Origin: Acidobacteriota bacterium | Lineage (GTDB): Bacteria; Acidobacteriota; Thermoanaerobaculia; Gp7-AA8 | DNA: 64,000 nt | Direction: 5' to 3' | NCBI GenBank assembly: GCA_034667465.1 | Contig: JAXDJV010000010.1 | Coordinates: 6,874 to 70,873, forward strand | Part shown: positions 1-64,000 of the stretch, piece by piece | Layout of the letters: each line of letters starts with the position of its first letter | Numbering within the stretch: position 1 is the first letter of the stretch | Position numbers and translations under genes: made by a program | The notes under the pieces: model-generated | Told to the model about the DNA's origin: nothing | Seen by the model: only the letters and a program-made list of their open reading frames with translations | Databases searched by the model: none

Positions 1-197
1 GCCCACTGCGTCGCACCGCGGGTAATGCCCGCGCGGATCGGAGAAGCCGGTTTTGGGGTGTGCATCCGGCGGTCGGATAGAGCGTCCTTCCTGCCAGAGT
101 GCCTCTGTCTGTTAACCAGCTTGAAATGAGTAATTTACGTGAAATTGACGCGCGATCTCGTCGCTCGCGATCCGCACACCTGTCCAGCAATCAGACG

Positions 198-989
198 TTA
201 TTCGAGCCGGAAACTGACCACCAGCTCGTGCTCGACTTCGTGCGCTTCGCCGTCGACTTTGAAAGGACGGAAACGCCACGTGCGGATTGCGCGGACGGCC
301 GACTCCTCGAACTTCGGCCAGCGGGGATGTTCGAGCACGACGACCTCTCTCACGTGGCCGTCTTTCCCGATGACGTAGCGCAGCGTGACGTCGTCTTCGC
401 GATGCAGCATCCGGGCATCTTCCGGATATTGCGGGAAGAGCTTCTTCTCGACGTAGAGCGGCAGGTTGACGTTCCGTCCGAAAAGCACGCGATCGCCGAC
501 CATCACGCCGCCCAGAAGTCCGTCCCGCTTTCCCTCCGCAACGCCGTTGCCGCTGCCGCTCCCCGATCCGCCGCCCGTTCCATCCTGTCCGTCGCTCGCG
601 CCTGTGGGCGAAGGGAGCGCCGTGAACGCGGCGAGTGAGAGCGTCGCGGTGCGCATCGGCACGACCGGAATCGAATCAGGGATCACGGTCGGCGCCACTT
701 CCAGCTCGGGTGGCGGCGCAACCGGAGTTGACGCCGGAACCGGCGTCGCAGGATTCGCCGGACGCGCGGGAGCGCCGGACGGAAGCGGGGGCGGGGGAGC
801 GGGGGCGGCGGCGATGGAGTACGGACGGACGAGCCGCGGCGGCTGATCGGGAAACACCGCACGCCACTGCGGCGCAATCAGAAACACCGCGAGGATGATG
901 ACGTGCGTCGCGATCGAGACCGGCAGCGATCGGTACGCCGCCTGGTGCGTACGCGTATGAAACGCCTCCGGAGCAACGGTCTCGAACAT
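198..989 (-). CDS. TonB family energy transducer (TonB C-terminal domain protein)
   Basis: N-terminal TM anchor (SIATHVIILAVFLI), Pro-rich and Gly-rich linkers, C-terminal YPEDAR...VTLRYVIGKDGHV...AVRAIRTWRFRP typical of TonB_C. Confidence 0.85.
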   Translation of the reverse strand: MFETVAPEAFHTRTHQAAYRSLPVSIATHVIILAVFLIAPQWRAVFPDQPPRLVRPYSIAAAPAPPPPLPSGAPARPANPATPVPASTPVAPPPELEVAPTVIPDSIPVVPMRTATLSLAAFTALPSPTGASDGQDGTGGGSGSGSGNGVAEGKRDGLLGGVMVGDRVLFGRNVNLPLYVEKKLFPQYPEDARMLHREDDVTLRYVIGKDGHVREVVVLEHPRWPKFEESAVRAIRTWRFRPFKVDGEAHEVEHELVVSFRLE

Positions 990-1030
990 TCGGTCTGCAG
1001 AGCTTAACGCGCCGCGGAGACCTCATGCGG

Positions 1031-1375
1031 TTACATGCGCGATTCGCGCAGCAGGCGATTGGCGCGCGCCACACCGACGCTCGTCACGATGATCGCGCCG
1101 ACGACGATCGCGGCGAGGTTCGCGCCGACGTAAATCTCCTGCGGCATCGTCGCAACGAGCGGAGTGGCGGCGATGACCAGCTGAACGATTCCGAGCCGGA
1201 CAAAATCGCGACCGGTCGCTTCATTCGCGTCGTACCAGACCGATTCACTCGCGGCGGTGGCGGGGAGGCGCAGGCCATACCAGGGATTCGGTGCGACACG
1301 ACGCTGCTTCAGCGGAATCCCCAAACCGGTGACGAGCAGCCCGGCGGCGAAGAACATCAATTCAAATCGCAGCAT
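1031..1375 (-). CDS. SdpI/YhfL family membrane protein
   Basis: 114 aa, three hydrophobic segments, PNPWYGLRLP...VWYDAN motif resembling the SdpI family GxR...W...N signature. Confidence 0.7.
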   Translation of the reverse strand: MLRFELMFFAAGLLVTGLGIPLKQRRVAPNPWYGLRLPATAASESVWYDANEATGRDFVRLGIVQLVIAATPLVATMPQEIYVGANLAAIVVGAIIVTSVGVARANRLLRESRM

Positions 1376-1425
1376 GGCGGATCAGGTCGCCGGTCCCGGT
1401 TCTCTCGCGTCCGGATAGACACCCA

Positions 1426-4158
1426 TCAGCGGCCTCCTCCGTAATCATATCGCTCGAACTCGATCGTTGACGGCCTGCCGGTTCGCGCCGACTCGGCATA
1501 CGCCTCGTACATCCGCTGCTGCGTCGGGAGCCATCCCTCGTGCAGGTCGCGTCCCCGTTTCATCGCCGCTTCCGCCCCTTTGTAATCGCCGCGCGCGTAG
1601 AGCAGGCGCGCTCTCGCGGTCAATGACGCCAGGTTGACTCGTACTTTCTCCGCACGATCGAGCATTCGCTGTGCTTCATCGAGCTGACCGCGACGCGTCA
1701 GCAGATAGGCGCTGTTCGCGTCGACGCGTTGCGCGACATCGGGACTTCCGAGCGGATCGCTGACCGCTCGGGCCTGATCGAATGCGCGCTGTGCCGCATC
1801 GAACTGGCCGAGGTATGTGCGCGCGAATCCGATGTTCACGAGCGCGATCGCTTCCACGCGCGGGTTATGAATCTGTGCGGCGATCGTTGCCGCTTCCTGC
1901 GTCTGCTGCAGCGCTTCCTCGATGTGGTCCATCGCCCAGAGCGCGATGGAAAGATTCACGAGCCCGAAGATCTCGTTGCCGCGGTCGCCGCTCTTTCGTG
2001 AGAGCGTCAGCTGGCGTCGTGCATAAGCGGCAGCACCCGGATAATCGGTCGCATCGAGGCGTGTTGATGCGAGATTGCCGAGCACTTTTACGGTCATCGG
2101 AAAGTCGTTGAGCTTCTCCGCCATCTCGAGCGTTCGCAGGTAGTAGCGTTCGGCCGCGGCGCTGTCTCCCTTCTCAGCCTCGAGGATGCCCATGTTGTTG
2201 TACACGCGTGCGAGATCGCTGGCACTGCGCAGAGACGTGAACGTTTGCAGCGCGGTGCGGTTCCACCCGCGCGCGTCATCGAGCCGGTTCTGATGCCAGG
2301 CCACGACGCCGAGGAGCCGCTGGGCGTGGCCGGCCATCTTCAGATCGCGCAGCTGTTGCGCGACGACGAGCGATGCGCGCGCGATGCGATCGGCGTCCGC
2401 GTACTGCCCGCGATCGATCAGATCGTCGGCGCGGGTGAGGTCGATCTCCGCGACGAGCCTTCGATCGCCTTTTCGGGTGGCGAGTTTCCGCGCGTCGTCG
2501 AGCAGTGCGTCGGTGCGGGCGACGTCGCCGGTGAGACTGCTGCAGCGCGCCAGCTGTACTTCCGCCCAGGCGAACTCCGGGTCACGATCGATGCAAACTG
2601 TGAAGTACGGCACGGCGGCCTGCGGCCCTTTCGTCAGGAACTGCTGCACGCCGATCGCGTATGCGACGTTCGCGAAGTCATCGAACGAATAGCGCTCGCG
2701 AATGTCGATCCTGCGCGCTGCCGGATCGAGCCGAGGGGCGAGACGCGAAGTCAGGTCGTTCGCTGCATCGGGAAGAGTGGCCGCCGACACTTTGCCCGGC
2801 GCTTCATCGCCGTCGCGAAGGAGCAGGCGATAGCTGATTCCGTACTGCCCCTCGCTCGAGGTGACAGTGGCGGCGAGGAGCGTATCTGCGCCGAGGACGT
2901 CGAGCAGCCGCGTGCGCGCGCCAGGTGTGAGCGCGGAGGTGCGCGCGATGCCGAGGTTCTTCATCGCTTTCAGCACGTCATCGGCGGGGACGAGCTGTAC
3001 GCGATGGAGCCCGCCGAGCCCCTGCATCACCATATCCATCAGCCCGAGCTCGACCCATTCGGTCCCGCGCTGGTTTGTCTCGTTGCGGAACGGCAGCACG
3101 GCGATTTTTCCATCGCCGTGTTTCGTGAACAGCGGTCGATCGGCAAGGCGTTGTGTGATGAACATCGCCACGACGGCGACGGCGATGATCGTCGCTCCGA
3201 CGGCCGCGAGGATGGCGTTGCGGCGAACGCGTTGCGGACGCGATGCGATCCGCTCCAGCTCGCGCACCGTTGCTTCAGCATCGGGACGCTCTTCCGGATC
3301 GGGATCGGTGAGGCCGCGGACGAGACGCGTGATGTCGCGATCGCCGGTGCCGGTCAGCGTGAGATCGGCCTTGCGAACTTTCGCGAGCAACTCCGTCGTC
3401 GACGGCGTTTTGCCGTATGGGCTCGCGCCGTGATTGAGCAGTTCGTACAACAGGATGCCGAACGAGTAGAGATCGCTCGCGGCGGTGAGCGGGAGTCCGC
3501 GCGCCTGTTCGGGCGACATGTAGTGAACGGTGCCGACAAGCGTGCCGGCCGACGTGCGCGCCCAGTCGATCGATTGCATCGGCTCGGTGCGGCGTTCCAT
3601 CAGCACGGTTTTCTCCGTCGCAGCGACTTCGGGCTCGGGCATCACCAGTTCGGCGGTCTCGTCGATCGATGAATCGTCGTCCTGCACGAGACGGGCGAGA
3701 CCGAAGTCGAGGACTTTCACCTCGCCGTCGCGCGTCAGCATCACGTTGTCGGGTTTCAGATCGCGATGGATGATTCCGCGCGCGTGAGCGAAGGCGAGCA
3801 CGCGCGCGAGCTGCACCGCGACGCTGACTCCTTCGGCGCCGGCAAGCCCTTCCGCGATCGCCGTTCGCAGCGTGCGGCCTTCGATCAGCTCGAGGACGAG
3901 ATAGTTTCCGCTCGCTTCCTCGATGACGTCGTAGATGCCGCAGATGTTCGGATGATCGAGCTTCGAAAGCAGACGCGCTTCGCGCAGAAATCGCGAACGG
4001 ACGCCGGAGTCGACGAGCTTGTTCGGCTGGATGACTTTCAGCGCGACCGGACGTTCGAGCCGCTCATCCCAGCCGCGATAGACCTCTCCCATTCCGCCGG
4101 CGCCGATGAGCGCGTCGATGCGGATTCGTCCGATGTGGCTGCCGGGCGGGAGCGACAT
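1426..4158 (-). CDS. Hanks-type Ser/Thr protein kinase with TM segment and TPR repeats
   Basis: [40 protein letters not shown] and DLYSFG motifs; TM helix [20 protein letters not shown]; helical TPR-like C-terminus. Confidence 0.95.
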
Positions 4159-4313
4159 GGTTTGCGTGGATGAATCTTAATCCTGCCGCGCCCCGCGGAA
4201 GGCTCTGCCTCTTTTGTTACGGAAGGCGGGTAGGGAAATCGCCCCGGCCGTCACACCTCAGAGTGGAGCGTCCATTCGTCTGGCAGGTCGATCAACCGGG
4301 GGAGGCCTCGTTT

Positions 4314-4952
4314 ATGGGACAGGCAACACGATCGCTCGAGCGCGCCCTGCTCGAGAGATTGAGCGTCGGTGACTGCGACGCGTTCTGGAGTCTGTGGATG
4401 CTGCACCGTCCGCATCTGCATGCGGTTTGTTACCGCCAGATGCAGTGGGTCGTCGCTGACGCCGACGACGCGGTCAGCCGCTCGATGCTCCTCGCGCACG
4501 CGAAGCTGCCGGAGTATGCGATGGAGATCGTCGACGTCGAAGCGTGGCTGACACGCCTGACGTGCAACGTCTGTCTCGACATCAAGAAAGAGCGCGGCCG
4601 CGGCGTGCGAAAAGCGGAATCGCTCGACGAACAGTCGCTGACGCGGCGCGAAGCGACGCTCCCGGAGCCGCTCTCGCCGGAGGATGCGTGCGTCTCGACG
4701 CAGATGCGCGAATCGATTGCCGGCGCGATCGGACGACTGCCCGAGCCGCTGCGCATCGTGGCGCTGATGCGTTTCGTCCAGGAAGCGTCGTATACGGCCA
4801 TCGCCGAAAAGCTCACCATCAGCGAAGCGAACGCGCGCAAGCGCGTGCAGCAGGCGCGGACGATGCTGCGTCCGCAACTCGTTCACCTGCGCGGCGACGA
4901 GCTACGCGTCACTGCGCCTGGAGCACGAGGAACTGCGGATTGCTCGCCCTGA
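4314..4952 (+). CDS. ECF-type sigma-70 factor
   Basis: Region 2 (DADDAV...AWLTRLTCNVCLD) and region 4 (LPEPLRIVALMRFVQEASYTAIAEKLTISEANARKRVQQAR). Start moved to ATG 4314 because GGAGG lies at 4301. Confidence 0.88.
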   Translation: MGQATRSLERALLERLSVGDCDAFWSLWMLHRPHLHAVCYRQMQWVVADADDAVSRSMLLAHAKLPEYAMEIVDVEAWLTRLTCNVCLDIKKERGRGVRKAESLDEQSLTRREATLPEPLSPEDACVSTQMRESIAGAIGRLPEPLRIVALMRFVQEASYTAIAEKLTISEANARKRVQQARTMLRPQLVHLRGDELRVTAPGARGTADCSP

Positions 4953-6720
4953 GTCCCACCGACGGGCATTCGACGTAAACGTAGTAAACACCCGGCGACG
5001 GCGAGGTGAAGTCCACCTCATATCGCCCGTCGCCGCGCGGCTGCAGCGCCAGCCGTTCCGACCACGCGCCGTTCGCCTGCATGATCAGCGCGCGGGCGTC
5101 GGCCAGCGCGTTCGCCGGCAGCTTCGTCTTCGCATCGGTGAGACGGAACGCCAGCTGCGTCTTTTCGCGCGCCGTGATGATCCGCTGTTTCGTCAGCTGC
5201 TCGATGTTCAGCGGTACGCGCGGCTTCGCCGCGGCGATGTCGGGATTCTCCGCGACGTTCACCGTGAAGCAGGAGATGACGCGCGGTGAATCGATGAAGA
5301 CGGCGACGTCGTAGAGTCCCGCCTCCGGCATCGTCGCGGTCGTCGTAAACGTTCCCGGCTTTCCTTCGCGCAGGCTGCGATTCACGACGAGTACCGCCTG
5401 CGGCGGATGGTGGTAGTTCGAGAAGTGGCCGATTGGTGCCGCCATCCCTTCCTTGTAGAAGTAGACCTCGCCGTCCGCCGGGTTCGCGACGAGCACGGCG
5501 TTCTCGCCGGCCGCGGGCACGATGCCGTCGGCGGCGGTGAGTCGCGGCATCTTCCCGAAGTTTTCCTGGCCGCCGGGAAACTCGACCACCGCAAGCGCGC
5601 GTCCTTCTTTGCCGATATTCGCGAGCGGAATCATCAGCACCAGTTCGCTCTCGCGGCGACGAACGTACGCCAGCGAATCGGTGAAGGTCACTTCGAACGG
5701 ACCGCCTTCAAGCTCGCCGGTCTGGATGACGCGATTCGACGACACGTCGACGATGTGCATCAGGTCCTTCGCCGGATTGAGCGTGAATCCGTAGCGGCCG
5801 CCCGGCGCGAAGCGAATCCGTTCCAGTCCCGGCTCGGTCATGATTCGTCCGACCGGTTTCTTCGCGCGCGGATCGAGGACCGTGATCGCGCCGTCGCTGC
5901 TGGCGATGTAGGCGAGGTTGCTGAGCGGCGACCAGTCGACCGACAGCGGTTTCGCGCCGGCCGGTCCGCGCGCCACCTCTTTCAATGTGGCGACGTCGAT
6001 GATGCTCACCGTGCCGTCGTCGCCGTTCGTGACGATGATCGAGCGATTGTCGGGCGTCGCGGCGAGATCGTGCGGCCCTTTTCCCGTTGCGATCTTCGCG
6101 GCGACGGTGAGATCGGCGGGGCGAAGCGCTGTGACGCCGTCGCGCGTCGAGATCCAGACGTAATGTCCGTCCGGCTGTTCGACGATGCGCCGCGGTTCGA
6201 TGCCGGCGTCGAACGTCGAGATGATCTTCCAGCGACCTGTGTCGATTGCCGTTACCTTTCCGGCGGCCGGTGACGTGACGAGGAGACGCGCGCCGTCAGC
6301 TGTCAGCGTCCAGTCGAAGCCGGGCGACGGGAGCTCGAGCATGCCGATGAGCTGCGTTCCGCCGAAGCTGAAATGCGGATCGACGATGGTCAGCGTGCCG
6401 TCGCCGTTCATCGCCACGACGTAGTAGACGTTGAGGTCGAGCGAGGGACGTTGATAGACATTGCCGGCGACGAACGTCGCGACGGTGGCCGTGCACTGTT
6501 TGCGGTCGAGCGGCTTGTCGCCGGCGGATTTGTTGAACCACGCGGTCGGAAAGACGCCGCCGAGCGGAGCGCCGGTGGTCTGATCGCGCAGCGTCACTTC
6601 GACGCGGGCGGTGTCGCCTTCACGTGCGTTCGCGACGTCGAGACCGACGACGATCCCGCCGTCCGTCACCTTCTGAGAGACGAGCGCCGCAAGCGCCAGC
6701 ACACCGAGGAAGTTCGTCAC
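4909..6720 (-). CDS. Secreted YVTN/cytochrome-d1-type beta-propeller protein with C-terminal Ig/YtkA-like domain
   Basis: Repeated propeller blades (TADGARLLVT, TPDNRSIIVTN, APGGRYGFTLN); signal-like N-terminus from GTG 6720; C-terminal GRYEVDFT...PGVYYVYV. Confidence 0.75.
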   Translation of the reverse strand: MTNFLGVLALAALVSQKVTDGGIVVGLDVANAREGDTARVEVTLRDQTTGAPLGGVFPTAWFNKSAGDKPLDRKQCTATVATFVAGNVYQRPSLDLNVYYVVAMNGDGTLTIVDPHFSFGGTQLIGMLELPSPGFDWTLTADGARLLVTSPAAGKVTAIDTGRWKIISTFDAGIEPRRIVEQPDGHYVWISTRDGVTALRPADLTVAAKIATGKGPHDLAATPDNRSIIVTNGDDGTVSIIDVATLKEVARGPAGAKPLSVDWSPLSNLAYIASSDGAITVLDPRAKKPVGRIMTEPGLERIRFAPGGRYGFTLNPAKDLMHIVDVSSNRVIQTGELEGGPFEVTFTDSLAYVRRRESELVLMIPLANIGKEGRALAVVEFPGGQENFGKMPRLTAADGIVPAAGENAVLVANPADGEVYFYKEGMAAPIGHFSNYHHPPQAVLVVNRSLREGKPGTFTTTATMPEAGLYDVAVFIDSPRVISCFTVNVAENPDIAAAKPRVPLNIEQLTKQRIITAREKTQLAFRLTDAKTKLPANALADARALIMQANGAWSERLALQPRGDGRYEVDFTSPSPGVYYVYVECPSVGLRASNPQFLVLQAQ

Positions 6721-6757
6721 CTGACGAGGATAAGACGTTGCGGGTGGTGAGGATGTG

Positions 6758-6887
6758 AAGTCAAAGTCGGGGGTCACATCTGGAAATTTGACTTTAGCAA
6801 CCGGGAATCCGGCCTTTCAGCCGTGACGCCTGAGTGATCAGGCAACCGTTAAGTCAAATTTCCAGATGTGACCCCCGACTTTGACTT
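6758..6887. repeat. Perfect 37-bp inverted repeat (6758-6794 / 6851-6887) around a 56-bp spacer
   Basis: AAGTCAAAGTCGGGGGTCACATCTGGAAATTTGACTT and its exact reverse complement read directly from the sequence. Confidence 0.97.
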
Positions 6888-6948
6888 TCCATTCACAGTC
6901 GGCCGCGGCGCGTCGTCTTTTAGTAGACAAACGGTGTCCAAATCCTCC

Positions 6949-8433
6949 ATGTCCAGCGCCACCGTAGTTGCCGTACTCGATGCTCGCCCGACGGGCGAGT
7001 TGATCGCGACCGTCGCCCGAAACGCGGGCTGGCTCGAAGTCCGAGCCGATCTCCTCGGCGATCTCGACGCTTCCTGGCTTCGCTCGCACTTCCCCGGCGC
7101 GCTGCTCTATTCATTGCGCAGCCAAGCCGAGGGCGGGGCGGCGGAAGGTGACGCCAGCCGCCGCGCGCGACTCATCGCCGCCGCCCGCGACTACGACTTC
7201 ATCGATCTGGAGCTCGGCGATCTCGTTCCCGCCGTGCTGAAAGCAATCCCGCCGTCAAAGCGGATCATTTCCTCGCGCCGCTCCACGCCCGAGCTCGCCC
7301 ATCTCGGCGACCGGCTGCGCGTCATGACGTCGGTCGAAGCGCACCTCTATCGCATCTCCGCCATCGCAAAGCGCAGCGGCGATGAGCTCGCGCCACTGCA
7401 GCTCCTCAAAGAAACGGGACGCACCGACGTCACCGCGTACGCGACCGGTCCGATCGGCCTCTGGTCGCGCATCGTGGCGCCGTGGCTCGGCGCGCCGATC
7501 GTCTTCGGCCGCGTTGGCGACGACGACACCGCGGAAGGGTTGCCGTCGATCGATCGCCTCGTCGGCAGCTTCGGTTTTCCCGATCTCCCCGAAATCGATG
7601 AGCTGTTCGGCATGGTCGGTGCGCCGGTCATGCATTCGCACTCGCCGCGCATCCACAACACCGCGTTCCGCGCCACCGGCCGCAACGCGCTGTACGTCCC
7701 GTTTCACGTCGACGAGTTCTCCGACTTCTGGTCGCGCGTGATCAGCAACGGCGCGCTGGAGTCGCTCGGATTTTCGATCAACGCGCTCTCCGTCGTCTCG
7801 CCGCACAAAGCGATCGCGCTCGGCGCGGCACGCTCGAAGAGTCCCGTCGTCCGGCGTGCCGGCTCGACGAACTTCTTTCGACGCGGCGCCGACGGCGAAT
7901 GGGTCGCGGAGACGACCGACGCCGAGGGCGTGATACTCACGCTGCGCGAACGTGGCATTCCATGCGCGAAACAGCGTGTGGCCGTCATCGGCTGCGGCGG
8001 CTCCGGCCGCGCGATGGCGGCAGCGCTCGATCAGGCAGGCGCCGATGTCACGCTGGTCAATCGCGGTCTCGAGCGCGCGTCGCTCGCCGTGCGACTGCTT
8101 CGTCTGCCGTTCATGCCGCTCAACTCGTTTTCCGGCGACGGATTCTCGATTGTCGTCAATGCGACGCCGGTCGGACGCGACAGCGACGAGATCTCGTTTC
8201 CGATCGAAAGCCTCAAGCGCGACGCCACGATCGTCGATCTCGTCTATCGCGACACGCCGACGCAGCTCATGACCCGCACGCGCGGTCCCGGACGAATCAC
8301 CATCGACGGCTGGGACATGCTCATCACGCAGGCGCTCGAACAGTTTCGATTGATGACCGGCGACGAAATGCCGGAAGGACTGGCACGCCAAACCCTCGGT
8401 CTCGAACCGGCCGAGTTGATTGCCGAATGCTGA
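6949..8433 (+). CDS. AroD-AroE-like fusion (type I dehydroquinase-like domain + shikimate dehydrogenase)
   Basis: N-domain LEVRAD, SLRSQAEGG, FIDLE; C-domain HSHSPRIHN, SPHK, TTDAEG, IGCGGSG, VNATPVG, DLVY, ML..QA. Confidence 0.88.
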   Translation: MSSATVVAVLDARPTGELIATVARNAGWLEVRADLLGDLDASWLRSHFPGALLYSLRSQAEGGAAEGDASRRARLIAAARDYDFIDLELGDLVPAVLKAIPPSKRIISSRRSTPELAHLGDRLRVMTSVEAHLYRISAIAKRSGDELAPLQLLKETGRTDVTAYATGPIGLWSRIVAPWLGAPIVFGRVGDDDTAEGLPSIDRLVGSFGFPDLPEIDELFGMVGAPVMHSHSPRIHNTAFRATGRNALYVPFHVDEFSDFWSRVISNGALESLGFSINALSVVSPHKAIALGAARSKSPVVRRAGSTNFFRRGADGEWVAETTDAEGVILTLRERGIPCAKQRVAVIGCGGSGRAMAAALDQAGADVTLVNRGLERASLAVRLLRLPFMPLNSFSGDGFSIVVNATPVGRDSDEISFPIESLKRDATIVDLVYRDTPTQLMTRTRGPGRITIDGWDMLITQALEQFRLMTGDEMPEGLARQTLGLEPAELIAEC

Positions 8434-8448
8434 CCGGAGGAAGACGGA

Positions 8449-8871
8449 ATGGGTGAGCCACAACAGTCGCGACGAAGCGTCGAGCAGATGCCGATGGACG
8501 CTCCGCCGCCGCGCATCGAAGCCGAGGCGATGGACGGCCGCTGGTACAAGACCAGCGACAAACCGCAGTGGATCGAGCGACTCGAGCTCGACACCGCCGG
8601 CGACGCGACGTACGTACACATTTTCGGCGGCGCCTCGCCGTCGCCGGCCGACTGGGGCCGCGTTCGCATTCAGTGGCCGTATGCCAGCGCGTCGAACACG
8701 TCGAGCGCGAAGGCGGGCGGATTCGTCGCGCAGTACGACTTCGACGAGATGTCGGTCGAGGTCCAGGCGAACTACAACCTCGGCCTCCTCGTCGTGGCGA
8801 CCTTCGTCACCTTCAAACAACCGGGCGCGCTCTCCGACCGCTTCACCCGCGAGTTCTTCTTCCGCGCGTGA
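8449..8871 (+). CDS. Small hypothetical beta-rich protein (paralog 1)
   Basis: 140 aa; shares G.W, (D/E)W..V, QAN...G.LVVA.F and REFF.R motifs with the next ORF. Confidence 0.8.
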   Translation: MGEPQQSRRSVEQMPMDAPPPRIEAEAMDGRWYKTSDKPQWIERLELDTAGDATYVHIFGGASPSPADWGRVRIQWPYASASNTSSAKAGGFVAQYDFDEMSVEVQANYNLGLLVVATFVTFKQPGALSDRFTREFFFRA

Positions 8872-8890
8872 TCTCGATGAGGAATCGATC

Positions 8891-9283
8891 ATGACCGCAG
8901 CTGCCGAAACCGCCGCACTCGCACTCGACGCCGCAGTGCTCGCCGGCGAATGGATCAACACGAATGCCGAAGCCGGCATCGCCCGCATCGTCTGCACCTC
9001 GCAACCGGACGGCACGATGCGCGTTCGCGCAACGGGGCGCACCGCCGGCGGCGAAATGGAAGAGTGGGACGAAGTCGACGCGCCGCTCTACTCGTTTACC
9101 TTTGAATCGCGTCAGGCCGGCGCCTTCAGCGCCGTCTTCGACCTCGGCTACGAAGAAGTGCGCATGCAGGCCAACGTGAAAGCGGGCGTCCTCGTCGTCG
9201 CCAGCTTCAATCGCTTCAAGGACGACAGCGGCCGCTCGAACTACTTCGACCGCGAGTTCTTCCACAGGATCTCGAAGGGATGA
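8891..9283 (+). CDS. Small hypothetical beta-rich protein (paralog 2)
   Basis: C-terminal part of track ORF 8420..9283, start at ATG 8891; GEWINTN...QANVKAGVLVVASF...REFFHR; stop overlaps the next ATG. Confidence 0.8.
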   Translation: MTAAAETAALALDAAVLAGEWINTNAEAGIARIVCTSQPDGTMRVRATGRTAGGEMEEWDEVDAPLYSFTFESRQAGAFSAVFDLGYEEVRMQANVKAGVLVVASFNRFKDDSGRSNYFDREFFHRISKG

Positions 9284-10512
9284 CCGTCGCGGTGGAAAGC
9301 GGCGAGCGGACGTTCGCCGATACGTATCTGGGCGACTCGCAGCGCGAGCTCGTCCATCGGACGGCGCGTCTCGCGCAGGAGCGGCTCGCGCCGCGCGCCG
9401 CGCACTACGACCGCACCGCTACGTTTCCACTCGAAGACTTCGATGACATTTTCGCCGCCGGCCTTCACGCGCCGACGGTGCCGCGCGAGCACGGCGGACT
9501 CGGACTCGGCCCGTATCGCGGCGACGTCTTCACGCTCTGGATGATGACGAAGGAGATCGCGAAAGCCGATCTCTCGCTCGCCCGCTGCTGGGAAGGTCAC
9601 GCGAACTCGCTCGTGCTGCTCGACGGCATGGCCACGCCGCAACAGAAAGCGCGCTGGTTCGAAGGAATCGTCGCACGCGGCGAGAAGTGGGTGGCGTGGA
9701 GCGGCGAGCCGCAATCGCGCGCGCCCGGCGACACGCAGAGTTTCGGCACGAGCGTCGAGCGCGTCGAAGGCGGTTACGTCATCGACGGGAAGAAAGCGTT
9801 TTGCACGAGCGCCGGCGGCGCGCGCTGGGCGCTGCTGCTCGTCAACACGGCCGGTCCCGGCGGTGCGCGTCACGCGACGGCTGACGCAGCTGCGACGCTG
9901 TTACTCATCGCGTGCGATCTCGACGACCCATCGATCGGCTTCGACGGCTCGTGGTGGGATCCGATCGGAATGCGTTCGACCGTCAGCCACGTCGCGATCT
10001 TCGATCGGACGTTCATCCCTGAAGAGAATCTCGTCGGTGAGCCGGGCCAGTATCTCCGCGAAGGATGGCAGACCTGTTTCGTGCCGCACTACGCGGCGGC
10101 GTTTCTCGGCGCGGCAGAAGCGGCGTACGACTACGCGCTCGCGCACATCCGTTCGCAAAACAAAGGGGACGATCCGTACGTCCAGCATCACGTCGCGAAG
10201 ATGGCGATGAACGTCGAGACCGCGCATCTCTGGCTGAAGCACGTCGCCGGATTGTGGGAACGCGGCGCGTACGGCGAAGCGCAGGTGGCGGGCAGCCGCG
10301 CGCGGCATCTCGTCGAGCATCTCGCGGTCGAGACCGTCGACCATTGCATCCGCGCGTGCGGCGCGCGTGCACTCAACCGGCCCAGCCCGATGGAACGCGT
10401 CCTTCGCGATCTCGCCATCTACGTGCGGCACGACAACGACGATCAGGTGCTGGCGACGATCGGCAAGTCGATCCTCGGACGCAGTTTCGATTCGTCGTTC
10501 TTCAAGCCCTGA
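9280..10512 (+). CDS. Acyl-CoA dehydrogenase-fold flavoprotein (DszC/SfnG-like monooxygenase possible)
   Basis: ATFPLEDF, IDGKKAFCTSAGG, WWDPIGMRSTVS, GSRAR, MERVLRD motifs of the ACAD fold. Confidence 0.88.
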   Translation: MTVAVESGERTFADTYLGDSQRELVHRTARLAQERLAPRAAHYDRTATFPLEDFDDIFAAGLHAPTVPREHGGLGLGPYRGDVFTLWMMTKEIAKADLSLARCWEGHANSLVLLDGMATPQQKARWFEGIVARGEKWVAWSGEPQSRAPGDTQSFGTSVERVEGGYVIDGKKAFCTSAGGARWALLLVNTAGPGGARHATADAAATLLLIACDLDDPSIGFDGSWWDPIGMRSTVSHVAIFDRTFIPEENLVGEPGQYLREGWQTCFVPHYAAAFLGAAEAAYDYALAHIRSQNKGDDPYVQHHVAKMAMNVETAHLWLKHVAGLWERGAYGEAQVAGSRARHLVEHLAVETVDHCIRACGARALNRPSPMERVLRDLAIYVRHDNDDQVLATIGKSILGRSFDSSFFKP

Positions 10513-10527
10513 GGGAATGGAGACGCC

Positions 10528-11979
10528 ATGTCGAAGCCGGCGCATCGGATCATCTGGGCTTTCGCACTCGGCTACTTCGCGTTCTACGTTCCTTACAGCG
10601 CGATCGTAAAACTGGTCACCGCCGGCGCGCGCAAAGCGAACGGCGTCGGACTGCTGCCGGTCTCGCTGCTGACGACCGTCGTCATGCTGCTGATCATCGT
10701 GACGATGCTCGGCTGGTGGAAGTACGCCGCGTGGCCATCGCGCGCGGTTGTGATCTCCGGCGCCGGCGTGGCGCTCATCATCGCGTCGACGACGCTCGCG
10801 TATACATTCAAAGGGATCTCCGTGATCCTCGCGCTGCTGCTCATGCGCGGCGGCGTCCTGACGATGGCGCCGATCATCGACAGCGTCCTGAAACGACGCG
10901 TCCGCTGGTTCTCGTGGGCCGCGCTCGTGACGAGCCTCATCGCGGTCGGCGTCTCCATCTATCGGACGATCGACCACAGCGTCACCGCGATGGTGCTGCT
11001 TAACCTCGCGGCGTACCTGACCGGCTACGCGCTTCGTTTGCCGTGCATGACGTACGTGGCGAAAGTCGATGATCCCGCGATCACGCGCCGCTACTTCGTC
11101 GGAGAGATTCTCGTCGCCTGCGTGCTCCTGACGATCGTGCCCGCCGTCTTCGCCGTCGGCGGCGTTGGCGCATTGCGCAACGGGTACTTCGATCGCTCGC
11201 TGACGACCGTGATGATCGGTTTCTTCTACGCGTGTCTCTACACCTTCTGCACGCTCATCTATCTCGACCGCCGCGAGAACACGTTCACGATTCCGCTCTT
11301 CTGCGGCTCGAGTCTCCTCGCCGGCATCACAGCGACGTATCTGCTGCATCGGTTCGGCGGTTTCAAGGGCGTGTCGGCCGGCGATCTGACCGGTGCTTCA
11401 ATCATGGTGATCGCGCTGCTGTTCCTTTCGCCGCTGCATCACCTCGACGAATACGTTCGCAACTCGATCCGCCTGGTGCGCGATCCGCGCACGCGCGCCG
11501 AGGTCGTCACGGGAAGCGGTCCGGCCGAAGCGGTCGCGCGTGTGTATCTCTTCGTCTGCAGCGGCAACACCTGCCGCTCGCCGATGGCGGAAGCGATCGC
11601 GAAGGCCGAGAGCGCCGCGCTCGGCGCACGCATTCACATCCGCAGCGCCGGAACGTCGGCGAAAGCAGGCGAGGCGATGACCGCGGAAGCGCGCACGGCG
11701 CTGGAGCTGCTGACGATCAAGCCGCACGACCACGCGTCGCAGCCACTGACGAACGACCTGGTCGACGAAGCGTCGGCGATCTTCTGCATGACGTCGAAGC
11801 ATCGCGATGCGGTTCTGGCGTCGCGTCCGTCGGCGGCCGCGAAGACGTACACGCTGAATCCTGCCGGCGACATCGACGATCCGATCGGCAAACCGCTCGA
11901 CACTTACGTCGATTGTGCGCGCGCGATTCGCGAACACATCCGAGTGCGATTCCGCGAGCTCGGCGCCGGAGTGGCATAA
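10528..11979 (+). CDS. Multi-pass membrane protein (DMT/EamA-like) fused to a low-molecular-weight phosphatase (LMW-PTP/ArsC) domain
   Basis: About 10 hydrophobic segments, then FVCSGNTCRSPMAE (CX5RS P-loop), SAGT and DIDDPIG. Confidence 0.85.
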   Translation: MSKPAHRIIWAFALGYFAFYVPYSAIVKLVTAGARKANGVGLLPVSLLTTVVMLLIIVTMLGWWKYAAWPSRAVVISGAGVALIIASTTLAYTFKGISVILALLLMRGGVLTMAPIIDSVLKRRVRWFSWAALVTSLIAVGVSIYRTIDHSVTAMVLLNLAAYLTGYALRLPCMTYVAKVDDPAITRRYFVGEILVACVLLTIVPAVFAVGGVGALRNGYFDRSLTTVMIGFFYACLYTFCTLIYLDRRENTFTIPLFCGSSLLAGITATYLLHRFGGFKGVSAGDLTGASIMVIALLFLSPLHHLDEYVRNSIRLVRDPRTRAEVVTGSGPAEAVARVYLFVCSGNTCRSPMAEAIAKAESAALGARIHIRSAGTSAKAGEAMTAEARTALELLTIKPHDHASQPLTNDLVDEASAIFCMTSKHRDAVLASRPSAAAKTYTLNPAGDIDDPIGKPLDTYVDCARAIREHIRVRFRELGAGVA

Positions 11980-11982
11980 ACG

Positions 11983-13053
11983 ATGGCGCTCCGCTTTCAC
12001 TGGAGCATGTCGTCAGCCGGCGGAAAGCTTCGCGGCGCGCAGGCTCGCGGAGCGCTGGCCATTCAGTCGCTCGATTCGATGCTGCGATTCGCTCGCCACG
12101 CCGAAGAGTGCGAGATCGAATCGCTGCTGATGGCGTTCGGCTTTCATCGCCCCGATCCCTTCACCGTCGCCGCCGCACTCGGCGCGCTGACGACGCGCAT
12201 CAAGTTCATGGTGGCGATGCGCTCCGGCGTCATGTCGCCGACCTATTTCGTGCAGCAGGTCAACACGGTGGCGATGCTCACCGGCGGCCGCATCTGTCTG
12301 AACATCGTCGCCGGACACACGCCGGACGAGCAGGGTTACTACGGCGATTTTCTCAAGCACGACGAACGCTACGAGCGGACTGACGAGTTCCTCCGCATCT
12401 GCGCCGCGTTCTGGCGCCGCGACGGCGACGTCAACTTCGAAGGACATCACTACCGCGTCGTGAACGGGAAGCTCAATCTCCAGTTCACCGCTCCCGATCG
12501 CAGCGCGCCCGAGATCTACCTCGGCGGCAGTTCCGCGGTCGCCGAACAACAGGCCATCGCGCATGCCGACTGTCTCTGGCGTCTGCCCGACACGCCCGAC
12601 AAACTGCGCGCGCGGACGCTGGAGATCGTCGAGCAGGGGACGGAAGTCGGACTGCTCGTATCGCTGATCGTCCGGCCGACGCACGCGGAAGCCGTTCGCG
12701 CGGCGGAAGCGATCCTCGAAGAGGTCGGACAGCAACCGAAGCGAACGCACGAAGAGTTCGCGCGCCGCTCCGATTCGGTCGCGTTCACGTCGACCTACGC
12801 GCTGGCCGCGCAAAGCGAGTGGCTGACGCCGTATCTCTGGTCGGGCGCCGTGCCGTATCTCGGCGCGCCGGCGATGGCGATCGTCGGATCGCCCGATGAA
12901 GTTGCCAATGCGCTCTTCGATTTTCGCGCCGCCGGCATCACGCAGTTCCTCTTCATGGGCTGGCCGGACATGGAAGAGATGACGAATTTTCATCGCGACG
13001 TCCTGCCGCTCGTGCGGTGCCGCGAGCAGCGCGAAGAGGCGCGTGCGGTATGA
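11983..13053 (+). CDS. Luciferase-like monooxygenase (LLM) family oxidoreductase, SsuD-like
   Basis: ARHAEECEIESLL, KFMVAMRSG, GGRICLNIVAG, HDERYERTDEF, PEIYLGGSS, IVGSPDEVA. Confidence 0.92.
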   Translation: MALRFHWSMSSAGGKLRGAQARGALAIQSLDSMLRFARHAEECEIESLLMAFGFHRPDPFTVAAALGALTTRIKFMVAMRSGVMSPTYFVQQVNTVAMLTGGRICLNIVAGHTPDEQGYYGDFLKHDERYERTDEFLRICAAFWRRDGDVNFEGHHYRVVNGKLNLQFTAPDRSAPEIYLGGSSAVAEQQAIAHADCLWRLPDTPDKLRARTLEIVEQGTEVGLLVSLIVRPTHAEAVRAAEAILEEVGQQPKRTHEEFARRSDSVAFTSTYALAAQSEWLTPYLWSGAVPYLGAPAMAIVGSPDEVANALFDFRAAGITQFLFMGWPDMEEMTNFHRDVLPLVRCREQREEARAV

Positions 13054-13802
13054 ACGGCGTCGTCGATCGCGATCCGTTTCCGCACGTCGTCATCGATCAC
13101 GCGCTCGATGATGATTTGTATCGCGAGCTCGTCGCAACGATGCCGTCGGACGATGAGCTGCTGCGCGGACGCGAGCTCGAAAGCAACATGACCTATCGCA
13201 CGTCCGCGGAGTGGCTGCTGCGCGAAGGGCCGCCGGTCTGGCGCGCGTTCGCGGAAAGACATACGTCGCGTGAGTTCTTCGCGGAGGTCGTGGAGTTGTT
13301 CCGCGACGAGTTGCGAACGTTCGCGGATGCGCGAACGAGCATTCGCTTTGTCGAGCCGTTCGCCGACGTCGCGCTCGACTGTCAGCTGATGTGGGGCTCG
13401 CCGGTGAAGCGCTTGTCGCGTCCGCATCCGGTGCACGTCGATCGCGAATGCGCGCTGTTCGCGGGGCTGCTCTACTTCCGCCGCGATGACGACGATTCGC
13501 GCGGCGGCGATCTCGAGCTCTATCGCTGGCGCGGCGACGCGCGCGCGTACGACGAAGGACGCATCGTTCCGGACAAGCTCGTCGAAAAAGTGAAGACGAT
13601 CGGATACGCCGCGAACCGGCTCGTCCTCTTCCCGCATTCGCCCGACGCGCTGCATGCCGTCTCGCTTCGTTCGCTCACGCCGTACCCGCGCCTCCACGTC
13701 AACTTCCTCGCGGAAACGCAGGAGCCCAATCGTCAGCTGCCACACTCTGCTTCAATGTGGGGGCCGGCGCTCTCGCCGGCCCGCGCCGAGGGCGCCTCAT
13801 GA
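13050..13802 (+). CDS. 2-oxoglutarate/Fe(II)-dependent oxygenase
   Basis: DPFPHVVID N-terminus, HVD (HxD), GGDLELY, NRLVLF, distal LHAV and conserved Arg; start ATG 13050 overlaps the upstream stop. Confidence 0.85.
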   Translation: MNGVVDRDPFPHVVIDHALDDDLYRELVATMPSDDELLRGRELESNMTYRTSAEWLLREGPPVWRAFAERHTSREFFAEVVELFRDELRTFADARTSIRFVEPFADVALDCQLMWGSPVKRLSRPHPVHVDRECALFAGLLYFRRDDDDSRGGDLELYRWRGDARAYDEGRIVPDKLVEKVKTIGYAANRLVLFPHSPDALHAVSLRSLTPYPRLHVNFLAETQEPNRQLPHSASMWGPALSPARAEGAS

Positions 13803-14506
13803 TCGCCATCGACGAAGCCACCGCCGTCATCGTCTGCGCCGGCCCGTCGCTCGAATCGCTTTCCGCGCGCGCCTGGCAACAGCTCGCGAACGCCGGCGCG
13901 ATCGCCGGAGTCAACGGCGCTCCCGCCGCCGATGCGTGCGTTGCGAATGGCGTGAAGTTCACGCTCCTTGCCGCGATGGATGTGCATCGCGGTCTCTTCA
14001 CTCGCGTGCCGCGCCTCGAAAAAATCTGGAACACGACCAGCGCGTGGCGCGTGACGTCCGTCGACGGACCCGACATTCCGGCCGATTCGTACCTCGTCGA
14101 AGTCGATGAAGTCGACGGCGGCGTTTACGGCTGGAGCGACGATCCGAACGAGGGCTACAAAGGCGGCAGCACCGCGATGGTCATAGGCAACTGGCTCGGC
14201 AATCCGTGGCCGGATGGAGACGTTGCATCGCGGCATCCGCGCGGCTTCCGCACGCTCGCGTATGTCGGACTCGACATGCATCGCGACGACGGCCGCCACG
14301 CGCCCGGGGCCGGCCAGCATTCCAGTGGCTTCGCCGATTCGTCCGATCGCTACGCGCGTATCTGCCGCAGCTGGCGATTGTTGTGCGACGAAGCGGCGCG
14401 GCGCGGCATTCGCGTCGTAAACCTGACGCCGGGAACCGCGCTCGCCGAAATGCCGTACGTCGAGGTTCCTGACGAATGGCTCGTGCCGCTGGAGGTCGCG
14501 CGATGA
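13799..14506 (+). CDS. DUF115/Maf-like (CstII sialyltransferase-like fold) protein
   Basis: VIVCAGPSL, GVN, GGSTA and YVGLD motif order typical of this fold. Confidence 0.6.
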   Translation: MIAIDEATAVIVCAGPSLESLSARAWQQLANAGAIAGVNGAPAADACVANGVKFTLLAAMDVHRGLFTRVPRLEKIWNTTSAWRVTSVDGPDIPADSYLVEVDEVDGGVYGWSDDPNEGYKGGSTAMVIGNWLGNPWPDGDVASRHPRGFRTLAYVGLDMHRDDGRHAPGAGQHSSGFADSSDRYARICRSWRLLCDEAARRGIRVVNLTPGTALAEMPYVEVPDEWLVPLEVAR

Positions 14507-15462
14507 GCGGCGACGTCGCCTTCATCGCCTGCATCGAGCGGGGAGAGCTCGAAGAAAAAGCGCTGCTGCTCTGCCGCAGCATCCGCCGCTTCGGCGGTCA
14601 GTACGGCGGCGCGCCGATCTACACCTTCCAGCCGCGCGCAGGCACGACCATCACCGCGAAGACTGCAGCCCGACTCGACGGGCTCGGCGTCCATCACATC
14701 GATGAAGTGCTGAATCGCGACTTCCCGCATTACGCGATCGCGAACAAGATCTTCGCCTCCGCGCGCGCAGAAGAGCTGGTGAGCGAAGAGATCGTGGTGT
14801 TCCTCGATAGTGATTCGCTGATCACATCGGAACCGTCGGATTTTTCGCTTCCGCCGCACATCGACGCGGCCGTTCGTCCCGTCGACATTCATCGCATGCC
14901 CGGCGAACCGGACGATGACGGCGATCCGTTCTGGCGCTCGCACCATCGCCGCATCAGTTCATCCGGCCCCGGCGATCCAATCGACGACTGCTGGCTTCGC
15001 ATGTACGAACTGCTCGGCATCCGGCACGAGCCGTTCGTCGAAACGACCTGCAGCCGCCAGCGCATCCGCTCCTATTTCAATTCCGGACTCATCGCCGTCC
15101 GCCGCTCCGCCGAGCTCTTCACGCAATGGCGCGAGGACTTCCTCGCGCTCTGCGCCGCGAATCTCGTTCCGCGCGGCGGCGAGCTGCACTACATGGATCA
15201 GTTCTCACTCGCCGCGACGCTCACACGCATCTGGCCGCGCGTGCAGATTCTCGATGGCCGCTACAACTATCCGCTGCCCGGCCGCGCCGCGCTCGCTGAG
15301 CCGTTTCGCTCGATGCCGCTCGAAGAGCTCGTGCACGTTCATTACAACCGGTCGCTCCGCATCGCCGATGACCTCGCGACGATTCAGCCGCCGATCGATC
15401 TGCGAGGAAAGGTTGCGCGCTGGCTGGAGCCGCATTTGCCGCTCGTCCTGGAGACCGCATGA
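14503..15462 (+). CDS. GT-A fold glycosyltransferase-like protein (GT8-like)
   Basis: NKIFA, VFLDSD (DxD), YFNSG, MDQ, YNYP, VHVHY pattern. Confidence 0.72.
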   Translation: MSGDVAFIACIERGELEEKALLLCRSIRRFGGQYGGAPIYTFQPRAGTTITAKTAARLDGLGVHHIDEVLNRDFPHYAIANKIFASARAEELVSEEIVVFLDSDSLITSEPSDFSLPPHIDAAVRPVDIHRMPGEPDDDGDPFWRSHHRRISSSGPGDPIDDCWLRMYELLGIRHEPFVETTCSRQRIRSYFNSGLIAVRRSAELFTQWREDFLALCAANLVPRGGELHYMDQFSLAATLTRIWPRVQILDGRYNYPLPGRAALAEPFRSMPLEELVHVHYNRSLRIADDLATIQPPIDLRGKVARWLEPHLPLVLETA

Positions 15463-16223
15463 CACTCTCGAACACGCAACTCGCGCAGATGGCGAGCGAC
15501 GGCTACCTGCTGCTGCCGGCGCTCTTCGACGCCGATGAGGTGGAGCTGCTCCGCGCCGCGGTGCCGGAAGTGATCGTGCGCCGCGGTCCGGAGGTGATCG
15601 GCGAGGACGATGATGCGTCGATGGTGCGGATGATCTTCGCCGCACACGCGTTCAACGAAACGTTCCGCCGCCTGACGCTGCATCCGCGGCTGATCTCGCG
15701 CGTCGAGCAGCTGTTCGGCGAGCCGGCGTATCTCTTTCAGTCGCGCTTCAACGTCAAGTCGAGCTTCCATTCCGCCGGCTGGGCGTGGCACCAGGACTTC
15801 AATCAATGGCATCGGCTCGACGGAATGCAGACGCCGAACGCGATGGCACTCGGCGTGTTCCTCGATGATGTGAATCCGTGCAACGGTCCGGTGATGGTGA
15901 TCCCCGGTTCGCACAAACGCGGTCACATCTTCAATCCCGACGGGATGGAGATTCCGGACGCCGACGTCGCCGCGGCCGCGAACGATCTCGGAATCATCCC
16001 GCTGATGGGACCTCCCGGTTCCGTCGCGCTCTTTCACTCGCTGATCATTCACGGCTCCGCGCCGAACGTCTCGCCGTGGCCGCGCCGCATCTTCTACATG
16101 AACCTCAGCCCGATCTCGAACCGCTCGCTGAGCCCGAAGCGCGAGTGGTTTCACTGCGACCCCGACGGTCCCGCGCTCGTGCCGCTGTCGGATGATTGTC
16201 TGCGTCAGAAGGTGCCGGCATGA
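15459..16223 (+). CDS. Phytanoyl-CoA dioxygenase family Fe(II)/2OG hydroxylase (EctD/proline hydroxylase-like)
   Basis: WAWHQDFNQWH..DGM, NGPVMVIPGSH, GSVALFHS..IHGSAPN..PRR. Confidence 0.9.
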   Translation: MTLSNTQLAQMASDGYLLLPALFDADEVELLRAAVPEVIVRRGPEVIGEDDDASMVRMIFAAHAFNETFRRLTLHPRLISRVEQLFGEPAYLFQSRFNVKSSFHSAGWAWHQDFNQWHRLDGMQTPNAMALGVFLDDVNPCNGPVMVIPGSHKRGHIFNPDGMEIPDADVAAAANDLGIIPLMGPPGSVALFHSLIIHGSAPNVSPWPRRIFYMNLSPISNRSLSPKREWFHCDPDGPALVPLSDDCLRQKVPA

Positions 16224-17539
16224 CGGCAATCGATTCGGCCGCACAACTCGCCATCGACGGCGGCACGCCGATCCGTTCCCGTCCGTTCGCACCTAACTGT
16301 CACATCGGCGGCCGCGAGCGCGAGCTGCTGCTCGACGCGCTCGAAAGCTGCAACTGGTCCGGCTTCCGCGCCGGCGCCGGCGCGAACGTTCTCGAGCTCT
16401 GCGCGACACCATCAGCAATCGCACGCGATCTCAACGACGTGCGTTACCTCGGTGGCCGCTACGTCCGGATGCTCGAGGCGATGTTCGCCGCGCGCGCGCA
16501 GACGACGTTCGCGATCGCCTGCAACTCCGCGACGTCCGGACTCGTGATGGCGTTCGGCGCGATCGGTCTCGAGCCGGGCGATGAAGTGCTCGTGCCGTGC
16601 ATGTCGTTTCACGCGACGGCGACGGCGATCCTCGCGTTTCAGGCGGTGCCGGTGTTCGTCGAGGTCGATCCGCATTCGTTCTGCATCGATCCGCGCGCCG
16701 CCGCGCTGAAGATCACGCCACGCACACGCGCGATCGTCGCCGTCCATCTCGGCGGCGTGCCGGCCGACATGCATGCGATCGTCGACCTTGCACGGCAGCA
16801 TCGCCTGAAGGTGATCGAGGACTGCGCGCAATCGCTCGGCGCACGCATCGACGGCGTCGAGGTCGGCGCCATCGGCGACGCCGGCGTCTACTCGCTGACC
16901 GAAACGAAGAGCATTACCTGTGGCGAAGGAGGCGTCGTCGTCACGAACGACGTGCGCATCGCCACGAAGTGCCGCTTGATCCGCAATCATGGAGAAGGGG
17001 CGGCCGGCGAATCGTGGAGCGATGACGAGCTGGCGAACGTCGTCGGGATGAACTTCCGATTGACGGAACTGCAGGCGGCGGTAGCAGTCGCGCAGTTCGA
17101 GCAACTCGACGATCGCAACGAAGTGCGCAACGAAAACGCGAACGCGCTCATCGAAGGTCTGTCGCAGTTCCCGCAATTCATCCCGCAGCAGCTTGCCGCG
17201 AATGCGGAGCGCGCCTGCTACATGCCGAAGTTTCGTTACGTCGCCGGTCCGTCGATGCCGTCGCGCGATGAGCTCGTGCGCATCCTCGCCGCGGAAGGGA
17301 TCCCGCTCGTCGCCGGCTATCCGCGCCTGCTGCACGAGAATCCGATCTTCTCGCGGCGGATCGCGTACGGCACCGGCGGCGCGCCGTTCCGCGATTCGGT
17401 CGCGCGCTACGGAACGGGAACGTGTCCGCGATCGGAAGCGCTGAATCGCGAGCTGCTCTGGTTTCCGTTCGTCAATCCGCCGAATACGATCGATGACATG
17501 CGCGACGTCGTGCGCGCAATCGAGAAGGTGTTCTCATGA
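16220..17539 (+). CDS. DegT/DnrJ/EryC1/StrS PLP-dependent aminotransferase
   Basis: NSATSGL, GDEV, AVHLGG, IEDCAQS, SLTETKSITCGEGG (PLP Lys), NFRLTELQAAV. Confidence 0.93.
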   Translation: MTAIDSAAQLAIDGGTPIRSRPFAPNCHIGGRERELLLDALESCNWSGFRAGAGANVLELCATPSAIARDLNDVRYLGGRYVRMLEAMFAARAQTTFAIACNSATSGLVMAFGAIGLEPGDEVLVPCMSFHATATAILAFQAVPVFVEVDPHSFCIDPRAAALKITPRTRAIVAVHLGGVPADMHAIVDLARQHRLKVIEDCAQSLGARIDGVEVGAIGDAGVYSLTETKSITCGEGGVVVTNDVRIATKCRLIRNHGEGAAGESWSDDELANVVGMNFRLTELQAAVAVAQFEQLDDRNEVRNENANALIEGLSQFPQFIPQQLAANAERACYMPKFRYVAGPSMPSRDELVRILAAEGIPLVAGYPRLLHENPIFSRRIAYGTGGAPFRDSVARYGTGTCPRSEALNRELLWFPFVNPPNTIDDMRDVVRAIEKVFS

Positions 17540-18270
17540 CCGCGTTCGCGCAGGACGGCGTCCGCTTTCCGATCCGCGTCCTGAGCGACGAGGAGTTGCG
17601 CGCCGCGCAGCAAAATTACGCACGCATCACCGCGACGTACGACGAGCCGCTGAAGCGCTTCGACCGCTCGCATCTCTATTTTCGATGGGCGTACGAGCTC
17701 GCGCGCCATCCGCGTGTCGTCGATGAAGTGGTGTCGCTGATCGGCGACGACGTGATCGTCTGGGGAACGCTGATCCTCTCCAAGCCGCCGCACGATCCGA
17801 GCTTCGTCGCATGGCATCAGGACGGCGCCTACGCCGGCTTCCTGGGCGACGCGCCGAGCGTCTCCGCCTGGATCGCGCTGAGCGACAGCACCATCGAAAG
17901 CGGCTGCATGCGCGTCGTCCCCGGATCGCAAAAGCGGAAGCTCGAGCACGCCGAAACAAACAAGCCGCTGAACATGCTCAATCACGGCCACGAGATCGCG
18001 GTGGAAGTCGACGAAGCGGATGCGGTCGATGTGCAATTGCGAGCGGGCGAGATGTCGCTGCATCACGTCGACATCATTCATGGCAGCAACGCCAATCGCT
18101 CCGACTGGACCCGCACCGGATTCATCGTCCGCTACACGACGCCGGCCATGCTCCGCTCCGTGACGCCGGTCATCGTCGCGCGCGGCCGCGACGTGACGCA
18201 CCTCGAAGTCCACCGCCACCCGCCGCCCGCGGACTTCGAGGAATCGATGGCCGCGTACCGCGCGCGCTGA
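17536..18270 (+). CDS. Phytanoyl-CoA dioxygenase family protein
   Basis: VAWHQD, SAWIAL, GCMRVVPGS, LRAGEMSLHH..IIHGSNAN.S.WTR. Confidence 0.9.
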   Translation: MTAFAQDGVRFPIRVLSDEELRAAQQNYARITATYDEPLKRFDRSHLYFRWAYELARHPRVVDEVVSLIGDDVIVWGTLILSKPPHDPSFVAWHQDGAYAGFLGDAPSVSAWIALSDSTIESGCMRVVPGSQKRKLEHAETNKPLNMLNHGHEIAVEVDEADAVDVQLRAGEMSLHHVDIIHGSNANRSDWTRTGFIVRYTTPAMLRSVTPVIVARGRDVTHLEVHRHPPPADFEESMAAYRAR

Positions 18271-18294
18271 GCGACGCTCTATACTGACGTCGCC

Positions 18295-18534
18295 GTGTCG
18301 AACCTCCGCAAATCCGCCGCGATCCTTTCCATCGCGATCGTTCTCGTATCGGCGCTCGTCGTCTGGCAGGCGGTTGCTGTCGTCCCGCTCGTCCTGCTCT
18401 GCGAGCTCACTTCGGTTCCCACCGCCACCACCTCCCGCCCGGTCGCGAGCATCTCGTTCGCGCGACCCACCCTCCTCGCGCTGGCGACATCCTGCCGCCT
18501 CCCGCGCGCCGGCCTGCCGGCAACCTCCCGCTAA
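18295..18534 (+). CDS. Possible small membrane protein
   Basis: 79-aa ORF with a long hydrophobic N-terminus; no clear RBS or family motif. Confidence 0.3.
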   Translation: MSNLRKSAAILSIAIVLVSALVVWQAVAVVPLVLLCELTSVPTATTSRPVASISFARPTLLALATSCRLPRAGLPATSR

Positions 18535-18572
18535 GCGCTCAGTCCCGCAGTTGCGCTCCGTGGAGGAATCCC

Positions 18573-18755
18573 ATGTCGTGGAAGAAGATGCTTGCCAAAG
18601 CCCTGATCCTTGGATGTCTGGAAATCGGCGCCCTGTCCGGTGTCCCGATCCGCCCCGAAGAAATCGAGGCGGTGATGAAGATGAGTCAGCCCAAAGTGGT
18701 ACACGTAGTCAGGAATGATGAAGGCGACGCGAAGGAGAAGAAGTTGCCGAGGTGA
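18573..18755 (+). CDS. Small hypothetical protein (60 aa)
   Basis: GGAGG RBS at 18562-18566 before the ATG; otherwise empty intergenic space. Confidence 0.6.
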   Translation: MSWKKMLAKALILGCLEIGALSGVPIRPEEIEAVMKMSQPKVVHVVRNDEGDAKEKKLPR

Positions 18756-18806
18756 GGTCGGTCGTAGCGCGGCAGGGGAGAGTCTCTTCCCGCTGGGAGG
18801 CCGGTA

Positions 18807-19223
18807 ATGCGTATGAAGTCGAAATCGTCGATTACCACTAAGTCCCGACGAGCGTCGTCCGGCAAATTGCCACCAGTTCATCCGGGAGAAGTTCTCCTCG
18901 AAGAGTTTTTGAAGCCGATGGGCATCTCGCAATATCGACTGGCAAAGGACATCAGCGTTCCGCCGCGTCGCGTGAACGAAATCGTGCTGAAGAAGCGCGG
19001 CGTCACGGCCGATACCGCCTTGCGGCTCGGCCGCCATTTCGGAACATCAGAGCAGTTCTGGCTCAATCTCCAGGGCGAGTACGATCTCGACGTGGAGCGA
19101 GATCGCCTTGGCGAGAGGCTTGTCGCTGAAGTAGCGCAGTTCGGATCACGCGATCGCGACATCCGCGTCTCGGAACCGGAAGCTCCACCAGTGCGGCGCA
19201 GGATTTCCGCGATGCGTCGCTGA
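18807..19223 (+). CDS. higA: HigA/VapI family addiction-module antitoxin (XRE HTH)
   Basis: PVHPGEVLLEEFLKPMGISQYRLAK...RRVNEIV..KRGVTADTALRL.RHFGTSEQFWLNLQ..YDL. Confidence 0.92.
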   Translation: MRMKSKSSITTKSRRASSGKLPPVHPGEVLLEEFLKPMGISQYRLAKDISVPPRRVNEIVLKKRGVTADTALRLGRHFGTSEQFWLNLQGEYDLDVERDRLGERLVAEVAQFGSRDRDIRVSEPEAPPVRRRISAMRR

Positions 19224-19227
19224 TCAC

Positions 19228-19647
19228 TCAGCACTCACTCGTGGTCGAGTTCTCCACGATCCAACAGCCGTTCTCGCGCACCATGACGATCGCATAGCGC
19301 GTTCCGCACGCGAGTCGGACAAATCCTCGCGGTATGCGCGGGACCGGACCTTTCGTCGCCTCGATCCGGATCCGATCGCTGCTCTGTTCCCATCCTGTAA
19401 TCAGAAGATAGTCATCCGGAAGATCGAGTCCCGGTACGGCGGAAACATCGCGTTGCGAAATCGCGTGCAGCTCTCGGCGCACCTGGCGCGGTAATTCGTC
19501 ACGGACGACGATCGTCGCCGCGCCGCTGACCTTCTGCAACGCTCCGCGAATTGTTTGTGAGTAATCGCACGATGGCGCCGCCGAGCTGCAGCGGAGCGCG
19601 AGGACGACGACGATCAAGCACACGGGGCGTATCCTGTGGCGACGCAC
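19228..19647 (-). CDS. Hypothetical secreted protein
   Basis: 139-aa ORF with signal-like N-terminus that fills the gap between higA and the RDD gene; start uncertain. Confidence 0.5.
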   Translation of the reverse strand: MRRHRIRPVCLIVVVLALRCSSAAPSCDYSQTIRGALQKVSGAATIVVRDELPRQVRRELHAISQRDVSAVPGLDLPDDYLLITGWEQSSDRIRIEATKGPVPRIPRGFVRLACGTRYAIVMVRENGCWIVENSTTSEC

Positions 19648-20142
19648 CTCCTCAGCATAATGCCGGACATCACAATGAAGACCCCCTGTGAACTGGCGGC
19701 GATGTATCGCTCGAAGATCGTCGCGCGGCGCTGGCTTGCGACGATGGCCGACATGCTCGTGCTCCTCGTCATCTGCGGAGGGATCGGCGCCGCCACCGAT
19801 CCGCGATCGACCGCGCTCTCCATCACGCTTTTCTTCGGCGTTCCGGCCGTCTATTACATCGTTTGTGAAACAGTGTTTGGACGGACGCTCGGCAAACTGG
19901 TCACCGGGTTGATCGTCATCAATGCGCGGGGAACTCGACCGTCCGTCGGAGAGGCAGTGATCCGTACGCTGACGAGGTTCATCGAGGTCAATCCGGTCCT
20001 GTTCGGCGGTCTGCCGGCCGGCATCATCGCGGACAGAAGCAGGTGTCGCCAGCGCATCGGCGACATGCTCGCCGGAACCTATGTCGTCTTTGCGAAGGAC
20101 CTTGCGCTGATGTCGGCGGAGAACCGCTCGGAATCGGTGTGA
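19636..20142 (+). CDS. RDD family membrane protein
   Basis: RRWLATMAD, GRTLGKLVTGL.V, IRTLTR, QRIGDMLAGTYVV; true start may be a downstream ATG. Confidence 0.88.
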   Translation: MATHLLSIMPDITMKTPCELAAMYRSKIVARRWLATMADMLVLLVICGGIGAATDPRSTALSITLFFGVPAVYYIVCETVFGRTLGKLVTGLIVINARGTRPSVGEAVIRTLTRFIEVNPVLFGGLPAGIIADRSRCRQRIGDMLAGTYVVFAKDLALMSAENRSESV

Positions 20143-20155
20143 TACCGTCCCGTCG

Positions 20156-21454
20156 ATGGTGGAATCGGTTCAGTACGACTACGACTTTGCGGTTGCCGGC
20201 GGCGGCCCTGCCGGCTGTTCGGCGGCGATCTCGCTCGCGCAGCGCGGTCACTCCGTTGTCCTCTTCGAGCGCGAAACGGGTCCGCGCTTTCATATCGGCG
20301 AGTCCTTGCTGTCGACGGCCAACGATGCGTTCGATGCGCTCGGCGTCACCGAGCGGATGGATGCGGCCTGTTTCCCCGACAAGTGGGGAGCGCGGCTCTT
20401 TACGCATGATGGCCGCAGCGGACGCGGAGTCGACTTCGCCGACGTCCGCGAGGTGACGCGGCCGAAGACGTTTCAGGTTTGCCGCGAGGAGTTCGACCGC
20501 ATTCTGATGGAGCGGGCGCGCGAGCTCGGCGTCGAAATTCGTGAAGGGCATCGCGTCAATGGCTGCTCGTTTTCGGCTGAAGACGCCGTCCTCGATTTCG
20601 CATCCGTCGCCGAGGGCGGGCCGACCGGTCGCGTGCGTGTTCGTGCGCTCGTCGATGCGACGGGGCGCAATGGTCTGATCGCGCGGAAATTCAATCTGCG
20701 CACTGACGAACCGCTCCTTGCGAACATCGCGGTTTTCTCGCACTTCAAGAACGTTCCGCGGCTGCCGGATGATCGTCCGGATGACATTCGACTCGTCGCG
20801 CGCGAGGACGCCGGCTGGTTCTGGATCATTCCGATCTCGAAAGAGCTGACCAGCGTCGGTGTCGTGCTGCCGAAAAAACTCTACGCGCAGATGGCCGGCG
20901 GTTCTTCCGAGGATTTGCTGCAACGTGCGATCGGCGATACGCCGGTCGTTGCGGAGCTGATGCGCGATGCGCAGCGCGAGTGGCCGGTGCGCGTCGAGAA
21001 AGACTTCTCATACAGCGCTTCCACCTATGCGGGCGATCGCTGGATCCTCGCCGGCGACGCCGGTTCGTTTCTCGATCCGGTTTTTTCCACCGGCGTCTCG
21101 ATCGCGATGGAGTCGGGAATCGAGGCGGCGGCGGAGCTCGACCGCGCGCTGAAGCAGAACGATTTTTCGGCCCGTTCGTTTGCGGCGTTCTCGCGTCGCC
21201 AGCGCAAGCGCTTCAGGACGTTCCGCCGTTTCGTCGTCGGTTTTTACACGCCGCAATTCCGCGATCTCTTTTTCGATCCGAACCCGCCGATGCTTTTGTT
21301 TCGCGCGGTCATCACGGTCCTCGCCGGCAAGTGGGATTCGAGTTTGCGCACCCGCTTTTTCAACAACGTCTTCTTCGGACTGGTGGCGTTTCAGAAGCGC
21401 TTCAGGATGTTCAGTCCCGCATTCCGCCGCGATCGCGACGCAGGATATCCGTGA
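20156..21454 (+). CDS. Flavin-dependent halogenase-like oxidoreductase
   Basis: GGGPAG FAD motif, RFHIGESL, FPDKWG, GWFWIIP (WxWxIP), GDAGSFLDPVFSTG. Confidence 0.8.
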   Translation: MVESVQYDYDFAVAGGGPAGCSAAISLAQRGHSVVLFERETGPRFHIGESLLSTANDAFDALGVTERMDAACFPDKWGARLFTHDGRSGRGVDFADVREVTRPKTFQVCREEFDRILMERARELGVEIREGHRVNGCSFSAEDAVLDFASVAEGGPTGRVRVRALVDATGRNGLIARKFNLRTDEPLLANIAVFSHFKNVPRLPDDRPDDIRLVAREDAGWFWIIPISKELTSVGVVLPKKLYAQMAGGSSEDLLQRAIGDTPVVAELMRDAQREWPVRVEKDFSYSASTYAGDRWILAGDAGSFLDPVFSTGVSIAMESGIEAAAELDRALKQNDFSARSFAAFSRRQRKRFRTFRRFVVGFYTPQFRDLFFDPNPPMLLFRAVITVLAGKWDSSLRTRFFNNVFFGLVAFQKRFRMFSPAFRRDRDAGYP

Positions 21455-21900
21455 AGCGTTCCGCGGCGGCGTTGCTGGTCGGCGCGTTCGTCGTTGGCAC
21501 CCTCGACCTGCTATTCGCGATCGGATTCTGGCTGCCGAAAGGCGTCGCGCCGATCCGAATTCTGCAGAGCATCGCCGCCGGCGTCCTCGGACGCGCATCC
21601 TTCACCGGCGGCAAGCAGACCGCGGTTCTGGGCGGCCTGCTGCACTACTTCATCGCGTTCGTAATCGTCCTTGTCTACTGGCTCTCCGCAAAGCGGATTG
21701 AGATTCTGCAGCGCAAGCCCATTCTCCTCGGCGCGTTGTACGGAATCGGCGTTTATCTCTTCATGAACTACGTCGTCATTCCGCTGTCGGCGGCGAAGCC
21801 GTCTCGCTTCAACCTCGTGTGGGTTGTCGCCAGCGTGATCGTTCATATGTTTCTGATCGGCGTGCCGGCCGCGATCGCGGCTCGCAAAGCGTTGCGCTGA
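21451..21900 (+). CDS. Four-TM membrane protein
   Basis: C-terminal 149 aa of track ORF 20980..21900 from GTG 21451, overlapping the halogenase stop; hydrophobic helices, LHYFIA and HMFLIG motifs. Confidence 0.75.
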   Translation: MKRSAAALLVGAFVVGTLDLLFAIGFWLPKGVAPIRILQSIAAGVLGRASFTGGKQTAVLGGLLHYFIAFVIVLVYWLSAKRIEILQRKPILLGALYGIGVYLFMNYVVIPLSAAKPSRFNLVWVVASVIVHMFLIGVPAAIAARKALR

Positions 21901-21908
21901 AAACAATC

Positions 21909-21932
21909 GCGGCGGCCGTTTCCGGCCGCCGC
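21909..21932. terminator. GC-rich hairpin between convergent genes (probable terminator)
   Basis: GCGGCGGCCG-TTTC-CGGCCGCCGC, a perfect 10-bp stem. Confidence 0.65.
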
Positions 21933-21955
21933 AACGTTGATTCACTGCTGTTCGA

Positions 21956-24900
21956 TCAGTGCGCGGGAGGAGTGGTGTTCGGTTTCTTCCCCTGCTCGAT
22001 CGGTTTCGGGGCGCTGAGTTTCGTCGGCGCCTGTTCATCCTTCGGCTTGTCTTCACCGATGTGCTGACGCGGCGACGAGACGAAGCGGCCGCTCTCACCC
22101 TGTACTTCAGGCTGCGGTGTTTGCGGCTGGCCGAGCAGAATGACGTTCTCCACCGGATGCGTGGCGATGCCGCCATTCGGAGAGATCGCGGTCACGACGC
22201 GCGGATCGTTCGTCGTGATGCCGCTGCTCGTGGTGCTGAAACTCCAGAGACCGTTTTCGCCGACCTTCACATCGGCCGACAGCTGCGTGCCGTTGCCCGG
22301 CGTGCCGGGCTGGCTGAGGAACAGCGACACGGTCGCGGCGCGGTTCCCGTTTTTCGGATTTGCGGCGCGATCGACGTAGACGGTCGTCGAGCCGAAGACG
22401 GTCAGCTCGCCGTTGCTGAACTGCGAGCCGGCGATGCGCACCGCATCCGATCCCGATTTCTCCGTGACGCGGAGGACGCCCCAGAGCCCGAGCTCGAGGA
22501 AGTTCGCCGGAGTCGTGCGCCAGAGATAGTCGCCTGCGACCGGCCAGACGTTCTTCGACATGTCGCCGCCACCGGCGCTCGGCAGATCGATCTCGTACGC
22601 CATGTTGGTGCCGAAGTTGTCGCGCGCGCCGAGGTTTTGAGAGTCGACGTTGTTGCCAATGGAACCGGAGGCGTTTGCGGCGGTGCCGGTGTACGGCAGT
22701 TCCTGCCACACGTGTCCGTGCAGCGCGAGCACCTGCTGATCGCCGGCGCCGCCGGGATGGAGCAGACGCATGCGCGCCGGCGTTCCCGCAGCCGCGGCGA
22801 AGATCGGCGTCTGCGGTTCGGCGAGCACGAGTCCGTCCGAATAGCCCTGCCAGATGTCGGTGCGACCGACGAACGTCGACGTCGCGGCGTTGAAGCGATA
22901 CGCCATCGGCTCGGTGCGGAAGTTGACGGCGACGCGCGTCGAGCCCGCGGGTGAAGTCACGGTCGTGCCGGCGGGCGGCGTCCAGGTTGCACCCGGCCAC
23001 GTCACGCTGGCGAGATCGTCCTGCGTCAGCAGCACGAATTCGCGGTAGCGCAGTCCGACCGGATTCGTGCAATCGCCGCCGTTGTAAATCGTCGCGGAAC
23101 CGTACTGCAGCATGTTGTTGCGCGGGTTGAAGATGTCGGGACAGGCGATGGTGTTCGCCGGCTCGACGACAAGACCGCCGACGAGACCGTGCAGATCCTG
23201 CTCGAGCGGATCCGACGGCGTCAGATTCACGCCGCCCAGCTCGATCGGTCTTCCCGTCACCGCGCCACCCGACGAAATCTTCGTCTGTCCGGCGTACCAG
23301 TAGAGCGTCTTCTCGCCGCCGATCGGCACTGTCTGATCGGGATTGAATCCGACGTTCATGCCTGTGCTGCGCATCGCATCGAACGACAGCAGCGCCGGCG
23401 TCAGGCTGGCCTGCTTCGACGGCAGCAGCTTAATGGTCGGCGCGAACGCCGCGGTCGATCCGCCCTCCGTGAACTGCGGCGCGGTTGGATCGAAACCGTT
23501 CGCGATCGTCAGCGCGATGCAGTCGCCGGCGTTCGCGCGCATGATCAGCGGCTCGGTCGTCGACGTGTTGTCAGACAGCGTGAACATCATCGGCTGATTG
23601 TTCGTGATGGTGTTGTTGAAGCGGCCGCCTGCGCCTGCGCCGCGGCTGTTCATGTTGAACGGAGACGGCGTCGACGAAACGACGCGGAACCGTTTGACCT
23701 GCGACGGCGAGACCGGCGGGCAGCTGTAGCCCCATTCGGCGGTGGCCGGCGGCAGCGCAGTGACGTTACGGTTCGTGCTGAGCTCCACGAGATTCGCGAG
23801 CTTCGATTTGTACGCGCGGAAGATGCCCCACGTACCGTCGACGATGCCGTGTTTCTGGTTCGACGCATCCGGCTGGTAGAGGTAGTCGGTCCAGTTGTGC
23901 GCGGCGTCGGCCGACGGGCTGGCGCGCGGCGTCTCGAAGATGAACTCGAAGTGTTCCGAGATGCCCATCGACTGCGAGCTGCGGAATCCCGACTGATCCC
24001 ACGACGGCTCGAAGAGCCACTTCATGCCGCCGACCGTGAATGCGTGCGGCAGCATGTGCGCGCCGGCGACGATGCGAACCTGCACGCGATCGCCTTCATA
24101 CGCGCGGAGCAGCGGCGTGTACGGATCGCCCGGCTGCATCCCTTCGGTGAGCGGTTTGCGCGGCCAGATGAAGCCGCCCGGTTTGGTCGGATTGATTTCG
24201 CCGCCGAGCGGCGGCTGGCTGTTCATCTGCGGATCGTTGCGGGTGATGTTCGATGCGAAGACGTACGAAAGATCGGTCGTCTTCGGATCGCTGGCGGAGG
24301 TGCCGGGCGAGACGCGCCAGGGGAGCGGCTCGTTGCGATAGTTGAATGACGTCGTTCCCTGCGTCGGACCGGCGCTGATGATCTGCGGCTGCGGCATCGG
24401 CCCGAGGTCGGTCTGCTGCGGAACCGGATCGATGACGTTCGACGGATCGGACCAGCCGACGTTCGGGTCGCTGCTCGCTTTCTTTTTGCTGGTGGCGCGA
24501 TACGCGAACTGGAAGTCCTGCATCGCCAGCGCGAATTCGCGATAGGTATTCAGCTCCTGTCCGGGAGTTTCGATGACCGCGTTCCAGGTGGTCGGGCCAC
24601 CGTCGTCGCGCGAGTGAAGCGGATCGCCGCTCTCGCCCTTCGACCACGTGCTGCCGGTCGGTTCGACGAGCAGCGCTGCGTAGAGGCCGGTCTGCTGATG
24701 CGTCGACGGACCGAAGTGATCGTGCGTGAAGACGGTGCGAAGCGTGCGCGTGCCGTTGATGTTCTCGTGCGGAATCGGATCGGCGAACCAGCGCTGTATG
24801 GTCGTCTGCGCTCCGGCCCATTCTTCTTTGCAATGTTTCGTGCGCGCCGGATCGGTCGATTCGCAGATTTCCTTCGGCGGCGCGGCCGGGTTGCGCTTCA

Positions 24901-27721
24901 CGCGTTTGGTGTTGTTGGTGTTGCACTTCTTCAGATCGTTCGCGGTCAGCGCGAGGCCGCCGCACTGGTTGATGCCTTTGAGCAGATCCTGCACTTCCTC
25001 GTAGCTGAGCGTGCCGTCCTCGTAGTTGTAGCCGTTCGCGGCGCCGTCCGATGACGTCACGTCGAACTTCACGAGGTGGATGTGTTGGCCGATGATGTCG
25101 GTCGGCGTGCGTACTTCGTAGTCATCGAGCAGGAAGTAGTTCGGCACGAGGTTGGTGTGCCAGAACTCGACGCCCTGTCCGGCGTTCGCGCGGATGAAGA
25201 ACGGCTGCGGCGGCACGTCGGAGTACGCGGTCGGCAGCACGTCGCGCCACAGCGTGATCAGTCGCGCCTGCGGGTAATGCCACCCCTTCTTGTTGAAGAC
25301 GAAGTCGGTCTGGATCACCGCCGCTTTGTATTTGATCCAGTCCGTGTCCCTGATCGGCCGGCACTGCAGATCGCCGGCCGGCGGATTGTTCTCGTCGTAC
25401 GGTATGAGTCCCGGATTCGCGTACGGTGCGCCGGAGATTCGCGTCAGGCCGTTCGTCCGATACGGACTCGCGCTCCCTTCCGGCGTGAACGACGGATGGA
25501 AACATTTCTCGTGGTAGGTCATCGCCACTTTTTCTTCCGCGGTGCCGTCTTCCGGCAGCTCGTAGGCGTTGACCTTGTCCATGTCCTTGCTGAAGTTCAG
25601 CGTGGTGTGCTGCTCGTTGTAGATGTTCGCGTTGATGATGAGATGCCGCGGCAGGCCGCCGTCGTACGGCTTGTTGGCGGCGTCGGTCGCGAAGTCGAGC
25701 GGCGGATGCGGCGCGCGAACGCCGGCCACGCCGGGGATGAAGAACGGGAAGCCGGGGTTGATCCCTTTGTTCATGTCGCCCGCGTCGACTTCCGCTTTGA
25801 AGCCGACCGGCTTCACGCCCGGGGTGCCGTTCGGATCGTTCACCGGGACGAGCTTGACGGCGGCCGGCATCGGCGGCATCGCAATCGTCGGCATCGGAAT
25901 CAGCGCCGGAATCGGAGTGCCGTCGGCGATCTCGCCGTCGGGCAGAGCGCGCGTTTTGTAGCGCGCCAGTTTGTCGAATCCGGTGCTCGCATACGGCGAG
26001 CCGACTTCGTACACGTCATGCGAACGCCAGAGCGCCCACATGCCGGCCGCGAAGTGCGGATAGAAGTGGCAGTGGAAGATCGAATCGCCGACGACCTTGT
26101 TGCGATTGCCGCCGCCGTTGAATGCGATCTCCAGCGTGTACGCGCTGCCGGGATTGATCAGCTGACTGTCGAGATACGCCGAGCCGTCGCTGTTCGGCGA
26201 ATGCACCCACTGATGCGCGTGCAGATGATGAACGTGCGAAACGCCGGTGCCCGAATGGAGGATTCGGAACTTCACCCGGTCGTTGATGTAGCTGTGATAG
26301 ACGTTCGACGGGTCGTCATCGAAGAGCGCCTTGTGGGCTTTGCGCACCGGAATGACGCCGGTCGGCGCATTGCCGGCCACGCCTTCCTTGCACGGTACCG
26401 ACGGAACGCCGCTGATCGTGACGGCGGTCTGGTTTTCGAAGCCGTCGCCGCATGGCACGTTCGCCGGCACATCGACGAGCATGGCCGGATCGCCGCTCGA
26501 CCACGCGCTCAGGAAGAATTCTTCGAAGCGGCAGTCGGGGCAGCTGCCCATCGGTCCGATGCCGAAACGATTCGCGAGAATCTCCGCACCGATGCCTCCG
26601 GTGCCGTAGTTGATCGCGAACGCGTCGCCTGCCGCGCTCAGCGTGTTCGCGATGCCGGCCGGCGCGCCCATGATCGGGAAAGCCTGCACGGCGTCGTTCA
26701 GCTCGTGATACTCGATCGTGAATTCGCGATACGGATCGAGACGATTCGGTTCGATGTTGATCTTCTGCAGGTTCGGATCGCTCGTGCCGGCCGGGAAGCG
26801 GCCGTGATGCGGTCCGGTGATGACCGCGGTCAGATCGGTATGAACGATCTCGTTGCGATTGTCGAGCATTGCCAGGACCGGCGTGCCGGCCATCGGATTT
26901 CCCGGAGGATAGACGGCGTCGTATTTGATGAACGGCTGGCCGATCGGACTGAAGCCGCCGCCCTGCGTCGTGTCGATCGCGAACTCGAGATCGGAGTGCG
27001 TGACCTGGCTGCGATACCACTCGGCGCCGCGCGGCTGCACGTTGACCGCGCCGAAGAGTCCGGCCGTCTGTTGCGCGCCGTCGTTCGGCTGGTTCTGGCC
27101 GCCGAACGCTGCGCCTTCGCTGTTGAGCAGGAAGGTTCCTTCTTCGGTCGCGCGCAGCGTGTACGTGATCGATTTCGTATCGTCGGGCGGAATCGTCGAG
27201 TTGGCGTTCGCGCCGACGAACGAGCCGTCGTCGAGAATCGTGTTCACCATCTGCATGCCGGCGACATGGACCGATGCGTAGCGCGTTGCCGGCTGCGTCG
27301 CCACCGGCGCATCCGCGAGCAGGTTGCGGAAGGTGATGGCGAGACAGTCGCCGACGTTCGCGCGCAGCACGATCGGGCGCGGACGTTTGCCGTAGCGCAG
27401 CATCACGTTGCCGTGCGTCAGCGTCGTTCCGGTTCCGCTCTTCGGCACGACGTCGCGTTCGAGCGCGAACACCATTCCTTCGGGCATCGCAGCGCCGAGG
27501 CGGTTCACGAGATACGGCTGATCGAGTGCGACGACTTTCGCGGTGATCGTCCGTTCGCATCCGGTGTTGCCGGCCATCGGAGCCGGTTCCGGCGCCGGCA
27601 TCGGCGCGGGCTGCGGAGCCGGTGCGGGCTGTGGTGCGGGCGGCGCGCCGTACGACGTGCACGAGGCGAACAGGAGTCCGAGGATCAGGGCGAACAGACC
27701 ACGGACACGAAGTGCTGGCAT
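21956..27721 (-). CDS. Very large multicopper oxidase lipoprotein, MnxG/McoA-like (putative Mn(II) oxidase)
   Basis: Copper-ligand motifs HVHHLHAHQW, HCHFYPHFAAGM, HTNL, HIHLVKFD, HDHFGPSTHQQ, HGHVW; lipobox LFASC. Start placed at ATG 27721 (GGAGG upstream). Confidence 0.82.
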   Translation of the reverse strand: MPALRVRGLFALILGLLFASCTSYGAPPAPQPAPAPQPAPMPAPEPAPMAGNTGCERTITAKVVALDQPYLVNRLGAAMPEGMVFALERDVVPKSGTGTTLTHGNVMLRYGKRPRPIVLRANVGDCLAITFRNLLADAPVATQPATRYASVHVAGMQMVNTILDDGSFVGANANSTIPPDDTKSITYTLRATEEGTFLLNSEGAAFGGQNQPNDGAQQTAGLFGAVNVQPRGAEWYRSQVTHSDLEFAIDTTQGGGFSPIGQPFIKYDAVYPPGNPMAGTPVLAMLDNRNEIVHTDLTAVITGPHHGRFPAGTSDPNLQKINIEPNRLDPYREFTIEYHELNDAVQAFPIMGAPAGIANTLSAAGDAFAINYGTGGIGAEILANRFGIGPMGSCPDCRFEEFFLSAWSSGDPAMLVDVPANVPCGDGFENQTAVTISGVPSVPCKEGVAGNAPTGVIPVRKAHKALFDDDPSNVYHSYINDRVKFRILHSGTGVSHVHHLHAHQWVHSPNSDGSAYLDSQLINPGSAYTLEIAFNGGGNRNKVVGDSIFHCHFYPHFAAGMWALWRSHDVYEVGSPYASTGFDKLARYKTRALPDGEIADGTPIPALIPMPTIAMPPMPAAVKLVPVNDPNGTPGVKPVGFKAEVDAGDMNKGINPGFPFFIPGVAGVRAPHPPLDFATDAANKPYDGGLPRHLIINANIYNEQHTTLNFSKDMDKVNAYELPEDGTAEEKVAMTYHEKCFHPSFTPEGSASPYRTNGLTRISGAPYANPGLIPYDENNPPAGDLQCRPIRDTDWIKYKAAVIQTDFVFNKKGWHYPQARLITLWRDVLPTAYSDVPPQPFFIRANAGQGVEFWHTNLVPNYFLLDDYEVRTPTDIIGQHIHLVKFDVTSSDGAANGYNYEDGTLSYEEVQDLLKGINQCGGLALTANDLKKCNTNNTKRVKRNPAAPPKEICESTDPARTKHCKEEWAGAQTTIQRWFADPIPHENINGTRTLRTVFTHDHFGPSTHQQTGLYAALLVEPTGSTWSKGESGDPLHSRDDGGPTTWNAVIETPGQELNTYREFALAMQDFQFAYRATSKKKASSDPNVGWSDPSNVIDPVPQQTDLGPMPQPQIISAGPTQGTTSFNYRNEPLPWRVSPGTSASDPKTTDLSYVFASNITRNDPQMNSQPPLGGEINPTKPGGFIWPRKPLTEGMQPGDPYTPLLRAYEGDRVQVRIVAGAHMLPHAFTVGGMKWLFEPSWDQSGFRSSQSMGISEHFEFIFETPRASPSADAAHNWTDYLYQPDASNQKHGIVDGTWGIFRAYKSKLANLVELSTNRNVTALPPATAEWGYSCPPVSPSQVKRFRVVSSTPSPFNMNSRGAGAGGRFNNTITNNQPMMFTLSDNTSTTEPLIMRANAGDCIALTIANGFDPTAPQFTEGGSTAAFAPTIKLLPSKQASLTPALLSFDAMRSTGMNVGFNPDQTVPIGGEKTLYWYAGQTKISSGGAVTGRPIELGGVNLTPSDPLEQDLHGLVGGLVVEPANTIACPDIFNPRNNMLQYGSATIYNGGDCTNPVGLRYREFVLLTQDDLASVTWPGATWTPPAGTTVTSPAGSTRVAVNFRTEPMAYRFNAATSTFVGRTDIWQGYSDGLVLAEPQTPIFAAAAGTPARMRLLHPGGAGDQQVLALHGHVWQELPYTGTAANASGSIGNNVDSQNLGARDNFGTNMAYEIDLPSAGGGDMSKNVWPVAGDYLWRTTPANFLELGLWGVLRVTEKSGSDAVRIAGSQFSNGELTVFGSTTVYVDRAANPKNGNRAATVSLFLSQPGTPGNGTQLSADVKVGENGLWSFSTTSSGITTNDPRVVTAISPNGGIATHPVENVILLGQPQTPQPEVQGESGRFVSSPRQHIGEDKPKDEQAPTKLSAPKPIEQGKKPNTTPPAH

Positions 27722-27744
27722 GCGGGATTCCTCCATCTGACTAA

Positions 27745-27805
27745 AAGACGCGTTTCCGTCCCCTTTCGTGAAGGGATTTCACGAGGGGCGAGGGGAGCGC
27801 GTCTT
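27745..27805. promoter_or_regulatory. Nested inverted repeat in the divergent intergenic region (candidate operator or hairpin)
   Basis: AAGACGCG (27745-27752)/CGCGTCTT (27798-27805) enclosing TCGTGAA-N5-TTCACGA (27766-27784). Confidence 0.4.
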
Positions 27806-27817
27806 CCCGTACAGAGC

Positions 27818-28597
27818 ATGCTGAAGGTCGTCATCAACTGCGGCCGTTGTGAGGCGTTCATCGGCGACTGCCTTGCCTCCGTCCGGCGGCAGAGTTACGG
27901 CGCGTGGCAGGCGCTGGTGACGGTCGATCGCCGCGGCGACAAAACGTACGAGCGCGCACTTGAAGCGAGCGGCGGCGACGAGCGTTTCGTGATCGTGCAA
28001 AACGCGCGGCGCCGTTATCCGATGCGCAACATCGTCAGCGCGATCGAACGGAGCGGCGCCGAGGCGGAAGACATCATCGTCATCCTCGATGGCGACGACT
28101 GGCTGATCGATGACGACGCGTTCGCGCGCATCGCCGCCGCCTACGAGGAGACCGGCTGCTGGATGACGTACGGCAGCTGGATCAGCAATCAGCCCGGACA
28201 TCCGGGGCGCTGGCCGGCGTATCGGGATGACGTCGCCGACTTTCGCGGCGAGCGCTGGCTCGGCACCGCCATTCGTACGTGGAAGAAGTGGCTGTGGGAT
28301 CTCATCGATCCGAATGATTTTCGCGACGAGCGCGGACGCTGGCTGCGGATCACCGAGGATCTCGCCTGCATGTTTCCGATGTTCGAGATGGCGACGACGC
28401 GGCGCGCGCATCACATCGCCGAGCCGCTCATGCTCTACAACCGGCTGAGCCATCACGATCCGAAGCGGCGCATGGCCGAGGAGGGGATTCGCAACGCGGC
28501 GTGGCTGCGGACGCGGCCTCGTTACGCGCCGCTGACATTCACAAAAGAGGCTGTCGAATCGTCTTTGCAGACGACAGAAGCGCGTTTCCCGGCATAA
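27818..28597 (+). CDS. Glycosyltransferase family 2
   Basis: C-terminal part of track ORF 25076..28597 from ATG 27818; FIGDCLASVRRQSY, VILDGDDWL, ED, LMLY. Confidence 0.85.
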   Translation: MLKVVINCGRCEAFIGDCLASVRRQSYGAWQALVTVDRRGDKTYERALEASGGDERFVIVQNARRRYPMRNIVSAIERSGAEAEDIIVILDGDDWLIDDDAFARIAAAYEETGCWMTYGSWISNQPGHPGRWPAYRDDVADFRGERWLGTAIRTWKKWLWDLIDPNDFRDERGRWLRITEDLACMFPMFEMATTRRAHHIAEPLMLYNRLSHHDPKRRMAEEGIRNAAWLRTRPRYAPLTFTKEAVESSLQTTEARFPA

Positions 28598-28608
28598 GGA
28601 GGTAAGTC

Positions 28609-29040
28609 ATGGGTGGCAAGACCAATGGTGGCGGTGGTGGTGGCGGCGATGTCGTCGTAATCACCGTCAGCCGCGCATGCGCCAAAGAGTTCCTGACCGC
28701 GATCACGATCGCCCTCGGCTCGAAACCGATCAAGAAGATCACCAAGGGCAAGAAGGGTAAAGGCGGAAAGGGCGGCGGCAAGTCGACCGGCGGCGGCGGA
28801 AAAACGACGACGGGCGGCAAGACGACGACCGGCGGCGGGAAGACGACGACGGGCGGCGGAAAAACCACGACCGGTGGCGGAAAGACCACGACCGGTGGCG
28901 GCACGACGACGGGTGGCGGCAAGACGACGACGGGTGGCGGCAAGCCTCCGAGCGGCGGCAAGACGACCACGGGCGGCGGGACGACCACGACCGGCGGCGG
29001 CAAGTCGACCACCGGCGGCGCCAAAACCGCTAAGCGGTAA
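28609..29040 (+). CDS. Gly/Lys/Thr tandem-repeat peptide (putative modified precursor)
   Basis: AGGAGGT RBS at 28597-28603; short helical N-terminal segment, then about 10 GG(G)K/TTT-type repeats. Confidence 0.75.
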   Translation: MGGKTNGGGGGGGDVVVITVSRACAKEFLTAITIALGSKPIKKITKGKKGKGGKGGGKSTGGGGKTTTGGKTTTGGGKTTTGGGKTTTGGGKTTTGGGTTTGGGKTTTGGGKPPSGGKTTTGGGTTTTGGGKSTTGGAKTAKR

Positions 29041-29049
29041 CGCCTTCGC

Positions 29050-31119
29050 GTGTCGAGCATCTCTCCGGGGCGCGAGCGTTTGCTCCGCCCCACGATGCGA
29101 CCGGTTCGCCCGCCGCGGCCGAGCGCACGCGTGGAGCGACTCGTGCGCGAGCACGCTGGCGAGCATCGCGATCTCGCGCTGCTCGTCGACGTCGTGCTCG
29201 CGCAACGCGGCTATCTCCGTGCGCTCGCCCGGACGGCAGCGGAGCTTGCGCGCAACGGCGCGGAAGCGTGGCCTGTGCGCCGCGCGGCGACGCTCGTTCT
29301 CGAACATCTTCTCCTCCGAACGGACGACGTCTCCGAATGGCACTGGTGGATGCGCGAGCTGCACATCACCGGCATCGACGCGCGACAACTTCGCGCGCGA
29401 ATGTCGCGTCTCTCTCGCGTTCATGAATCGATCGCGACCGATTCAGGGCTCGGCGACTTCTTCCACATCGCCGCACGCGATTGCCGGCTGACGCTGGCGC
29501 GATACACCTTCGGCGCGAACGAAGTGATCGCCCAAATCGAGCGCGATCTCCGCCGCTCGCGCGGCCTGCGCAGCAAGCCCGATTACGGTCATCGTCTCGT
29601 CTACGAAGAGGCCGATCACATCCTCGACACGCTCGCGCCGATGGATCGCGCGATCATCGAGCACCTCGGCCGCGACGCAACCATTCGCTTCACCACCGAG
29701 CGGACGACCGACGACATCAACACGCTCATCGAGCATCCGGTCGGTACCGTCGTCGCGGTGATCAAGCCGCCCGGCAGCGACATCGAGATCGAGATCAAAC
29801 GCGCCGGCGTCCGCGAGCCGTTTCCGTTCGACGTCGTCTTCGCGCGCGGCGGCTACATCGTTCCGAACTCGCACTTCCTGCACGGCGGCTCGATGGAACA
29901 CCTCCTCGCATTCGAGACGTCGCAGGCGAGCGTGCTGTCGCGGCTCTATCGCAGCGTGCACGGCGTCGACGCACCGATGTCGCGCACGATTCACCTCGCC
30001 ACCGTCTACACGATTCCGACTCCGGATGGCGAAGTCGACGTGCTCGATTACTTCACCGATCCGAGCGTCTTCGGTGAGCGCTACAAAGCGATGCGCGCGC
30101 GGATGGATGACTGCGTCGCGGAGCTCGCGAATCAGCAGAAGAAGGATCGCGAGCCGCCGATCAACGAGCTGTCGCTCACGCTCGAGTTCCTCGGGCAGAT
30201 CAAGCCGGCGCAGGCGGTGCAGGTCGGAACAACATCGTTTCGTTTGGAACGGCTCGCCGCCTATCTCGCACCGAACGGCGACGCTCGTTTCTTCGGCCGC
30301 GATCGCGGCGTCGACTTCACACCGGCCGCCGCACGGCGTTTCGCTGATGAACTGCTCGACGAGATCCTCTGCGTCTACGAGCCGCCGCGCGTTGCGTATC
30401 GCAGCTACGCGAGCTACCTCGACGCCGCGTATGCGGTGCGCGCGAATCGCCGCCGCGCGAACGCGAACTACCTCGACGCGATGACGCAGTTCGGCCGCAT
30501 GTGGGGAACGCTCCTCGCCGCGCGCGGACACAGCGAAGGGGAATCGTTCGTGTCGCGCAACGCAGGACTGCGCAGCGTCTTCGCGGACGGCCAGTGGCAG
30601 CTGCGAATGGTCTTCATGGACCACGACTCGCTCTCGTTCGCGTCGCGCCATCGCAACGCCTACCATCCCGCCGGATCGGTGCGTTGCGCCGCGAAAGACG
30701 CGCGCTTCATCTTCGGCGGCTACTCGGGCAAGCGATACGTGCGCGGCTCCGTCGATTACCTGCGCGAGATCTATCGCGTGAATCGCGTCACCGAACGCCG
30801 CGGCATGACCGCGATGCGCGAAGCGATGAAAGCCGCGTACGACCTGACGCAATCGACGATGCGCAACGACGCCGCGACGAGCGAGCTGTTCCAGGTCGCG
30901 TTCATGGAAAAACTCGGCGACTGGGACCGGGTCGTCGGCCGCTACATGCGCACGCCGCGCAACGCCGCCGCGCGCAACGCGTGGAAGAGCGAGACGCGCG
31001 CGTTTCTCGCGGAGCGCGGCTACACCGAGCCGCTCGCGAACGAGTACGTCGAGACGATCATGAAGTACTCGCGCTTCCTGCGGCGGATCGCGTTCCTGTT
31101 CGCCCCCCCGTCATCCTGA
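29050..31119 (+). CDS. Hypothetical 689-aa protein with atypical protein-kinase-like motifs
   Basis: EIEIKRAG (beta3 Lys-like), GHSEGESFVSRN (catalytic loop-like), VFMDHD (metal-binding-like). The ORF is solid; the function is inferred. Confidence 0.6.
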   Translation: MSSISPGRERLLRPTMRPVRPPRPSARVERLVREHAGEHRDLALLVDVVLAQRGYLRALARTAAELARNGAEAWPVRRAATLVLEHLLLRTDDVSEWHWWMRELHITGIDARQLRARMSRLSRVHESIATDSGLGDFFHIAARDCRLTLARYTFGANEVIAQIERDLRRSRGLRSKPDYGHRLVYEEADHILDTLAPMDRAIIEHLGRDATIRFTTERTTDDINTLIEHPVGTVVAVIKPPGSDIEIEIKRAGVREPFPFDVVFARGGYIVPNSHFLHGGSMEHLLAFETSQASVLSRLYRSVHGVDAPMSRTIHLATVYTIPTPDGEVDVLDYFTDPSVFGERYKAMRARMDDCVAELANQQKKDREPPINELSLTLEFLGQIKPAQAVQVGTTSFRLERLAAYLAPNGDARFFGRDRGVDFTPAAARRFADELLDEILCVYEPPRVAYRSYASYLDAAYAVRANRRRANANYLDAMTQFGRMWGTLLAARGHSEGESFVSRNAGLRSVFADGQWQLRMVFMDHDSLSFASRHRNAYHPAGSVRCAAKDARFIFGGYSGKRYVRGSVDYLREIYRVNRVTERRGMTAMREAMKAAYDLTQSTMRNDAATSELFQVAFMEKLGDWDRVVGRYMRTPRNAAARNAWKSETRAFLAERGYTEPLANEYVETIMKYSRFLRRIAFLFAPPSS

Positions 31120-31202
31120 GCGAAGCGAAGGATCCGGGCGGTGGGACTCGCTGCGGTAGCGCGCCCCGCCCACGCAGATCCTTCGCTAACGCTCAGGATG
31201 AC
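31110..31202. repeat. 93-bp palindromic REP/MITE-like element
   Basis: GTCATCCTGAGCGAAGCGAAGGATC...GATCCTTCGCTAACGCTCAGGATGAC; second copy at 56295-56390. Confidence 0.88.
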
Positions 31203-31909
31203 GTTTGCGCGTACCGCCGCTTCAACTGCTCATACGTCGAGCGCGGATCGTGCTCCGCATCCTTGTCGCGGCCGCCGCGCCGCCACATCTCATTCCAGAG
31301 ATGCACGGCGACGCACGATTCCGGCAGCGGCGGCGGATCGGGTGCAAGCAGCTGATCCCACTCGCGATATCCGATCGGACAGAACACTTCCGGCGGACGG
31401 ACGAAACGCTGCAGCGCGAATTTCTCGACGGTCGCGCCGACCAGCGCCGGTCCGGTCTCGCCCCAGCGGATGTTGTCGCGATCCTTCGCCTCGCACGTCT
31501 CCCACGCGAAGCGCATCGCGTCGCTGCCGCGCGGCGCTTTGATGAAGCCGGCGTTGATCACCGCCCCTTTCGGCGAGTCCTCGCTCGAGAAAACGTACTC
31601 GTCATCAAAGGCCAGCGGCCGCAACGCGATCATGTCGGTGTCGGCCCAGCATCCGCCGCGCTCGAGCAGCAGCTTGTAGCGAAAGAAATTCGAAAAGCCC
31701 GAATACGAGCGGTGCTCGCGATAGAAAAAGATCGCCGACTCCGGCAGGATCTCGCGGCCGTCGCGCACCACGACACCGGACGGCACGCCGTCGACCTCAC
31801 CGTACGTGTAAAGATGAGTCTCGTGGCCGTTCGCGACGAACGACGTCAGCGCGAGGCGCTCCATCACCGACAGCCGCGGCCCGACCCACAGCATCTGAAT
31901 CAACTCCAT
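31193..31909 (-). CDS. GT32/Gb3-synthase-like DxD glycosyltransferase
   Basis: IQMLWVG, FSNFFRYKLL.ERGG.WADTD, WGETGP.L, F.PI, VHLWN. Confidence 0.85.
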   Translation of the reverse strand: MELIQMLWVGPRLSVMERLALTSFVANGHETHLYTYGEVDGVPSGVVVRDGREILPESAIFFYREHRSYSGFSNFFRYKLLLERGGCWADTDMIALRPLAFDDEYVFSSEDSPKGAVINAGFIKAPRGSDAMRFAWETCEAKDRDNIRWGETGPALVGATVEKFALQRFVRPPEVFCPIGYREWDQLLAPDPPPLPESCVAVHLWNEMWRRGGRDKDAEHDPRSTYEQLKRRYAQTSS

Positions 31910-33045
31910 CCGAGCAGTTCCTCCCACTGTCCCATGATGCGCGACGCGCTGAAGCGCTCGACGATCTCCGGCGCGCGCGCAGCGAGTGCACGACGCTCCT
32001 CATCGTTCGACATCAGCCGGTCGAGCGCCGACGCGAAGTCGCGAATGGCATGACTGCGAACGAGCAGTCCATCGATGCTGTCGCGCACGATGTCGCGAAC
32101 GCCGGCGCCGCAATCGACGACGACGGCGGGAAGTCCCGCTGCCATCGCCTCGCAAAGCGCATTCGGAAATCCTTCCGTCGCCGAAGTCATCGCGAAGATG
32201 TCGCCCGTTGCAAGCGCGCCATAGACGTCACGCGTCGCGCCGTGCAGCGTAATGAGCTCTCTCATCGAGAGCCGCTCGACATGCGCATCAAGCCGCGCGC
32301 GCTCCGGCCCGTCGCCCCAGATATCCAGCCGCCAATTCGGATGTTGCGGCGCAGCGCGCGCAAATGCTTCGATGAGCATCCCGATTCGCTTCGCCGGATC
32401 GAGCCGCGTCACGGTGACGACGCGAAAGAATCCCTCTCCCTCCGGGAGAGGGTGCCCGAAGGGCGGGTGAGGGGCGACAAACGAAGAGACAACGTGACAC
32501 GTCACCCCATACCGCCCAATGACGCTCGCCGCGTCAGCAGTCAACGTCACCACCGCATCCGCCCGCGGATAAAATCTCCCCCGCAAAACCTCCCAGTCGC
32601 CGATCGTGCAAAGCCGCGGATCGCAATGCTCCGACACGATCCGCCGCATCGGCAGTCCATCAGTCGCGAGCAACATCCGGATGTTCGTCGAATCCCCCAG
32701 TGAGATCACGGCAAGAGGATCAGTCTCGATGATCGTCCGCCGCAGCAGCGCGACGAGCACCACATCAGCGAGCAGCGTCTCCTCCGAATCGCGCGACAGA
32801 TTCATCGCTCGCGCCACGGCGCTCATCGTCTCCGCATCGAGCTCATGATCGCGCGGCGCGCGAAACCAGCCGACGTCGCGCACGGTGACGTTCGGATGGA
32901 GATCGAACGCGATCTCGCGTTCGCGCTGATAGATCGTCACGATCGACGGCCGCCACCCCTTCGCTGCCCAGTGGTTCGCCATGTTCGCGGCGACACGCTC
33001 CTGCCCGCCGGCGCGCAGACTGCCGACCACGATCGTCACCCTCAT
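31900..33045 (-). CDS. Glycosyltransferase family 4
   Basis: GGQERVA, SEH, RLDPAKR, WGDGPER, EGFPNALCEAMAAGLP; start at ATG 33045. Confidence 0.92.
   Translation of the reverse strand: MRVTIVVGSLRAGGQERVAANMANHWAAKGWRPSIVTIYQREREIAFDLHPNVTVRDVGWFRAPRDHELDAETMSAVARAMNLSRDSEETLLADVVLVALLRRTIIETDPLAVISLGDSTNIRMLLATDGLPMRRIVSEHCDPRLCTIGDWEVLRGRFYPRADAVVTLTADAASVIGRYGVTCHVVSSFVAPHPPFGHPLPEGEGFFRVVTVTRLDPAKRIGMLIEAFARAAPQHPNWRLDIWGDGPERARLDAHVERLSMRELITLHGATRDVYGALATGDIFAMTSATEGFPNALCEAMAAGLPAVVVDCGAGVRDIVRDSIDGLLVRSHAIRDFASALDRLMSNDEERRALAARAPEIVERFSASRIMGQWEELLGWS
32432..32474. repeat. Palindromic repeat remnant inside the GT4 gene
   Basis: CCCTCTCCC-TCC-GGGAGAGGG hairpin plus GGGCGGGTGAGGGG; translates on the minus strand as PHPPFGHPLPEGEG. 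Confidence 0.55.
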
Positions 33046-33133
33046 CGTCTGCGAGGAAGACGCCGAGCCGCGCGCCGGCGTGAAAGAGGGTAGGGAAATG
33101 GTCACTTCCGACACTCCTTCAGTGGAGCCCCGA

Positions 33134-33715
33134 ATGAATCGTCCCTTCCTCCTGCTCTGCGCGCTCGCCATCGCTGCGCCCGCCATTTCCCAGGAACATC
33201 ATCATCATGTGATGGCTTCGCCGCCCGCCGCGTCGCGCACCTACACGATCCCCGACGTTCCGATGCGCACCGCGACCGGCGAGCAGGTCCACTTCTACAC
33301 CGACCTCGTGAAAGGCCGCGTCGTGGTGATGAACTTCATCTTCACGAGCTGCACGACGATCTGTCCGACGATGGGCGCCACGTTCGCGCGCGTCCAGCGC
33401 CTCCTCGGCACGCGCAACGTGGCGATGATCTCCGTCAGCATCGATCCGACTGTCGACACGCCGGAGCGGCTCGCCGTCTGGAGCAAACGTCTCGGCGCGA
33501 AGCCGGGATGGACGCTCGTCACCGGCGAGAAGACGGATGTCGATCGGCTGCTGAAATCGCTCGGACTCTTCAACGCCGATCCGGCCGCGCATTCCCCCGT
33601 CGTGCTCGTCGGCGATGAGAAGATGGGACGATGGGAACGGATCGACGGACTGGCCGCGCCCACATCGATCGTCGCCGTCATCGATCGGATGAGCGCCGAA
33701 GAGAAGGGAAAGTGA
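33134..33715 (+). CDS. SCO1/SenC family copper chaperone
   Basis: Signal peptide, HHHH, FIFTSCTTICP (CxxxC), SIDP..DTPE.L, W..VTG, conserved His. Confidence 0.92.
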   Translation: MNRPFLLLCALAIAAPAISQEHHHHVMASPPAASRTYTIPDVPMRTATGEQVHFYTDLVKGRVVVMNFIFTSCTTICPTMGATFARVQRLLGTRNVAMISVSIDPTVDTPERLAVWSKRLGAKPGWTLVTGEKTDVDRLLKSLGLFNADPAAHSPVVLVGDEKMGRWERIDGLAAPTSIVAVIDRMSAEEKGK

Positions 33716-34293
33716 TGCGCCGATTCGTTTTCGCATTCGTGCTGCTGGCCGCCGTTTCCGCGTTCGCGCAGGAACCGCCGAAGACTCCCGCCGCCTCGTA
33801 CTTTGCGAATCTCTCACTCGTCGATCAGGACGGTCATCGAGTCGATCTCTACAACGATCTGATGAAGGGAAAGACGGTCGTCATCAACTCGTTCTTCGCG
33901 AGCTGCACCGGCAGCTGTCCGGTGATGGGCCGCGCGTTCCTGCACGCGCAGCAGCAGCTCGGTCCGCGCCTCGGCAGCGAGGTGAATCTGATCTCGATCA
34001 CCGTCGATCCGGTCAATGACACGCCGGCGGCGCTGCACGAATACGCGAAGAAGATGAACGCGAAGCACGGCTGGTATTTCCTCACCGGATCGCCGGCGGA
34101 AGTTGAGGCGGCGCTGAAAAAGATCGGACAGTTCGTGGCGACGCGCGAAGAGCATATGAACCTCATGGTCGCCGGCAACGACCGCACCGGGCTCTGGAAG
34201 AAAATCTTCGCGCTGGCGAAGCCGAAGGACGTTTACGACGTCATCGTCAGCGTCGCGAACGATCGCGGCGAGACGCCGGCGGGCACGCACTGA
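33715..34293 (+). CDS. SCO1/SenC family copper chaperone (second copy)
   Basis: FFASCTGSCP (CxxxC), ITVDPVNDTP, WYFLTG, EEH; TGATG-type overlap with the previous gene. Confidence 0.92.
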   Translation: MRRFVFAFVLLAAVSAFAQEPPKTPAASYFANLSLVDQDGHRVDLYNDLMKGKTVVINSFFASCTGSCPVMGRAFLHAQQQLGPRLGSEVNLISITVDPVNDTPAALHEYAKKMNAKHGWYFLTGSPAEVEAALKKIGQFVATREEHMNLMVAGNDRTGLWKKIFALAKPKDVYDVIVSVANDRGETPAGTH

Positions 34294-34297
34294 TCGC

Positions 34298-35497
34298 ATG
34301 ACGCGCGCTCGCGCCGTCACGCTCGCGCTGCTCTTCGCCGCTCACGCGCTCGCAGCCGCGACGCTCACGCCGCAACAGCTCCGCGGACGCGCGATCTATC
34401 GCACGGGAGAGACTCAGTCGGGCACGGCGATCGTCGCGCTCGTCGGCGCCGAAGATGTCGAAGTCGCCGCGACGTCTCTCCCATGCGCGAGTTGTCACGG
34501 TCGCGACGGAAAGGGACGCGCGGAAGGTGGCGTGACGCCGTCCAATCTGCAGTGGGACACGCTCGCGAAGCCGTACGAAGTGGCGACGGCCGGCGGACGA
34601 ACGCATCCGCCGTACACGCTGCCGCTGCTGAAGCGCGCCATCGCGATGGGAAGCGATCCGGCGAAGAATCGTCTGCTGCCGGCGATGCCGCGCTATCGGA
34701 TGTCGATGCGCGATCTCGACGATCTCGTCGCCTATCTCCCGCTGCTCGGCAGCGATCACGATCCCGGCATCAGCGATGACGCGGTCGCCGTCGGCGTCAT
34801 CGTCCCGCCGAACGACGGCGGCGTGCGCGATGTGGTGAGCGCTTACTACGCGAGCATCAACGCGAAAGGCGGCATCTTCGGACGCCGCATCAAACCGCGA
34901 TTCACGTTCGATGAGGAGCCGTTCGCGATCGCGCCGTCATTCGGAACGGCCGACGCGCACATCCCGACGATCACCGCGCTCGGTACCGGCGGCTTCCAGC
35001 TCCTCGCCGGACTCGAAGAGCAATGCCACGCGCTCATCACATCGACCGAAGGAAAAGTGCGCGTCATCGGAAACGCACCGCGCGATCTCGGCGACCGCAT
35101 CACGACCGATCCCAACGCCCCAAACATCCTTGTGCTTGGTACGCCGTTGCCGCAGACGACGAGCACGCTGCTCGTTCCCGCCGCGTACTACGTCCCCCCG
35201 CCCCCGCCCGGCGCGAACGTGTTCGTCGCCGTGCCGTGGTCGAGCGCCGACGTCACCGCCGCCGGCCGCGCCGAGCTTCCCGCCCCAACCCCCGCCCGCG
35301 CCACGGCGCTCGCCGCCGCAAAGCTGTTCGTCCGCGCACTGGAACGAATCGGCCGCGACCTCGATCGCGAGTCACTCACGAAAATGCTCGAGTCGTTTTA
35401 CCAGGAGCCGACGGAGCTAACGCGGCCGGTGACCTGGACGCCGAAGAATCATGTGGGGAATGGGGAAGTGAGCGTGGTGCGGATGAGTGGGCGGTGA
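34298..35497 (+). CDS. c-type cytochrome fused to a periplasmic-binding-protein-like domain
   Basis: Signal peptide, RGRAIY, CASCHG heme motif, MPRY axial Met, then GGIFGRRI typical of Leu/Ile/Val-type binding domains. Confidence 0.82.
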   Translation: MTRARAVTLALLFAAHALAAATLTPQQLRGRAIYRTGETQSGTAIVALVGAEDVEVAATSLPCASCHGRDGKGRAEGGVTPSNLQWDTLAKPYEVATAGGRTHPPYTLPLLKRAIAMGSDPAKNRLLPAMPRYRMSMRDLDDLVAYLPLLGSDHDPGISDDAVAVGVIVPPNDGGVRDVVSAYYASINAKGGIFGRRIKPRFTFDEEPFAIAPSFGTADAHIPTITALGTGGFQLLAGLEEQCHALITSTEGKVRVIGNAPRDLGDRITTDPNAPNILVLGTPLPQTTSTLLVPAAYYVPPPPPGANVFVAVPWSSADVTAAGRAELPAPTPARATALAAAKLFVRALERIGRDLDRESLTKMLESFYQEPTELTRPVTWTPKNHVGNGEVSVVRMSGR

Positions 35498-35498
35498 G

Positions 35499-36770
35499 TT
35501 AGTCGGACTTGCGGGTCGCTCGCAGCTTGCCGAACCATTTCCCTGTTTCGACTGTTATCGCCATACCGATCAGCCACGCGCAAAGGGGCGGAGCCCACGC
35601 GGCGACGCTGATCGCGGCTGACGTCGCAAGAAGCCGCCAGCCCTCGCTGTCGCCGTTCGGCCAGAGCTGTGTGCTCTCCAGTTGCGACATTTTCCTGATC
35701 AGGTTCGCTGCTTCGATGTCGTCTCCCCGTTTCTTCGCCTCTTCATGAGCACGCGCCGACTCCGCCCAGAGATTGTCGCGTCGTTTGCGTACGTACCTGC
35801 GCAAGGTCCATAACGGGAAATAGGCAGCGACAATGAGCGGCAGCGTCATGAAGATGAGCAGCGCCCATAGCCCGGCGTCGATCGTGTGCCATTGGTACAT
35901 TTGATCGGACAGAACATTTGCGAGCAGATGTCCTCGATCTGCAAGTGCGGTCACATAAGCGGACAGCGTGAAGTCGCCCGCTTTATCGATCAACTGCAGT
36001 CGCCGCCCCAGTACATACGCCTCGAAGATGATGACGAGGAGGAGGTACAGGTTCATGAACGCTCCGAGCGGCCGCAACCCGAGGCGCTGATCGGGGTCGT
36101 AAATCAAAGGATCGAAGGTGTAATCGGTCGAATCATCACGCAGCGCACGCGAAAAAATATTCAGAAAGAACCAGAATTTCAGCACGAAGAAGAAGCCGAC
36201 GAAGATGACGAAGCACTCCACCGAGTAGGCCAGCAGATCGAAGGCGACGTTCGATGTGAAGGCAATCCTCCCGGTCGTGAATTCTGTTGTCCAGTCGAGA
36301 ACCGGCGGGGTTCCTTCACGTGTGATGAGAAATCGAGCCAGCGTCGCGCCATGGACGGCCGTCAATACGGCTGCGAGCGAGATACAGAGCCATCGGAAAC
36401 GCGTCGCACCGGCGGCCATCCGGTTGGCGATGTATGCCTCGAAATCGGTCGCCGGCTCTCCGTTGCGGAGGATGACTTTCACCTCCGTCGTCAGGCGTCG
36501 CAACGCGTCGCGCATCAGCGAGATCACGTGAACGAGGCCGCCGAACAGACACGGGAAAACAATCACATACATCAGCGACCAGTTCGGCTCGAACCAGAGA
36601 CCGCGATCGTCGCCCGGCAGCGGGAAGGAATGCACTCCTACGATTGCCGCGGGCAGGAGCAGGAGGAAGGCGGACGCGACGCCGAGGCGCACGCCGAAGG
36701 CGACCGGTCCCAGGTCGATGAACCGGCTCATTACGGGATGACCTGAGGCGAAAAACTGTGCGTCGGTCAT
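35499..36770 (-). CDS. Hypothetical multi-pass membrane protein
   Basis: 423-aa ORF with about 7-8 hydrophobic segments; no recognised family motif. Confidence 0.7.
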   Translation of the reverse strand: MTDAQFFASGHPVMSRFIDLGPVAFGVRLGVASAFLLLLPAAIVGVHSFPLPGDDRGLWFEPNWSLMYVIVFPCLFGGLVHVISLMRDALRRLTTEVKVILRNGEPATDFEAYIANRMAAGATRFRWLCISLAAVLTAVHGATLARFLITREGTPPVLDWTTEFTTGRIAFTSNVAFDLLAYSVECFVIFVGFFFVLKFWFFLNIFSRALRDDSTDYTFDPLIYDPDQRLGLRPLGAFMNLYLLLVIIFEAYVLGRRLQLIDKAGDFTLSAYVTALADRGHLLANVLSDQMYQWHTIDAGLWALLIFMTLPLIVAAYFPLWTLRRYVRKRRDNLWAESARAHEEAKKRGDDIEAANLIRKMSQLESTQLWPNGDSEGWRLLATSAAISVAAWAPPLCAWLIGMAITVETGKWFGKLRATRKSD

Positions 36771-36793
36771 ATGAATGTAGTGACCGAATTATC

Positions 36794-37306
36794 TCACGGC
36801 ACGTTGCGCAGCGGCTGGTCGAATGCATCGAAAACATCCGGCGCAAACAGCGCGAAGATCACCGTCTCGACCGCGCCGCGCTCGAGTGCCGCGCCACTTT
36901 CACGAATTGCGATTACGGCCGCTTCCGTTTTCGGATAGCTGTAGATACCGCAGCTGATCGCGGGAAAGGCGATCGTCCGGACACCATGTTTCTCTGCGAG
37001 CGCGAAGCAGCGCTGATACGTTTGCGCCAGCCGCTCCGCCTCGAAATTATCGCCGCCGTGCCACGACGGTCCGACCGCATGAATGACGTATTTCGCGGAA
37101 AGGCGGTGAGCTCCTGTAATGACGGCGTCGCCGGGATGACAGCCGCGCATAAGGCTCATGCACTCGTCGTGTAATCCCGGTCCGGCCGCGCGATGAATGG
37201 CGAGGCCGACGGCGCCGCCCGGCGTCAATCCCGGATTTGCGGCATTGACGATGGCATCGACGCTGAGCGTCGTGATGTCACCACGAAAGAGCTCGATTCC
37301 GGCCAC
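36794..37306 (-). CDS. Macro domain O-acetyl-ADP-ribose deacetylase (YmdB-like)
   Basis: GDIT..VDAIVNAAN..L..GG.V..AIHRAAG, YVIHAVGP, IAFPAISCGIY.YP. Confidence 0.93.
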   Translation of the reverse strand: MAGIELFRGDITTLSVDAIVNAANPGLTPGGAVGLAIHRAAGPGLHDECMSLMRGCHPGDAVITGAHRLSAKYVIHAVGPSWHGGDNFEAERLAQTYQRCFALAEKHGVRTIAFPAISCGIYSYPKTEAAVIAIRESGAALERGAVETVIFALFAPDVFDAFDQPLRNVP

Positions 37307-37309
37307 GCT

Positions 37310-38086
37310 TCAAGTTTGTTGTTTGATCGCGGACGCGATCAATTCCGGCAGCATCGCAATTTCGAACGGCTTGCGCAGAATCCCGGCAACCGCGGCACGC
37401 TCGATGAACTGCAGCGATTCGTCGGTCGCCGCGGTCATGATGAACGTCCGTTTGAGCAGCGCCGGTTTGCGCACGATGATGTTTCGCAATACGTCGAAGC
37501 CGCTCAAATGCGGCAGCATCAAATCGAGCAGCACGCAGTCGAACTCGCGCAGGAGCAGCTGTTGAATGGCCGTGTCGCCGTCAGTGACGACCGCGACGTC
37601 GTATTCCGGCGCGAGCACCGACGTTACACGATCGGTGATCATCGGCTCGTCCTCGACGAGCAAAATGGACGGACGCTGTCCCGCTTTCGGCGCAGATGAT
37701 TCCGCGACAGAAACCAGCGATTCTTTCCTGTTCGCGACGACGAACCGAGTGACCGCGCCGATCAACTTGTCGCGCGTCAGCGGTTTGCAAATCCATCCGT
37801 CCGCATCCGACGCCTCGAACAGACGGCGCAGATGCTCCTCCGCCAGCGCCGACACGAGCACGATCGGAATCGAGCGCCGCGAACGAATCAACGTCCCGAG
37901 GCGATGCCCCGGAATCTGCGGCAACTCGATGTCGACCAGCGCGAGATCGGGCATCGCGCTGCTCAGCACTGCCGCCAGCTCAGACAGCGACCCGGCCGTC
38001 ACCGTCGCGAATCCCTCCTCGGCGCAAAGCCGCGCCGCCTGTGCACGAAAAGAGGCGTTGTCGTCGACGACGAGGATGGTAAGCAT
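37310..38086 (-). CDS. Response regulator with two receiver domains and no output domain
   Basis: ILVVDDN...LVDIELP...KP and ILLVEDE...LLDLMLP..SG...KPF. Confidence 0.88.
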   Translation of the reverse strand: MLTILVVDDNASFRAQAARLCAEEGFATVTAGSLSELAAVLSSAMPDLALVDIELPQIPGHRLGTLIRSRRSIPIVLVSALAEEHLRRLFEASDADGWICKPLTRDKLIGAVTRFVVANRKESLVSVAESSAPKAGQRPSILLVEDEPMITDRVTSVLAPEYDVAVVTDGDTAIQQLLLREFDCVLLDLMLPHLSGFDVLRNIIVRKPALLKRTFIMTAATDESLQFIERAAVAGILRKPFEIAMLPELIASAIKQQT

Positions 38087-38175
38087 GGGAGCCCCGACTT
38101 TAGCATGACGGCGTCGCCGCCACCGGCGGGTAGGAGAAGGGGCCGCTCACGACACTCCGGGTTCAGGAGGCGGTC

Positions 38176-39000
38176 ATGACGGAGAGCGAGGATCGCGATC
38201 GGGACTATCAGTTTTTCAAGCAGGCCATCGAGACGGCATATGCGAATGCAGCTTCGCAACTCGAGTTGCGATCGCACCAGCTCGCGACTGAGATTCGCGA
38301 GGATTTCTATAAGCGCGTGCAACGCATTATGTGGACGGTTGGCGTTGTAGGCGTGATCGCCACGCTGGGTGGTTTCGTCAGCATCAACGGCATCGTCAAG
38401 AACGCCGTCGACGAGCAGATCTCCGCGCAATAGAAGGAGATTGAGAAGCTGAAGAGTACCGCGCTCGAAGACGTGGTGGCGCTGAGAACCCAGGCCGGCG
38501 TCGCCGCAAACCAGTCCAAAGAAACGGCCGAGAAATCGCAACGCGAGATTCACGATGTACTTGCGTCCTCGAAGGCGAACTTGGCGGCGCAGTCAACGGA
38601 GATGAACCAGCAGATTGCTGCCGCGAAACAAGTGATCGCTGACACCGTCTCGTGGTGGGAAAGTGTCAAAGAAGTGCACAAAGCAGCGAATAGGGAGGCG
38701 ACGAAGGATGTCGCGAAAGATCCGGGAAAATCGGGTGGGGCGGCGGTGCCGGACGCGAGCGACTCGGCTCAAAAGCGCGAGCACGACGCCATCCTGCGTA
38801 TGATGAAGTGCCTCAAAGAAGGAGGCGTCGTCGATGCCGACGTCGACCTTTTCATCGCCGTGATGGAAGGAGATCTCGAGGCCACAAAACGGGCCGTCGA
38901 CCGCGGAGGGAATCCCGTGGCGAGAGACGTCGCTGTCCTCAGAAAGCACAAGGACGTATTGACCAGGCAGTGCCCGGGACTGGTGCCGAACGGCCTCTGA
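38176..39000 (+). pseudogene. Membrane-anchored coiled-coil protein interrupted by one in-frame TAG (38431-38433)
   Basis: ORFs 38176..38433 and 38473..39000 are in the same frame and read continuously as ...EQISAQ*KEIEKLK... Confidence 0.62.
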
Positions 39001-39575
39001 TGATGATTTTCGTCCGCCGATATGCGTTGCTTCTCCTTTGTTGCGCGGCCGCGTCGTGTGCCGCGGGCAGAGTGTCAAGCGCCGAGGAGCGCCTGTCGAC
39101 GGCTGACGATCTCGACAAAGAGACGAACGTTCTGATCAACTCAGTGCTCGATGACGTGATCGATGTGCGCGGATTCGATCCAAAGCAGTCGTTTTGTGCG
39201 GCGCTGTCGATGGCGCTCGTCGACATCGAGTCGCACACCTGTGCAGACGCCGGGATGCAGACGCTGATGGATCGATGGGAGCAGAGCGACGGAGAGACGT
39301 GGTTCATAGCGGCCGACCGGTTGAGCGAGTTCCTGGTCGCGCGGCCGGAAGCATTCCTGAGGGGATTCATGTCGCGGCCGGAGCATTTCCAGGTGTGGCT
39401 CGACTCGCTGAGCGGTACGACGTTCCGTGACTTCGGCGGAACCTTTGCGGACCGCGTGGCATTGAGGCAACGGATGCTCGACGCGCTCGGGCGCGTCACT
39501 CTGCCGGAACTTCAGGAGTCGAAAGCGCGCGCACTCACCACAATTCGAAGAACACCGGTGACGAGTGTGAATTGA
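39000..39575 (+). CDS. Hypothetical lipoprotein
   Basis: From ATG 39000 overlapping the upstream stop; hydrophobic leader ending AASC. Confidence 0.6.
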   Translation: MMIFVRRYALLLLCCAAASCAAGRVSSAEERLSTADDLDKETNVLINSVLDDVIDVRGFDPKQSFCAALSMALVDIESHTCADAGMQTLMDRWEQSDGETWFIAADRLSEFLVARPEAFLRGFMSRPEHFQVWLDSLSGTTFRDFGGTFADRVALRQRMLDALGRVTLPELQESKARALTTIRRTPVTSVN

Positions 39576-39723
39576 GTGGCGGTGGTGCGGGACGGACACC
39601 AGAACTTATCCCTGCAAAGTGACATATTTCTGCAGCCGGATACCGGCCGTAAGACGGCTTTGGAGCCTTTCGGTATATGAGCTAAAGGAACTGTCACGTG
39701 CAGGAGTCTGCCGTGTAAACCAG

Positions 39724-40899
39724 CTAACCCCCCTTCGGCGCCGCCGCCACCACGTCCAGCATCACCCGCGCGCCCGCGGGTAATCCCAGCGCCGCGAACG
39801 CCGTTCGTGCGGGGAGCGGGGTGATTCCGCGCCCCGGGAGCCATGCGGCGTAAATGGCGTCGATCGCTTTGAAGTCTTTGATGTCGGCCATGAGCAGCGT
39901 CACTTTGACGATGTCGGCGGGGGTGCAGCCGGCGGCGTTGAGGATGGCGTCTACATTCGAGAGCATGCGGTGCGTTTGCGCTTCGAGGCCTTCTTCGAGC
40001 TCGCCGGTTTCGGGGTTGCGGCCGGTTTGGGCGGCGAGGAAGACGAGGTTTCCGGTGCGAATGGCCTGAGAGAACGTTCCAGTCGCGGGCGGGGCGGCGT
40101 TCGTCGCGATACGCGATTTGCTGACGGGCGGGTGGGCGAGCGGCTCGGCTTTGAGCGGGATCTCGAATTTCACTTTGACCGGGGTGCCGGCGTGCGGGGC
40201 GAGGTCGAGGAGCTGCGGTTGTTCGGGGTGGATGATCTGCAGGACGACCGCGTTATCGGGGTGCTCGAAGTCGAGATCGAAATAGTGGAACTCGGTAATG
40301 TTCGACGCGTAGATCCAGATGTTCTTGTTGCCGCGGATGAATTCGCGGAAGCTGTCGCTTTCCATCGGCTCGCCGCGGAGCTCCAGCGGTGATTCGAGCA
40401 TGATCTTCTTCGTGAGATCGAAATTTTCGAGTGCGTACTGCCAGCTTTCTTCATAAGAACGTTTGCTGGAGCCGCGCTCGCGCGGGAGCGCGTCCTTGCG
40501 GCGCAGCTGAATATTTTCGCGAACGAATTCTTCCTCGTCGTCGAACGCCTCGTAATCGGCATCCGTCAATCGCTGCAGGAACTGAGCGGCGTCGTTGCTC
40601 GTCGTCCACGCGCGATGGATCAGGCGGAAATAGGTAATCGCCGTCGGATTGACGTCGAAGATCGTGATCTTCTTCGGCTTCCACAATGGGATGAGATTCA
40701 ACCCGTACAGGCCGCCGACGACACTGATCATGTGGATGTTGTCGCGACGCGCGGGATCGACGCCGTCGTAGTGCGCGCGGAATTCGGCAAATTCGCGGAA
40801 GGAGCCGTCCTGCGCGCCGTCGTCGGTGCCGTAAAAGACGTTCTCGGGGTGGCCGTAATACATCTTGCGATACGAGGCGCTCGGGGCTTCTGCGGTCAC
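39724..40899 (-). CDS. Fusion of an unknown (SAM-binding-like) N-terminal domain and a RidA/YjgF domain
   Basis: C-terminal FSQAIRTGNLVFLAAQ...IVKVT....DF..I..Y...PART is Rid family; N-terminal VGGLYGLN...IFDVNP. Confidence 0.8.
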   Translation of the reverse strand: MTAEAPSASYRKMYYGHPENVFYGTDDGAQDGSFREFAEFRAHYDGVDPARRDNIHMISVVGGLYGLNLIPLWKPKKITIFDVNPTAITYFRLIHRAWTTSNDAAQFLQRLTDADYEAFDDEEEFVRENIQLRRKDALPRERGSSKRSYEESWQYALENFDLTKKIMLESPLELRGEPMESDSFREFIRGNKNIWIYASNITEFHYFDLDFEHPDNAVVLQIIHPEQPQLLDLAPHAGTPVKVKFEIPLKAEPLAHPPVSKSRIATNAAPPATGTFSQAIRTGNLVFLAAQTGRNPETGELEEGLEAQTHRMLSNVDAILNAAGCTPADIVKVTLLMADIKDFKAIDAIYAAWLPGRGITPLPARTAFAALGLPAGARVMLDVVAAAPKGG

Positions 40900-41981
40900 G
40901 ATTGATCCTCCATTTGTCGAATTCGGGGCAGGACGTCGCGCCCGAAAATCATCATTTCTTCGAGTTTGGGCCAGCCGGCGATGATGAACTGCGTCACGCC
41001 AATATTCTTATAAGCGAGAAACGCGTCGCACAACTCTTCGGGAGAGCCGACGAGGGTCATTGCGGACGAACCGTAATAAGGGACGAGTCCCGCCCAGAGG
41101 TTACGATCGAGCCAGCCGATGTCGTCGGCAGCGCTCAGCGCGTCCTTCAATCCCTTCGAATCGCTCGCCTGCAGAATGGCGCGCTCTTCCTTTTCGATCG
41201 CTTCGCTCGGACGGAGCGCTTTCGCCGCCGCGACCGCCTCGTCGTGCGTTGGACGGCAGACGACACAGAGACGGAGACAGCTCTCGATTCCTCCGGCGCG
41301 CATCTTTGCAACCAGCGGTGCGAGCTTTTCGGGCGTGTCGATGAGACGCAGCCATGCGGATGCTTTCGAGAATGCGAGGCGTTCGGCGGCGTCTGAATGT
41401 CCGGAGACGTAAATTTCCGGCGCATTGCGCGAGGGATCGACGAACGGCGTGTTGATCTGACCGTTCTCGACCCGATAGTAGTTGCCGTCGAAATTCACGC
41501 CGTCGCCGTCGCGCCAGAAATCGTGGCAGATGCCGAGGAATTCGTCGGCGCGCGCGTAACGCTCGTCGTGTTCGAGGTAATCGCCGTAGCCGCGCTGCTC
41601 CTCATTGGAACTGCCGGCGACGATGTTCACGGCGACACGCCCATTCGTCAGCGCTGACACGGTGTTGATTTGCTGGACGAACGTCGCCGGCTGCATGAGT
41701 CCGGAGCGGTATGCGACGATGAATTTCAATTTCGTGGTCGCGCGTCCCATCGCGCAGGCGATGAGAATCGTGTCGGGCTCATAGCGGCTGAACGACAGCA
41801 GCACCGATTCAATCCCGGCCGCTTCCGCGCTGCGTGCGAAACGCGTCCACCCTTCGATGTCGGGGATTGCCGCCGGCGATTCCGCCTTTCGCGTGGCGAC
41901 GCGACTCGTTTCCTGCGCGGTCCGCATCCCGACCTCGCCGCCCTTCGGCATCATCCAGTGAAAGCGGAGCGCGTCGTTCAC
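40896..41981 (-). CDS. LLM family oxidoreductase
   Basis: LRFHW, LKFIVAYRSG, GRVAVNIVAG, HDERYARADEF, PEIYVSGHS, LVGSPEE. Confidence 0.92.
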   Translation of the reverse strand: MNDALRFHWMMPKGGEVGMRTAQETSRVATRKAESPAAIPDIEGWTRFARSAEAAGIESVLLSFSRYEPDTILIACAMGRATTKLKFIVAYRSGLMQPATFVQQINTVSALTNGRVAVNIVAGSSNEEQRGYGDYLEHDERYARADEFLGICHDFWRDGDGVNFDGNYYRVENGQINTPFVDPSRNAPEIYVSGHSDAAERLAFSKASAWLRLIDTPEKLAPLVAKMRAGGIESCLRLCVVCRPTHDEAVAAAKALRPSEAIEKEERAILQASDSKGLKDALSAADDIGWLDRNLWAGLVPYYGSSAMTLVGSPEELCDAFLAYKNIGVTQFIIAGWPKLEEMMIFGRDVLPRIRQMEDQS

Positions 41982-43057
41982 GCTACACCTCGCATACGGC
42001 TCTCGCGTTCGCGGACGCGTGGCAGTACTTCGCGGCCGAAGAGATCGAGCTCGGCGATTTCCGGCCAGCCGGAGAGGATGAATTCACTGACGCCGATTCT
42101 CTTGTACTCAATGAATGCTTCGGCGACATCGTCGGGCGTGCCGACCAGGGTCGTCCAGACCGGACCGTAATGCGGCGCGAGTCCGGCCCAGAGCCACGGT
42201 TTCAGGAAATAGGCGTCACGCTCAATGGCCGCCGACTCCGCATACATGCGCGAATCGTCTTTGACCGCGGTCAGATTCGACGTTGTACCGGCAGGCAGCA
42301 TGCTCTGTGCGTGGCGAATCGCTTCGTCGCGCGTCGGGCGGCAGATGATGCAGACGCTGAGACAGACTGCCGTGCCGCGCGCTCGCATTCTGCCGACGGA
42401 CGGCTGGAGTTTTTCCGGTGCGTCGGCGACGCGCAGCCAGGTTGTGCCCTGCGAGACGGCCAGCTCTTCCGACTGTTCGGAATGGCCGGAGATATAAATC
42501 TCCGGTGCCGGTCCGCCGAGCGTTGTGTGAATGCGGCCGCGCTCGACCTGATAATAGCGGCCGTCGAAATCGACGTCGTTGCCGCGCCAGAACGCGTGAC
42601 ATACAGCGAGAAACTCTTCGGCGCGCGCGTACCGCTCGTCGTGCGAGAGAAAATCGCCATAACCATGCTGCTCGGCGGTCGAGCTGCCGGCGACGAGATT
42701 GAGTGCGACACGGCCGTCAGCGAACCGCGACAAGGTATTGAATTGCTGGACGAATGTCGCCGGCTGCATGAGTCCCGATCGATACGCGACGATGAATTTC
42801 AGCTTCTCCGTTTCCTGCGCAAGCGCACAGGCGACGAGCAGCGGATCGGGCTCATGACGCGTCAGCGCAATGAGCGACGAATCGATTCCTGCTTCCTCGG
42901 CGTGCTTCGCGAATGTCAGCCAGCCGTCCATGTCGGTAAGCCGCGCCGGCGACGTCCGGCTGGTCATCGACTCGCAGCGGAAACGGACGGCGTCGAGCGC
43001 CGTCGGCATCGCCACTTCGCCCGGCTTCGGCAGCATCCAGTGGAAGCGGAGATCCAT
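41978..43057 (-). CDS. LLM family oxidoreductase
   Basis: LRFHW, LKFIVAYRSG, GRVALNLVAG, HDERYARAEEF, PEIYISGHS, LVGTPDDV; start at ATG 43057. Confidence 0.92.
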   Translation of the reverse strand: MDLRFHWMLPKPGEVAMPTALDAVRFRCESMTSRTSPARLTDMDGWLTFAKHAEEAGIDSSLIALTRHEPDPLLVACALAQETEKLKFIVAYRSGLMQPATFVQQFNTLSRFADGRVALNLVAGSSTAEQHGYGDFLSHDERYARAEEFLAVCHAFWRGNDVDFDGRYYQVERGRIHTTLGGPAPEIYISGHSEQSEELAVSQGTTWLRVADAPEKLQPSVGRMRARGTAVCLSVCIICRPTRDEAIRHAQSMLPAGTTSNLTAVKDDSRMYAESAAIERDAYFLKPWLWAGLAPHYGPVWTTLVGTPDDVAEAFIEYKRIGVSEFILSGWPEIAELDLFGREVLPRVRERESRMRGVA

Positions 43058-43059
43058 CG

Positions 43060-43908
43060 TCAGACCTCCACCGTCCATGGCACGGTCGGCGGCATGACGC
43101 CGGCGCGCGACGCCCAGTCCTGTAATGCCCACGGCGGCGTGTCGATATCCTTGTAGCCACCGAGGAGCTGGCGGGTGATCGGATCGAGCATCATCAGGCG
43201 GCGGTCGTCCGGACTCTCGAGATAGACCTCCGGTTTCATCCAGCGATAGGCGTAGCCGTACATGACGACTTTCGACGTCCGCTTACTGAAATTCGGCGCG
43301 GCACTGTGGAAAATGCGATTCTCGAAAATGAGCGCGTCGCCGGCATTGAGCTTCATGTCGCAGACCTCGACGTCGGCCGGATCGACTTCGCCCTTTGGCA
43401 GCGCCAGCGGATCGGTCTTCTTATGGCTGCCGCGCGCCATGAGCGTCATCCCGGAATCGCGTTCCGGAAAATCGGTAAGGCAGTAACAGACCTTGATGCC
43501 GACACGCGGCAGACCGCTGTGGCCGAGATCGCGCGGAATGCGAATGTCGCGATGCCAGCCGATCCGGAACGGCGTACCGTCTTCGCCGGCCCAGCGCTTA
43601 TAGATCATTGCCGTCGAATGGAGGTGAATATTCGGCGACAGCAATTGCACGATGAGCGGCACGGCCGGCGATTGCGTGACGAGCGAGAGGAACGGCTTTT
43701 CGCGCAGAAGACCGGGTCGGAGATCGAGGTGGTTGTAATTCGTCTTATGCGAGACCGGCGGCTTGTCGAGGAACGAGCCGGCCAGCCGATCGCCGGCTCT
43801 GACGAGCGCGTCGACGGTCTCGGCATCGAGCGCATTCCGAAGCACGAGAAATCCATCCTCATCGAATGAGCGTCGCTGTTCGGGCTCCAGCCGGTTGAAC
43901 TCCATCAC
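43060..43908 (-). CDS. Phytanoyl-CoA dioxygenase family protein
   Basis: FDEDGFLVL, GWHRD (HxD), GSH, AGDALIF..RIFHSAAPN. Confidence 0.9.
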   Translation of the reverse strand: MMEFNRLEPEQRRSFDEDGFLVLRNALDAETVDALVRAGDRLAGSFLDKPPVSHKTNYNHLDLRPGLLREKPFLSLVTQSPAVPLIVQLLSPNIHLHSTAMIYKRWAGEDGTPFRIGWHRDIRIPRDLGHSGLPRVGIKVCYCLTDFPERDSGMTLMARGSHKKTDPLALPKGEVDPADVEVCDMKLNAGDALIFENRIFHSAAPNFSKRTSKVVMYGYAYRWMKPEVYLESPDDRRLMMLDPITRQLLGGYKDIDTPPWALQDWASRAGVMPPTVPWTVEV

Positions 43909-44639
43909 GATCTCCGAATGACGCAGCAGTGCTGCATTTCATTGTTCGCAGGCGGCAGGATCGTCGCGTGCGGAAACAGCGATCGCATGTAGCCGACGGT
44001 GTGGAAGACATGACACGTCTTCTGTTCCGACGGCGAATAGGGACGAATATCTTCGCGCTCGACGTAAAGATCTTCGCCATTGACGAGCATGAACCAGCTC
44101 GCTCCTTTGACGCGCTTGATCAGCTCCTGTGTCTCCGCGGTCATGACATCGCCGCGCTCCTGTTCGAGGCGCCATTGATAGTTGTTGCCGCCATATGCGG
44201 GCCACGAGCGATGATGCGGATCGATGAACGTAAATGCGAGCACGCCGTTCGGCGAGAGCATCGATTCGAGCTGTCCGACGAGCTGGATCATGTCGGTATG
44301 TGAGGTATTCGGGAAAACCGAGTAGGCGACGATGAAATCGAACGGCCGGCCAAGCTCCGGCACCGGCAATTCGGCAACGCCGTATGGATTGAAGAAGAAG
44401 CAGTAGCGGTCGTAGAAGAGCCAGTTCGCTTTCGGGTACGCGGCTTTGCCGCGATCGATCGATTCTTCGACGACGTCGAGACACCAGTAGCGATCCTCAT
44501 CGATCGTCGACGCCGGATCGCGCAGGATATTGCCGATGTTGCCGCCGAAATCGAGCACCGACTTCCCGCGCCAGTCGTTCTCGCCGACCTGTTGCGAGAA
44601 ATAGGTGAATTGCCCTGTCTTGCGTGAGAAAAAGACCAC
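43905..44639 (-). CDS. Class I SAM-dependent methyltransferase
   Basis: VLDFGGNIG (motif I variant), CLDV, FDFIVAYSVF. Confidence 0.82.
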   Translation of the reverse strand: MVFFSRKTGQFTYFSQQVGENDWRGKSVLDFGGNIGNILRDPASTIDEDRYWCLDVVEESIDRGKAAYPKANWLFYDRYCFFFNPYGVAELPVPELGRPFDFIVAYSVFPNTSHTDMIQLVGQLESMLSPNGVLAFTFIDPHHRSWPAYGGNNYQWRLEQERGDVMTAETQELIKRVKGASWFMLVNGEDLYVEREDIRPYSPSEQKTCHVFHTVGYMRSLFPHATILPPANNEMQHCCVIRRS

Positions 44640-44640
44640 G

Positions 44641-45327
44641 TCACCATCCTTCTCTTAAGACCGATTCGATATCCGCGTACTGAAAACAGGTCACGCGCGA
44701 GCGGTCGTTGCAGTTGTAAATGCGTGGCAGCCACGGCTCGCGGCTCAATTGATTGATGCTTTTGAACGACACCGCATAAACCTCGGCTTTATTACGCGCG
44801 ACGTCGTATTCGTCGAAATGCGTCCCGTTGTCTTCGTAATAGTCGTAGCCGAGGAGATAAATCGGATCGCCGCCGAGAAGGATGGCGGTGTGCAGCGCGG
44901 TGCAGCCGGCGCCGCTGCCGAACCAGCCGTCGGCGAATGAACGTCCGACCTTCGTCGTCATCGACGTTCTGCCGGGCAACAACTCGAATGTATCGACGTT
45001 GTGGATGATCTCGAACGAATTCGCGTTCGTCGCCAGCGGCGCAGCTTTTTCGCCGGCGATGACCATCCCGTTGTAACTGCGCAGCGCGGTCGCGTGCGTG
45101 TTTTGCGCGGTGATGTCGATGAAGTGGATGATCGATGGCGCGTAGTGCTCGATGATCCGATTGATGCCGATCGTGATCCGGCCGTTCAGTCGCGAGAAAT
45201 CGAAGCCGCGCAGGCTGGTGCCGGTCGAGATGACGAAAATCGGCAGCCCTTCGTAAAGGCCATCGAGTCGATGGGCGCGGGAGGTTTGCGAACGGGTCGG
45301 CTCCGGCGCTGTGATGGCGAGGGTCAT
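44641..45327 (-). CDS. DUF115/Maf-like (CstII-like fold) protein
   Basis: FVISTGTSL, IGIN, ALHTAILLG..PIYLLGYD, HF, IYNC. Confidence 0.65.
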   Translation of the reverse strand: MTLAITAPEPTRSQTSRAHRLDGLYEGLPIFVISTGTSLRGFDFSRLNGRITIGINRIIEHYAPSIIHFIDITAQNTHATALRSYNGMVIAGEKAAPLATNANSFEIIHNVDTFELLPGRTSMTTKVGRSFADGWFGSGAGCTALHTAILLGGDPIYLLGYDYYEDNGTHFDEYDVARNKAEVYAVSFKSINQLSREPWLPRIYNCNDRSRVTCFQYADIESVLREGW

Positions 45328-45337
45328 GTCGGGCCGA

Positions 45338-45964
45338 TCAGGGATTCATGGTGTTCGGGCGGTGGATGAGAACGCGGCCGCCGCTGTCGATGACGTGCAG
45401 CCGGTCGCCGGCGCCGACGGCGTGGACGACGAGGCTGCGCAGCGTGTCTTCACCCTGCCACGCGGTGTCGCGGACGGCGAGGTCAAAGAAGCGCTGATTC
45501 TCATTGAAGAAATCGGTGCGGCCGACGTAGAAGCCGCCGATGACTTTCGTCGCGCCGGTGATTTGGAGTGCGCCGAGGTGCGCGTCGATTGTTTTTGCAC
45601 CGCGGCGCGGGCCGAAGAGCACCGCTTCGGGCTCCGCGGCGATGCTCTCCTCGACGTAGCGGAACCAGTCGGAGGCGAGCTGCACGTCGGCGTCGAGCTT
45701 GATGAAGTACGGCGCGGTGGCGAGCTTGTGGAGATCGCGGACGGCGAAGAGCTCGAAGTTCCGGTAGCCGTCGCGGCTGTGATGCGGCTCGTGAAGCACG
45801 TCGTAAAGCCCATCGAGCCGGTGCAGGTCCTCAGGCGAGAGGAAGCAGGAGCCGAGATGGACGCGTCCATGCGGAAGGAGCATCGGGAGAAGGTTCTCGA
45901 GCAGCGGGACGTGTTCTTCTCCGCCGCAAACGAATAAATCGAATGCCGTTTTGGGGTCGTTCAT
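45338..45964 (-). CDS. Hypothetical DxD-motif glycosyltransferase-like protein
   Basis: YFIKLDAD, IGGFY, GED pattern of GT-A folds; first gene of the minus-strand operon. Confidence 0.55.
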   Translation of the reverse strand: MNDPKTAFDLFVCGGEEHVPLLENLLPMLLPHGRVHLGSCFLSPEDLHRLDGLYDVLHEPHHSRDGYRNFELFAVRDLHKLATAPYFIKLDADVQLASDWFRYVEESIAAEPEAVLFGPRRGAKTIDAHLGALQITGATKVIGGFYVGRTDFFNENQRFFDLAVRDTAWQGEDTLRSLVVHAVGAGDRLHVIDSGGRVLIHRPNTMNP

Positions 45965-46060
45965 GAGGGACGCTCAACAGAGGAGTGTCGGCATCGGGGA
46001 GTTTCCCTACCCGCCCGATCCAGGGTAGGGGAAGAATCGGTTCGCGGCCCTCCCTTAGGC

Positions 46061-46411
46061 ATGGGCGACACGAGATCCTGGTGGCTGGCGGCGGCAGAGC
46101 TGTACATCGCTGAGTGTGAGGCGCACGCGAGCTCGGTCCGCGCCTCGGAGTTCGCATCGCGGATGCAGCGAACGCCGGTGCAGCTCGTCCGCGAGTTCCG
46201 GCAGTCGGTCGGTTTCTGCGTGAAGGTCTACTTCAGCAGCCGCCAGATCGCGCGCGCCGCCGAGCTGCTGCGGACGACGCGGCGAACGACGGCCGACATC
46301 GCCCTGCGCGCGGGGTTCGGGACGTCGCGATCGTTCTTCCGCGCCTTCCGGCGTTCCACCGGAATGTCGCCAGCGGAATTCAGGAAACAAATGTCACTTG
46401 GCGAGCAATAG
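46061..46411 (+). CDS. Stand-alone AraC-type HTH regulator
   Basis: L.REFRQSVG, RAAELLRTT..T.ADIALRAGFGTSRSFFRAFRRSTGMSPAEFR; no N-terminal sensor domain. Confidence 0.88.
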   Translation: MGDTRSWWLAAAELYIAECEAHASSVRASEFASRMQRTPVQLVREFRQSVGFCVKVYFSSRQIARAAELLRTTRRTTADIALRAGFGTSRSFFRAFRRSTGMSPAEFRKQMSLGEQ

Positions 46412-46624
46412 TTAGGGCATTAAGTTCCGCGTTACGTCCTCTGGTTTCCCGGTACGCGGAATTAGTGTCGATGCTTCAGCGAAGCACAGCAGGGATCCCC
46501 GGCCGTTCCGGGAAGCTCGCGCGAACACTCCTCCGCGCCGACTACTCACACCGCCATTTTCGATCACTGAGCGCCGCCCGCGGCGGCAGCTGAACCTGCG
46601 ACACAACAACGCAAGGAGCACAAG

Positions 46625-48418
46625 ATGGCGAAGAACGATCCTCCCCCGAGTGCAGACTTCATCGGCCGCGTCGTCGGCGACGCGAAGAACCCGCCGGCGG
46701 TGCGAATGCTCACCGGCTGGCTCGGTGCGTCCGGCGAAGAAAACTATTCGCGTCTCTACACCGATGCGGAGCTGAGCGCGTACGTCGACATTCCGTCGGA
46801 CGCGATCCTCTACACGGAGCCGATCCGCGACGTGCAGCCGGCCGGCGGCGTGATGGTGTGGGTGAAGAGCGATGCGGTGCTCAAGGCCGGTGGTTCCGCT
46901 GCCAGCCGCGCCGCGCGTTTCCTCCAGGGACAGGTCCAGCAGGATTTCGCCAAAGACCCTGCCGCGATCGGCAAAGCCGGATTCCGCTGCGTGACCGAGG
47001 TGCCGTGCGGTGAGCCGACCGGCTTCAGCGGACTCTGTACGAATGCGCCGCAGATGGGCGGTGCGTGGCCGTGCTTCACTGCGCCGCCGCACTGTTTCGA
47101 GCCGACCGGGTTCACCGGCAAATGCACGCCGGTGCCGTGGCCGAATCCGACCGAGTACGTCGGCTGCACCATCTATCACTGTCCGACGAACGACCTGACG
47201 CAGAACCCGCGCATCTGCCGGCTCATCGAAACGCATCTGCCGAATTGCCCGCCGGCAGGCGCTGACGTCGATCCACAGCGTCCGCCGACCTCGCTGGAAG
47301 GCTGCGGCTACACGAAGTCGTGGGGCTTGTGTGACACGCGGATTCCGAACTGTCCGCCGCAGACGGCTGGTTGTCCGGTGATCCCGACGCAGACTCCCGG
47401 CTGCAGCTTCAGTAAGAATCCGATCTGCACCGATCTGCCGGGATGCGCGACGAACACCGCGCCGCCGCGATGCATCTTCATCACACGCGACCAGGCGTGC
47501 GGCGTGACGAAGCGGCCGGGATGCGGACCCCTCTTCGCGCAAGCCGCGCGATTCGGAGTCGATACCGCGCCGATCGATACCGCGCCGGCGCCGGTGGTTC
47601 AGCCGCAGACGGTGATCAATTTCAACTGCGCGCCGTCGTTCTCATTCGACTGTCAGCCGAGCACGACGCCGGATTGCAACCCATCGGCGATCGACGCCTG
47701 TCCGACCATAAAGATATGCGTGACTACGCATTGTGATACCGCGCAACCGACGTCGTTGTGTACGCAGTTCGCCGCAGCCTGCCCGACGAAGTTCGCCGAA
47801 GTTTGCCCGACGCAGCCGCCGAACGTTTGCCCGACGCAGTCGCCGAACCTTTGCACGACGGCGTGCGGCGAGAAGTGTCAGTCGCAACAGCTCGAATGTA
47901 CGAAGGTCGGATGTCTAACCCATGTCGGTCCGGCGTGTCCGAATACCGTGTCATTCCCCGACTGTCCGCAGCCGACGGTCGATCCGAATCAGTGCCCGAC
48001 GATTCCGGGACCGTTGTGCCCGGACACGTTCGTGACGGGATGTCCTCCGTCGCAGTTCGGCGTGCCGTGTCCGACGAACGGCGGTCCTCAGTGTCCGTCA
48101 GTCGCCTTCCCGTGTCCGACCGATACAGCGCTCGATTGCACGTTCACCGTCACGCTCGACGGTGCGAATTGCCCGACGCAGTTCAGTCCGAACTGCCAGA
48201 GCGTCGTCATCTGTCAGCAGACGGTGCCCGCGCCGTGCACGATCAACGTCGCGCAGCCGTTCGCGGCCGCGCGTCAGCAGCAGGTCGCATCGCAGTTCTG
48301 TCCGCGGCCGACGATCTGGACGCAGATCGGACCGCGATGCTTTCCAACGGTGACTCGCAACATTAACTGTCTGATCACGAATGTGTGTCCGACGGTGCTT
48401 CCATTCTGTGCGAGGTGA
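46625..48418 (+). CDS. Giant Cys/Thr/Pro-rich putative RiPP (lanthipeptide-like) precursor
   Basis: 597 aa; first 121 aa Cys-free, then 53 Cys (manual count) in short C-x(3-12) units rich in Thr and Pro; directly upstream of the kinase/lyase/cyclase genes. Confidence 0.75.
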   Translation: MAKNDPPPSADFIGRVVGDAKNPPAVRMLTGWLGASGEENYSRLYTDAELSAYVDIPSDAILYTEPIRDVQPAGGVMVWVKSDAVLKAGGSAASRAARFLQGQVQQDFAKDPAAIGKAGFRCVTEVPCGEPTGFSGLCTNAPQMGGAWPCFTAPPHCFEPTGFTGKCTPVPWPNPTEYVGCTIYHCPTNDLTQNPRICRLIETHLPNCPPAGADVDPQRPPTSLEGCGYTKSWGLCDTRIPNCPPQTAGCPVIPTQTPGCSFSKNPICTDLPGCATNTAPPRCIFITRDQACGVTKRPGCGPLFAQAARFGVDTAPIDTAPAPVVQPQTVINFNCAPSFSFDCQPSTTPDCNPSAIDACPTIKICVTTHCDTAQPTSLCTQFAAACPTKFAEVCPTQPPNVCPTQSPNLCTTACGEKCQSQQLECTKVGCLTHVGPACPNTVSFPDCPQPTVDPNQCPTIPGPLCPDTFVTGCPPSQFGVPCPTNGGPQCPSVAFPCPTDTALDCTFTVTLDGANCPTQFSPNCQSVVICQQTVPAPCTINVAQPFAAARQQQVASQFCPRPTIWTQIGPRCFPTVTRNINCLITNVCPTVLPFCAR

Positions 48419-48424
48419 GCGGGA

Positions 48425-49525
48425 GTGAATCGTAACGATCTCGTTCATTACCTCATCGAGCGCGGGCTCCTCGATCATCGCGTCGTCGTCGACGGCGACG
48501 TGATGGTCGTGGAGGGGACGCGCCGTCATCACAACTTCTCCGTCATCTGCCGAGACGGCGCCGGGCTGTTCGTCAAGCAGATGCAGCCCGATCAGGCGTT
48601 CTCCGCGCAGACGCTGCAGAAGGAAGCGGCGTGCTACGTGATGATGGAGAGCGATCCGGCGCTGGCCGGTATCCACGCGCTGATGCCGCGCTTTCGTTCG
48701 TACGATCCCGATCGTCATCTGCTTGTGCTCGATCTGATCGCCGGCGGTGAGAATCTTTCCGAGTTTCATCGCCGCGTGAATGCGTTCCCGGAAGGGGTCG
48801 CACGCCGCGTCGGCGAGCTCGTGGCGCGCTATCACGAGACGTCGCGCCGCGACCTGCTGCCGCGCGCGAACGCTGCGATCTTTCAGGGACAACCGCCGTG
48901 GATTCTCTCGTTTCATCTGATGCCGCGCGGCTCGATGCAGAACCTGAGCGCGGCGAACGGACAGTTCATGACGATCCTGCAGAGCTACCCCGATTTCGGA
49001 GTGGAGCTCGACCGGTTGCGAACCGGCTGGAGGCGGGATGCACTGATGCATGGCGACATGAAGTTCGACAATGTGGTCGTGCAGACTGACGCCGCGACGA
49101 ATGAGCAGACGATGCACGTCGTCGACTGGGAACTGGCCGACGTCGGTGATTCCGCGTGGGACGTCGCGTCGATTCTGCAGGCGTATCTGACGTGGTGGAT
49201 CGCCACGCTGCAAGAGGTTCCGGCCGGTGCGTCGAATGATGCGGCGCGGTATCCGCTCGAAACGATTCAGCCGGCCATTCGCGCGTTCTGGGACGCGTAC
49301 GTATCGGCGCGCGGACTGACGTCGCGCGACGCTGACGCGGAGCTCGAGCGCGCCGTCAGCTACGCTGGCGCGCGGATGCTGCAAACCGTTTATGAATCGA
49401 TGGTGTGGGCGCAGTCGCTCACGCAGCAGGCGGTCTGGCAGGTGCAGGCCTGCATGAACATCCTGCGCGATCCGCGTTCCGCCGCCAGCGATCTCCTCGG
49501 CTTCACGGCAGGTGTCCATGTCTGA
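48425..49525 (+). CDS. Aminoglycoside-phosphotransferase-like kinase (LanK-like)
   Basis: LFVKQ, LMHGDMKFDN, VDWELADVGD. Confidence 0.88.
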   Translation: MNRNDLVHYLIERGLLDHRVVVDGDVMVVEGTRRHHNFSVICRDGAGLFVKQMQPDQAFSAQTLQKEAACYVMMESDPALAGIHALMPRFRSYDPDRHLLVLDLIAGGENLSEFHRRVNAFPEGVARRVGELVARYHETSRRDLLPRANAAIFQGQPPWILSFHLMPRGSMQNLSAANGQFMTILQSYPDFGVELDRLRTGWRRDALMHGDMKFDNVVVQTDAATNEQTMHVVDWELADVGDSAWDVASILQAYLTWWIATLQEVPAGASNDAARYPLETIQPAIRAFWDAYVSARGLTSRDADAELERAVSYAGARMLQTVYESMVWAQSLTQQAVWQVQACMNILRDPRSAASDLLGFTAGVHV

Positions 49526-50525
49526 CGAAGCGCTGCGCACTCTCCTTCGCGCCGTCGCCATCCACTCGCCGATGGAGTACGAGCTGGCCGGCCGCACTCA
49601 CAAAGTCGCGCCGTTCGGCGCCGGACAATCACCAACGTGGACGTCATGGTCCGCCGGCGAACCGCCGCTCGTCGTCGACCTGACGACGCGCATCTATGAG
49701 GAGGCGTATTGCCGTCCGCTCGGCACGCGGCAGGAGCCGCCGCAAACGAGCGTCAGTCTGCCCGTGAGTCTTATTGAGGACCTGTCCGCCGCAAACGCGG
49801 GACGCGACCGGTGGGAGAACGGCTGGACGCTCGTGCAGCTGATGCCGAACGGCCACGCGTCGGCGCGCAAGGGCGATCTTGCGAACACGTTCGCACCCGG
49901 CGAGTTCGCCGCGGCAAGCGCCGGCGCTTTGTCGCCCGGTGCCGCGGTTCACGTGCAGTTCGCGCGCGAATCGCGAACGCAGCAGCCCGGTTTCTACATC
50001 GTCAACGGCGAGACGCCGGCGCCGTCCGGTTCCGACAGCCGGATGACGCGGATCTACTGGCACATCTCCGAGGACGGTGCGGTGCCGCTGACGCGCGCGG
50101 TGTCGACGCTGCTCAATCGGTACGAGGCGCCGTTCCGTTTCAAAACGCTTGCGTACACGAGTGCGTACTCGCGTGCCGATTCGGCGGTGCTCTTCTTCGC
50201 GGCGCGCTACTTCCAGCTCATCGCACGGCTGCTGCCGGCAATCCGCGCGGAGATTCGCGATCATCTGCGCGAAGCGACGCCGCTGATGACGTATCGGCTG
50301 GCGAATGGAATTGGATTGGCCGAGGATCCGGCGACGGGGGAGAGTTTCGGAATGAGCCGGAGCCGATTGATCGCGCAGGCGATCTGGGATGCGTACGCCC
50401 GCGGCACGCAAAGCGAGGAGTCGCGCATGATGGAACTGTCGATCCAGTTCAGCCGCCACGGACTCTCGCTCGACAAACCGCATCTGCGCGCGGCCAGCGC
50501 CGACATTTACGAGGTGGCGGCGTGA
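49518..50525 (+). CDS. HopA1-like phosphothreonine/phosphoserine lyase (LanY-like)
   Basis: RIYW, PFRFK, RADSAVLF, LAEDP..GESFG.SR motifs; adjacent to an APH kinase as in class V lanthipeptide and thioamitide loci. Confidence 0.78.
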   Translation: MSDEALRTLLRAVAIHSPMEYELAGRTHKVAPFGAGQSPTWTSWSAGEPPLVVDLTTRIYEEAYCRPLGTRQEPPQTSVSLPVSLIEDLSAANAGRDRWENGWTLVQLMPNGHASARKGDLANTFAPGEFAAASAGALSPGAAVHVQFARESRTQQPGFYIVNGETPAPSGSDSRMTRIYWHISEDGAVPLTRAVSTLLNRYEAPFRFKTLAYTSAYSRADSAVLFFAARYFQLIARLLPAIRAEIRDHLREATPLMTYRLANGIGLAEDPATGESFGMSRSRLIAQAIWDAYARGTQSEESRMMELSIQFSRHGLSLDKPHLRAASADIYEVAA

Positions 50526-51787
50526 GCGCGCTTCCGCTGGAACTGCCTGGTGCCGATCCGCGGGAACGTTTTCTCGAAGTGGCGTGGTCGATCGGCATGC
50601 GGCTTTGCCGCGACGCCATTCACGACGGAGATCGGTGTAACTGGCTCGGCGATTCGATGGAAGCGCACGCGGGCGAATGGAAGGTCGCGCACAAATCGTT
50701 CGGACCCGATTTCTACGCCGGCACCAGCGGCATCGCCCTGTTTCTCGCACAGCTCTGGCGCTTCCGCCGCGATCCGCTGGTGGCCGATATAGCGCGGGCG
50801 GCGGTGCGGCAGGCGTTGTCGCGTACCGAGCGAATCCCGGCGTCGCTGCGCCATGCGCTTTACAGCGGCTGGGTCGGCATCGCGCTCGCGCTCTTCGACG
50901 TCGCGCAAATTTTCGACGACGCATCGCTGCAACGCGACGCGCTGCGTCTCGTCGACGACCAGCGCGGGTTGCCGCTCGACGCGATGTCGCTCGACGTTGT
51001 CAGCGGCTCCGCCGGTTCCATCCTCGGCCTTTGCGCGCTCGACGCGCGACTCGGCGGCGATCATTTTCTCGACGAAGCGTTGCGTCACGGCGAGCATCTC
51101 CTCGCACAGGCGCATCGCGCGAACGATGTCTGGTCGTGGACGACGATGGCGCCGATCGGCGGCCAGCAGAAAGACCTCTGCGGCTTTTCGCACGGCGCTG
51201 CCGGCATCGCGCTGGCGTTACTCGAGCTCTACACGCGAACGCACGACGAGCGATTCCGCGAAGGAGCGCTCGGCGGTTTCGCATACGAGCGGTTGCATTT
51301 CTCCGCCGAACAGCAGAACTGGCCGGATTTTCGTTCGTTCGCGTCGCCGAACGTGCAGCAACTCGGATACTCCATGGCGTGGTGTCATGGCGCGCCCGGC
51401 ATCGGTCTGTCGCGTTTGGGCGCTTATGCGCTGACCCGCGATGACGTTTTCCGCGGCGAAGCGGAGTCGGCGATCGGCGGAACGTATCGCGCCATCTCGA
51501 TGAGCAACGGCGCGGAAGGCTATTCGCTATGCCACGGACTGGCGGGCAACGCCGAGCTCTTTATCGTCGCCGCCGACATCCTCGGCGATGAGCGTTACCG
51601 CGCGGTTGCCGACGCCGCCGGCGATCGCGGCATCCACGCCATTCACATCAATCGCAACCCCTGGCCGTGCGGCGTGACCGGAGGCGGCGAAGCGCCGAAC
51701 CTGATGCTCGGCACCGCCGGTATCGGCTACTTCTACCTGCGCCTGTACGACTCCGGCGCCGTCCCCTCCATCCTCCTGCAGATGTGA
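50522..51787 (+). CDS. Stand-alone LanC-like lanthionine cyclase
   Basis: From GTG 50522; FYAGTSG, DVVSGSAG, GFSHGAAG, AWCHGAPG, LCHGLAG (Zn ligands Cys/Cys/His present), LMLGTAG. Confidence 0.92.
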   Translation: MSALPLELPGADPRERFLEVAWSIGMRLCRDAIHDGDRCNWLGDSMEAHAGEWKVAHKSFGPDFYAGTSGIALFLAQLWRFRRDPLVADIARAAVRQALSRTERIPASLRHALYSGWVGIALALFDVAQIFDDASLQRDALRLVDDQRGLPLDAMSLDVVSGSAGSILGLCALDARLGGDHFLDEALRHGEHLLAQAHRANDVWSWTTMAPIGGQQKDLCGFSHGAAGIALALLELYTRTHDERFREGALGGFAYERLHFSAEQQNWPDFRSFASPNVQQLGYSMAWCHGAPGIGLSRLGAYALTRDDVFRGEAESAIGGTYRAISMSNGAEGYSLCHGLAGNAELFIVAADILGDERYRAVADAAGDRGIHAIHINRNPWPCGVTGGGEAPNLMLGTAGIGYFYLRLYDSGAVPSILLQM

Positions 51788-51812
51788 CAGCGCGGTTCTA
51801 TACTCGCGGCCG

Positions 51813-52745
51813 ATGAGCAAGGCCGCGTTGTACCGAGGATTGATGATGGTGACGGCGGTCGGGCGGAGGCTGTCGCTCGACGCCGGACGTGCCATCGGCC
51901 GGTTCCTCGGCGCGCTCGCGTGGCATGTTGCGCGGCGCGAACGGTTGAAGGCGCTGCGGAATCTTGCGATCGCGTTTCCGGAGCTGAGCGACGCCGAGCG
52001 GCGCGCGCTCTCGAAGCGGATGTTCGCGCACCTCGGCATGTCGCTGCTCGAGCTCACCTGGATCCCGAACGTCAACGCGGCGAACAGACACGAGACCACC
52101 GTCGTCGAAGGGCTCGACAAAGTGCTCGAGGTCATCGACTCCGGACGCGGCGTCATCATCTTCACTGCGCACTGCGGCAACTGGGAATGGCTCTCGTACA
52201 TCACCGGAACGTTCGGCCGGCCGGTCTCCGTGCTGCAGCGCGAGCGCGACGAGCCGGCGATGAATCGCTACATCACCGAACTGCGCGCGAAAGCGGGCGT
52301 GAAGACGATCGATCGCGGCTCCGGTTCCGCGGCGCGCGACATGATCAACGCCATCCGCCGCGGCGGCATCCTCGCGTTCGTGCTCGATCAGAACATCCGC
52401 ACCGAAAGTGTGAAGGTCCCGTTCTTCGGACGGCCGGCGCTGACGCCGATCGGACCGGTGAGCTTCGCCATTCGCACCGAAGCGACGATCAGCGTCGCGT
52501 TCATCGAACGACGCGACGATGGGAAGCAGTACGCGCGCTTTGAGACGCCGATTCATCTCAAACGGACCGACGATCCGATCGACGTCGCCGCGCAGATCAC
52601 GCAGCGGATCGAAGAACAGATCCGGCGCGTACCGGAACAGTGGGTCTGGATGCACGATCGCTGGCGCGAGCGGCCGAAGTGGGAAGTCGATCCCGATTCC
52701 CTGCGCGACAAAACGCGAAAGGTGAGCGTGCCGGGCAGCGCTTAG
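51813..52745 (+). CDS. Lipid A late acyltransferase (LpxL/HtrB family)
   Basis: HCGNWE, DQN, FFG, EEQIRRVPEQWVWMHDRW. Confidence 0.9.
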   Translation: MSKAALYRGLMMVTAVGRRLSLDAGRAIGRFLGALAWHVARRERLKALRNLAIAFPELSDAERRALSKRMFAHLGMSLLELTWIPNVNAANRHETTVVEGLDKVLEVIDSGRGVIIFTAHCGNWEWLSYITGTFGRPVSVLQRERDEPAMNRYITELRAKAGVKTIDRGSGSAARDMINAIRRGGILAFVLDQNIRTESVKVPFFGRPALTPIGPVSFAIRTEATISVAFIERRDDGKQYARFETPIHLKRTDDPIDVAAQITQRIEEQIRRVPEQWVWMHDRWRERPKWEVDPDSLRDKTRKVSVPGSA

Positions 52746-52761
52746 GCGGACGAGTTATCAT

Positions 52762-54552
52762 GTGGCACCGATGACCACCGTTTCCCATTCGCCGACCGGC
52801 GCGCGGCGGCAGTTCTGCCTCGTGCTGGTGAAGCCGTCGCACTACGACGACGATGGATACGTCATCCAGTGGTTCCGCTCCGCGATTCCGTCGAACTCGC
52901 TGGCGTCGCTCTACGGCCTCGCGCGTGATTGCGCGCAGCGCAACGTCCTCGGCGACGACGTCGATCTGGCCATTCACAGCTACGACGAAACGAACACCCG
53001 CATCCGTCCCGATCGTCTCGCGAAGATGATCGAGCGCGCCGGCGCCGGCATGGTCATGCTCGTCGGCGTGCAGTCGAATCAGTTTCCGCGCGCGCTCGAT
53101 CTCGCACGTCCGCTGCGCGCGCTCGGCGTCCAGGTCGGCATCGGCGGCTTCCACGTTTCGGGCACGATCAGCATGCTGCGCGGCATCGACAAGGGTCTCG
53201 ACGAAGCGCGTGCTCTCGGCGTCTCGCTCTTCGCCGGCGAAGCGGAAGGGCGACTCGAAGAAGTGCTGCGCGATGCGATGAACGGCGCGCTGCGGCCGAT
53301 GTACAACTACATGGCCGACCTGCCGCACATCGAAGGAACGCCGATCCCGCTCATCACCGCGTTGCGCGCGTGGCGGACGGCCGGCGGGGTGACGAGTTTC
53401 GACGCCGGCCGCGGCTGTCCGTTCCAGTGTTCGTTCTGCACGATCATTAACGTGCAGGGGAAGAAATCGCGCCGCCGTTCGCCCGACGACATCGAACAGA
53501 TCGTCCGCGTCAACGTCGCCCAGGGACTGCACTCGTTCTTCATCACCGACGACAACTTCGCGCGCAACACCGACTGGGAAGCGATCCTCGATCGTCTCAT
53601 CAAGCTGCGCGAAGAAGGGATCAGGATTCACTTCATCATCCAGGTCGACACGCTCTGCCATCGCATCCCGCGCTTCATCGAGAAGTGCGCGAAAGCGGGC
53701 GTGCGCCGCGTCTTCATCGGACTCGAGAACATCAATCCCGACAGTCTCGTCGGCGCGAAGAAGCGGCAGAACAAGATCACCGAATATCGCAAGATGCTCC
53801 TCGCGTGGAAGTCGGCGCGCGTCATCACGTACGCCGGTTACATCCTCGGATTTCCGAACGACGATCTCGAGTCGATTCGCCGCGACATCGAGATCATCAA
53901 GAAAGAACTGCCGGTCGATCTCCTCGAGTTCTTCTTCCTCACGCCGCTGCCGGGATCGGAAGATCATCAGAAGCTCGTCGGCGCCGGCGTGCCGGTCGAT
54001 GATGACCTCAACAAATTCGATCTCAATCACGTCACTACCGCGCATCCGAAGATGTCACCGGATGAATGGGAGCGCGCGTATCGGATGGCGTGGGACACGT
54101 ATTACACGCCGGAGCATGTCGAGTCGGTGTTGCGCCGGCTCGTGGCGATGCGCGCCAGTGCGAGCAACGCCATCCTGCTGATGACGTGGTTCAAAGGCTC
54201 GATTCATATTGAAGGCGTTCATCCGCTCGAAGCGGGCCTCTTCCGCTACAAGTTCCGCGCGGATCGCCGTCCCGGATTTCCGGTCGAGCCGGCGTGGCGT
54301 TTCTGGCCTGGTTATGCGATCGAATCGATCGGGAAATTGTCGCGCTGGACGAAGACCTACTTCGGACTGCGCCGCATCTACAACCGCGTCAAGAAAGATC
54401 CGCAGCGATACGAGTACATGGACCTCGCGCTGACGCCGGTCACGGATGCGGAGTTCGACACGCTGGAGCTCTTCCATCACACCGACGCCGCGGAAGCGTT
54501 CGTGGCGCGCGAGCATCACCCGGCGGCGGTTGCAGCCGCGCCCGCTTCCTGA
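52762..54552 (+). CDS. Cobalamin-binding radical SAM protein
   Basis: N-terminal B12-binding-like domain (IGGFHVSG, GEAEG), RGCPFQCSFC (CxxxCxxC), TDDNF, GLE, YILG, PLPG. Confidence 0.9.
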   Translation: MAPMTTVSHSPTGARRQFCLVLVKPSHYDDDGYVIQWFRSAIPSNSLASLYGLARDCAQRNVLGDDVDLAIHSYDETNTRIRPDRLAKMIERAGAGMVMLVGVQSNQFPRALDLARPLRALGVQVGIGGFHVSGTISMLRGIDKGLDEARALGVSLFAGEAEGRLEEVLRDAMNGALRPMYNYMADLPHIEGTPIPLITALRAWRTAGGVTSFDAGRGCPFQCSFCTIINVQGKKSRRRSPDDIEQIVRVNVAQGLHSFFITDDNFARNTDWEAILDRLIKLREEGIRIHFIIQVDTLCHRIPRFIEKCAKAGVRRVFIGLENINPDSLVGAKKRQNKITEYRKMLLAWKSARVITYAGYILGFPNDDLESIRRDIEIIKKELPVDLLEFFFLTPLPGSEDHQKLVGAGVPVDDDLNKFDLNHVTTAHPKMSPDEWERAYRMAWDTYYTPEHVESVLRRLVAMRASASNAILLMTWFKGSIHIEGVHPLEAGLFRYKFRADRRPGFPVEPAWRFWPGYAIESIGKLSRWTKTYFGLRRIYNRVKKDPQRYEYMDLALTPVTDAEFDTLELFHHTDAAEAFVAREHHPAAVAAAPAS

Positions 54553-54588
54553 AACCCGAGCGCAGTACGCGCGTAATTCGCAGTACCG

Positions 54589-55461
54589 ATGCTCCGGATC
54601 TCAGGTCTCTCCAAAACATATTCGAATGGTGTTCGCGCGCTCGATGACGTAACGCTCTCGATCGACTCCGGCCTCTTCGGTCTGCTCGGGCCGAACGGCG
54701 CCGGCAAGTCGACGCTGATGCGCACGATCGCGCGGCTGCAGGAACCCGATCGCGGCGAGCTCACTCTCGACGGCATTGACGTCCGCCGCGAGCCTCACCA
54801 GCTCCGCCGCCGCCTCGGCTATCTGCCGCAGGAGTTCGGCGTCTATCCAAACATTTCCGCGCTGGCGCTGCTCGATCACATCGCGGTGCTCAAGAAGTTG
54901 ACCAATCGCGCCGAGCGGACCGAACAGGTTCATGCGCTGCTGCAGCTGACGAACCTCTGGGAGTTTCGGAAGAAAGCGGTGAACACGTTTTCGGGCGGGA
55001 TGAAGCAGCGCTTCGGCATCGCTCAGGCGCTGCTCGGCAAGCCGCGATTGATCATCGTCGATGAGCCGACCGCAGGACTCGATCCCGAAGAGCGCAATCG
55101 TTTTCACAATCTGCTGAGCGAGATCGGCGAGGGAGCGGTCGTGCTGCTGTCGACGCACATCGTCGAGGATGTGAGCGATCTCTGTCCGAAGATGGCCATC
55201 CTCGCGCGCGGCCGCGTGCTGATGGAAGGGGAGCCGTCGCGCGTCATCGAAAGCCTGCGCGGAAAGTTGTGGCGGAAGACGATCGCGAAGGCTGCGCTGC
55301 CTGAGTACGAGCAGGCGCACAAGGTGATCTCGACGCGGCTCTTCGCCGGCCGGACGCAGGTGAACGTGCTCGCCGATTCGCAGCCGGAAGGTGGATTCGA
55401 AGCGGTGCCGCCGGAGCTGGAGGACGTCTACTTTTCGGTGCTTTCGGGGAGCGCGCTCTGA
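54589..55461 (+). CDS. ABC transporter ATP-binding protein
   Basis: GPNGAGKST, LPQE, FSGGMKQR, IIVDEPTAGLDP, STH. Confidence 0.96.
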   Translation: MLRISGLSKTYSNGVRALDDVTLSIDSGLFGLLGPNGAGKSTLMRTIARLQEPDRGELTLDGIDVRREPHQLRRRLGYLPQEFGVYPNISALALLDHIAVLKKLTNRAERTEQVHALLQLTNLWEFRKKAVNTFSGGMKQRFGIAQALLGKPRLIIVDEPTAGLDPEERNRFHNLLSEIGEGAVVLLSTHIVEDVSDLCPKMAILARGRVLMEGEPSRVIESLRGKLWRKTIAKAALPEYEQAHKVISTRLFAGRTQVNVLADSQPEGGFEAVPPELEDVYFSVLSGSAL

Positions 55462-58400
55462 AAGAGCTCCTCCAATTCGAGTGGCGCTATCACACGCGCC
55501 AGGCATCCTTCCTCGCGGCCGCGGTCCTCTTCTTTCTCCTCGGGTTCGCAATCGCGGCGACGAGCTTCGGCCCCGGCAACGTGCTGATCACCTCGCCGTT
55601 TCTGATCACCGAATCGCTGGCGTTGCTGTCGCTCTTCGCCGCATTCGCGGTGGCGATCTTCGCGTCGAACGCCGTGCTGCGCGATTCCGAATTCGCGATG
55701 GAGGAGATCGTCTTCACGACTCCGGTCGGACGCGTCGCGTACGTCGCGTCGCGCTTCACCGGCGCATACGCGGCGGCGCTGACGGCGACGGCGTTCGCGG
55801 TGCCGGGAATGATGCTCGCGACGCGGATGCCGTGGATCGATCCCGAGCGCGTCGGTCTGTTCTCACTCCTCGCATACGCGCAGGCGTTTCTGCTTTTTGC
55901 GGTGCCGAACATTCTCTTCATCACCGCGATCCTTTTCTTCGTCGCGGTGATGACGCGCAGCGCGGTCGCGACGTACGTCGCCGCGGCGCTGCTCTACTTT
56001 TTGTACTTTGCCGCCGCCGCGCTGACGAACTCGCCGCTGATGGCCGGTTCCGCGCCGGGAGCGACGAGCGGCGCGTGGGTGGCGCTGCTCGATCCGTTCG
56101 GACTGTCGGGATTTTTCGAGCAGACGCGTTTCTGGACGATCGCCGAGAAGAACACGCGCGTCGTGTCGCTGACCGGAACGCTGCTGTTCAATCGCGTCGC
56201 GTGGCTGGCGATCGCGATGGCGCTCGGCGCGCTGCTGACGAAGATCTTCGCGTTTCAGGCGACGCCGAAACGGTCACGCAAGAGCGAACGCGCCGTCATC
56301 CTGAGCGTTAGCGAAGGATCCGGGCGGGAGGGGCGCGCCGAGGTACGTTCGCCCCGCCCTCCCGGATCCCTCGCTCACGCTCGGGATGACATCGCGTGGC
56401 TGGGCGCATTCCGATCCTCCGCGAAAATCGAGCGCTCGCTTCTCCTGCGCAGTCTCCCCTTCATTCTTCTGCTCGTTGCGTGGACGCTGCTCTCGATCAC
56501 CGAGGTCGCGTCGTCGATCACGGCGGCGGAGTACGGCTCGCTTTATTACCCGACGACGGCGCTGACGACGCGCGCGCTGCAGCAGCCGCTGTCGATCATG
56601 GCGACGCTGCTGCTGATCTGGTTCGCGGCGGAGATCTTCTGGCGCGAGCAGCGATTTCGTTTCGCCGGCATCGCGGAAAGCACGCCGCTGAACGGTTCCG
56701 AGATCATCGCGGCAAAGATCGCGGCGCTGGTCACGCTCGTCGCATCGCTGATCGGCTGCAGCATCATCGCCGCGGTCATCGTGCAAATCGCGCACGGCTG
56801 GTTCCGCTTCGAGCCGCAGCTCTATCTCGCGTTCGCGTACTTCATCGGCGCGCCGCTCGTCGCGCTGGCGATGGCGTTCGCGCTCATTCACGCCGTCAGT
56901 CCGGGACGCCATGTCGGGATGGTGGCGACGCTGCTCTTCGTCATCTACACGCGCATCGGCGGCGCGATCGGTCTCGACAATCGGTTGTGGCGCTTCGGGA
57001 CTGCAGCGACGCCCGGCTACTCGGAGCTGAACGGCTTCGATCGCGCCGCGGTCGCGTTCCACTGGTTCATGTTGCTGTGGGTGCTCGTCGGATTCGCGGC
57101 GGCGGTCATTGCGTCGAGCATGTGGCGACGCAGTGGTCGCAGTATTCGCGAACGGCTCGTGCTCGCGCGTCGCTCGAAACTCGCGGCGGCGCTGCTGATT
57201 CCGATCGTCGTCATCGGCGCGTGGATTTACTACAACACCGACGTCCTCAATCGAAACGAATCGGCCGCGCAGGTGAATGACTGGAAGGCTGCGTACGAGA
57301 AGACGTATGGCCGATTTGCGAAAGCGCCGCGTCCGCACATCGCCGAGATCGACGCCGCATTCGACCTCGCACCGGAACGGCAGAGCATTCGCGCGCACGG
57401 CACGTATCGGCTGCTCAACTCAACGAACGGACCGCTGTCGATGCTGCTCGTCTCGGTGCGACGCGATGCGCGACGCGTTGCGCTGTCCGTCGACGGCGCG
57501 CGACTGGCGTCCGCCGACACGCGCTTCGGCATGTATCGCTTCGAGCTCGCGCAGCCGCTCGCCGCCGGCGCCTCGACGACGCTGCACTACGACCTCGCGC
57601 TTGAAGAGCGCGGCTTCGAAGATGGCGCCGGCGAGAACGCCATCGTGCGCAACGGCTCGTATCTGATGAGCTTCCGGATCATGCCGATCGTCGGCTATCG
57701 CGCGACGTACGAACTGCAGGACCGGAAAGAGCGGGCGCGGCATGGGCTGCCTGCGGTCGAAGAGACCGTGCGCGACGACACGCACGGCGACGCGGAAGAA
57801 GAAGCGGCAGCCGACTGGGTGAAGTTGTCGACGACGATCTCGACCTCGCCCGATCAGATCGCCGTCGGTCCCGGACGTCTCGAGCGCGAGTGGAGCGAGC
57901 ACGGACGGCGCTACTTCCGTTATCGCGTCGAGCCGCTCGTCATCAATCGTTTCGCCATCGCGTCGGCGCGCTACAACGTGCAGCGCTGCACGCGGCAGGG
58001 GATCGACGTCGCCGTCTACTACCAGCCCGGACACGAAGTGAACGTGGCGCGAATGTGCGATGCCGCGACGTCATCGCTCGACCTTTTCACGCAGCGCTTC
58101 GGCCCGTATCCGCATCGCGACCTGCGGCTCGTTGAAGCGCCGGCGCACGCGCCGTTCGCCGGCTACGCGACGCCGTCCGTGATCTTCCTCAACGAAGGAC
58201 GAAGCTTCCTGATCGACGCGCGCGATCCCGTCCGCGTCGACCTCGTCACGCGCCGCGTCGCGCACGAAGTCGCGCATCAGTGGTGGGGTTATCGCATCGA
58301 CGCCATCACCGGACGCGGCGCGCCGGCGATCGTCGAATCGCTGACGAAATACGCCGAGCTGATGATCATCGAGAAAAAGTACGGCCGCGAAGCCGCGCGG

Positions 58401-59006
58401 CAGCTGCTGGAGTTCGAGAACGACAACTACCTCGCCGGCCGCGCCAGTGAAAACGACGAAGAAGTGCCGCTCGTCGACGTCGGCAATCAGCAGTACGTCT
58501 ATTACGGCAAAGGCGCGGTCGTGATGAACGGCATCCGCGACCTCGCCGGCGACGAGCCGATGTTCCGCGCGCTGCGAAGCTTTCTCGAAGAGCACGGTGG
58601 CCCCGGCAAATTCGCGACGAGCAACGACCTCGCGAATGCGCTGCGCGATGCGGTGCGTCCCGAAGATCGTCCATTGGTTGACCAGTGGATGCGCGAGATC
58701 ATTGTCTACGACTTTGCCGTCGAATCAGCGACCGGGACGAAGCGGAGCGATGGACGTTTCGACGTGCGGCTCAAAGTGAGTGCGACCAAGCGCAAGTCGA
58801 CAAGACGAGGCGCCGAAACGCCGATGCCGTTCCGCGAAACGATTCAGATCGCACTCGACGACACGACGGAAAGAGCCGTCATCCACGACGGAACGAACGA
58901 CCTCACGTTTGTCACGCAGAAGCTGCCACGCGCAGCGACCGTCGACCCATACGTGACGCGCATCGACACCGCCCGAGCGAACAACACGAAAGAGCTCGCG
59001 CACTAA
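55458..59006 (+). CDS. ABC-2 permease fused to an M1 aminopeptidase domain
   Basis: Two TM clusters, then HEVAHQWWG...ESLTKY (HExxH-x18-E) and YYGKGAVV. The reading frame extends 41 codons upstream of GTG 55581 to CTG 55458. Confidence 0.88.
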   Translation: MKELLQFEWRYHTRQASFLAAAVLFFLLGFAIAATSFGPGNVLITSPFLITESLALLSLFAAFAVAIFASNAVLRDSEFAMEEIVFTTPVGRVAYVASRFTGAYAAALTATAFAVPGMMLATRMPWIDPERVGLFSLLAYAQAFLLFAVPNILFITAILFFVAVMTRSAVATYVAAALLYFLYFAAAALTNSPLMAGSAPGATSGAWVALLDPFGLSGFFEQTRFWTIAEKNTRVVSLTGTLLFNRVAWLAIAMALGALLTKIFAFQATPKRSRKSERAVILSVSEGSGREGRAEVRSPRPPGSLAHARDDIAWLGAFRSSAKIERSLLLRSLPFILLLVAWTLLSITEVASSITAAEYGSLYYPTTALTTRALQQPLSIMATLLLIWFAAEIFWREQRFRFAGIAESTPLNGSEIIAAKIAALVTLVASLIGCSIIAAVIVQIAHGWFRFEPQLYLAFAYFIGAPLVALAMAFALIHAVSPGRHVGMVATLLFVIYTRIGGAIGLDNRLWRFGTAATPGYSELNGFDRAAVAFHWFMLLWVLVGFAAAVIASSMWRRSGRSIRERLVLARRSKLAAALLIPIVVIGAWIYYNTDVLNRNESAAQVNDWKAAYEKTYGRFAKAPRPHIAEIDAAFDLAPERQSIRAHGTYRLLNSTNGPLSMLLVSVRRDARRVALSVDGARLASADTRFGMYRFELAQPLAAGASTTLHYDLALEERGFEDGAGENAIVRNGSYLMSFRIMPIVGYRATYELQDRKERARHGLPAVEETVRDDTHGDAEEEAAADWVKLSTTISTSPDQIAVGPGRLEREWSEHGRRYFRYRVEPLVINRFAIASARYNVQRCTRQGIDVAVYYQPGHEVNVARMCDAATSSLDLFTQRFGPYPHRDLRLVEAPAHAPFAGYATPSVIFLNEGRSFLIDARDPVRVDLVTRRVAHEVAHQWWGYRIDAITGRGAPAIVESLTKYAELMIIEKKYGREAARQLLEFENDNYLAGRASENDEEVPLVDVGNQQYVYYGKGAVVMNGIRDLAGDEPMFRALRSFLEEHGGPGKFATSNDLANALRDAVRPEDRPLVDQWMREIIVYDFAVESATGTKRSDGRFDVRLKVSATKRKSTRRGAETPMPFRETIQIALDDTTERAVIHDGTNDLTFVTQKLPRAATVDPYVTRIDTARANNTKELAH
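56295..56390. repeat. 96-bp palindromic element inserted in frame in the permease/peptidase gene
   Basis: GTCATCCTGAGCGTTAGCGAAGGATC...GGATCCCTCGCTCACGCTCGGGATGAC; same family as 31110-31202. Confidence 0.88.
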
Positions 59007-59116
59007 GGCCCTCCGGCGGACGGCCACCCGCACAAAGCGCGGCGCCACGCGAAACGCGTTCGCACGAAAAGGTCCGCCAACCAAACGCCGCGGCCCGTGG
59101 CCGCCCGCCGGAGGCC
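59007..59116. repeat. Intergenic imperfect inverted repeat element
   Basis: GGCCCTCCGGCGGACGGCCAC (59007-59027) versus GTGGCCGCCCGCCGGAGGCC (59097-59116). Confidence 0.6.
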
Positions 59117-59134
59117 CCGTGATCTTTCCGTGTC

Positions 59135-59151
59135 CTTCACGCCGAGTTTAC
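59135..59151 (+). promoter_or_regulatory. Putative Pho box upstream of the porin-pstS unit
   Basis: CTTCACGCCGAGTTTAC: TTCAC/TTTAC 11 bp apart; 15/17 identical to 61407-61423. Confidence 0.62.
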
Positions 59152-59215
59152 GCACGCACGCATTCGTCTGCAGACCCGCTGCGTAGCATCCCGTTCAAAC
59201 AAGGAGGCTTTGCAG

Positions 59216-60310
59216 ATGAAGCTCAATCGCATGCTCGCGTTGCTCGCGAGCGTCATGATTTCCGGCAGCGCGTTCGCACAGGTCACACCGGCCGCCGGCT
59301 ACACGCCGCCCGACGACACACCGTCGTTCAAAATCGGCGCAACGATTTTCGCCGACTACACCGTTCAGCAGTCGCCTGAAACGAAAGACGCCGACGGCAA
59401 CACCGTTCGTCCCTCGTCGTTCAATGTGCCGCGGGCGTACATCAACGTCACCGGCAACCTCAATCACTGGATCGCGTTTCGTATTACGCCCGACGTCTCG
59501 CGTGAGACCGGCAGCGGCGCGTCGCTGGCAGGCAGCCAGGAGTTCCGGCTCAAGTACGCCTTTGCGCAGTTCAACCTCGACGACTGGACGACCAAAGGCT
59601 CGTGGGTTCGCGTCGGTGTGCAGCAGACGCCGATCATCGACTACACCGAACAGATCTACCGCTATCGCTTCCAGGGATCTGTCTTTCAGGAGCGCACCGG
59701 GCTGCTGACGTCATCGGACGCCGGCGTCTCCGGCCACTACAACCTCCCGGGAAATTACGGCGACATTCACGGCGGCTTCTACAACGGCGAAGGCTACAGC
59801 AAGGCCGAAACGAACAACGAAAAAGCCTTCATGGTTCGCGGCAGCATCCGTCCGTTCCCGCTCGGCGGCACCTTGCTGAAAGGACTGAGGCTCACCGCCT
59901 TCATCGATCACGACGCCTACGTGCAGGACGCGAAACGCGAGCGCATCTTCGGACAGGTCACGTACGAACATCCGCTCGTCAACGCCGGTCTCGACGTCGT
60001 TCGCGCCGGCGACAAAACCTCGCGGACGAAAGCGACGATTGATTCGAAAGGGTGGTCCTTCTGGGTCACGCCGAAGATCGGCACCAGCGGCTTCGAGTTG
60101 CTCTTCCGTCACGACGACTTCACGCCGAACGACAACTTCTCGTCGCAGAAGCAGAAGCGCAACATCGCCGGCGTCGCGTACTGGGTTCCGAACCTCAACA
60201 AAGTCACGACTGCATTCCTGCTCGACTACGACTCGCTCGAGCGCAGCGGCCTCGCCGTGCCGGTTCCGCGCACGACGAACTACGCAATCAAGATGCTCAT
60301 CAACTTCTAA
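59216..60310 (+). CDS. Outer-membrane porin, probably phosphate-related (OprO/P-like)
   Basis: Signal peptide, alternating beta-strand pattern, RAYINV, LKYAFAQ, C-terminal Phe (LINF); AGGAGG RBS; directly upstream of pstS. Confidence 0.78.
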   Translation: MKLNRMLALLASVMISGSAFAQVTPAAGYTPPDDTPSFKIGATIFADYTVQQSPETKDADGNTVRPSSFNVPRAYINVTGNLNHWIAFRITPDVSRETGSGASLAGSQEFRLKYAFAQFNLDDWTTKGSWVRVGVQQTPIIDYTEQIYRYRFQGSVFQERTGLLTSSDAGVSGHYNLPGNYGDIHGGFYNGEGYSKAETNNEKAFMVRGSIRPFPLGGTLLKGLRLTAFIDHDAYVQDAKRERIFGQVTYEHPLVNAGLDVVRAGDKTSRTKATIDSKGWSFWVTPKIGTSGFELLFRHDDFTPNDNFSSQKQKRNIAGVAYWVPNLNKVTTAFLLDYDSLERSGLAVPVPRTTNYAIKMLINF

Positions 60311-60319
60311 GGAGACACC

Positions 60320-61330
60320 ATGAAAAAATCGATCATCCTTCTCGTCGTCGCGCTCTTCGCGATGACCGCGGCCGCGCAGAACGTCCAGATCAACGGCGCC
60401 GGCGCGACCTTCCCGTTCCCCATCTATTCGAAGTGGTTCAGCGAGTACAACAAACTGCATCCGAATGCGCTGATCAACTATCAGTCGATCGGTTCCGGCG
60501 GCGGGATTCGCCAGCTCAGCGCCGGCACGGTCTTCTTCGGCGCCACTGACGGACCGATGACCAACGAACAGATCACCGCGGCCGGTTTCCGCATCCTGCA
60601 CCTGCCGACTGTCCTCGGCGCCGTCGTGCCGGTCTACAACATCCCCGACGTCAACGCCGAGCTGCACTTCAATGGCAAGACGCTCGCCGACATCTTCCTC
60701 GGCCGCATCACGAAGTGGAACGATCCCGCAATCAAAGCGACGAATCCGAGCGTCAATCTGCCGAACCTCGACATCACCGTCGTGCATCGTTCGGATGGTT
60801 CGGGCACGAGCTACATCTGGTGTGATTACCTCTCGAAAGTGTCGCCCGATTACCGCAAGACAGTCGGCGTCGCGACTTCGGTCAACTGGCCGGTCGGCGT
60901 CGGCGGCAAAGGCAATGAAGGCGTTGCCGGACTCGTCAAGCAGACGCCCGGATCCATCGGATACGTCGAGCTGATCTACGCGATCCAGAACAAGATCTCG
61001 TACGGCTCGGTGCAGAACGCGGCGGGCGAATTCGTTCGCGCCACGACGGAATCCGTTTCGAACGCGGCTGCAGTCGCGGCGAAGCAGATGCCGAAAGACT
61101 TCCGCGTCTCGATCACCAACGCGCCGGGAAAGAACGTCTACCCGATCTCGTCGTTTACGTGGCTGCTCGTGCAGCAGGCGCCGAGCGACCGAGCCCGCTC
61201 CGCGATCATGAAGGACTTCGTGAAGTGGGCGCTGACGACCGGCCAGAAGTTCGCACCGGAGCTCGGATATGCGCCGCTGCCGGCCGAGGTTGTCGCACTG
61301 GAACTGCAGGCGCTAAACACGGTGAAGTGA
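60320..61330 (+). CDS. pstS: Phosphate ABC transporter substrate-binding protein
   Basis: GAGATFP.P.Y, YQSIGSGGG, HRSDGSGT, GKGNEGV, IGYVE, YPISSFTW. Confidence 0.95.
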   Translation: MKKSIILLVVALFAMTAAAQNVQINGAGATFPFPIYSKWFSEYNKLHPNALINYQSIGSGGGIRQLSAGTVFFGATDGPMTNEQITAAGFRILHLPTVLGAVVPVYNIPDVNAELHFNGKTLADIFLGRITKWNDPAIKATNPSVNLPNLDITVVHRSDGSGTSYIWCDYLSKVSPDYRKTVGVATSVNWPVGVGGKGNEGVAGLVKQTPGSIGYVELIYAIQNKISYGSVQNAAGEFVRATTESVSNAAAVAAKQMPKDFRVSITNAPGKNVYPISSFTWLLVQQAPSDRARSAIMKDFVKWALTTGQKFAPELGYAPLPAEVVALELQALNTVK

Positions 61331-61336
61331 GTGTGG

Positions 61337-61381
61337 CGTCGGCCGCTTCGGCCGACGTGAGGCGGGCGAAGCGCCCGCCTC
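61337..61381. terminator. Tandem GC-rich hairpins after the first pstS (terminator or mRNA stabiliser)
   Basis: CGTCGGCCG-CTT-CGGCCGACG and GAGGCGGGCG-AAG-CGCCCGCCTC. Confidence 0.5.
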
Positions 61382-61406
61382 CACAGTGAACCTGAACCGT
61401 CATCTA

Positions 61407-61445
61407 CTTCACACCGAATTTACTTCGTCTCACATCGGACTTCAC
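61407..61445 (+). promoter_or_regulatory. Putative Pho box array upstream of the second pstS
   Basis: TTCAC 61408, TTTAC 61419, CTCAC 61429, TTCAC 61441 (about 11-bp periodicity). Confidence 0.62.
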
Positions 61446-61468
61446 GCGGCGCACGGAGAATGGCGGCC

Positions 61469-62542
61469 ATGCAGAAAATGCTTCGCTATCTCTCCATCGC
61501 CGCGTTTCTTTTTTCACTCGTCGCATGCAAGCCGGCCGAAGCGCCGAAGCAGTCGACCGCGGCGTCAGCGCAGAGCACCGGCGACGTCATCACCATCAAC
61601 GGCGCCGGCGCGACGTTCCCGTATCCGATCTACTCGAAGTGGTTCGATGAGTACCGCAAGCAGCACCCGAACGTGCAGGTCAACTATCAGTCGATCGGCT
61701 CCGGCGGAGGCATCAAGCAGCTCAGCGCCGGCACGGTGTTCTTCGGTGCGACCGACGGTCCGATGACCGACGAGCAGCTCAAAGCCGCTCCTTCGCCGAT
61801 CCTTCACTTCCCGACAGTTCTCGGCGGCGTCGTGCCGGTCTACAACATCCCCGGCGTCTCGTCGCAGATTCGCTTCACCGGTCCAATCCTGGCCGACATC
61901 TTCCTCGGCCGCATCACGAAGTGGAACGATGCCGCGATCGCGAAGATCAACCCCGGCGTGAATCTGCCGTCGACCGACATCGCCGTCGTCCATCGTTCCG
62001 ACGGTTCCGGCACGACGTACATCTTCTGCGACTTCCTCTCGAAGACCTCCGCTGACTACAAGCAGAAAGTCGGCGTGGCGACGTCGGTCAGCTGGCCGGT
62101 CGGCGTCGGCGCGAAAGGAAACGAAGGCGTCTCCGGACTGGTGCAGCAGACGCCCGGCGCGATCGGTTACGTCGAGCTGATCTTCGCGCTGCAGAACAAG
62201 ATTCCGTTCGCCGCCGTGCAGAACAAAGCGGGCGAGTTCGTCACCGCGACGCTCGACTCCGTCACGACCGCCGCCGCGAGCGCATCGGCGACGATGCCGG
62301 ACGACTTCCGCGTCTCGATCACGAACGCCGACGGCAGGGGCGCGTATCCGATCGCGTCGTTCACGTGGATCCTGCTCTATCAAAACGCGCAGGACAAAGT
62401 CCGCGCGAAGATCATGGTCGACTTCCTTCGCTGGGCGCTGACCGACGGCCAGAAGTACGCGACCGATCTGCATTACGCGCCGCTGCCGCAGCCGGTCATC
62501 GACAATGAAACGCGGGCGCTGGCGAAGGTTCAGGTGCAATGA
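61469..62542 (+). CDS. pstS: Phosphate ABC transporter substrate-binding lipoprotein (second copy)
   Basis: Same PstS motifs; lipobox LVAC; ATG 61469 fits the GGAG RBS. Confidence 0.95.
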   Translation: MQKMLRYLSIAAFLFSLVACKPAEAPKQSTAASAQSTGDVITINGAGATFPYPIYSKWFDEYRKQHPNVQVNYQSIGSGGGIKQLSAGTVFFGATDGPMTDEQLKAAPSPILHFPTVLGGVVPVYNIPGVSSQIRFTGPILADIFLGRITKWNDAAIAKINPGVNLPSTDIAVVHRSDGSGTTYIFCDFLSKTSADYKQKVGVATSVSWPVGVGAKGNEGVSGLVQQTPGAIGYVELIFALQNKIPFAAVQNKAGEFVTATLDSVTTAAASASATMPDDFRVSITNADGRGAYPIASFTWILLYQNAQDKVRAKIMVDFLRWALTDGQKYATDLHYAPLPQPVIDNETRALAKVQVQ

Positions 62543-63495
62543 CCCGCCGCTCGAGCGACGACCGCTTCTTCCGTCTCGGGACGGGAGCGGTCGCCGCGCT
62601 GGTGCTCCTCATTGTCATCGGCATCGGCTTCGAGCTGACGCGCCAGTCGACGATGTCGATCCGCAAATTCGGATTCAGTTTCTGGACCGGCACGACGTGG
62701 GATCCGGTCGCCGGCGAGTTCGGCGCGCGTCCGTTCATCTGGGGCACGCTCTATTCGTCGGTGCTCGCGCTGCTGCTCGCCGCGCCGGTCGCGCTCGGAA
62801 TCGCGATCTACATTTCGGAGCTCGCGCCGCGCATGCTCCGTCAGCCGCTTGCGTACCTGACCGAATTGCTCGCGGCGATTCCGTCGATCGTTTACGGATT
62901 GTGGGGCGTCTTCGTGCTCGTGCCGATCATTCGCAAGCTCGAGCTGGCCACGCCCGATTTTCTGAAGCAGTTTCCGCTCTTCAAAGGACCGCCGCTCGGC
63001 GTCGGCATGCTCGCCGCCGCCGTGATTCTCGCGATCATGGTCGTGCCGTTCACCTCGTCCGTTGCGCGCGAGATTCTGAAGAACGTTCCGAGCGCGCAGC
63101 GTGAAGCGGCGTACGCACTCGGCGCCACGCGCTGGGAAGCGATCAAGGTCGCGGTCGGCTTCGGCAGGAGCGGCATCATCGGCGCGATCATGCTCGGCTT
63201 CGGCCGCGCGCTCGGCGAAACGATGGCGGTGACGATGGTCATCGGCAACAACCCGCAGGTCTCGGCGTCGCTTTACGCGCCGCAATACACGATGTCGGCC
63301 GTCATCGCGAACGAGTTCACGGAAGCGGCCGATGAGCTTTACCTGCACGCGCTGATCGAGATCGGTCTGCTGCTGTTCATCATCACGATCGCCGTGAACA
63401 TGATCTCGCGCCTGCTGATCTGGAGCATGAAGGCGCGCGCGAATCGGAAAGCGGTCGCGATGCCGATCATCTCCGACGAGGCGGTGCCGGCGTGA
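62539..63495 (+). CDS. pstC: Phosphate ABC transporter permease
   Basis: WDP..GEFGA.PFIWGTL, ELLAAIPSIVYGLWG, REAAYALGATRWE, GRALGETMAV. Confidence 0.96.
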   Translation: MTRRSSDDRFFRLGTGAVAALVLLIVIGIGFELTRQSTMSIRKFGFSFWTGTTWDPVAGEFGARPFIWGTLYSSVLALLLAAPVALGIAIYISELAPRMLRQPLAYLTELLAAIPSIVYGLWGVFVLVPIIRKLELATPDFLKQFPLFKGPPLGVGMLAAAVILAIMVVPFTSSVAREILKNVPSAQREAAYALGATRWEAIKVAVGFGRSGIIGAIMLGFGRALGETMAVTMVIGNNPQVSASLYAPQYTMSAVIANEFTEAADELYLHALIEIGLLLFIITIAVNMISRLLIWSMKARANRKAVAMPIISDEAVPA

Positions 63496-64000
63496 GCGTG
63501 ATGGTGCGCCGCCGCATCGTCTCGCGCGTCGCCGAAACGCTTTGCGCCGGCGCCGTACTGCTCGCGCTCGTGCCGCTCGCGCTCATTCTCTTTTACGTTC
63601 TCCGGCAGGGGATCGGCGCGCTCAACATCGCGTTCTTCACCGAGATGCCGAAGCCGGTCGGTGAAGCGGGCGGCGGCATGGCGAATGCGATCGTCGGCAC
63701 GCTGATCCTCATCGGCATCGCCGCGCTCTTCGCGGTGCCGATCGGCTGCGTCTGCGGCATTCACCTCGCCGAATATCCCGACACGAAATTCTCGTCGGTC
63801 GTTCGCTTCGCCGCCGACGTCATGAACGGCGTGCCGTCGATCGTGGTCGGCATCTTCGCGTACGGGATCGTCGTCCTTCCCGTCAAACGCTTCAGCGCCA
63901 TCGCCGGCGGAATCGCACTCGGATTATTGATGCTGCCGATCGTCGTGCGAACGACTGAAGAGCTGCTGCGACTCGTTCCCGCGGGACTTCGCGAAGGAGC
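63492..64000 (+). CDS. pstA: Phosphate ABC transporter permease PstA (runs off the window end)
   Basis: From GTG 63492: ...GGGMANAIVGTL...GIHLAEY...GVPSIVVGIF...RTTEELLRLVP. Confidence 0.93.
   Translation, partial: MSVMVRRRIVSRVAETLCAGAVLLALVPLALILFYVLRQGIGALNIAFFTEMPKPVGEAGGGMANAIVGTLILIGIAALFAVPIGCVCGIHLAEYPDTKFSSVVRFAADVMNGVPSIVVGIFAYGIVVLPVKRFSAIAGGIALGLLMLPIVVRTTEELLRLVPAGLREG

Follow-up and report, generated by a model that had tools for sequence, protein, structure and literature searches.

A sequence-isolated protein family with a predicted kinase-like fold, encoded beside a small Lys-rich protein and MnxG-like multicopper oxidases

Results

Organization of the locus

The locus lies in a stretch of 64,000 nucleotides (the window) from an Acidobacteriota genome (GCA_034667465.1, contig JAXDJV010000010.1, positions 6,874 to 70,873) and centers on a forward-strand gene at 29050..31119, the product of which we call PKL-like for its predicted protein-kinase-like fold. 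The preliminary description of this DNA had reported a protein of 689 amino acids at these positions, and the mechanically called frame, which starts at the GTG codon 29050, is present; the true start is probably the ATG at 29095, giving a protein of 674 residues, because the 94%-identical homolog P0001 begins MRPVRP. Residues are numbered here from GTG 29050. The gene closes an operon that opens with a GT2 glycosyltransferase (27818..28597, forward strand) and continues, directly upstream of the PKL-like gene, with the gene for a protein of 143 amino acids and a pI of about 11 (28609..29040, forward strand). This partner gene has a strong Shine-Dalgarno sequence (AAGGAGGT, 7 nt before the ATG) and encodes a conserved β-strand/helix core (DVVVITVSRACAKEFLTAITIALG, 28648..28719, forward strand) and a Lys/Gly/Thr tail, a tandem array of about 12 (GGGKTTT)-type repeats (28771..29024, forward strand).

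Divergent from the operon, with 81 bp between the two start codons, lies the gene for a giant multicopper oxidase of 1926 amino acids (21956..27736, reverse strand) with a lipoprotein-type signal (LLFASC). The oxidase matches MnxG in PDB entry 9bxa at 8e-78 and the MnxG model NF041487 with 1071 bits; as the equivalog cut-off of that model is 3100, it is a relative of MnxG and not an ortholog, and is best described from its sequence as a putative Mn(II) oxidase. On the other flank, convergent with the PKL-like gene, is a DXD-motif glycosyltransferase (Gly_transf_sug / Gb3_synth; 31193..31927, reverse strand), followed by a GT4 glycosyltransferase (31900..33186, reverse strand), a mechanical open reading frame with a true start that is probably further inside, a SCO1/SenC copper chaperone (32981..33715, forward strand) and a protein combining cytochrome c with Peripla_BP_6 (34298..35497, forward strand). 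A YNCE/YVTN β-propeller is also encoded in the window. The MnxG-like oxidase, the SCO1/SenC chaperone and the cytochrome c accessory gene are features of MnxG-type clusters. The mnxG operon of Pseudomonas putida GB-1 has as its accessory genes SCO1/SenC, a cytochrome c plus substrate-binding-domain protein and a YNCE/YVTN β-propeller (PMC11409713), and the window carries these same accessory genes in addition to its oxidase.

The PKL-like family

The product of the PKL-like gene had been called an orphan, which is incorrect: one sequence search returned 121 homologs at E<=1e-3, a separate search delineated about 490 clusters at 50% identity, and relatives occur in 199 species genomes, among which soil Acidobacteriota predominate; Gammaproteobacteria and one cyanobacterium are also carriers, and Leptolyngbya cf. 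ectocarpi LEGE 11479 is a carrier in culture. The protein itself matches no family in Pfam or NCBIfam. When 40 members of the family were compared with Pfam by hmmscan at E<=10, nothing was returned except GT2 in a fusion protein; there was thus no match to Pkinase, APH, CotH or the SelO family (PF02696), and NCBIfam likewise gave no SelO match. Searches of PDB sequences (phmmer and profile hmmsearch) gave only weak matches, to designed repeat proteins and a complex I subunit, and a literature search found no description of the family or of its MnxG-associated module. We read it as a new, uncharacterized family inside a known fold superfamily.

The preliminary description had singled out three strings, IKPPGSDIEIEIKRAG, GHSEGESFVSRN and VFMDHD, as occurring in the order of the β3 Lys, the catalytic loop and the metal-binding loop of kinases. 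All three are present in that order, well beyond what chance would give, and are the most conserved parts of the family; across 201 members, each of at least 550 amino acids, the proposed residues are nearly invariant. The first motif (29761..29808, forward strand) comprises a strand, a KPPGS loop in the position of the Gly-rich loop, and a second strand that ends in the invariant K250 and is followed by R251 and G253; in the model the strands span residues 236-238 and 247-250. K250, E246 and G253 are each found in 201/201 members, and K250, at the end of strand 247-250, is a candidate β3 Lys. E289 (codon 29914..29916, forward strand), within the helix 283-304, is Glu in 187 and Asp in 12 of the 201 sequences; it is our candidate for the αC Glu and thus the presumed partner of K250.

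The second motif (30526..30561, forward strand) forms the loop straight after a long αE-like helix (464-490). Its residues G497, E498 (198/200), R503 (199/200) and N504 (200/200) are nearly invariant, and N504 is a candidate for the metal-binding Asn of the catalytic loop. The third motif, VFMDHD (30610..30627, forward strand), lies at the end of a β-hairpin (505-522), such that N504 and D524 flank the hairpin, one on each side; D524 (201/201) is the candidate DFG-type metal-binding Asp, while H525 and D526 are each kept in 198/201, with Glu replacing D526 in the remaining three. Further on, D550 (codon 30697..30699, forward strand; 200/201) in helix 540-555 may correspond to the αF Asp known from protein kinases.

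The canonical features of HRD-type kinases, namely the Asp of HxDxxxxN and a GxGxxG loop, are absent from the family, and the HRD position in the second motif carries no Asp. A Glu had been proposed to stand in its place. E498 is indeed near-invariant, but its register is doubtful: the catalytic Asp of kinases lies five residues before the Asn, whereas E498 lies six residues before N504, and with N504 as the kinase Asn it is S499, a Ser in 189/201 members, that would fall where the Asp belongs. The near-absolute conservation of the motif residues over 201 members argues for catalysis and against a dead scaffold.

Predicted structure

The full-length AF2 model of the PKL-like protein is confident (pLDDT 95.7, pTM 0.93). 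In a Foldseek search of 350,542 PDB chains its top six matches were all SelO/YdiU chains (probability 0.99-1.00, E 3e-3 to 3e-2), and kinase-fold proteins made up 18 of the top 50. A model trimmed to a core of residues 160-580 again matched SelO/YdiU first, followed by Rio2, PsiK, WaaP, STK33 and ROP5, with kinase folds accounting for 19 of the top 50; taken over both models the SelO/YdiU probability was 0.85-1.0. Trimming did not sharpen the match, and the rise in E to 0.03-0.08 indicates that the C-terminal helices also contribute to the resemblance. A search of BFVD gave weak matches enriched in Ser/Thr kinases. Neither the IucA/IucC fold, suggested earlier as an alternative, nor the ATP-grasp fold appeared among the matches of either model, and both were set aside.

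Secondary-structure assignment (DSSP) on the model gives the succession of strand, loop, strand ending in K250, E289 helix, three strands, helical insert, long helix, N504 loop, β-hairpin, D524 and D550 helix. In the model this is the canonical kinase order, and the three motifs fall at the β3-Lys, catalytic-loop and DFG positions. The predicted structure displays the hallmarks of the PKL superfamily: a bilobal order of elements, a β3 Lys with a candidate αC Glu, and a candidate catalytic-loop Asn with a DFG-type Asp.

A coincidental resemblance, in which the protein would be another kind of enzyme (a ligase or hydrolase, for example), its fold new or related to something else and its motif matches misleading, draws on the weakness of these scores: no Foldseek match reached E<=1e-3 with the full or the core model, TM-scores were 0.25-0.36 and rmsd values 10-15 Å, and some 130 residues of extra helices separate the N-lobe strands from the αE-like helix. 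Profile comparison adds no link to SelO, as hhalign gave a probability of 0.3% against E. coli SelO alone and of 1.7%, with a spurious pairing of MDHD and MNTDN, against an alignment of 11 SelO sequences (from plasmid-borne selO genes). Yet six independent SelO/YdiU chains head the ranking and do so again with the trimmed core, unrelated kinases recur in both searches, and the conserved residues occupy canonical positions in the order of elements; coincidence is therefore unlikely in our judgment. The earlier proposal of an atypical PKL-fold enzyme would have fallen with a predicted fold unlike PKL or with poor conservation of the proposed residues, and neither was observed; with E-values and TM-scores that stay weak, we consider the model-based fold assignment to be moderately supported.

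The small Lys-rich partner protein

A small open reading frame with the conserved core motif is found no more than 1.5 kb upstream of the PKL-like gene in at least 65/73 loci, and seven of the remaining eight have a frame that is Lys-rich by composition. Conversely, in a six-frame translation of about 1.4 Mb, all 58 matches to an HMM of the small protein adjoin a gene of the PKL-like family. The pairing is maintained across phyla, usually with both genes in the same orientation and separated by short gaps. Hypervariable and disordered, the tails contain 25% Lys and 27% Gly and have a pI of about 10-11. Lys and Gly are their only universal residues, and Ser plus Thr amount to about 7% where GT2 is not adjacent, so that a classical target for a Ser/Thr kinase is not obvious. 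In four soil metatranscriptomes, RNA contigs over the 3.6 kb of this locus fall almost solely on the small gene, as would be expected if the substrate is abundant and the enzyme scarce. The conserved synteny strongly supports the earlier idea of the repeat peptide encoded upstream as the substrate, and the small protein is the candidate that we favor. The PKL-like enzymes are themselves basic (median pI 9.2), however, and would offer no charge complementarity to the tails.

No signal peptide was found in the small protein or in the PKL-like enzyme, and a classical secreted matrix protein is therefore unlikely. The tail encoded in the window contains no Asp or Glu, which disposes of graspetide-like Lys-Asp cross-linking, and the repeat periods of 4 or 7 residues, rather than 3, are not those of collagen.

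Discussion

Our analysis suggests that the PKL-like protein is an active, atypical transferase of the kinase fold that acts on the small protein encoded beside it, by transfer of a phosphate or an NMP; we put the probability of this reading at about one half. The PKL-like gene would supply the catalyst of a conserved module of two genes; its product, a cytoplasmic enzyme, would have a protein-kinase-like fold that has diverged strongly, with SelO/YdiU as the nearest solved relative. We propose that a nucleotide-metal complex is bound by K250 (paired with E289), N504 and the D524-H525-D526 loop, and that a part of the nucleotide, either phosphate or, as in SelO, AMP/UMP, is transferred onto the small protein, which would dock through its β-strand/helix core and offer its long Lys/Gly-rich disordered tails as the substrate. 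In some lineages the module may cooperate with glycosyltransferases.

No PDB structure matched either model better than SelO/YdiU. SelO and the PKL-like protein share a kinase-like core with a C-terminal helical region, a Lys followed by a small-residue/Gly turn (KRAG in the PKL-like family, KGAG in E. coli SelO), a catalytic-loop Asn and a DxG/DxD-type Asp in the absence of the HRD Asp. The motifs themselves differ (GESFVxRN and DHD against HGVMNTDN and DYG) and correspond at only three residues, namely the Lys, the last Asn and the first Asp, and the PKL-like protein has about 140 extra helical residues at its N-terminus, about 130 inserted helical residues and a genomic context unlike that of SelO. 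SelO is defined by an inverted ATP orientation and by AMPylation, and a kinase-like domain related to it, NiRAN of the nidovirus polymerases, has an alternative transferase activity (PMC10211241).

The arrangement of an atypical kinase-fold enzyme beside an abundant, repeat-rich, basic and fast-evolving candidate substrate is reminiscent of CotH with its substrates CotG/CotB in the Bacillus spore coat (PMC7821199). The CotG/CotB repeats are Ser-rich and phosphorylated on Ser, whereas the tails linked to the PKL-like family have only Lys and Gly in common, and the CotH module belongs to Bacillus spores while the carriers of the PKL-like family are non-sporulating. The setting of CotH also includes multicopper oxidases: CotA in the coat, and MnxG on Mn-oxidizing spores. 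The acceptor of NiRAN is a primary amine, the N-terminus of nsp9, and this provides a precedent, in chemistry only, for a SelO-like modification of the amino groups in Lys-rich tails.

An alternative is that the enzyme phosphorylates a glycan or small molecule in the manner of WaaP, KdkA, POMK or FAM20B, with a sugar built by the glycosyltransferases, possibly on Ser/Thr of the small protein, as the acceptor instead of the polypeptide. WaaP is among the weak fold matches, and WaaP, POMK and FAM20B are kinase-fold enzymes that share a pathway with glycosyltransferases, although they have no sequence relation to the PKL-like family. Some relatives (P0084 and P0143) carry GT2 as an N-terminal fusion to the PKL-like protein, and in the window GT2 precedes the small gene and the PKL-like gene; among 80 related loci a DXD glycosyltransferase was found in 35, usually immediately after the PKL-like gene, and GT4 in 26. 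Small proteins next to GT2 are also richer in Ser/Thr (0.21 vs 0.07, p=0.0013), a correlation that is confounded by phylogeny. GT2 is adjacent in just 14 of the 80 loci, however, and many loci of the Pyrinomonadaceae type keep the enzyme and the small protein with no glycosyltransferase found nearby; we therefore regard a glycan kinase as a doubtful reading.

Less plausible is a non-catalytic pseudokinase that, with the small protein, would serve as a scaffold, chaperone or sensor in the production or regulation of the MnxG-like oxidase. The absence of the HRD Asp and of a Gly-rich loop would fit such a role, as would the MnxG-like gene being the closest genomic associate: it adjoins the PKL-like gene in 45/46 of the loci that have 8 kb or more of sequence on either side. 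The small-protein core, moreover, may be akin to a ribbon-helix-helix DNA-binding motif in its strand and first helix. At the canonical nucleotide and metal positions, however, the Lys, Asn, Asp and several Arg are almost invariant, as is typical of active atypical enzymes like SelO rather than of dead pseudokinases, and the oxidase is exported while the PKL-like protein has no signal peptide. That the small protein is a functional polycation binding nucleic acid, polyphosphate, membrane or mineral, with the enzyme acting on a metabolite or another protein, would suit tails sharing only charge and flexibility, a basic enzyme and a highly expressed small gene, but is improbable given the strict adjacency across phyla and an architecture of docking-like core and hypervariable tails that is that of enzyme-recognized substrates (RiPP precursors, CotG-like proteins).

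Enzymes that use a kinase fold for other chemistry, such as SelO in AMPylation, SidJ in glutamylation and NiRAN in RNAylation, have each led to a new area of research on protein modification. The PKL-like family is isolated in sequence and well defined, with a confident model and an almost invariant atypical active site, and with a candidate substrate encoded next door its chemistry is directly testable.

The two-gene module may act as an accessory of MnxG-type multicopper-oxidase clusters. The enzyme and the small protein lack signal peptides, however, whereas the oxidase is exported as a lipoprotein, which makes a functional link to it hard to account for; the mnxG operon of P. putida GB-1, furthermore, has no kinase-fold gene, Lys-rich small protein or glycosyltransferases and functions without the module. 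We can offer a speculative and rather improbable scheme in which the SelO-like enzyme places phosphate or nucleotide on the polycationic disordered protein, possibly on Lys amino groups and in some lineages together with sugars, to give a silaffin-like zwitterionic matrix or regulator that controls the deposition or handling of manganese oxide by the MnxG-type oxidase. If true, this would represent a new protein-modification system for bacterial metal-oxide biomineralization. To our knowledge Mn oxidation is unstudied in soil Acidobacteriota of this kind. The PKL-like family is a nearly obligatory neighbor of MnxG-like oxidases in these abundant and mostly uncultured bacteria, where the module points to an accessory function of oxidase clusters that the model systems of Pseudomonas and Bacillus lack.

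The enzyme and its family

We propose, at a probability of roughly one half, that the protein encoded at 29050-31119 (+) may be an active atypical kinase-fold transferase, which would modify a small lysine-rich protein co-encoded with it. The open reading frame comprises 689 aa counted from a GTG; the true start is probably the ATG at 29095, giving 674 aa, because a 94%-identical homolog (P0001) begins MRPVRP. Searches of Pfam, NCBIfam and the PDB sequences gave no match for the protein, yet it is not an orphan: a sequence search returned 121 homologs (33-94% identity, nearly all 640-730 aa, all unnamed), and an exhaustive profile search gave 490 clusters at 50% identity, with relatives in 199 species-level genomes. 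Most of these genomes are Acidobacteriota (Thermoanaerobaculia, Pyrinomonadaceae/Blastocatellia, Vicinamibacterales); a few Gammaproteobacteria, including one USCγ MAG, and Leptolyngbya cf. ectocarpi are also represented. The window is 94% identical to L006, a soil Acidobacteria MAG, and its sequence is also present in soil metagenomes.

The preliminary description placed three motifs in the order of the β3-Lys, catalytic loop and metal-binding loop of kinases. These strings, IKPPGSDIEIEIKRAG (29761-29808, +), GHSEGESFVSRN (30526-30561, +) and VFMDHD (30610-30627, +), were confirmed by a sequence check and are the best-conserved parts of the family alignment. In the 201 members that are 550 aa or longer, K250, E246, G253, R398 and D524 are invariant, as is N504 (200/200); R503 (199/200), E498 (198/200), R467 and D550 (each 200/201), H525 (198/201) and D526 (198/201, the other three having Glu) are nearly so, and position 289 is Glu in 187 members and Asp in 12. 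The suggestion that a Glu occupies the catalytic Asp position is doubtful: E498 precedes N504 by six residues, against five between the catalytic Asp of kinases and its Asn. If N504 is the kinase Asn, S499 takes that position, at which SelO too carries a non-acidic residue.

An AlphaFold2 model of the enzyme (110-sequence alignment; pLDDT 95.7, pTM 0.93) was compared with 350,542 PDB chains using Foldseek. The top six matches are six SelO/YdiU chains (probability 0.99-1.00, E 3e-3 to 3e-2, TM 0.32-0.36 on target), the next E-value being 0.4, and 18 of the best 50 are kinase folds, including ERK1/2, TYK2-JH2, ROP5, PEAK3, WaaP, PsiK, PI3Kγ and SMG1. A trimmed model of residues 160-580 (pLDDT 95.3) again places SelO/YdiU first (probability 0.90 and 0.85, E 0.03-0.08, TM 0.25-0.29), followed by Rio2, PsiK, WaaP, STK33, ROP5, ULK2, MK2, Wee1 and IRE1, with kinase folds making up 19 of the best 50; in a viral structure library the weak matches to the enzyme model are enriched in Ser/Thr kinases. 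The low TM-scores reflect some 140 extra N-terminal and some 130 inserted helical residues. In the DSSP assignment, strand 236-238, the KPPGS loop, strand 247-250 ending in K250, helix 283-304 containing E289, strands 312-330, a helical insert, the long helix 464-490, the loop with G497-N504, the β-hairpin 505-522, D524-H525-D526 and helix 540-555 containing D550 follow the canonical kinase order, and this supports the assignment of the three motifs. No match to PDB chains reaches E<=1e-3 with either model, and we therefore regard the support for a kinase fold as moderate, short of strong; that the resemblance is coincidental seems unlikely to us, given the high rank of SelO/YdiU with both models.

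By sequence the enzyme belongs with neither SelO, CotH nor the canonical kinases, and a profile comparison of the family with SelO found nothing; we would class it as a family of its own inside the kinase-like superfamily. The fold superfamily is already known, but neither Pfam, NCBIfam nor the literature searched describes the family, the motifs that mark it (KPPGS...K-R-x-G, GESFVxRN, DHD), its partner or its attachment to MnxG-type clusters.

A family domain also occurs at residues ~4228-4933 of P0232, a giant multi-domain protein (5427 aa) of an AT-rich organism, where IKGSG is nearer to the SelO KGAG, GYGFYDTN replaces GESFVxRN and HDLD replaces MDHD; to the eye, it is flanked by several further stretches of kinase-like, ATP-grasp-like and methyltransferase-like character.

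Association with an MnxG-like oxidase and glycosyltransferases

A giant multicopper oxidase gene adjoins the family gene at 67 of 80 loci, and at 45 of the 46 whose flanks extend 8 kb or more on each side; the distant Leptolyngbya locus, too, has a multicopper oxidase beside it. The oxidase of the window (21956-27736, -; 1926 aa, lipoprotein signal LLFASC) scores 1071 bits against the NCBIfam MnxG model, under the equivalog cut-off of 3100, and matches the Bacillus MnxG structure 9bxa at 8e-78; it may be an acidobacterial Mn(II) oxidase. With it are SCO1/SenC, a cytochrome c plus binding-domain protein and a YNCE β-propeller, accessory genes also found in the mnxG operon of Pseudomonas putida GB-1, which, unlike the window, has no kinase-fold gene, small protein or glycosyltransferases (PMC11409713). 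The oxidase gene is divergent from an operon, 81 bp away between start codons, in which a GT2 glycosyltransferase gene (27818-28597), an 11-nt gap, the small gene (28609-29040) and a further 9-54 nt precede the enzyme gene.

Glycosyltransferases are frequent yet non-universal neighbours of the family gene (DXD-type at 35, GT4 at 26 and GT2 at 14 of 80 loci). In P0084 (932 aa) and P0143 (930 aa), family proteins from two clusters, a GT2 homologous to the stand-alone gene at 27818-28597 is naturally fused to the N-terminus. Such fusions invite the reading that the enzyme is a glycan kinase working together with the glycosyltransferases, which we think improbable, the small protein being a more constant neighbour. 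Across 80 loci (L006-L085) the median Ser/Thr fraction of the small protein is 0.21 beside a GT2 against 0.07 without one nearby (Mann-Whitney p=0.0013, confounded by phylogeny), and small proteins without a nearby GT2 are rich in Lys/Asp/Pro with few Ser/Thr. This hints that the tails may be O-glycosylated in one clade, subject to the same confounding.

The small lysine-rich partner and a proposed mechanism

The small gene (28609-29040, +) has a strong Shine-Dalgarno sequence and encodes 143 aa (pI ~11), in which a short non-repetitive core, DVVVITVSRACAKEFLTAITIALG, is followed by about 12 GGGKTTT-type repeats. At related loci an equivalent gene lies directly upstream of the enzyme gene, nearly always on the same strand. 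A core HMM gave 58 matches in a ~1.4 Mb six-frame translation, every one adjoining a family gene; after one iteration the core was found upstream in 65 of the 73 loci whose upstream sequence was long enough, and in seven of the eight missed loci a Lys-rich ORF is present, its core diverged. From these sequences the Lys-rich disordered protein appears to be an obligatory partner of the family. The core is predicted as a β-strand and an amphipathic helix (D-x-V-x-[IV]-x-[LIV]-x-[RK]-x-x-A-x-x-L-x-x-A-L-x-x-A-L-G). The tails are hypervariable (KKKKDKKDKGKDKGK, KPKPKP, GGKPPGG, GKPSGKPS, GGGKTTT) and alike in composition only (25% Lys, 27% Gly, 12% Pro, pI ~10-11); the repeat pattern differs even in L006. 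In four independent soil metatranscriptomes, the RNA contigs matching a 3.6-kb stretch cover almost nothing but the small gene, its non-repetitive core included, and one carries a 50-nt repeat-number variant. The gene is thus real and, as judged from assembled contigs rather than reads, expressed far above the enzyme gene. In L013, L014 and L016-L019 (Thermoanaerobaculia loci) the small protein is 170-250 aa, with two tandem core-like β-strand/helix segments before a Lys/Gly/Ser/Thr tail.

A scarce enzyme beside a protein with a docking-like conserved core and hypervariable tails is, by analogy, the pattern of an enzyme-substrate pair, with precedents in RiPP precursors and in CotG/CotB with the atypical kinase CotH (PMC7821199). 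In our model K250/E289, N504 and the DHD loop would form the site at which the enzyme binds a nucleotide-metal complex, the small protein would dock by its core, and its tails would be modified. The group moved would be phosphate or a nucleotide monophosphate, and the evidence points both ways: the enzyme is nearest in structure to AMP/UMP transferases and lacks the HRD Asp, as SelO does, but it has neither the SelO signature motifs nor profile similarity to SelO. Since only Lys and Gly are universal in the tails, a reaction directed at lysine (phosphoramidate) can be imagined, if only as speculation; NiRAN, a SelO-like domain, offers a precedent for transfer onto a primary amine.

Against this mechanism stands the basic character of the enzyme itself (median pI 9.2). 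Moreover, the oxidase is exported whereas the enzyme and the small protein both lack a signal peptide, which leaves the oxidase link unexplained. We give little credence to a non-catalytic scaffold or regulator, a role that the missing HRD Asp would fit but that the invariant K250 and D524 speak against; and an autonomous polycation, not a substrate, is an equally doubtful account of a protein so basic but so constantly paired with the enzyme. Experiments could directly test both what chemistry the enzyme performs and what it does in putative Mn-oxidase clusters, and a surprise is possible on either count.

Other genes of the window

Long ORFs overlapping the real genes in other frames or strands (25076-28597, +; 28522-29424, -; 29443-30852, -) have no homolog support and are artefacts of 65% G+C; one is a 1173-aa frame joining antisense MnxG sequence to the GT2 gene. 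PhyH-family dioxygenase, DegT/DnrJ sugar aminotransferase and tryptophan-halogenase-like flavoprotein genes (15459-17539 and 20156-21454) lie between the oxidase gene and a recurring block; together with three glycosyltransferases they suggest a modified sugar or glycoconjugate as the product of this region. The block (4909-13053) is found again in some 10-12 other genomes, no more than 10 kb from the family gene (including L097, L078, L048, L052, L054, L056, L057, L060, L073 and L004). It encodes a YNCE β-propeller, a DHquinase_I plus shikimate-dehydrogenase-like protein, an ORF without a Pfam match, an acyl-CoA dehydrogenase, a fusion of a polytopic membrane protein with an LMW phosphotyrosine-phosphatase, and a luciferase-like monooxygenase. 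A phospho-modification could have its eraser in the phosphatase domain. Possible regulators at the margin of the oxidase island are a canonical Ser/Thr protein kinase with TPR repeats (1426-4158, -) and an adjoining ECF-type sigma factor (4170-4952, +).

Follow-up and report, generated by a model that had tools for sequence, protein, structure and literature searches.

Can a protein of several hundred amino acids be the substrate of a lanthionine-installing enzyme system? The question is raised by a locus in a 64,000-nucleotide stretch of DNA from an Acidobacteriota bacterium (GCA_034667465.1, JAXDJV010000010.1:6874-70873; the window), in which genes for a kinase (LanK), a lyase (LanY) and a cyclase (LanC) directly follow that of a Cys/Thr/Pro-rich protein of 597 aa. 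Sequence comparison and structure prediction suggest that the locus is probably a class Vb-type lanthionine-installing operon whose substrate is the co-transcribed 597-aa protein. Its features are as follows.

46061..46411, + strand: AraC-type HTH regulator, 116 aa (PF12833 HTH_18, E = 8.5e-16), accessory gene of the cassette
46612..46617, + strand: Shine-Dalgarno sequence AAGGAG, read from the sequence, 7 nt ahead of the precursor ATG
46625..48418, + strand: precursor ORF, 597 aa, N-domain plus Cys/Thr/Pro-rich core (92 homologues)
46625..46960, + strand: N-terminal leader-like domain, residues 1-112 (AlphaFold [AF2], profile; conserved beside LanKYC)
46988..48415, + strand: core, residues 122-597 (Cys-donor spacing, AF2)
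47525..47626, + strand: Cys-free linker 1, residues 301-334, beginning GPLFAQAARF
47762..47860, + strand: 24-nt (8-codon) tandem repeat, 4.1 copies (TRF score 113, 85% matches)
48239..48298, + strand: Cys-free linker 2, residues 539-558, TINVAQPFAAARQQQVASQF
48425..49525, + strand: LanK, APH-fold Ser/Thr kinase, 366 aa (PF01636, E = 2.4e-9)
49512..50525, + strand: LanY, HopA1-like phospho-Ser/Thr lyase, 337 aa (PF17914, E = 8e-35)
50522..51787, + strand: LanC, zinc-dependent lanthionine cyclase, 421 aa (PF05147 LANC_like, E = 1e-54)

The four genes from precursor to LanC (46625-51787) are translationally coupled and are spaced by +6, -14 and -4 nt in this order, the LanC GTG start overlapping the LanY stop as GTGA. 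The initial annotation had described them as tightly packed or overlapping and had named their enzyme motifs, and every feature it listed was found in place. Family searches with the opposite-strand ORFs gave no match, and the PADLOC defence-system models had 0 matches among all five cassette proteins. No small LanA-like ORF fits into the 213-nt gap upstream of the precursor. The short precursor (<100 aa) usual for lanthipeptides is thus replaced by a sole candidate substrate of 597 aa. A Pfam scan of the neighbouring ORFs (39.7-59 kb) found neither LanD (flavin Cys decarboxylase) nor LanX (second kinase-like cyclase), neither a flavoprotein nor a second APH protein, and no LanD/LanX-type gene is conserved across related loci. 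Since the cassette lacks LanD and LanX, no AviCys is expected, which agrees with the initial annotation. Neither a transporter nor an immunity gene is linked to the cassette, nor, in the window, a protease. Lanthipeptide clusters typically differ in this respect, which counts against the proposed reading.

Profile searches bear out the assignment of all three enzymes. LanK exceeds the PF01636 cutoff (37.7 vs 23.2 bits) and carries the catalytic HGDxxxxN and DWE motifs (HGDMKFDN from residue 209, DWE at 234). Its score against the NCBIfam model LxmK (98 bits, E = 5e-28) stays below the cutoff of 315 bits and makes it a distant member rather than an equivalog of LxmK. LanY R180, K211 and R221 align with CaoY R187, K219 and R229. 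The top PDB sequence matches of LanK and LanY are the "Kinase" and "Lyase" chains of one entry (9dk1_A and 9dk1_B, each E~1e-4). LanC reaches 281 bits with the LanM C-terminal model and contains GFSHG (221), WCHGAPG (287) and LCHGLAGN (336). The His of GFSHG and the Cys/Cys-His zinc ligands of WCHG and LCHG align with those of LicM2 and LanCL2. Of the three enzymes, only the LanC protein is hit by the NCBIfam models for LanL and LanKC, with scores far below their cutoffs (149 vs 650 bits and 83 vs 575 bits). Judged by these alignments, the domains and catalytic residues of LanK, LanY and LanC are intact. Two points weigh on the other side: the characterised class V enzymes are resembled by LanK and LanY only distantly, and LanY has Phe at position 228 (CaoY Tyr236/SpvC Tyr158), where most orthologues have Tyr.

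The 597-aa protein contains 53 Cys, 64 Thr and 85 Pro, ends in FCAR and has no match in Pfam or NCBIfam. Its 92 homologues (350-1038 aa) all lack a Pfam domain. The Shine-Dalgarno sequence 7 nt upstream fixes the start codon and therefore also the absence of a signal peptide. The N-domain (~112 aa) is Cys-free and β-rich, is predicted by AF2 with pLDDT >90 over about residues 20-90, and closes with an amphipathic helix (residues 92-110) that carries an FLxGxV..DF motif (F-L-x-G-x-V/I...D-F). Neither a fold nor a sequence neighbour was found for it in the PDB, and it matches neither NHLP, Nif11 nor any other Pfam/NCBIfam model. The core (476 aa) holds 53 Cys, 61 Thr and 18 Ser in four Cys blocks (residues 122-208, 227-300, 335-538 and 559-595), and the tandem repeat encodes CPTxxxxx units at residues ~380-412 (CTQFAAACPTKFAEVCPTQPPNVCPTQSPNLC). 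AF2 gives the core a pLDDT of ~35 without secondary structure, so that it is predicted to be disordered. A disordered core behind a confidently predicted N-domain is as expected for a RiPP-like substrate.

An indication of the chemistry comes from the placement of Thr and Ser relative to Cys. A Thr/Ser donor lies 4-6 residues upstream in the same inter-Cys segment for 44 of the 53 Cys, whereas shuffled controls gave 13.8±2.8 (maximum 24 in 5000). With a range of -3 to -7 the count rises to 50/53, and 51 of the 52 inter-Cys segments contain Thr or Ser (31.1±2.7 expected). Cys-Cys gaps of three or fewer residues do not occur (0 vs 15.6 expected), and CC, CxC and CxxC are all absent from the window precursor. 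The family follows the same pattern. In 77 homologues the ratio of Cys to Thr is 0.97±0.10 (r = 0.90); among 5,046 Cys, Thr stands at -6 in 1501 cases and at -5 in 1523, compared with ~555 expected, and Cys-Cys gaps most often measure 7-8 residues. CC, CxC and CxxC are seen 29, 26 and 119 times against expectations of 537, 479 and 429, and the Cys count is odd in 62% of the proteins. A direction is also apparent: Cys residues that end a block keep Thr/Ser at -6 to -4 in 75% of cases, yet have Thr/Ser at +1/+2 in 5%, compared with 64% for internal Cys and a background of 28%. Cys residues that come first after a linker retain the upstream donor in 74%. In these sequences, the spacing, stoichiometry and directionality of Thr/Ser and Cys are those of canonical lanthionine ring logic, and from them we infer (Me)Lan cross-links in the product. 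The core has more Thr and Ser than Cys (79 vs 53), which means that some hydroxyl residues would stay unmodified or dehydrated; this excess is a further point against the proposed reading.

The same numbers bear on the fate of the dehydrated residues. LanK and LanY might dehydrate the protein while LanC adds a small-molecule thiol in the manner of LanCL, or rings might form spontaneously, and in neither case would a regular chain of i to i+4-6 rings result. LanCL proteins are among the structural matches of LanC, the PDB names LanCL1 a glutathione S-transferase (8d0v, 8czk), and class Va peptides cyclise spontaneously without LanC (PMC11186320). In class Vb, rings made with SmoC are patterned differently from those that form spontaneously (PMC12328550), so that the topology cannot be read from sequence alone. 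This course of events nevertheless appears very improbable. Its opponents are the near 1:1 Cys:Thr ratio and the fixed, clearly directional donor-acceptor spacing, which argue for intramolecular pairing, and the sequence scores of LanC, which are best against cyclase domains of lanthipeptide synthetases (LanM model as above; LicM2, E = 1e-23), with LanCL scoring well behind.

Whether the precursor belongs to the enzymes can be judged from gene order in related genomes. A search with the N-domain profile yields 2,515 protein clusters, the longest protein among the clusters listed having 1,248 aa. Wherever enough flanking sequence is available in a genome or metagenome locus, the order is precursor-LanK-LanY-LanC, except in one (L017), where the precursor follows LanC. 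The loci come from Thermoanaerobaculia, Pyrinomonadaceae, Solirubrobacteraceae and another Actinomycetota MAG, and the N-domain is conserved next to LanKYC across these phyla. Flanking genes differ and are unrelated between the precursor-anchored loci; identity across loci is 70-83% for the enzymes and about 45% for the precursor. The initial annotation had suggested a search for an upstream Cys-rich ORF in homologous loci, and the reverse survey anchored on LanY located an N-domain ORF upstream of LanK in 26 of the 33 loci with room there. Most of the remaining loci have Cys/Thr-rich precursors of another kind (~75-470 aa) that share the leader motif [FY][FL]xGx[IV]; the precursor at L096, for example, has ~75 aa and a similar leader motif. 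Homologues of the AraC-type gene closely precede the precursor in L001/L010, L003/4, L007, L008, L013 and L017, and also occur in several LanY-anchored loci. One precursor homologue (L018) has no LanKYC in the 1.4 kb available upstream and ~7 kb downstream, which speaks against the proposed reading.

That homologue would fit a different role for the Cys-rich protein, namely a disulfide- or metal-binding structural protein of the mucin- or insect antifreeze-like kind, with LanKYC acting on an unlinked peptide. Cys/Thr-rich repeat proteins that use disulfides exist, as in the TCT repeats of beetle antifreeze proteins, and the lanthionine chemistry proposed here is read from sequence. A structural role is very improbable, since it leaves too much unaccounted for: the missing signal peptide behind a firmly fixed start, the strong depletion of CxxC, CxC and CC, the odd Cys numbers, the lack of any AF2 fold in the core, the dependence of Thr/Ser placement on the following Cys, the linkage across phyla in both search directions and the absence of an alternative LanA ORF. 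Synteny, Cys-Thr/Ser coupling and AF2 thus lend support to the initial proposal that the 597-aa protein is the substrate, either heavily stapled or multi-core.

Which of these two forms the product takes depends on the linkers. Cys-free linkers number 445 in 77 homologues (5.8 per protein), are A/G/P/Q-rich and are enriched in a Q-x-F-[AG]-A motif (65 vs 4.3±2.1 by chance) that commonly lies 15-23 residues ahead of the next Cys. In 51/77 proteins the N-domain ends with a similar motif, Q-x-[FY]-[AGSE]. The gene directly ahead of the precursor encodes a papain-like C1 peptidase in L003/4, L007, L008, L009, L017 and L023 and also at several LanY-anchored loci, about a third of the related loci overall. 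L087 contains three exact repeats of core plus spacer ("PQFG"). With the same enzymology, the precursor could hence be a polyprotein that is cut at the linkers and after the N-domain to yield separate polycyclic lanthipeptides of 5-28 rings each, a possibility to be taken seriously but given somewhat less than even chances. The non-random linker motif, its counterpart at the N-domain, the adjoining peptidase and the L087 repeat agree with it. However, no protease is linked in the window or in most loci, the leader-helix profile fails to detect linkers, the first core module is conserved as one unit (60-68%), and the linker cleavage sites are putative only.

Compared with known systems, the cassette most resembles class Vb, in which LanK/LanY and a dedicated LanC make (Me)Lan, as described for SmoA from Streptomyces in PMC11186320 and PMC12291118. 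The SmoK/SmoY/SmoC work (Pei et al., JACS 2022) is cited as described in these two papers and PMC12328550. In both systems the kinase (APH-type, PF01636) and the lyase (HopA1-like, PF17914) are stand-alone proteins accompanied by a dedicated zinc LanC, and both lack LanD and LanX, so that only (Me)Lan and no AviCys is expected. SmoA, as these papers describe it, is a small three-ring peptide in which two rings overlap ("stapled"). The window substrate, in contrast, has 597 aa (up to 1,248 aa in the family, among the clusters listed), a folded N-domain of ~112 aa and about 50 predicted, mostly non-overlapping rings, and its enzymes are only distantly related to characterised ones. The host, a member of the Acidobacteriota, also differs, as class V has so far been reported from actinobacteria only (PMC12328550).

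Class Va (cacaoidin, lexapeptide, pristinin, triantimycins, rosins) shares the LanK/LanY dehydration, established in vitro on Ser/Thr for CaoK and CaoY (PMC9486802), and the catalytic Arg/Lys/Arg of CaoY with the window. Class Va requires LanD and LanX, forms a C-terminal AviMeCys and has no LanC, whereas the window cassette has LanC and neither LanD nor LanX. Class IV (LanL) and class III (LanKC) enzymes follow the same kinase, phospho-lyase and cyclase logic, and the LanL cyclase is also of the zinc LanC fold. They are, however, single three-domain polypeptides with a Ser/Thr protein kinase domain and an OspF-type lyase that act on short peptides, while in the window the three activities are encoded separately, the kinase with an APH fold and the lyase with a HopA1 fold. 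The glutamyl-tRNA-dependent LanB dehydratase that accompanies LanC in class I has no family counterpart among the cassette ORFs and the flanking ORFs scanned. The tha/the clusters, found in the same bacterial class (Thermoanaerobaculia), also pair an N-terminal leader with a Cys-rich core; they rely on a class II LanM together with a thiazole-forming GMC oxidase, have peptide-sized precursors and lack LanK, LanY and LanC (PMC13083261).

Long conserved N-terminal recognition regions are typical of NHLP/Nif11-leader lanthipeptides, proteusins and the multi-core precursors of cyanobactins, dikaritins and cyclotides. Their cores are hypervariable or repeated, with copy numbers that shift by tandem duplication. 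The window precursor resembles them in its conserved N-terminal region followed by a variable, repeated core. We are aware of no lanthipeptide precursor in the literature whose Cys number comes near ~50-100.

In the preferred class Vb-type reading, dehydration and ring formation would both be carried out by the cassette. The Cys-free N-domain would act as leader or recognition element. LanK would phosphorylate Thr/Ser of the unstructured 476-aa core and LanY would eliminate the phosphate to give Dhb/Dha, activities that are established in homologues. The zinc-dependent LanC would then add each Cys thiol to a dehydro residue 4-6 positions N-terminal. About 44-50 (methyl)lanthionine rings of the form [T/S]-x3-5-C, most of them not overlapping, are predicted to follow one another head to tail, one every 7-8 residues, in four Cys blocks that are parted by Ala/Gly/Gln-rich linkers. 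Regulation probably falls to the small AraC-type gene upstream, and the C1 peptidase of related loci, whose gene is absent from the window, probably removes the N-domain and/or cuts at linkers.

The initial annotation had regarded the locus as a strong candidate for an undescribed system. This holds for the precursor family, of which a literature search found no description, but not for the trio of LanK, LanY and stand-alone LanC, which is already published as "class Vb" (PMC11186320, PMC12291118). What looks new is thus the substrate family only. Its Cys/Thr-Ser pattern suggests that a soil-type bacterium makes a stapled product the size of a protein, with roughly 50 rings.

The precursor and the three putative modification enzymes are encoded on the forward strand, where they follow a regulator-type gene:

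46061-46411, + strand: AraC-type HTH gene (116 aa), first of a five-gene unit
46625-48418, + strand: precursor ORF (597 aa) with an AAGGAG Shine-Dalgarno sequence, separated from the AraC-type HTH gene by a 213-nt gap
48425-49525, + strand: APH-type kinase, LanK (PF01636, E = 2.4e-9)
49512-50525, + strand: HopA1-like protein, LanY (PF17914, E = 8e-35)
50522-51787, + strand: LanC (PF05147, E = 1e-54), beginning with a GTG that overlaps the stop codon before it (GTGA)

The initial annotation had described a four-gene locus with a kinase, a HopA1-like protein and a LanC at 46625-51787. This observation is confirmed because the ORFs with their overlaps, the Pfam families and the motifs named for the enzymes were all found as described, and profile searches of the three enzymes matched PF01636, PF17914 and PF05147. 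The 597-aa protein has no match in Pfam or NCBIfam, and the opposite-strand ORFs at the cassette have no family matches. A small hidden LanA was considered and rejected, as none is present in the 213-nt upstream gap or at the overlapping gene junctions. A defence system (no PADLOC matches) and a plasmid or mobile origin (no megablast match in PLSDB) were rejected as well.

The catalytic motifs of the enzymes are intact. The catalytic histidine and zinc ligands of LicM2 and LanCL2 align with the LanC motifs, and the window LanY carries R180, K211 and R221 at the positions of R187, K219 and R229 of the characterised lyase CaoY, the importance of which is known from mutagenesis (PMC9486802). Residue 228 of LanY is a phenylalanine at the position of CaoY Tyr236 and SpvC Tyr158; 16 of 18 orthologues examined have a tyrosine here, and the related locus L017 also has a phenylalanine. 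LanK is distant from LxmK, the NCBIfam class V kinase model (98 bits, cutoff 315), and the best PDB sequence matches are the chains “Kinase” and “Lyase” of entry 9dk1 (E~1e-4). Dehydration of Ser/Thr by LanK and LanY has been reconstituted in vitro (PMC9486802), and the combination with a dedicated LanC has been named “class Vb”, with mSmoA from Streptomyces as the sole characterised member (PMC11186320, PMC12291118). The LanK/LanY/LanC architecture is therefore already known, and its chemistry, which is established for homologues, would apply to this cassette by analogy.

The precursor divides into an N-terminal domain (N-domain) and a Cys-rich core, with no cysteine in residues 1-121. The N-domain is predicted by AlphaFold2 to be an ordered, β-rich unit (pLDDT >90 for approximately residues 20-90) that ends in a helix at residues 92-110, whereas the core (residues 122-597) is predicted to be disordered, with a pLDDT of ~35 and no secondary structure. 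In Foldseek searches of the PDB, neither the full model nor a model of the N-domain by itself had a match with an E-value under 0.4, and searching PDB sequences with an N-domain profile was likewise negative. The core contains 53 Cys, 61 Thr, and 18 Ser in a strikingly regular spacing. Of the 53 Cys, 44 have a Thr/Ser in their own inter-Cys segment at a distance of 4-6 residues upstream (13.8±2.8 in shuffles), and widening the range to 3-7 residues raises the count to 50 (20.1±3.0 in shuffles). Nearly every inter-Cys segment (51/52) holds a Thr/Ser, and Cys-Cys gaps of three or fewer residues are absent. A 24-nt tandem repeat at 47762-47860 encodes CPTxxxxx units, which indicates that the core recently expanded in 8-residue steps.

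The same spacing characterizes the family. The 92 homologues have lengths of 350-1038 aa, and every named one stems from a Thermoanaerobaculia MAG. In the 77 full-length members, which contribute 5,046 core Cys, Thr occurs 1501 times at position -6 and 1523 times at position -5 relative to Cys, versus ~555 expected. The commonest Cys-Cys gaps are seven (1151 vs 274) and eight residues (756 vs 240), and Cys and Thr are present in a ratio of 0.97±0.10 (r = 0.90). The direction of the pairing was assessed by comparing “Thr belongs to the following Cys” with “Cys-Pro-Thr is a unit”. A Cys that is the last one ahead of a linker or the C-terminus still has its upstream donor in 75% of cases, but a Thr/Ser at +1/+2 in only 5% (internal Cys 64%, background 28%). 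For the first Cys following a linker, an upstream donor is present in 74% (background 40%). Read from sequence, this observed donor-acceptor pattern is the canonical lanthionine arrangement, in which the predicted dehydro residue lies N-terminal to its Cys and the rings would span i to i+4..6; it speaks against disulfide or metal-binding roles. A metal-binding or disulfide protein was also rejected on other grounds: CC, CxC, and CxxC are ~4- to 20-fold rarer than expected in the 77 members, the Cys number is odd in 62% of them, a signal peptide is lacking, and no fold is predicted for the core.

A profile of the N-domain retrieves 2,515 clusters at 50% identity (1,226 at E<=1e-10). Among the clusters listed, lengths reach 1,248 aa, the median Cys content of the cores is 11% with a median Cys gap of 7, and a Thr/Ser lies upstream of 77% of Cys; relatives with >100 Cys exist. 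As a separate feature, 68 of the 215 examined family proteins contain one to five copies of [SA]A[VI]D[AT]C, frequently where a block ends or close to the C-terminus; the window precursor has it as SAIDAC (residues 354-359, nt ~47684-47701). The last Cys is located 0-5 residues from the C-terminus in most family proteins.

The linkage of precursor and enzymes is conserved in both search directions. Starting from the precursor, the order PRE-LanK-LanY-LanC occurs in all genome and metagenome loci whose flanks are long enough, including the distant members L022 and L023, except L017, in which the precursor follows the three enzymes (K-Y-C-PRE); the homologue at locus L018 has no LanK/Y/C nearby. 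The genes around the cassette are unrelated from locus to locus. It is found in Thermoanaerobaculia, Pyrinomonadaceae, Solirubrobacteraceae, and another Actinomycetota MAG. Starting from LanY, a metagenome survey gave 80 loci; LanK is preceded by 1.5 kb or more of sequence in 33 of them, and in 26 of these 33 an N-domain ORF is found in that position. In most of the exceptions, its place is taken by another Cys/Thr-rich precursor:

L045: precursor of 468 aa
L063/L071, 3326-4642: precursor of 439 aa with 73 Cys and 76 Thr, upstream of LanK-LanY-LanC
L087: precursor of 209 aa with three core+spacer repeats
L096: short precursor of ~75 aa

The L063/L071 protein has a leader of only ~15 aa (MSIQDFVQGPI...) and a core of CGGPT(H/Q)CGGIHTCAPTC(A/V)PT repeats. 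The exceptions at L045, L063, L087, and L096 have the leader motif [FY][FL]xGx[IV] in common. With both short and long precursors beside LanK/Y/C, substrate sizes form a continuum from peptide-sized to giant for one enzyme set. Locus L022 encodes two N-domain precursors, at 5356-6963 (535 aa) and 7253-8095 (280 aa), the larger of which contains ~20 near-perfect CPP[ST]QFPPQ nonapeptide repeats.

The family cores are split by Cys-free A/G/P/Q-rich linkers (5.8 per protein), in which the motif Q-x-F-[AG]-A occurs 65 times versus 4.3±2.1 in within-linker shuffles; in 51 of the 77 proteins, the N-domain ends with a motif resembling it. A papain-like C1 peptidase (PF00112, above cutoff) with intact Q/C/H/N-W motifs is encoded in about one in three of the related loci; it lies directly upstream of the precursor in L003/4 (L003/L004, 9111-10001), L007-L009, L017, L023 (6185-6940), and several LanY-anchored loci, and is likely the processing protease of the precursor; none is encoded within the 64-kb window. 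Given the peptidase, linkers, and motif, a multi-core product released by proteolysis has to be weighed seriously against a single giant one. Against a multi-core product, an HMM of the leader helix (residues 92-110) misses the linkers: it scored only negative on the 77 cores, no better than on shuffles, and the idea that linkers are degenerate leader-helix copies was therefore rejected.

An AraC-type HTH gene lies upstream in about half of the loci, and no transporter or immunity gene is conserved with the cassette across loci. Two further gene groups flank the cassette in the window:

39724-45964, - strand: packed operon encoding a RidA-domain fusion, two luciferase-like monooxygenases, a PhyH-type dioxygenase, a SAM methyltransferase, and two ORFs without family matches
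51813-59006, + strand: LpxL-like acyltransferase, 596-aa B12-binding-type radical SAM protein, ABC ATPase, and 1141-aa fusion of an ABC-2 permease with an M1 peptidase

At other loci, the cassette is not accompanied by the downstream genes, and the radical SAM, ABC, and M1-peptidase genes were therefore dropped as export or processing partners. The upstream operon, located in a stretch whose GC content is 0.60-0.62 versus ~0.65, may be a separate small-molecule tailoring cluster. Elsewhere, the segments 20001-22000 and 24001-26000 stand out from the rest of the window by a strongly negative AT skew (~-0.21).

In one sub-clade, which does not include the window, an in-frame stop (TAA or TAG) is located exactly at the leader/core junction, right after “...ALANYFAGAI”:

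L105/L106: 6001-7173
L107: 3001-4389
L108: from 1823
L109: from 3001

The stop position is a Gln in 47 of 71 relatives. In L105/6 and L107, the reading frame stays open beyond it for another 264-340 codons of Cys/Thr-rich core. Six distinct proteins terminate at the stop position, of which one comes from another data source, and L105 also has a paralogue without a stop at the junction. The stop could reflect a split leader/core, programmed readthrough, or a sequencing or pseudogene artefact.

Taken as a whole, the 597-aa protein is quite probably the substrate of a class Vb-type lanthionine operon. The initial annotation had proposed this role, and the two-way linkage and the Cys donor pattern argue for it, with the chemistry suggested by sequence and homologues. 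The N-domain would recruit the enzymes, LanK and LanY would turn core Thr/Ser into Dhb/Dha, and LanC would form a series of ~44-50 (Me)Lan rings. The machinery belongs to the known class Vb; new are the protein-sized, putatively multi-ring substrate family, its leader domain, and the phylum. Full-text searches found no description of giant LanK/Y/C precursors, with SmoA compared by description only. The nearest work on Thermoanaerobaculia RiPPs concerns a LanM/GMC-oxidase system, whereas the window encodes LanK/Y/C.

Lanthipeptides are usually thought of as 20-40 residues with one to six rings. The putative substrates described here are 10-30 times larger, with ~50 rings predicted in the window precursor, and would considerably widen the sizes over which RiPP modification is known. 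They would also bring class V chemistry, so far known only from actinobacteria according to a 2025 review, into Acidobacteriota, and define a new leader/recognition domain with thousands of members, for which no Pfam/NCBIfam model, structural neighbour, or literature was found. The substrate family and its enzymes would moreover offer a natural scaffold and enzyme set for placing many thioether staples in long polypeptides. More speculatively, and on balance rather doubtfully, proteins of 600 to >1,200 aa might be converted, with a novel globular leader domain as guide, into continuous series of 50-100+ thioether macrocycles that stay as one polymer, abundant in soil Acidobacteriota (~2,500 clusters), with the stop-carrying sub-clade using a trans leader or programmed readthrough. 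If true, this would be a new kind of cross-linked protein material or a multi-warhead RiPP.
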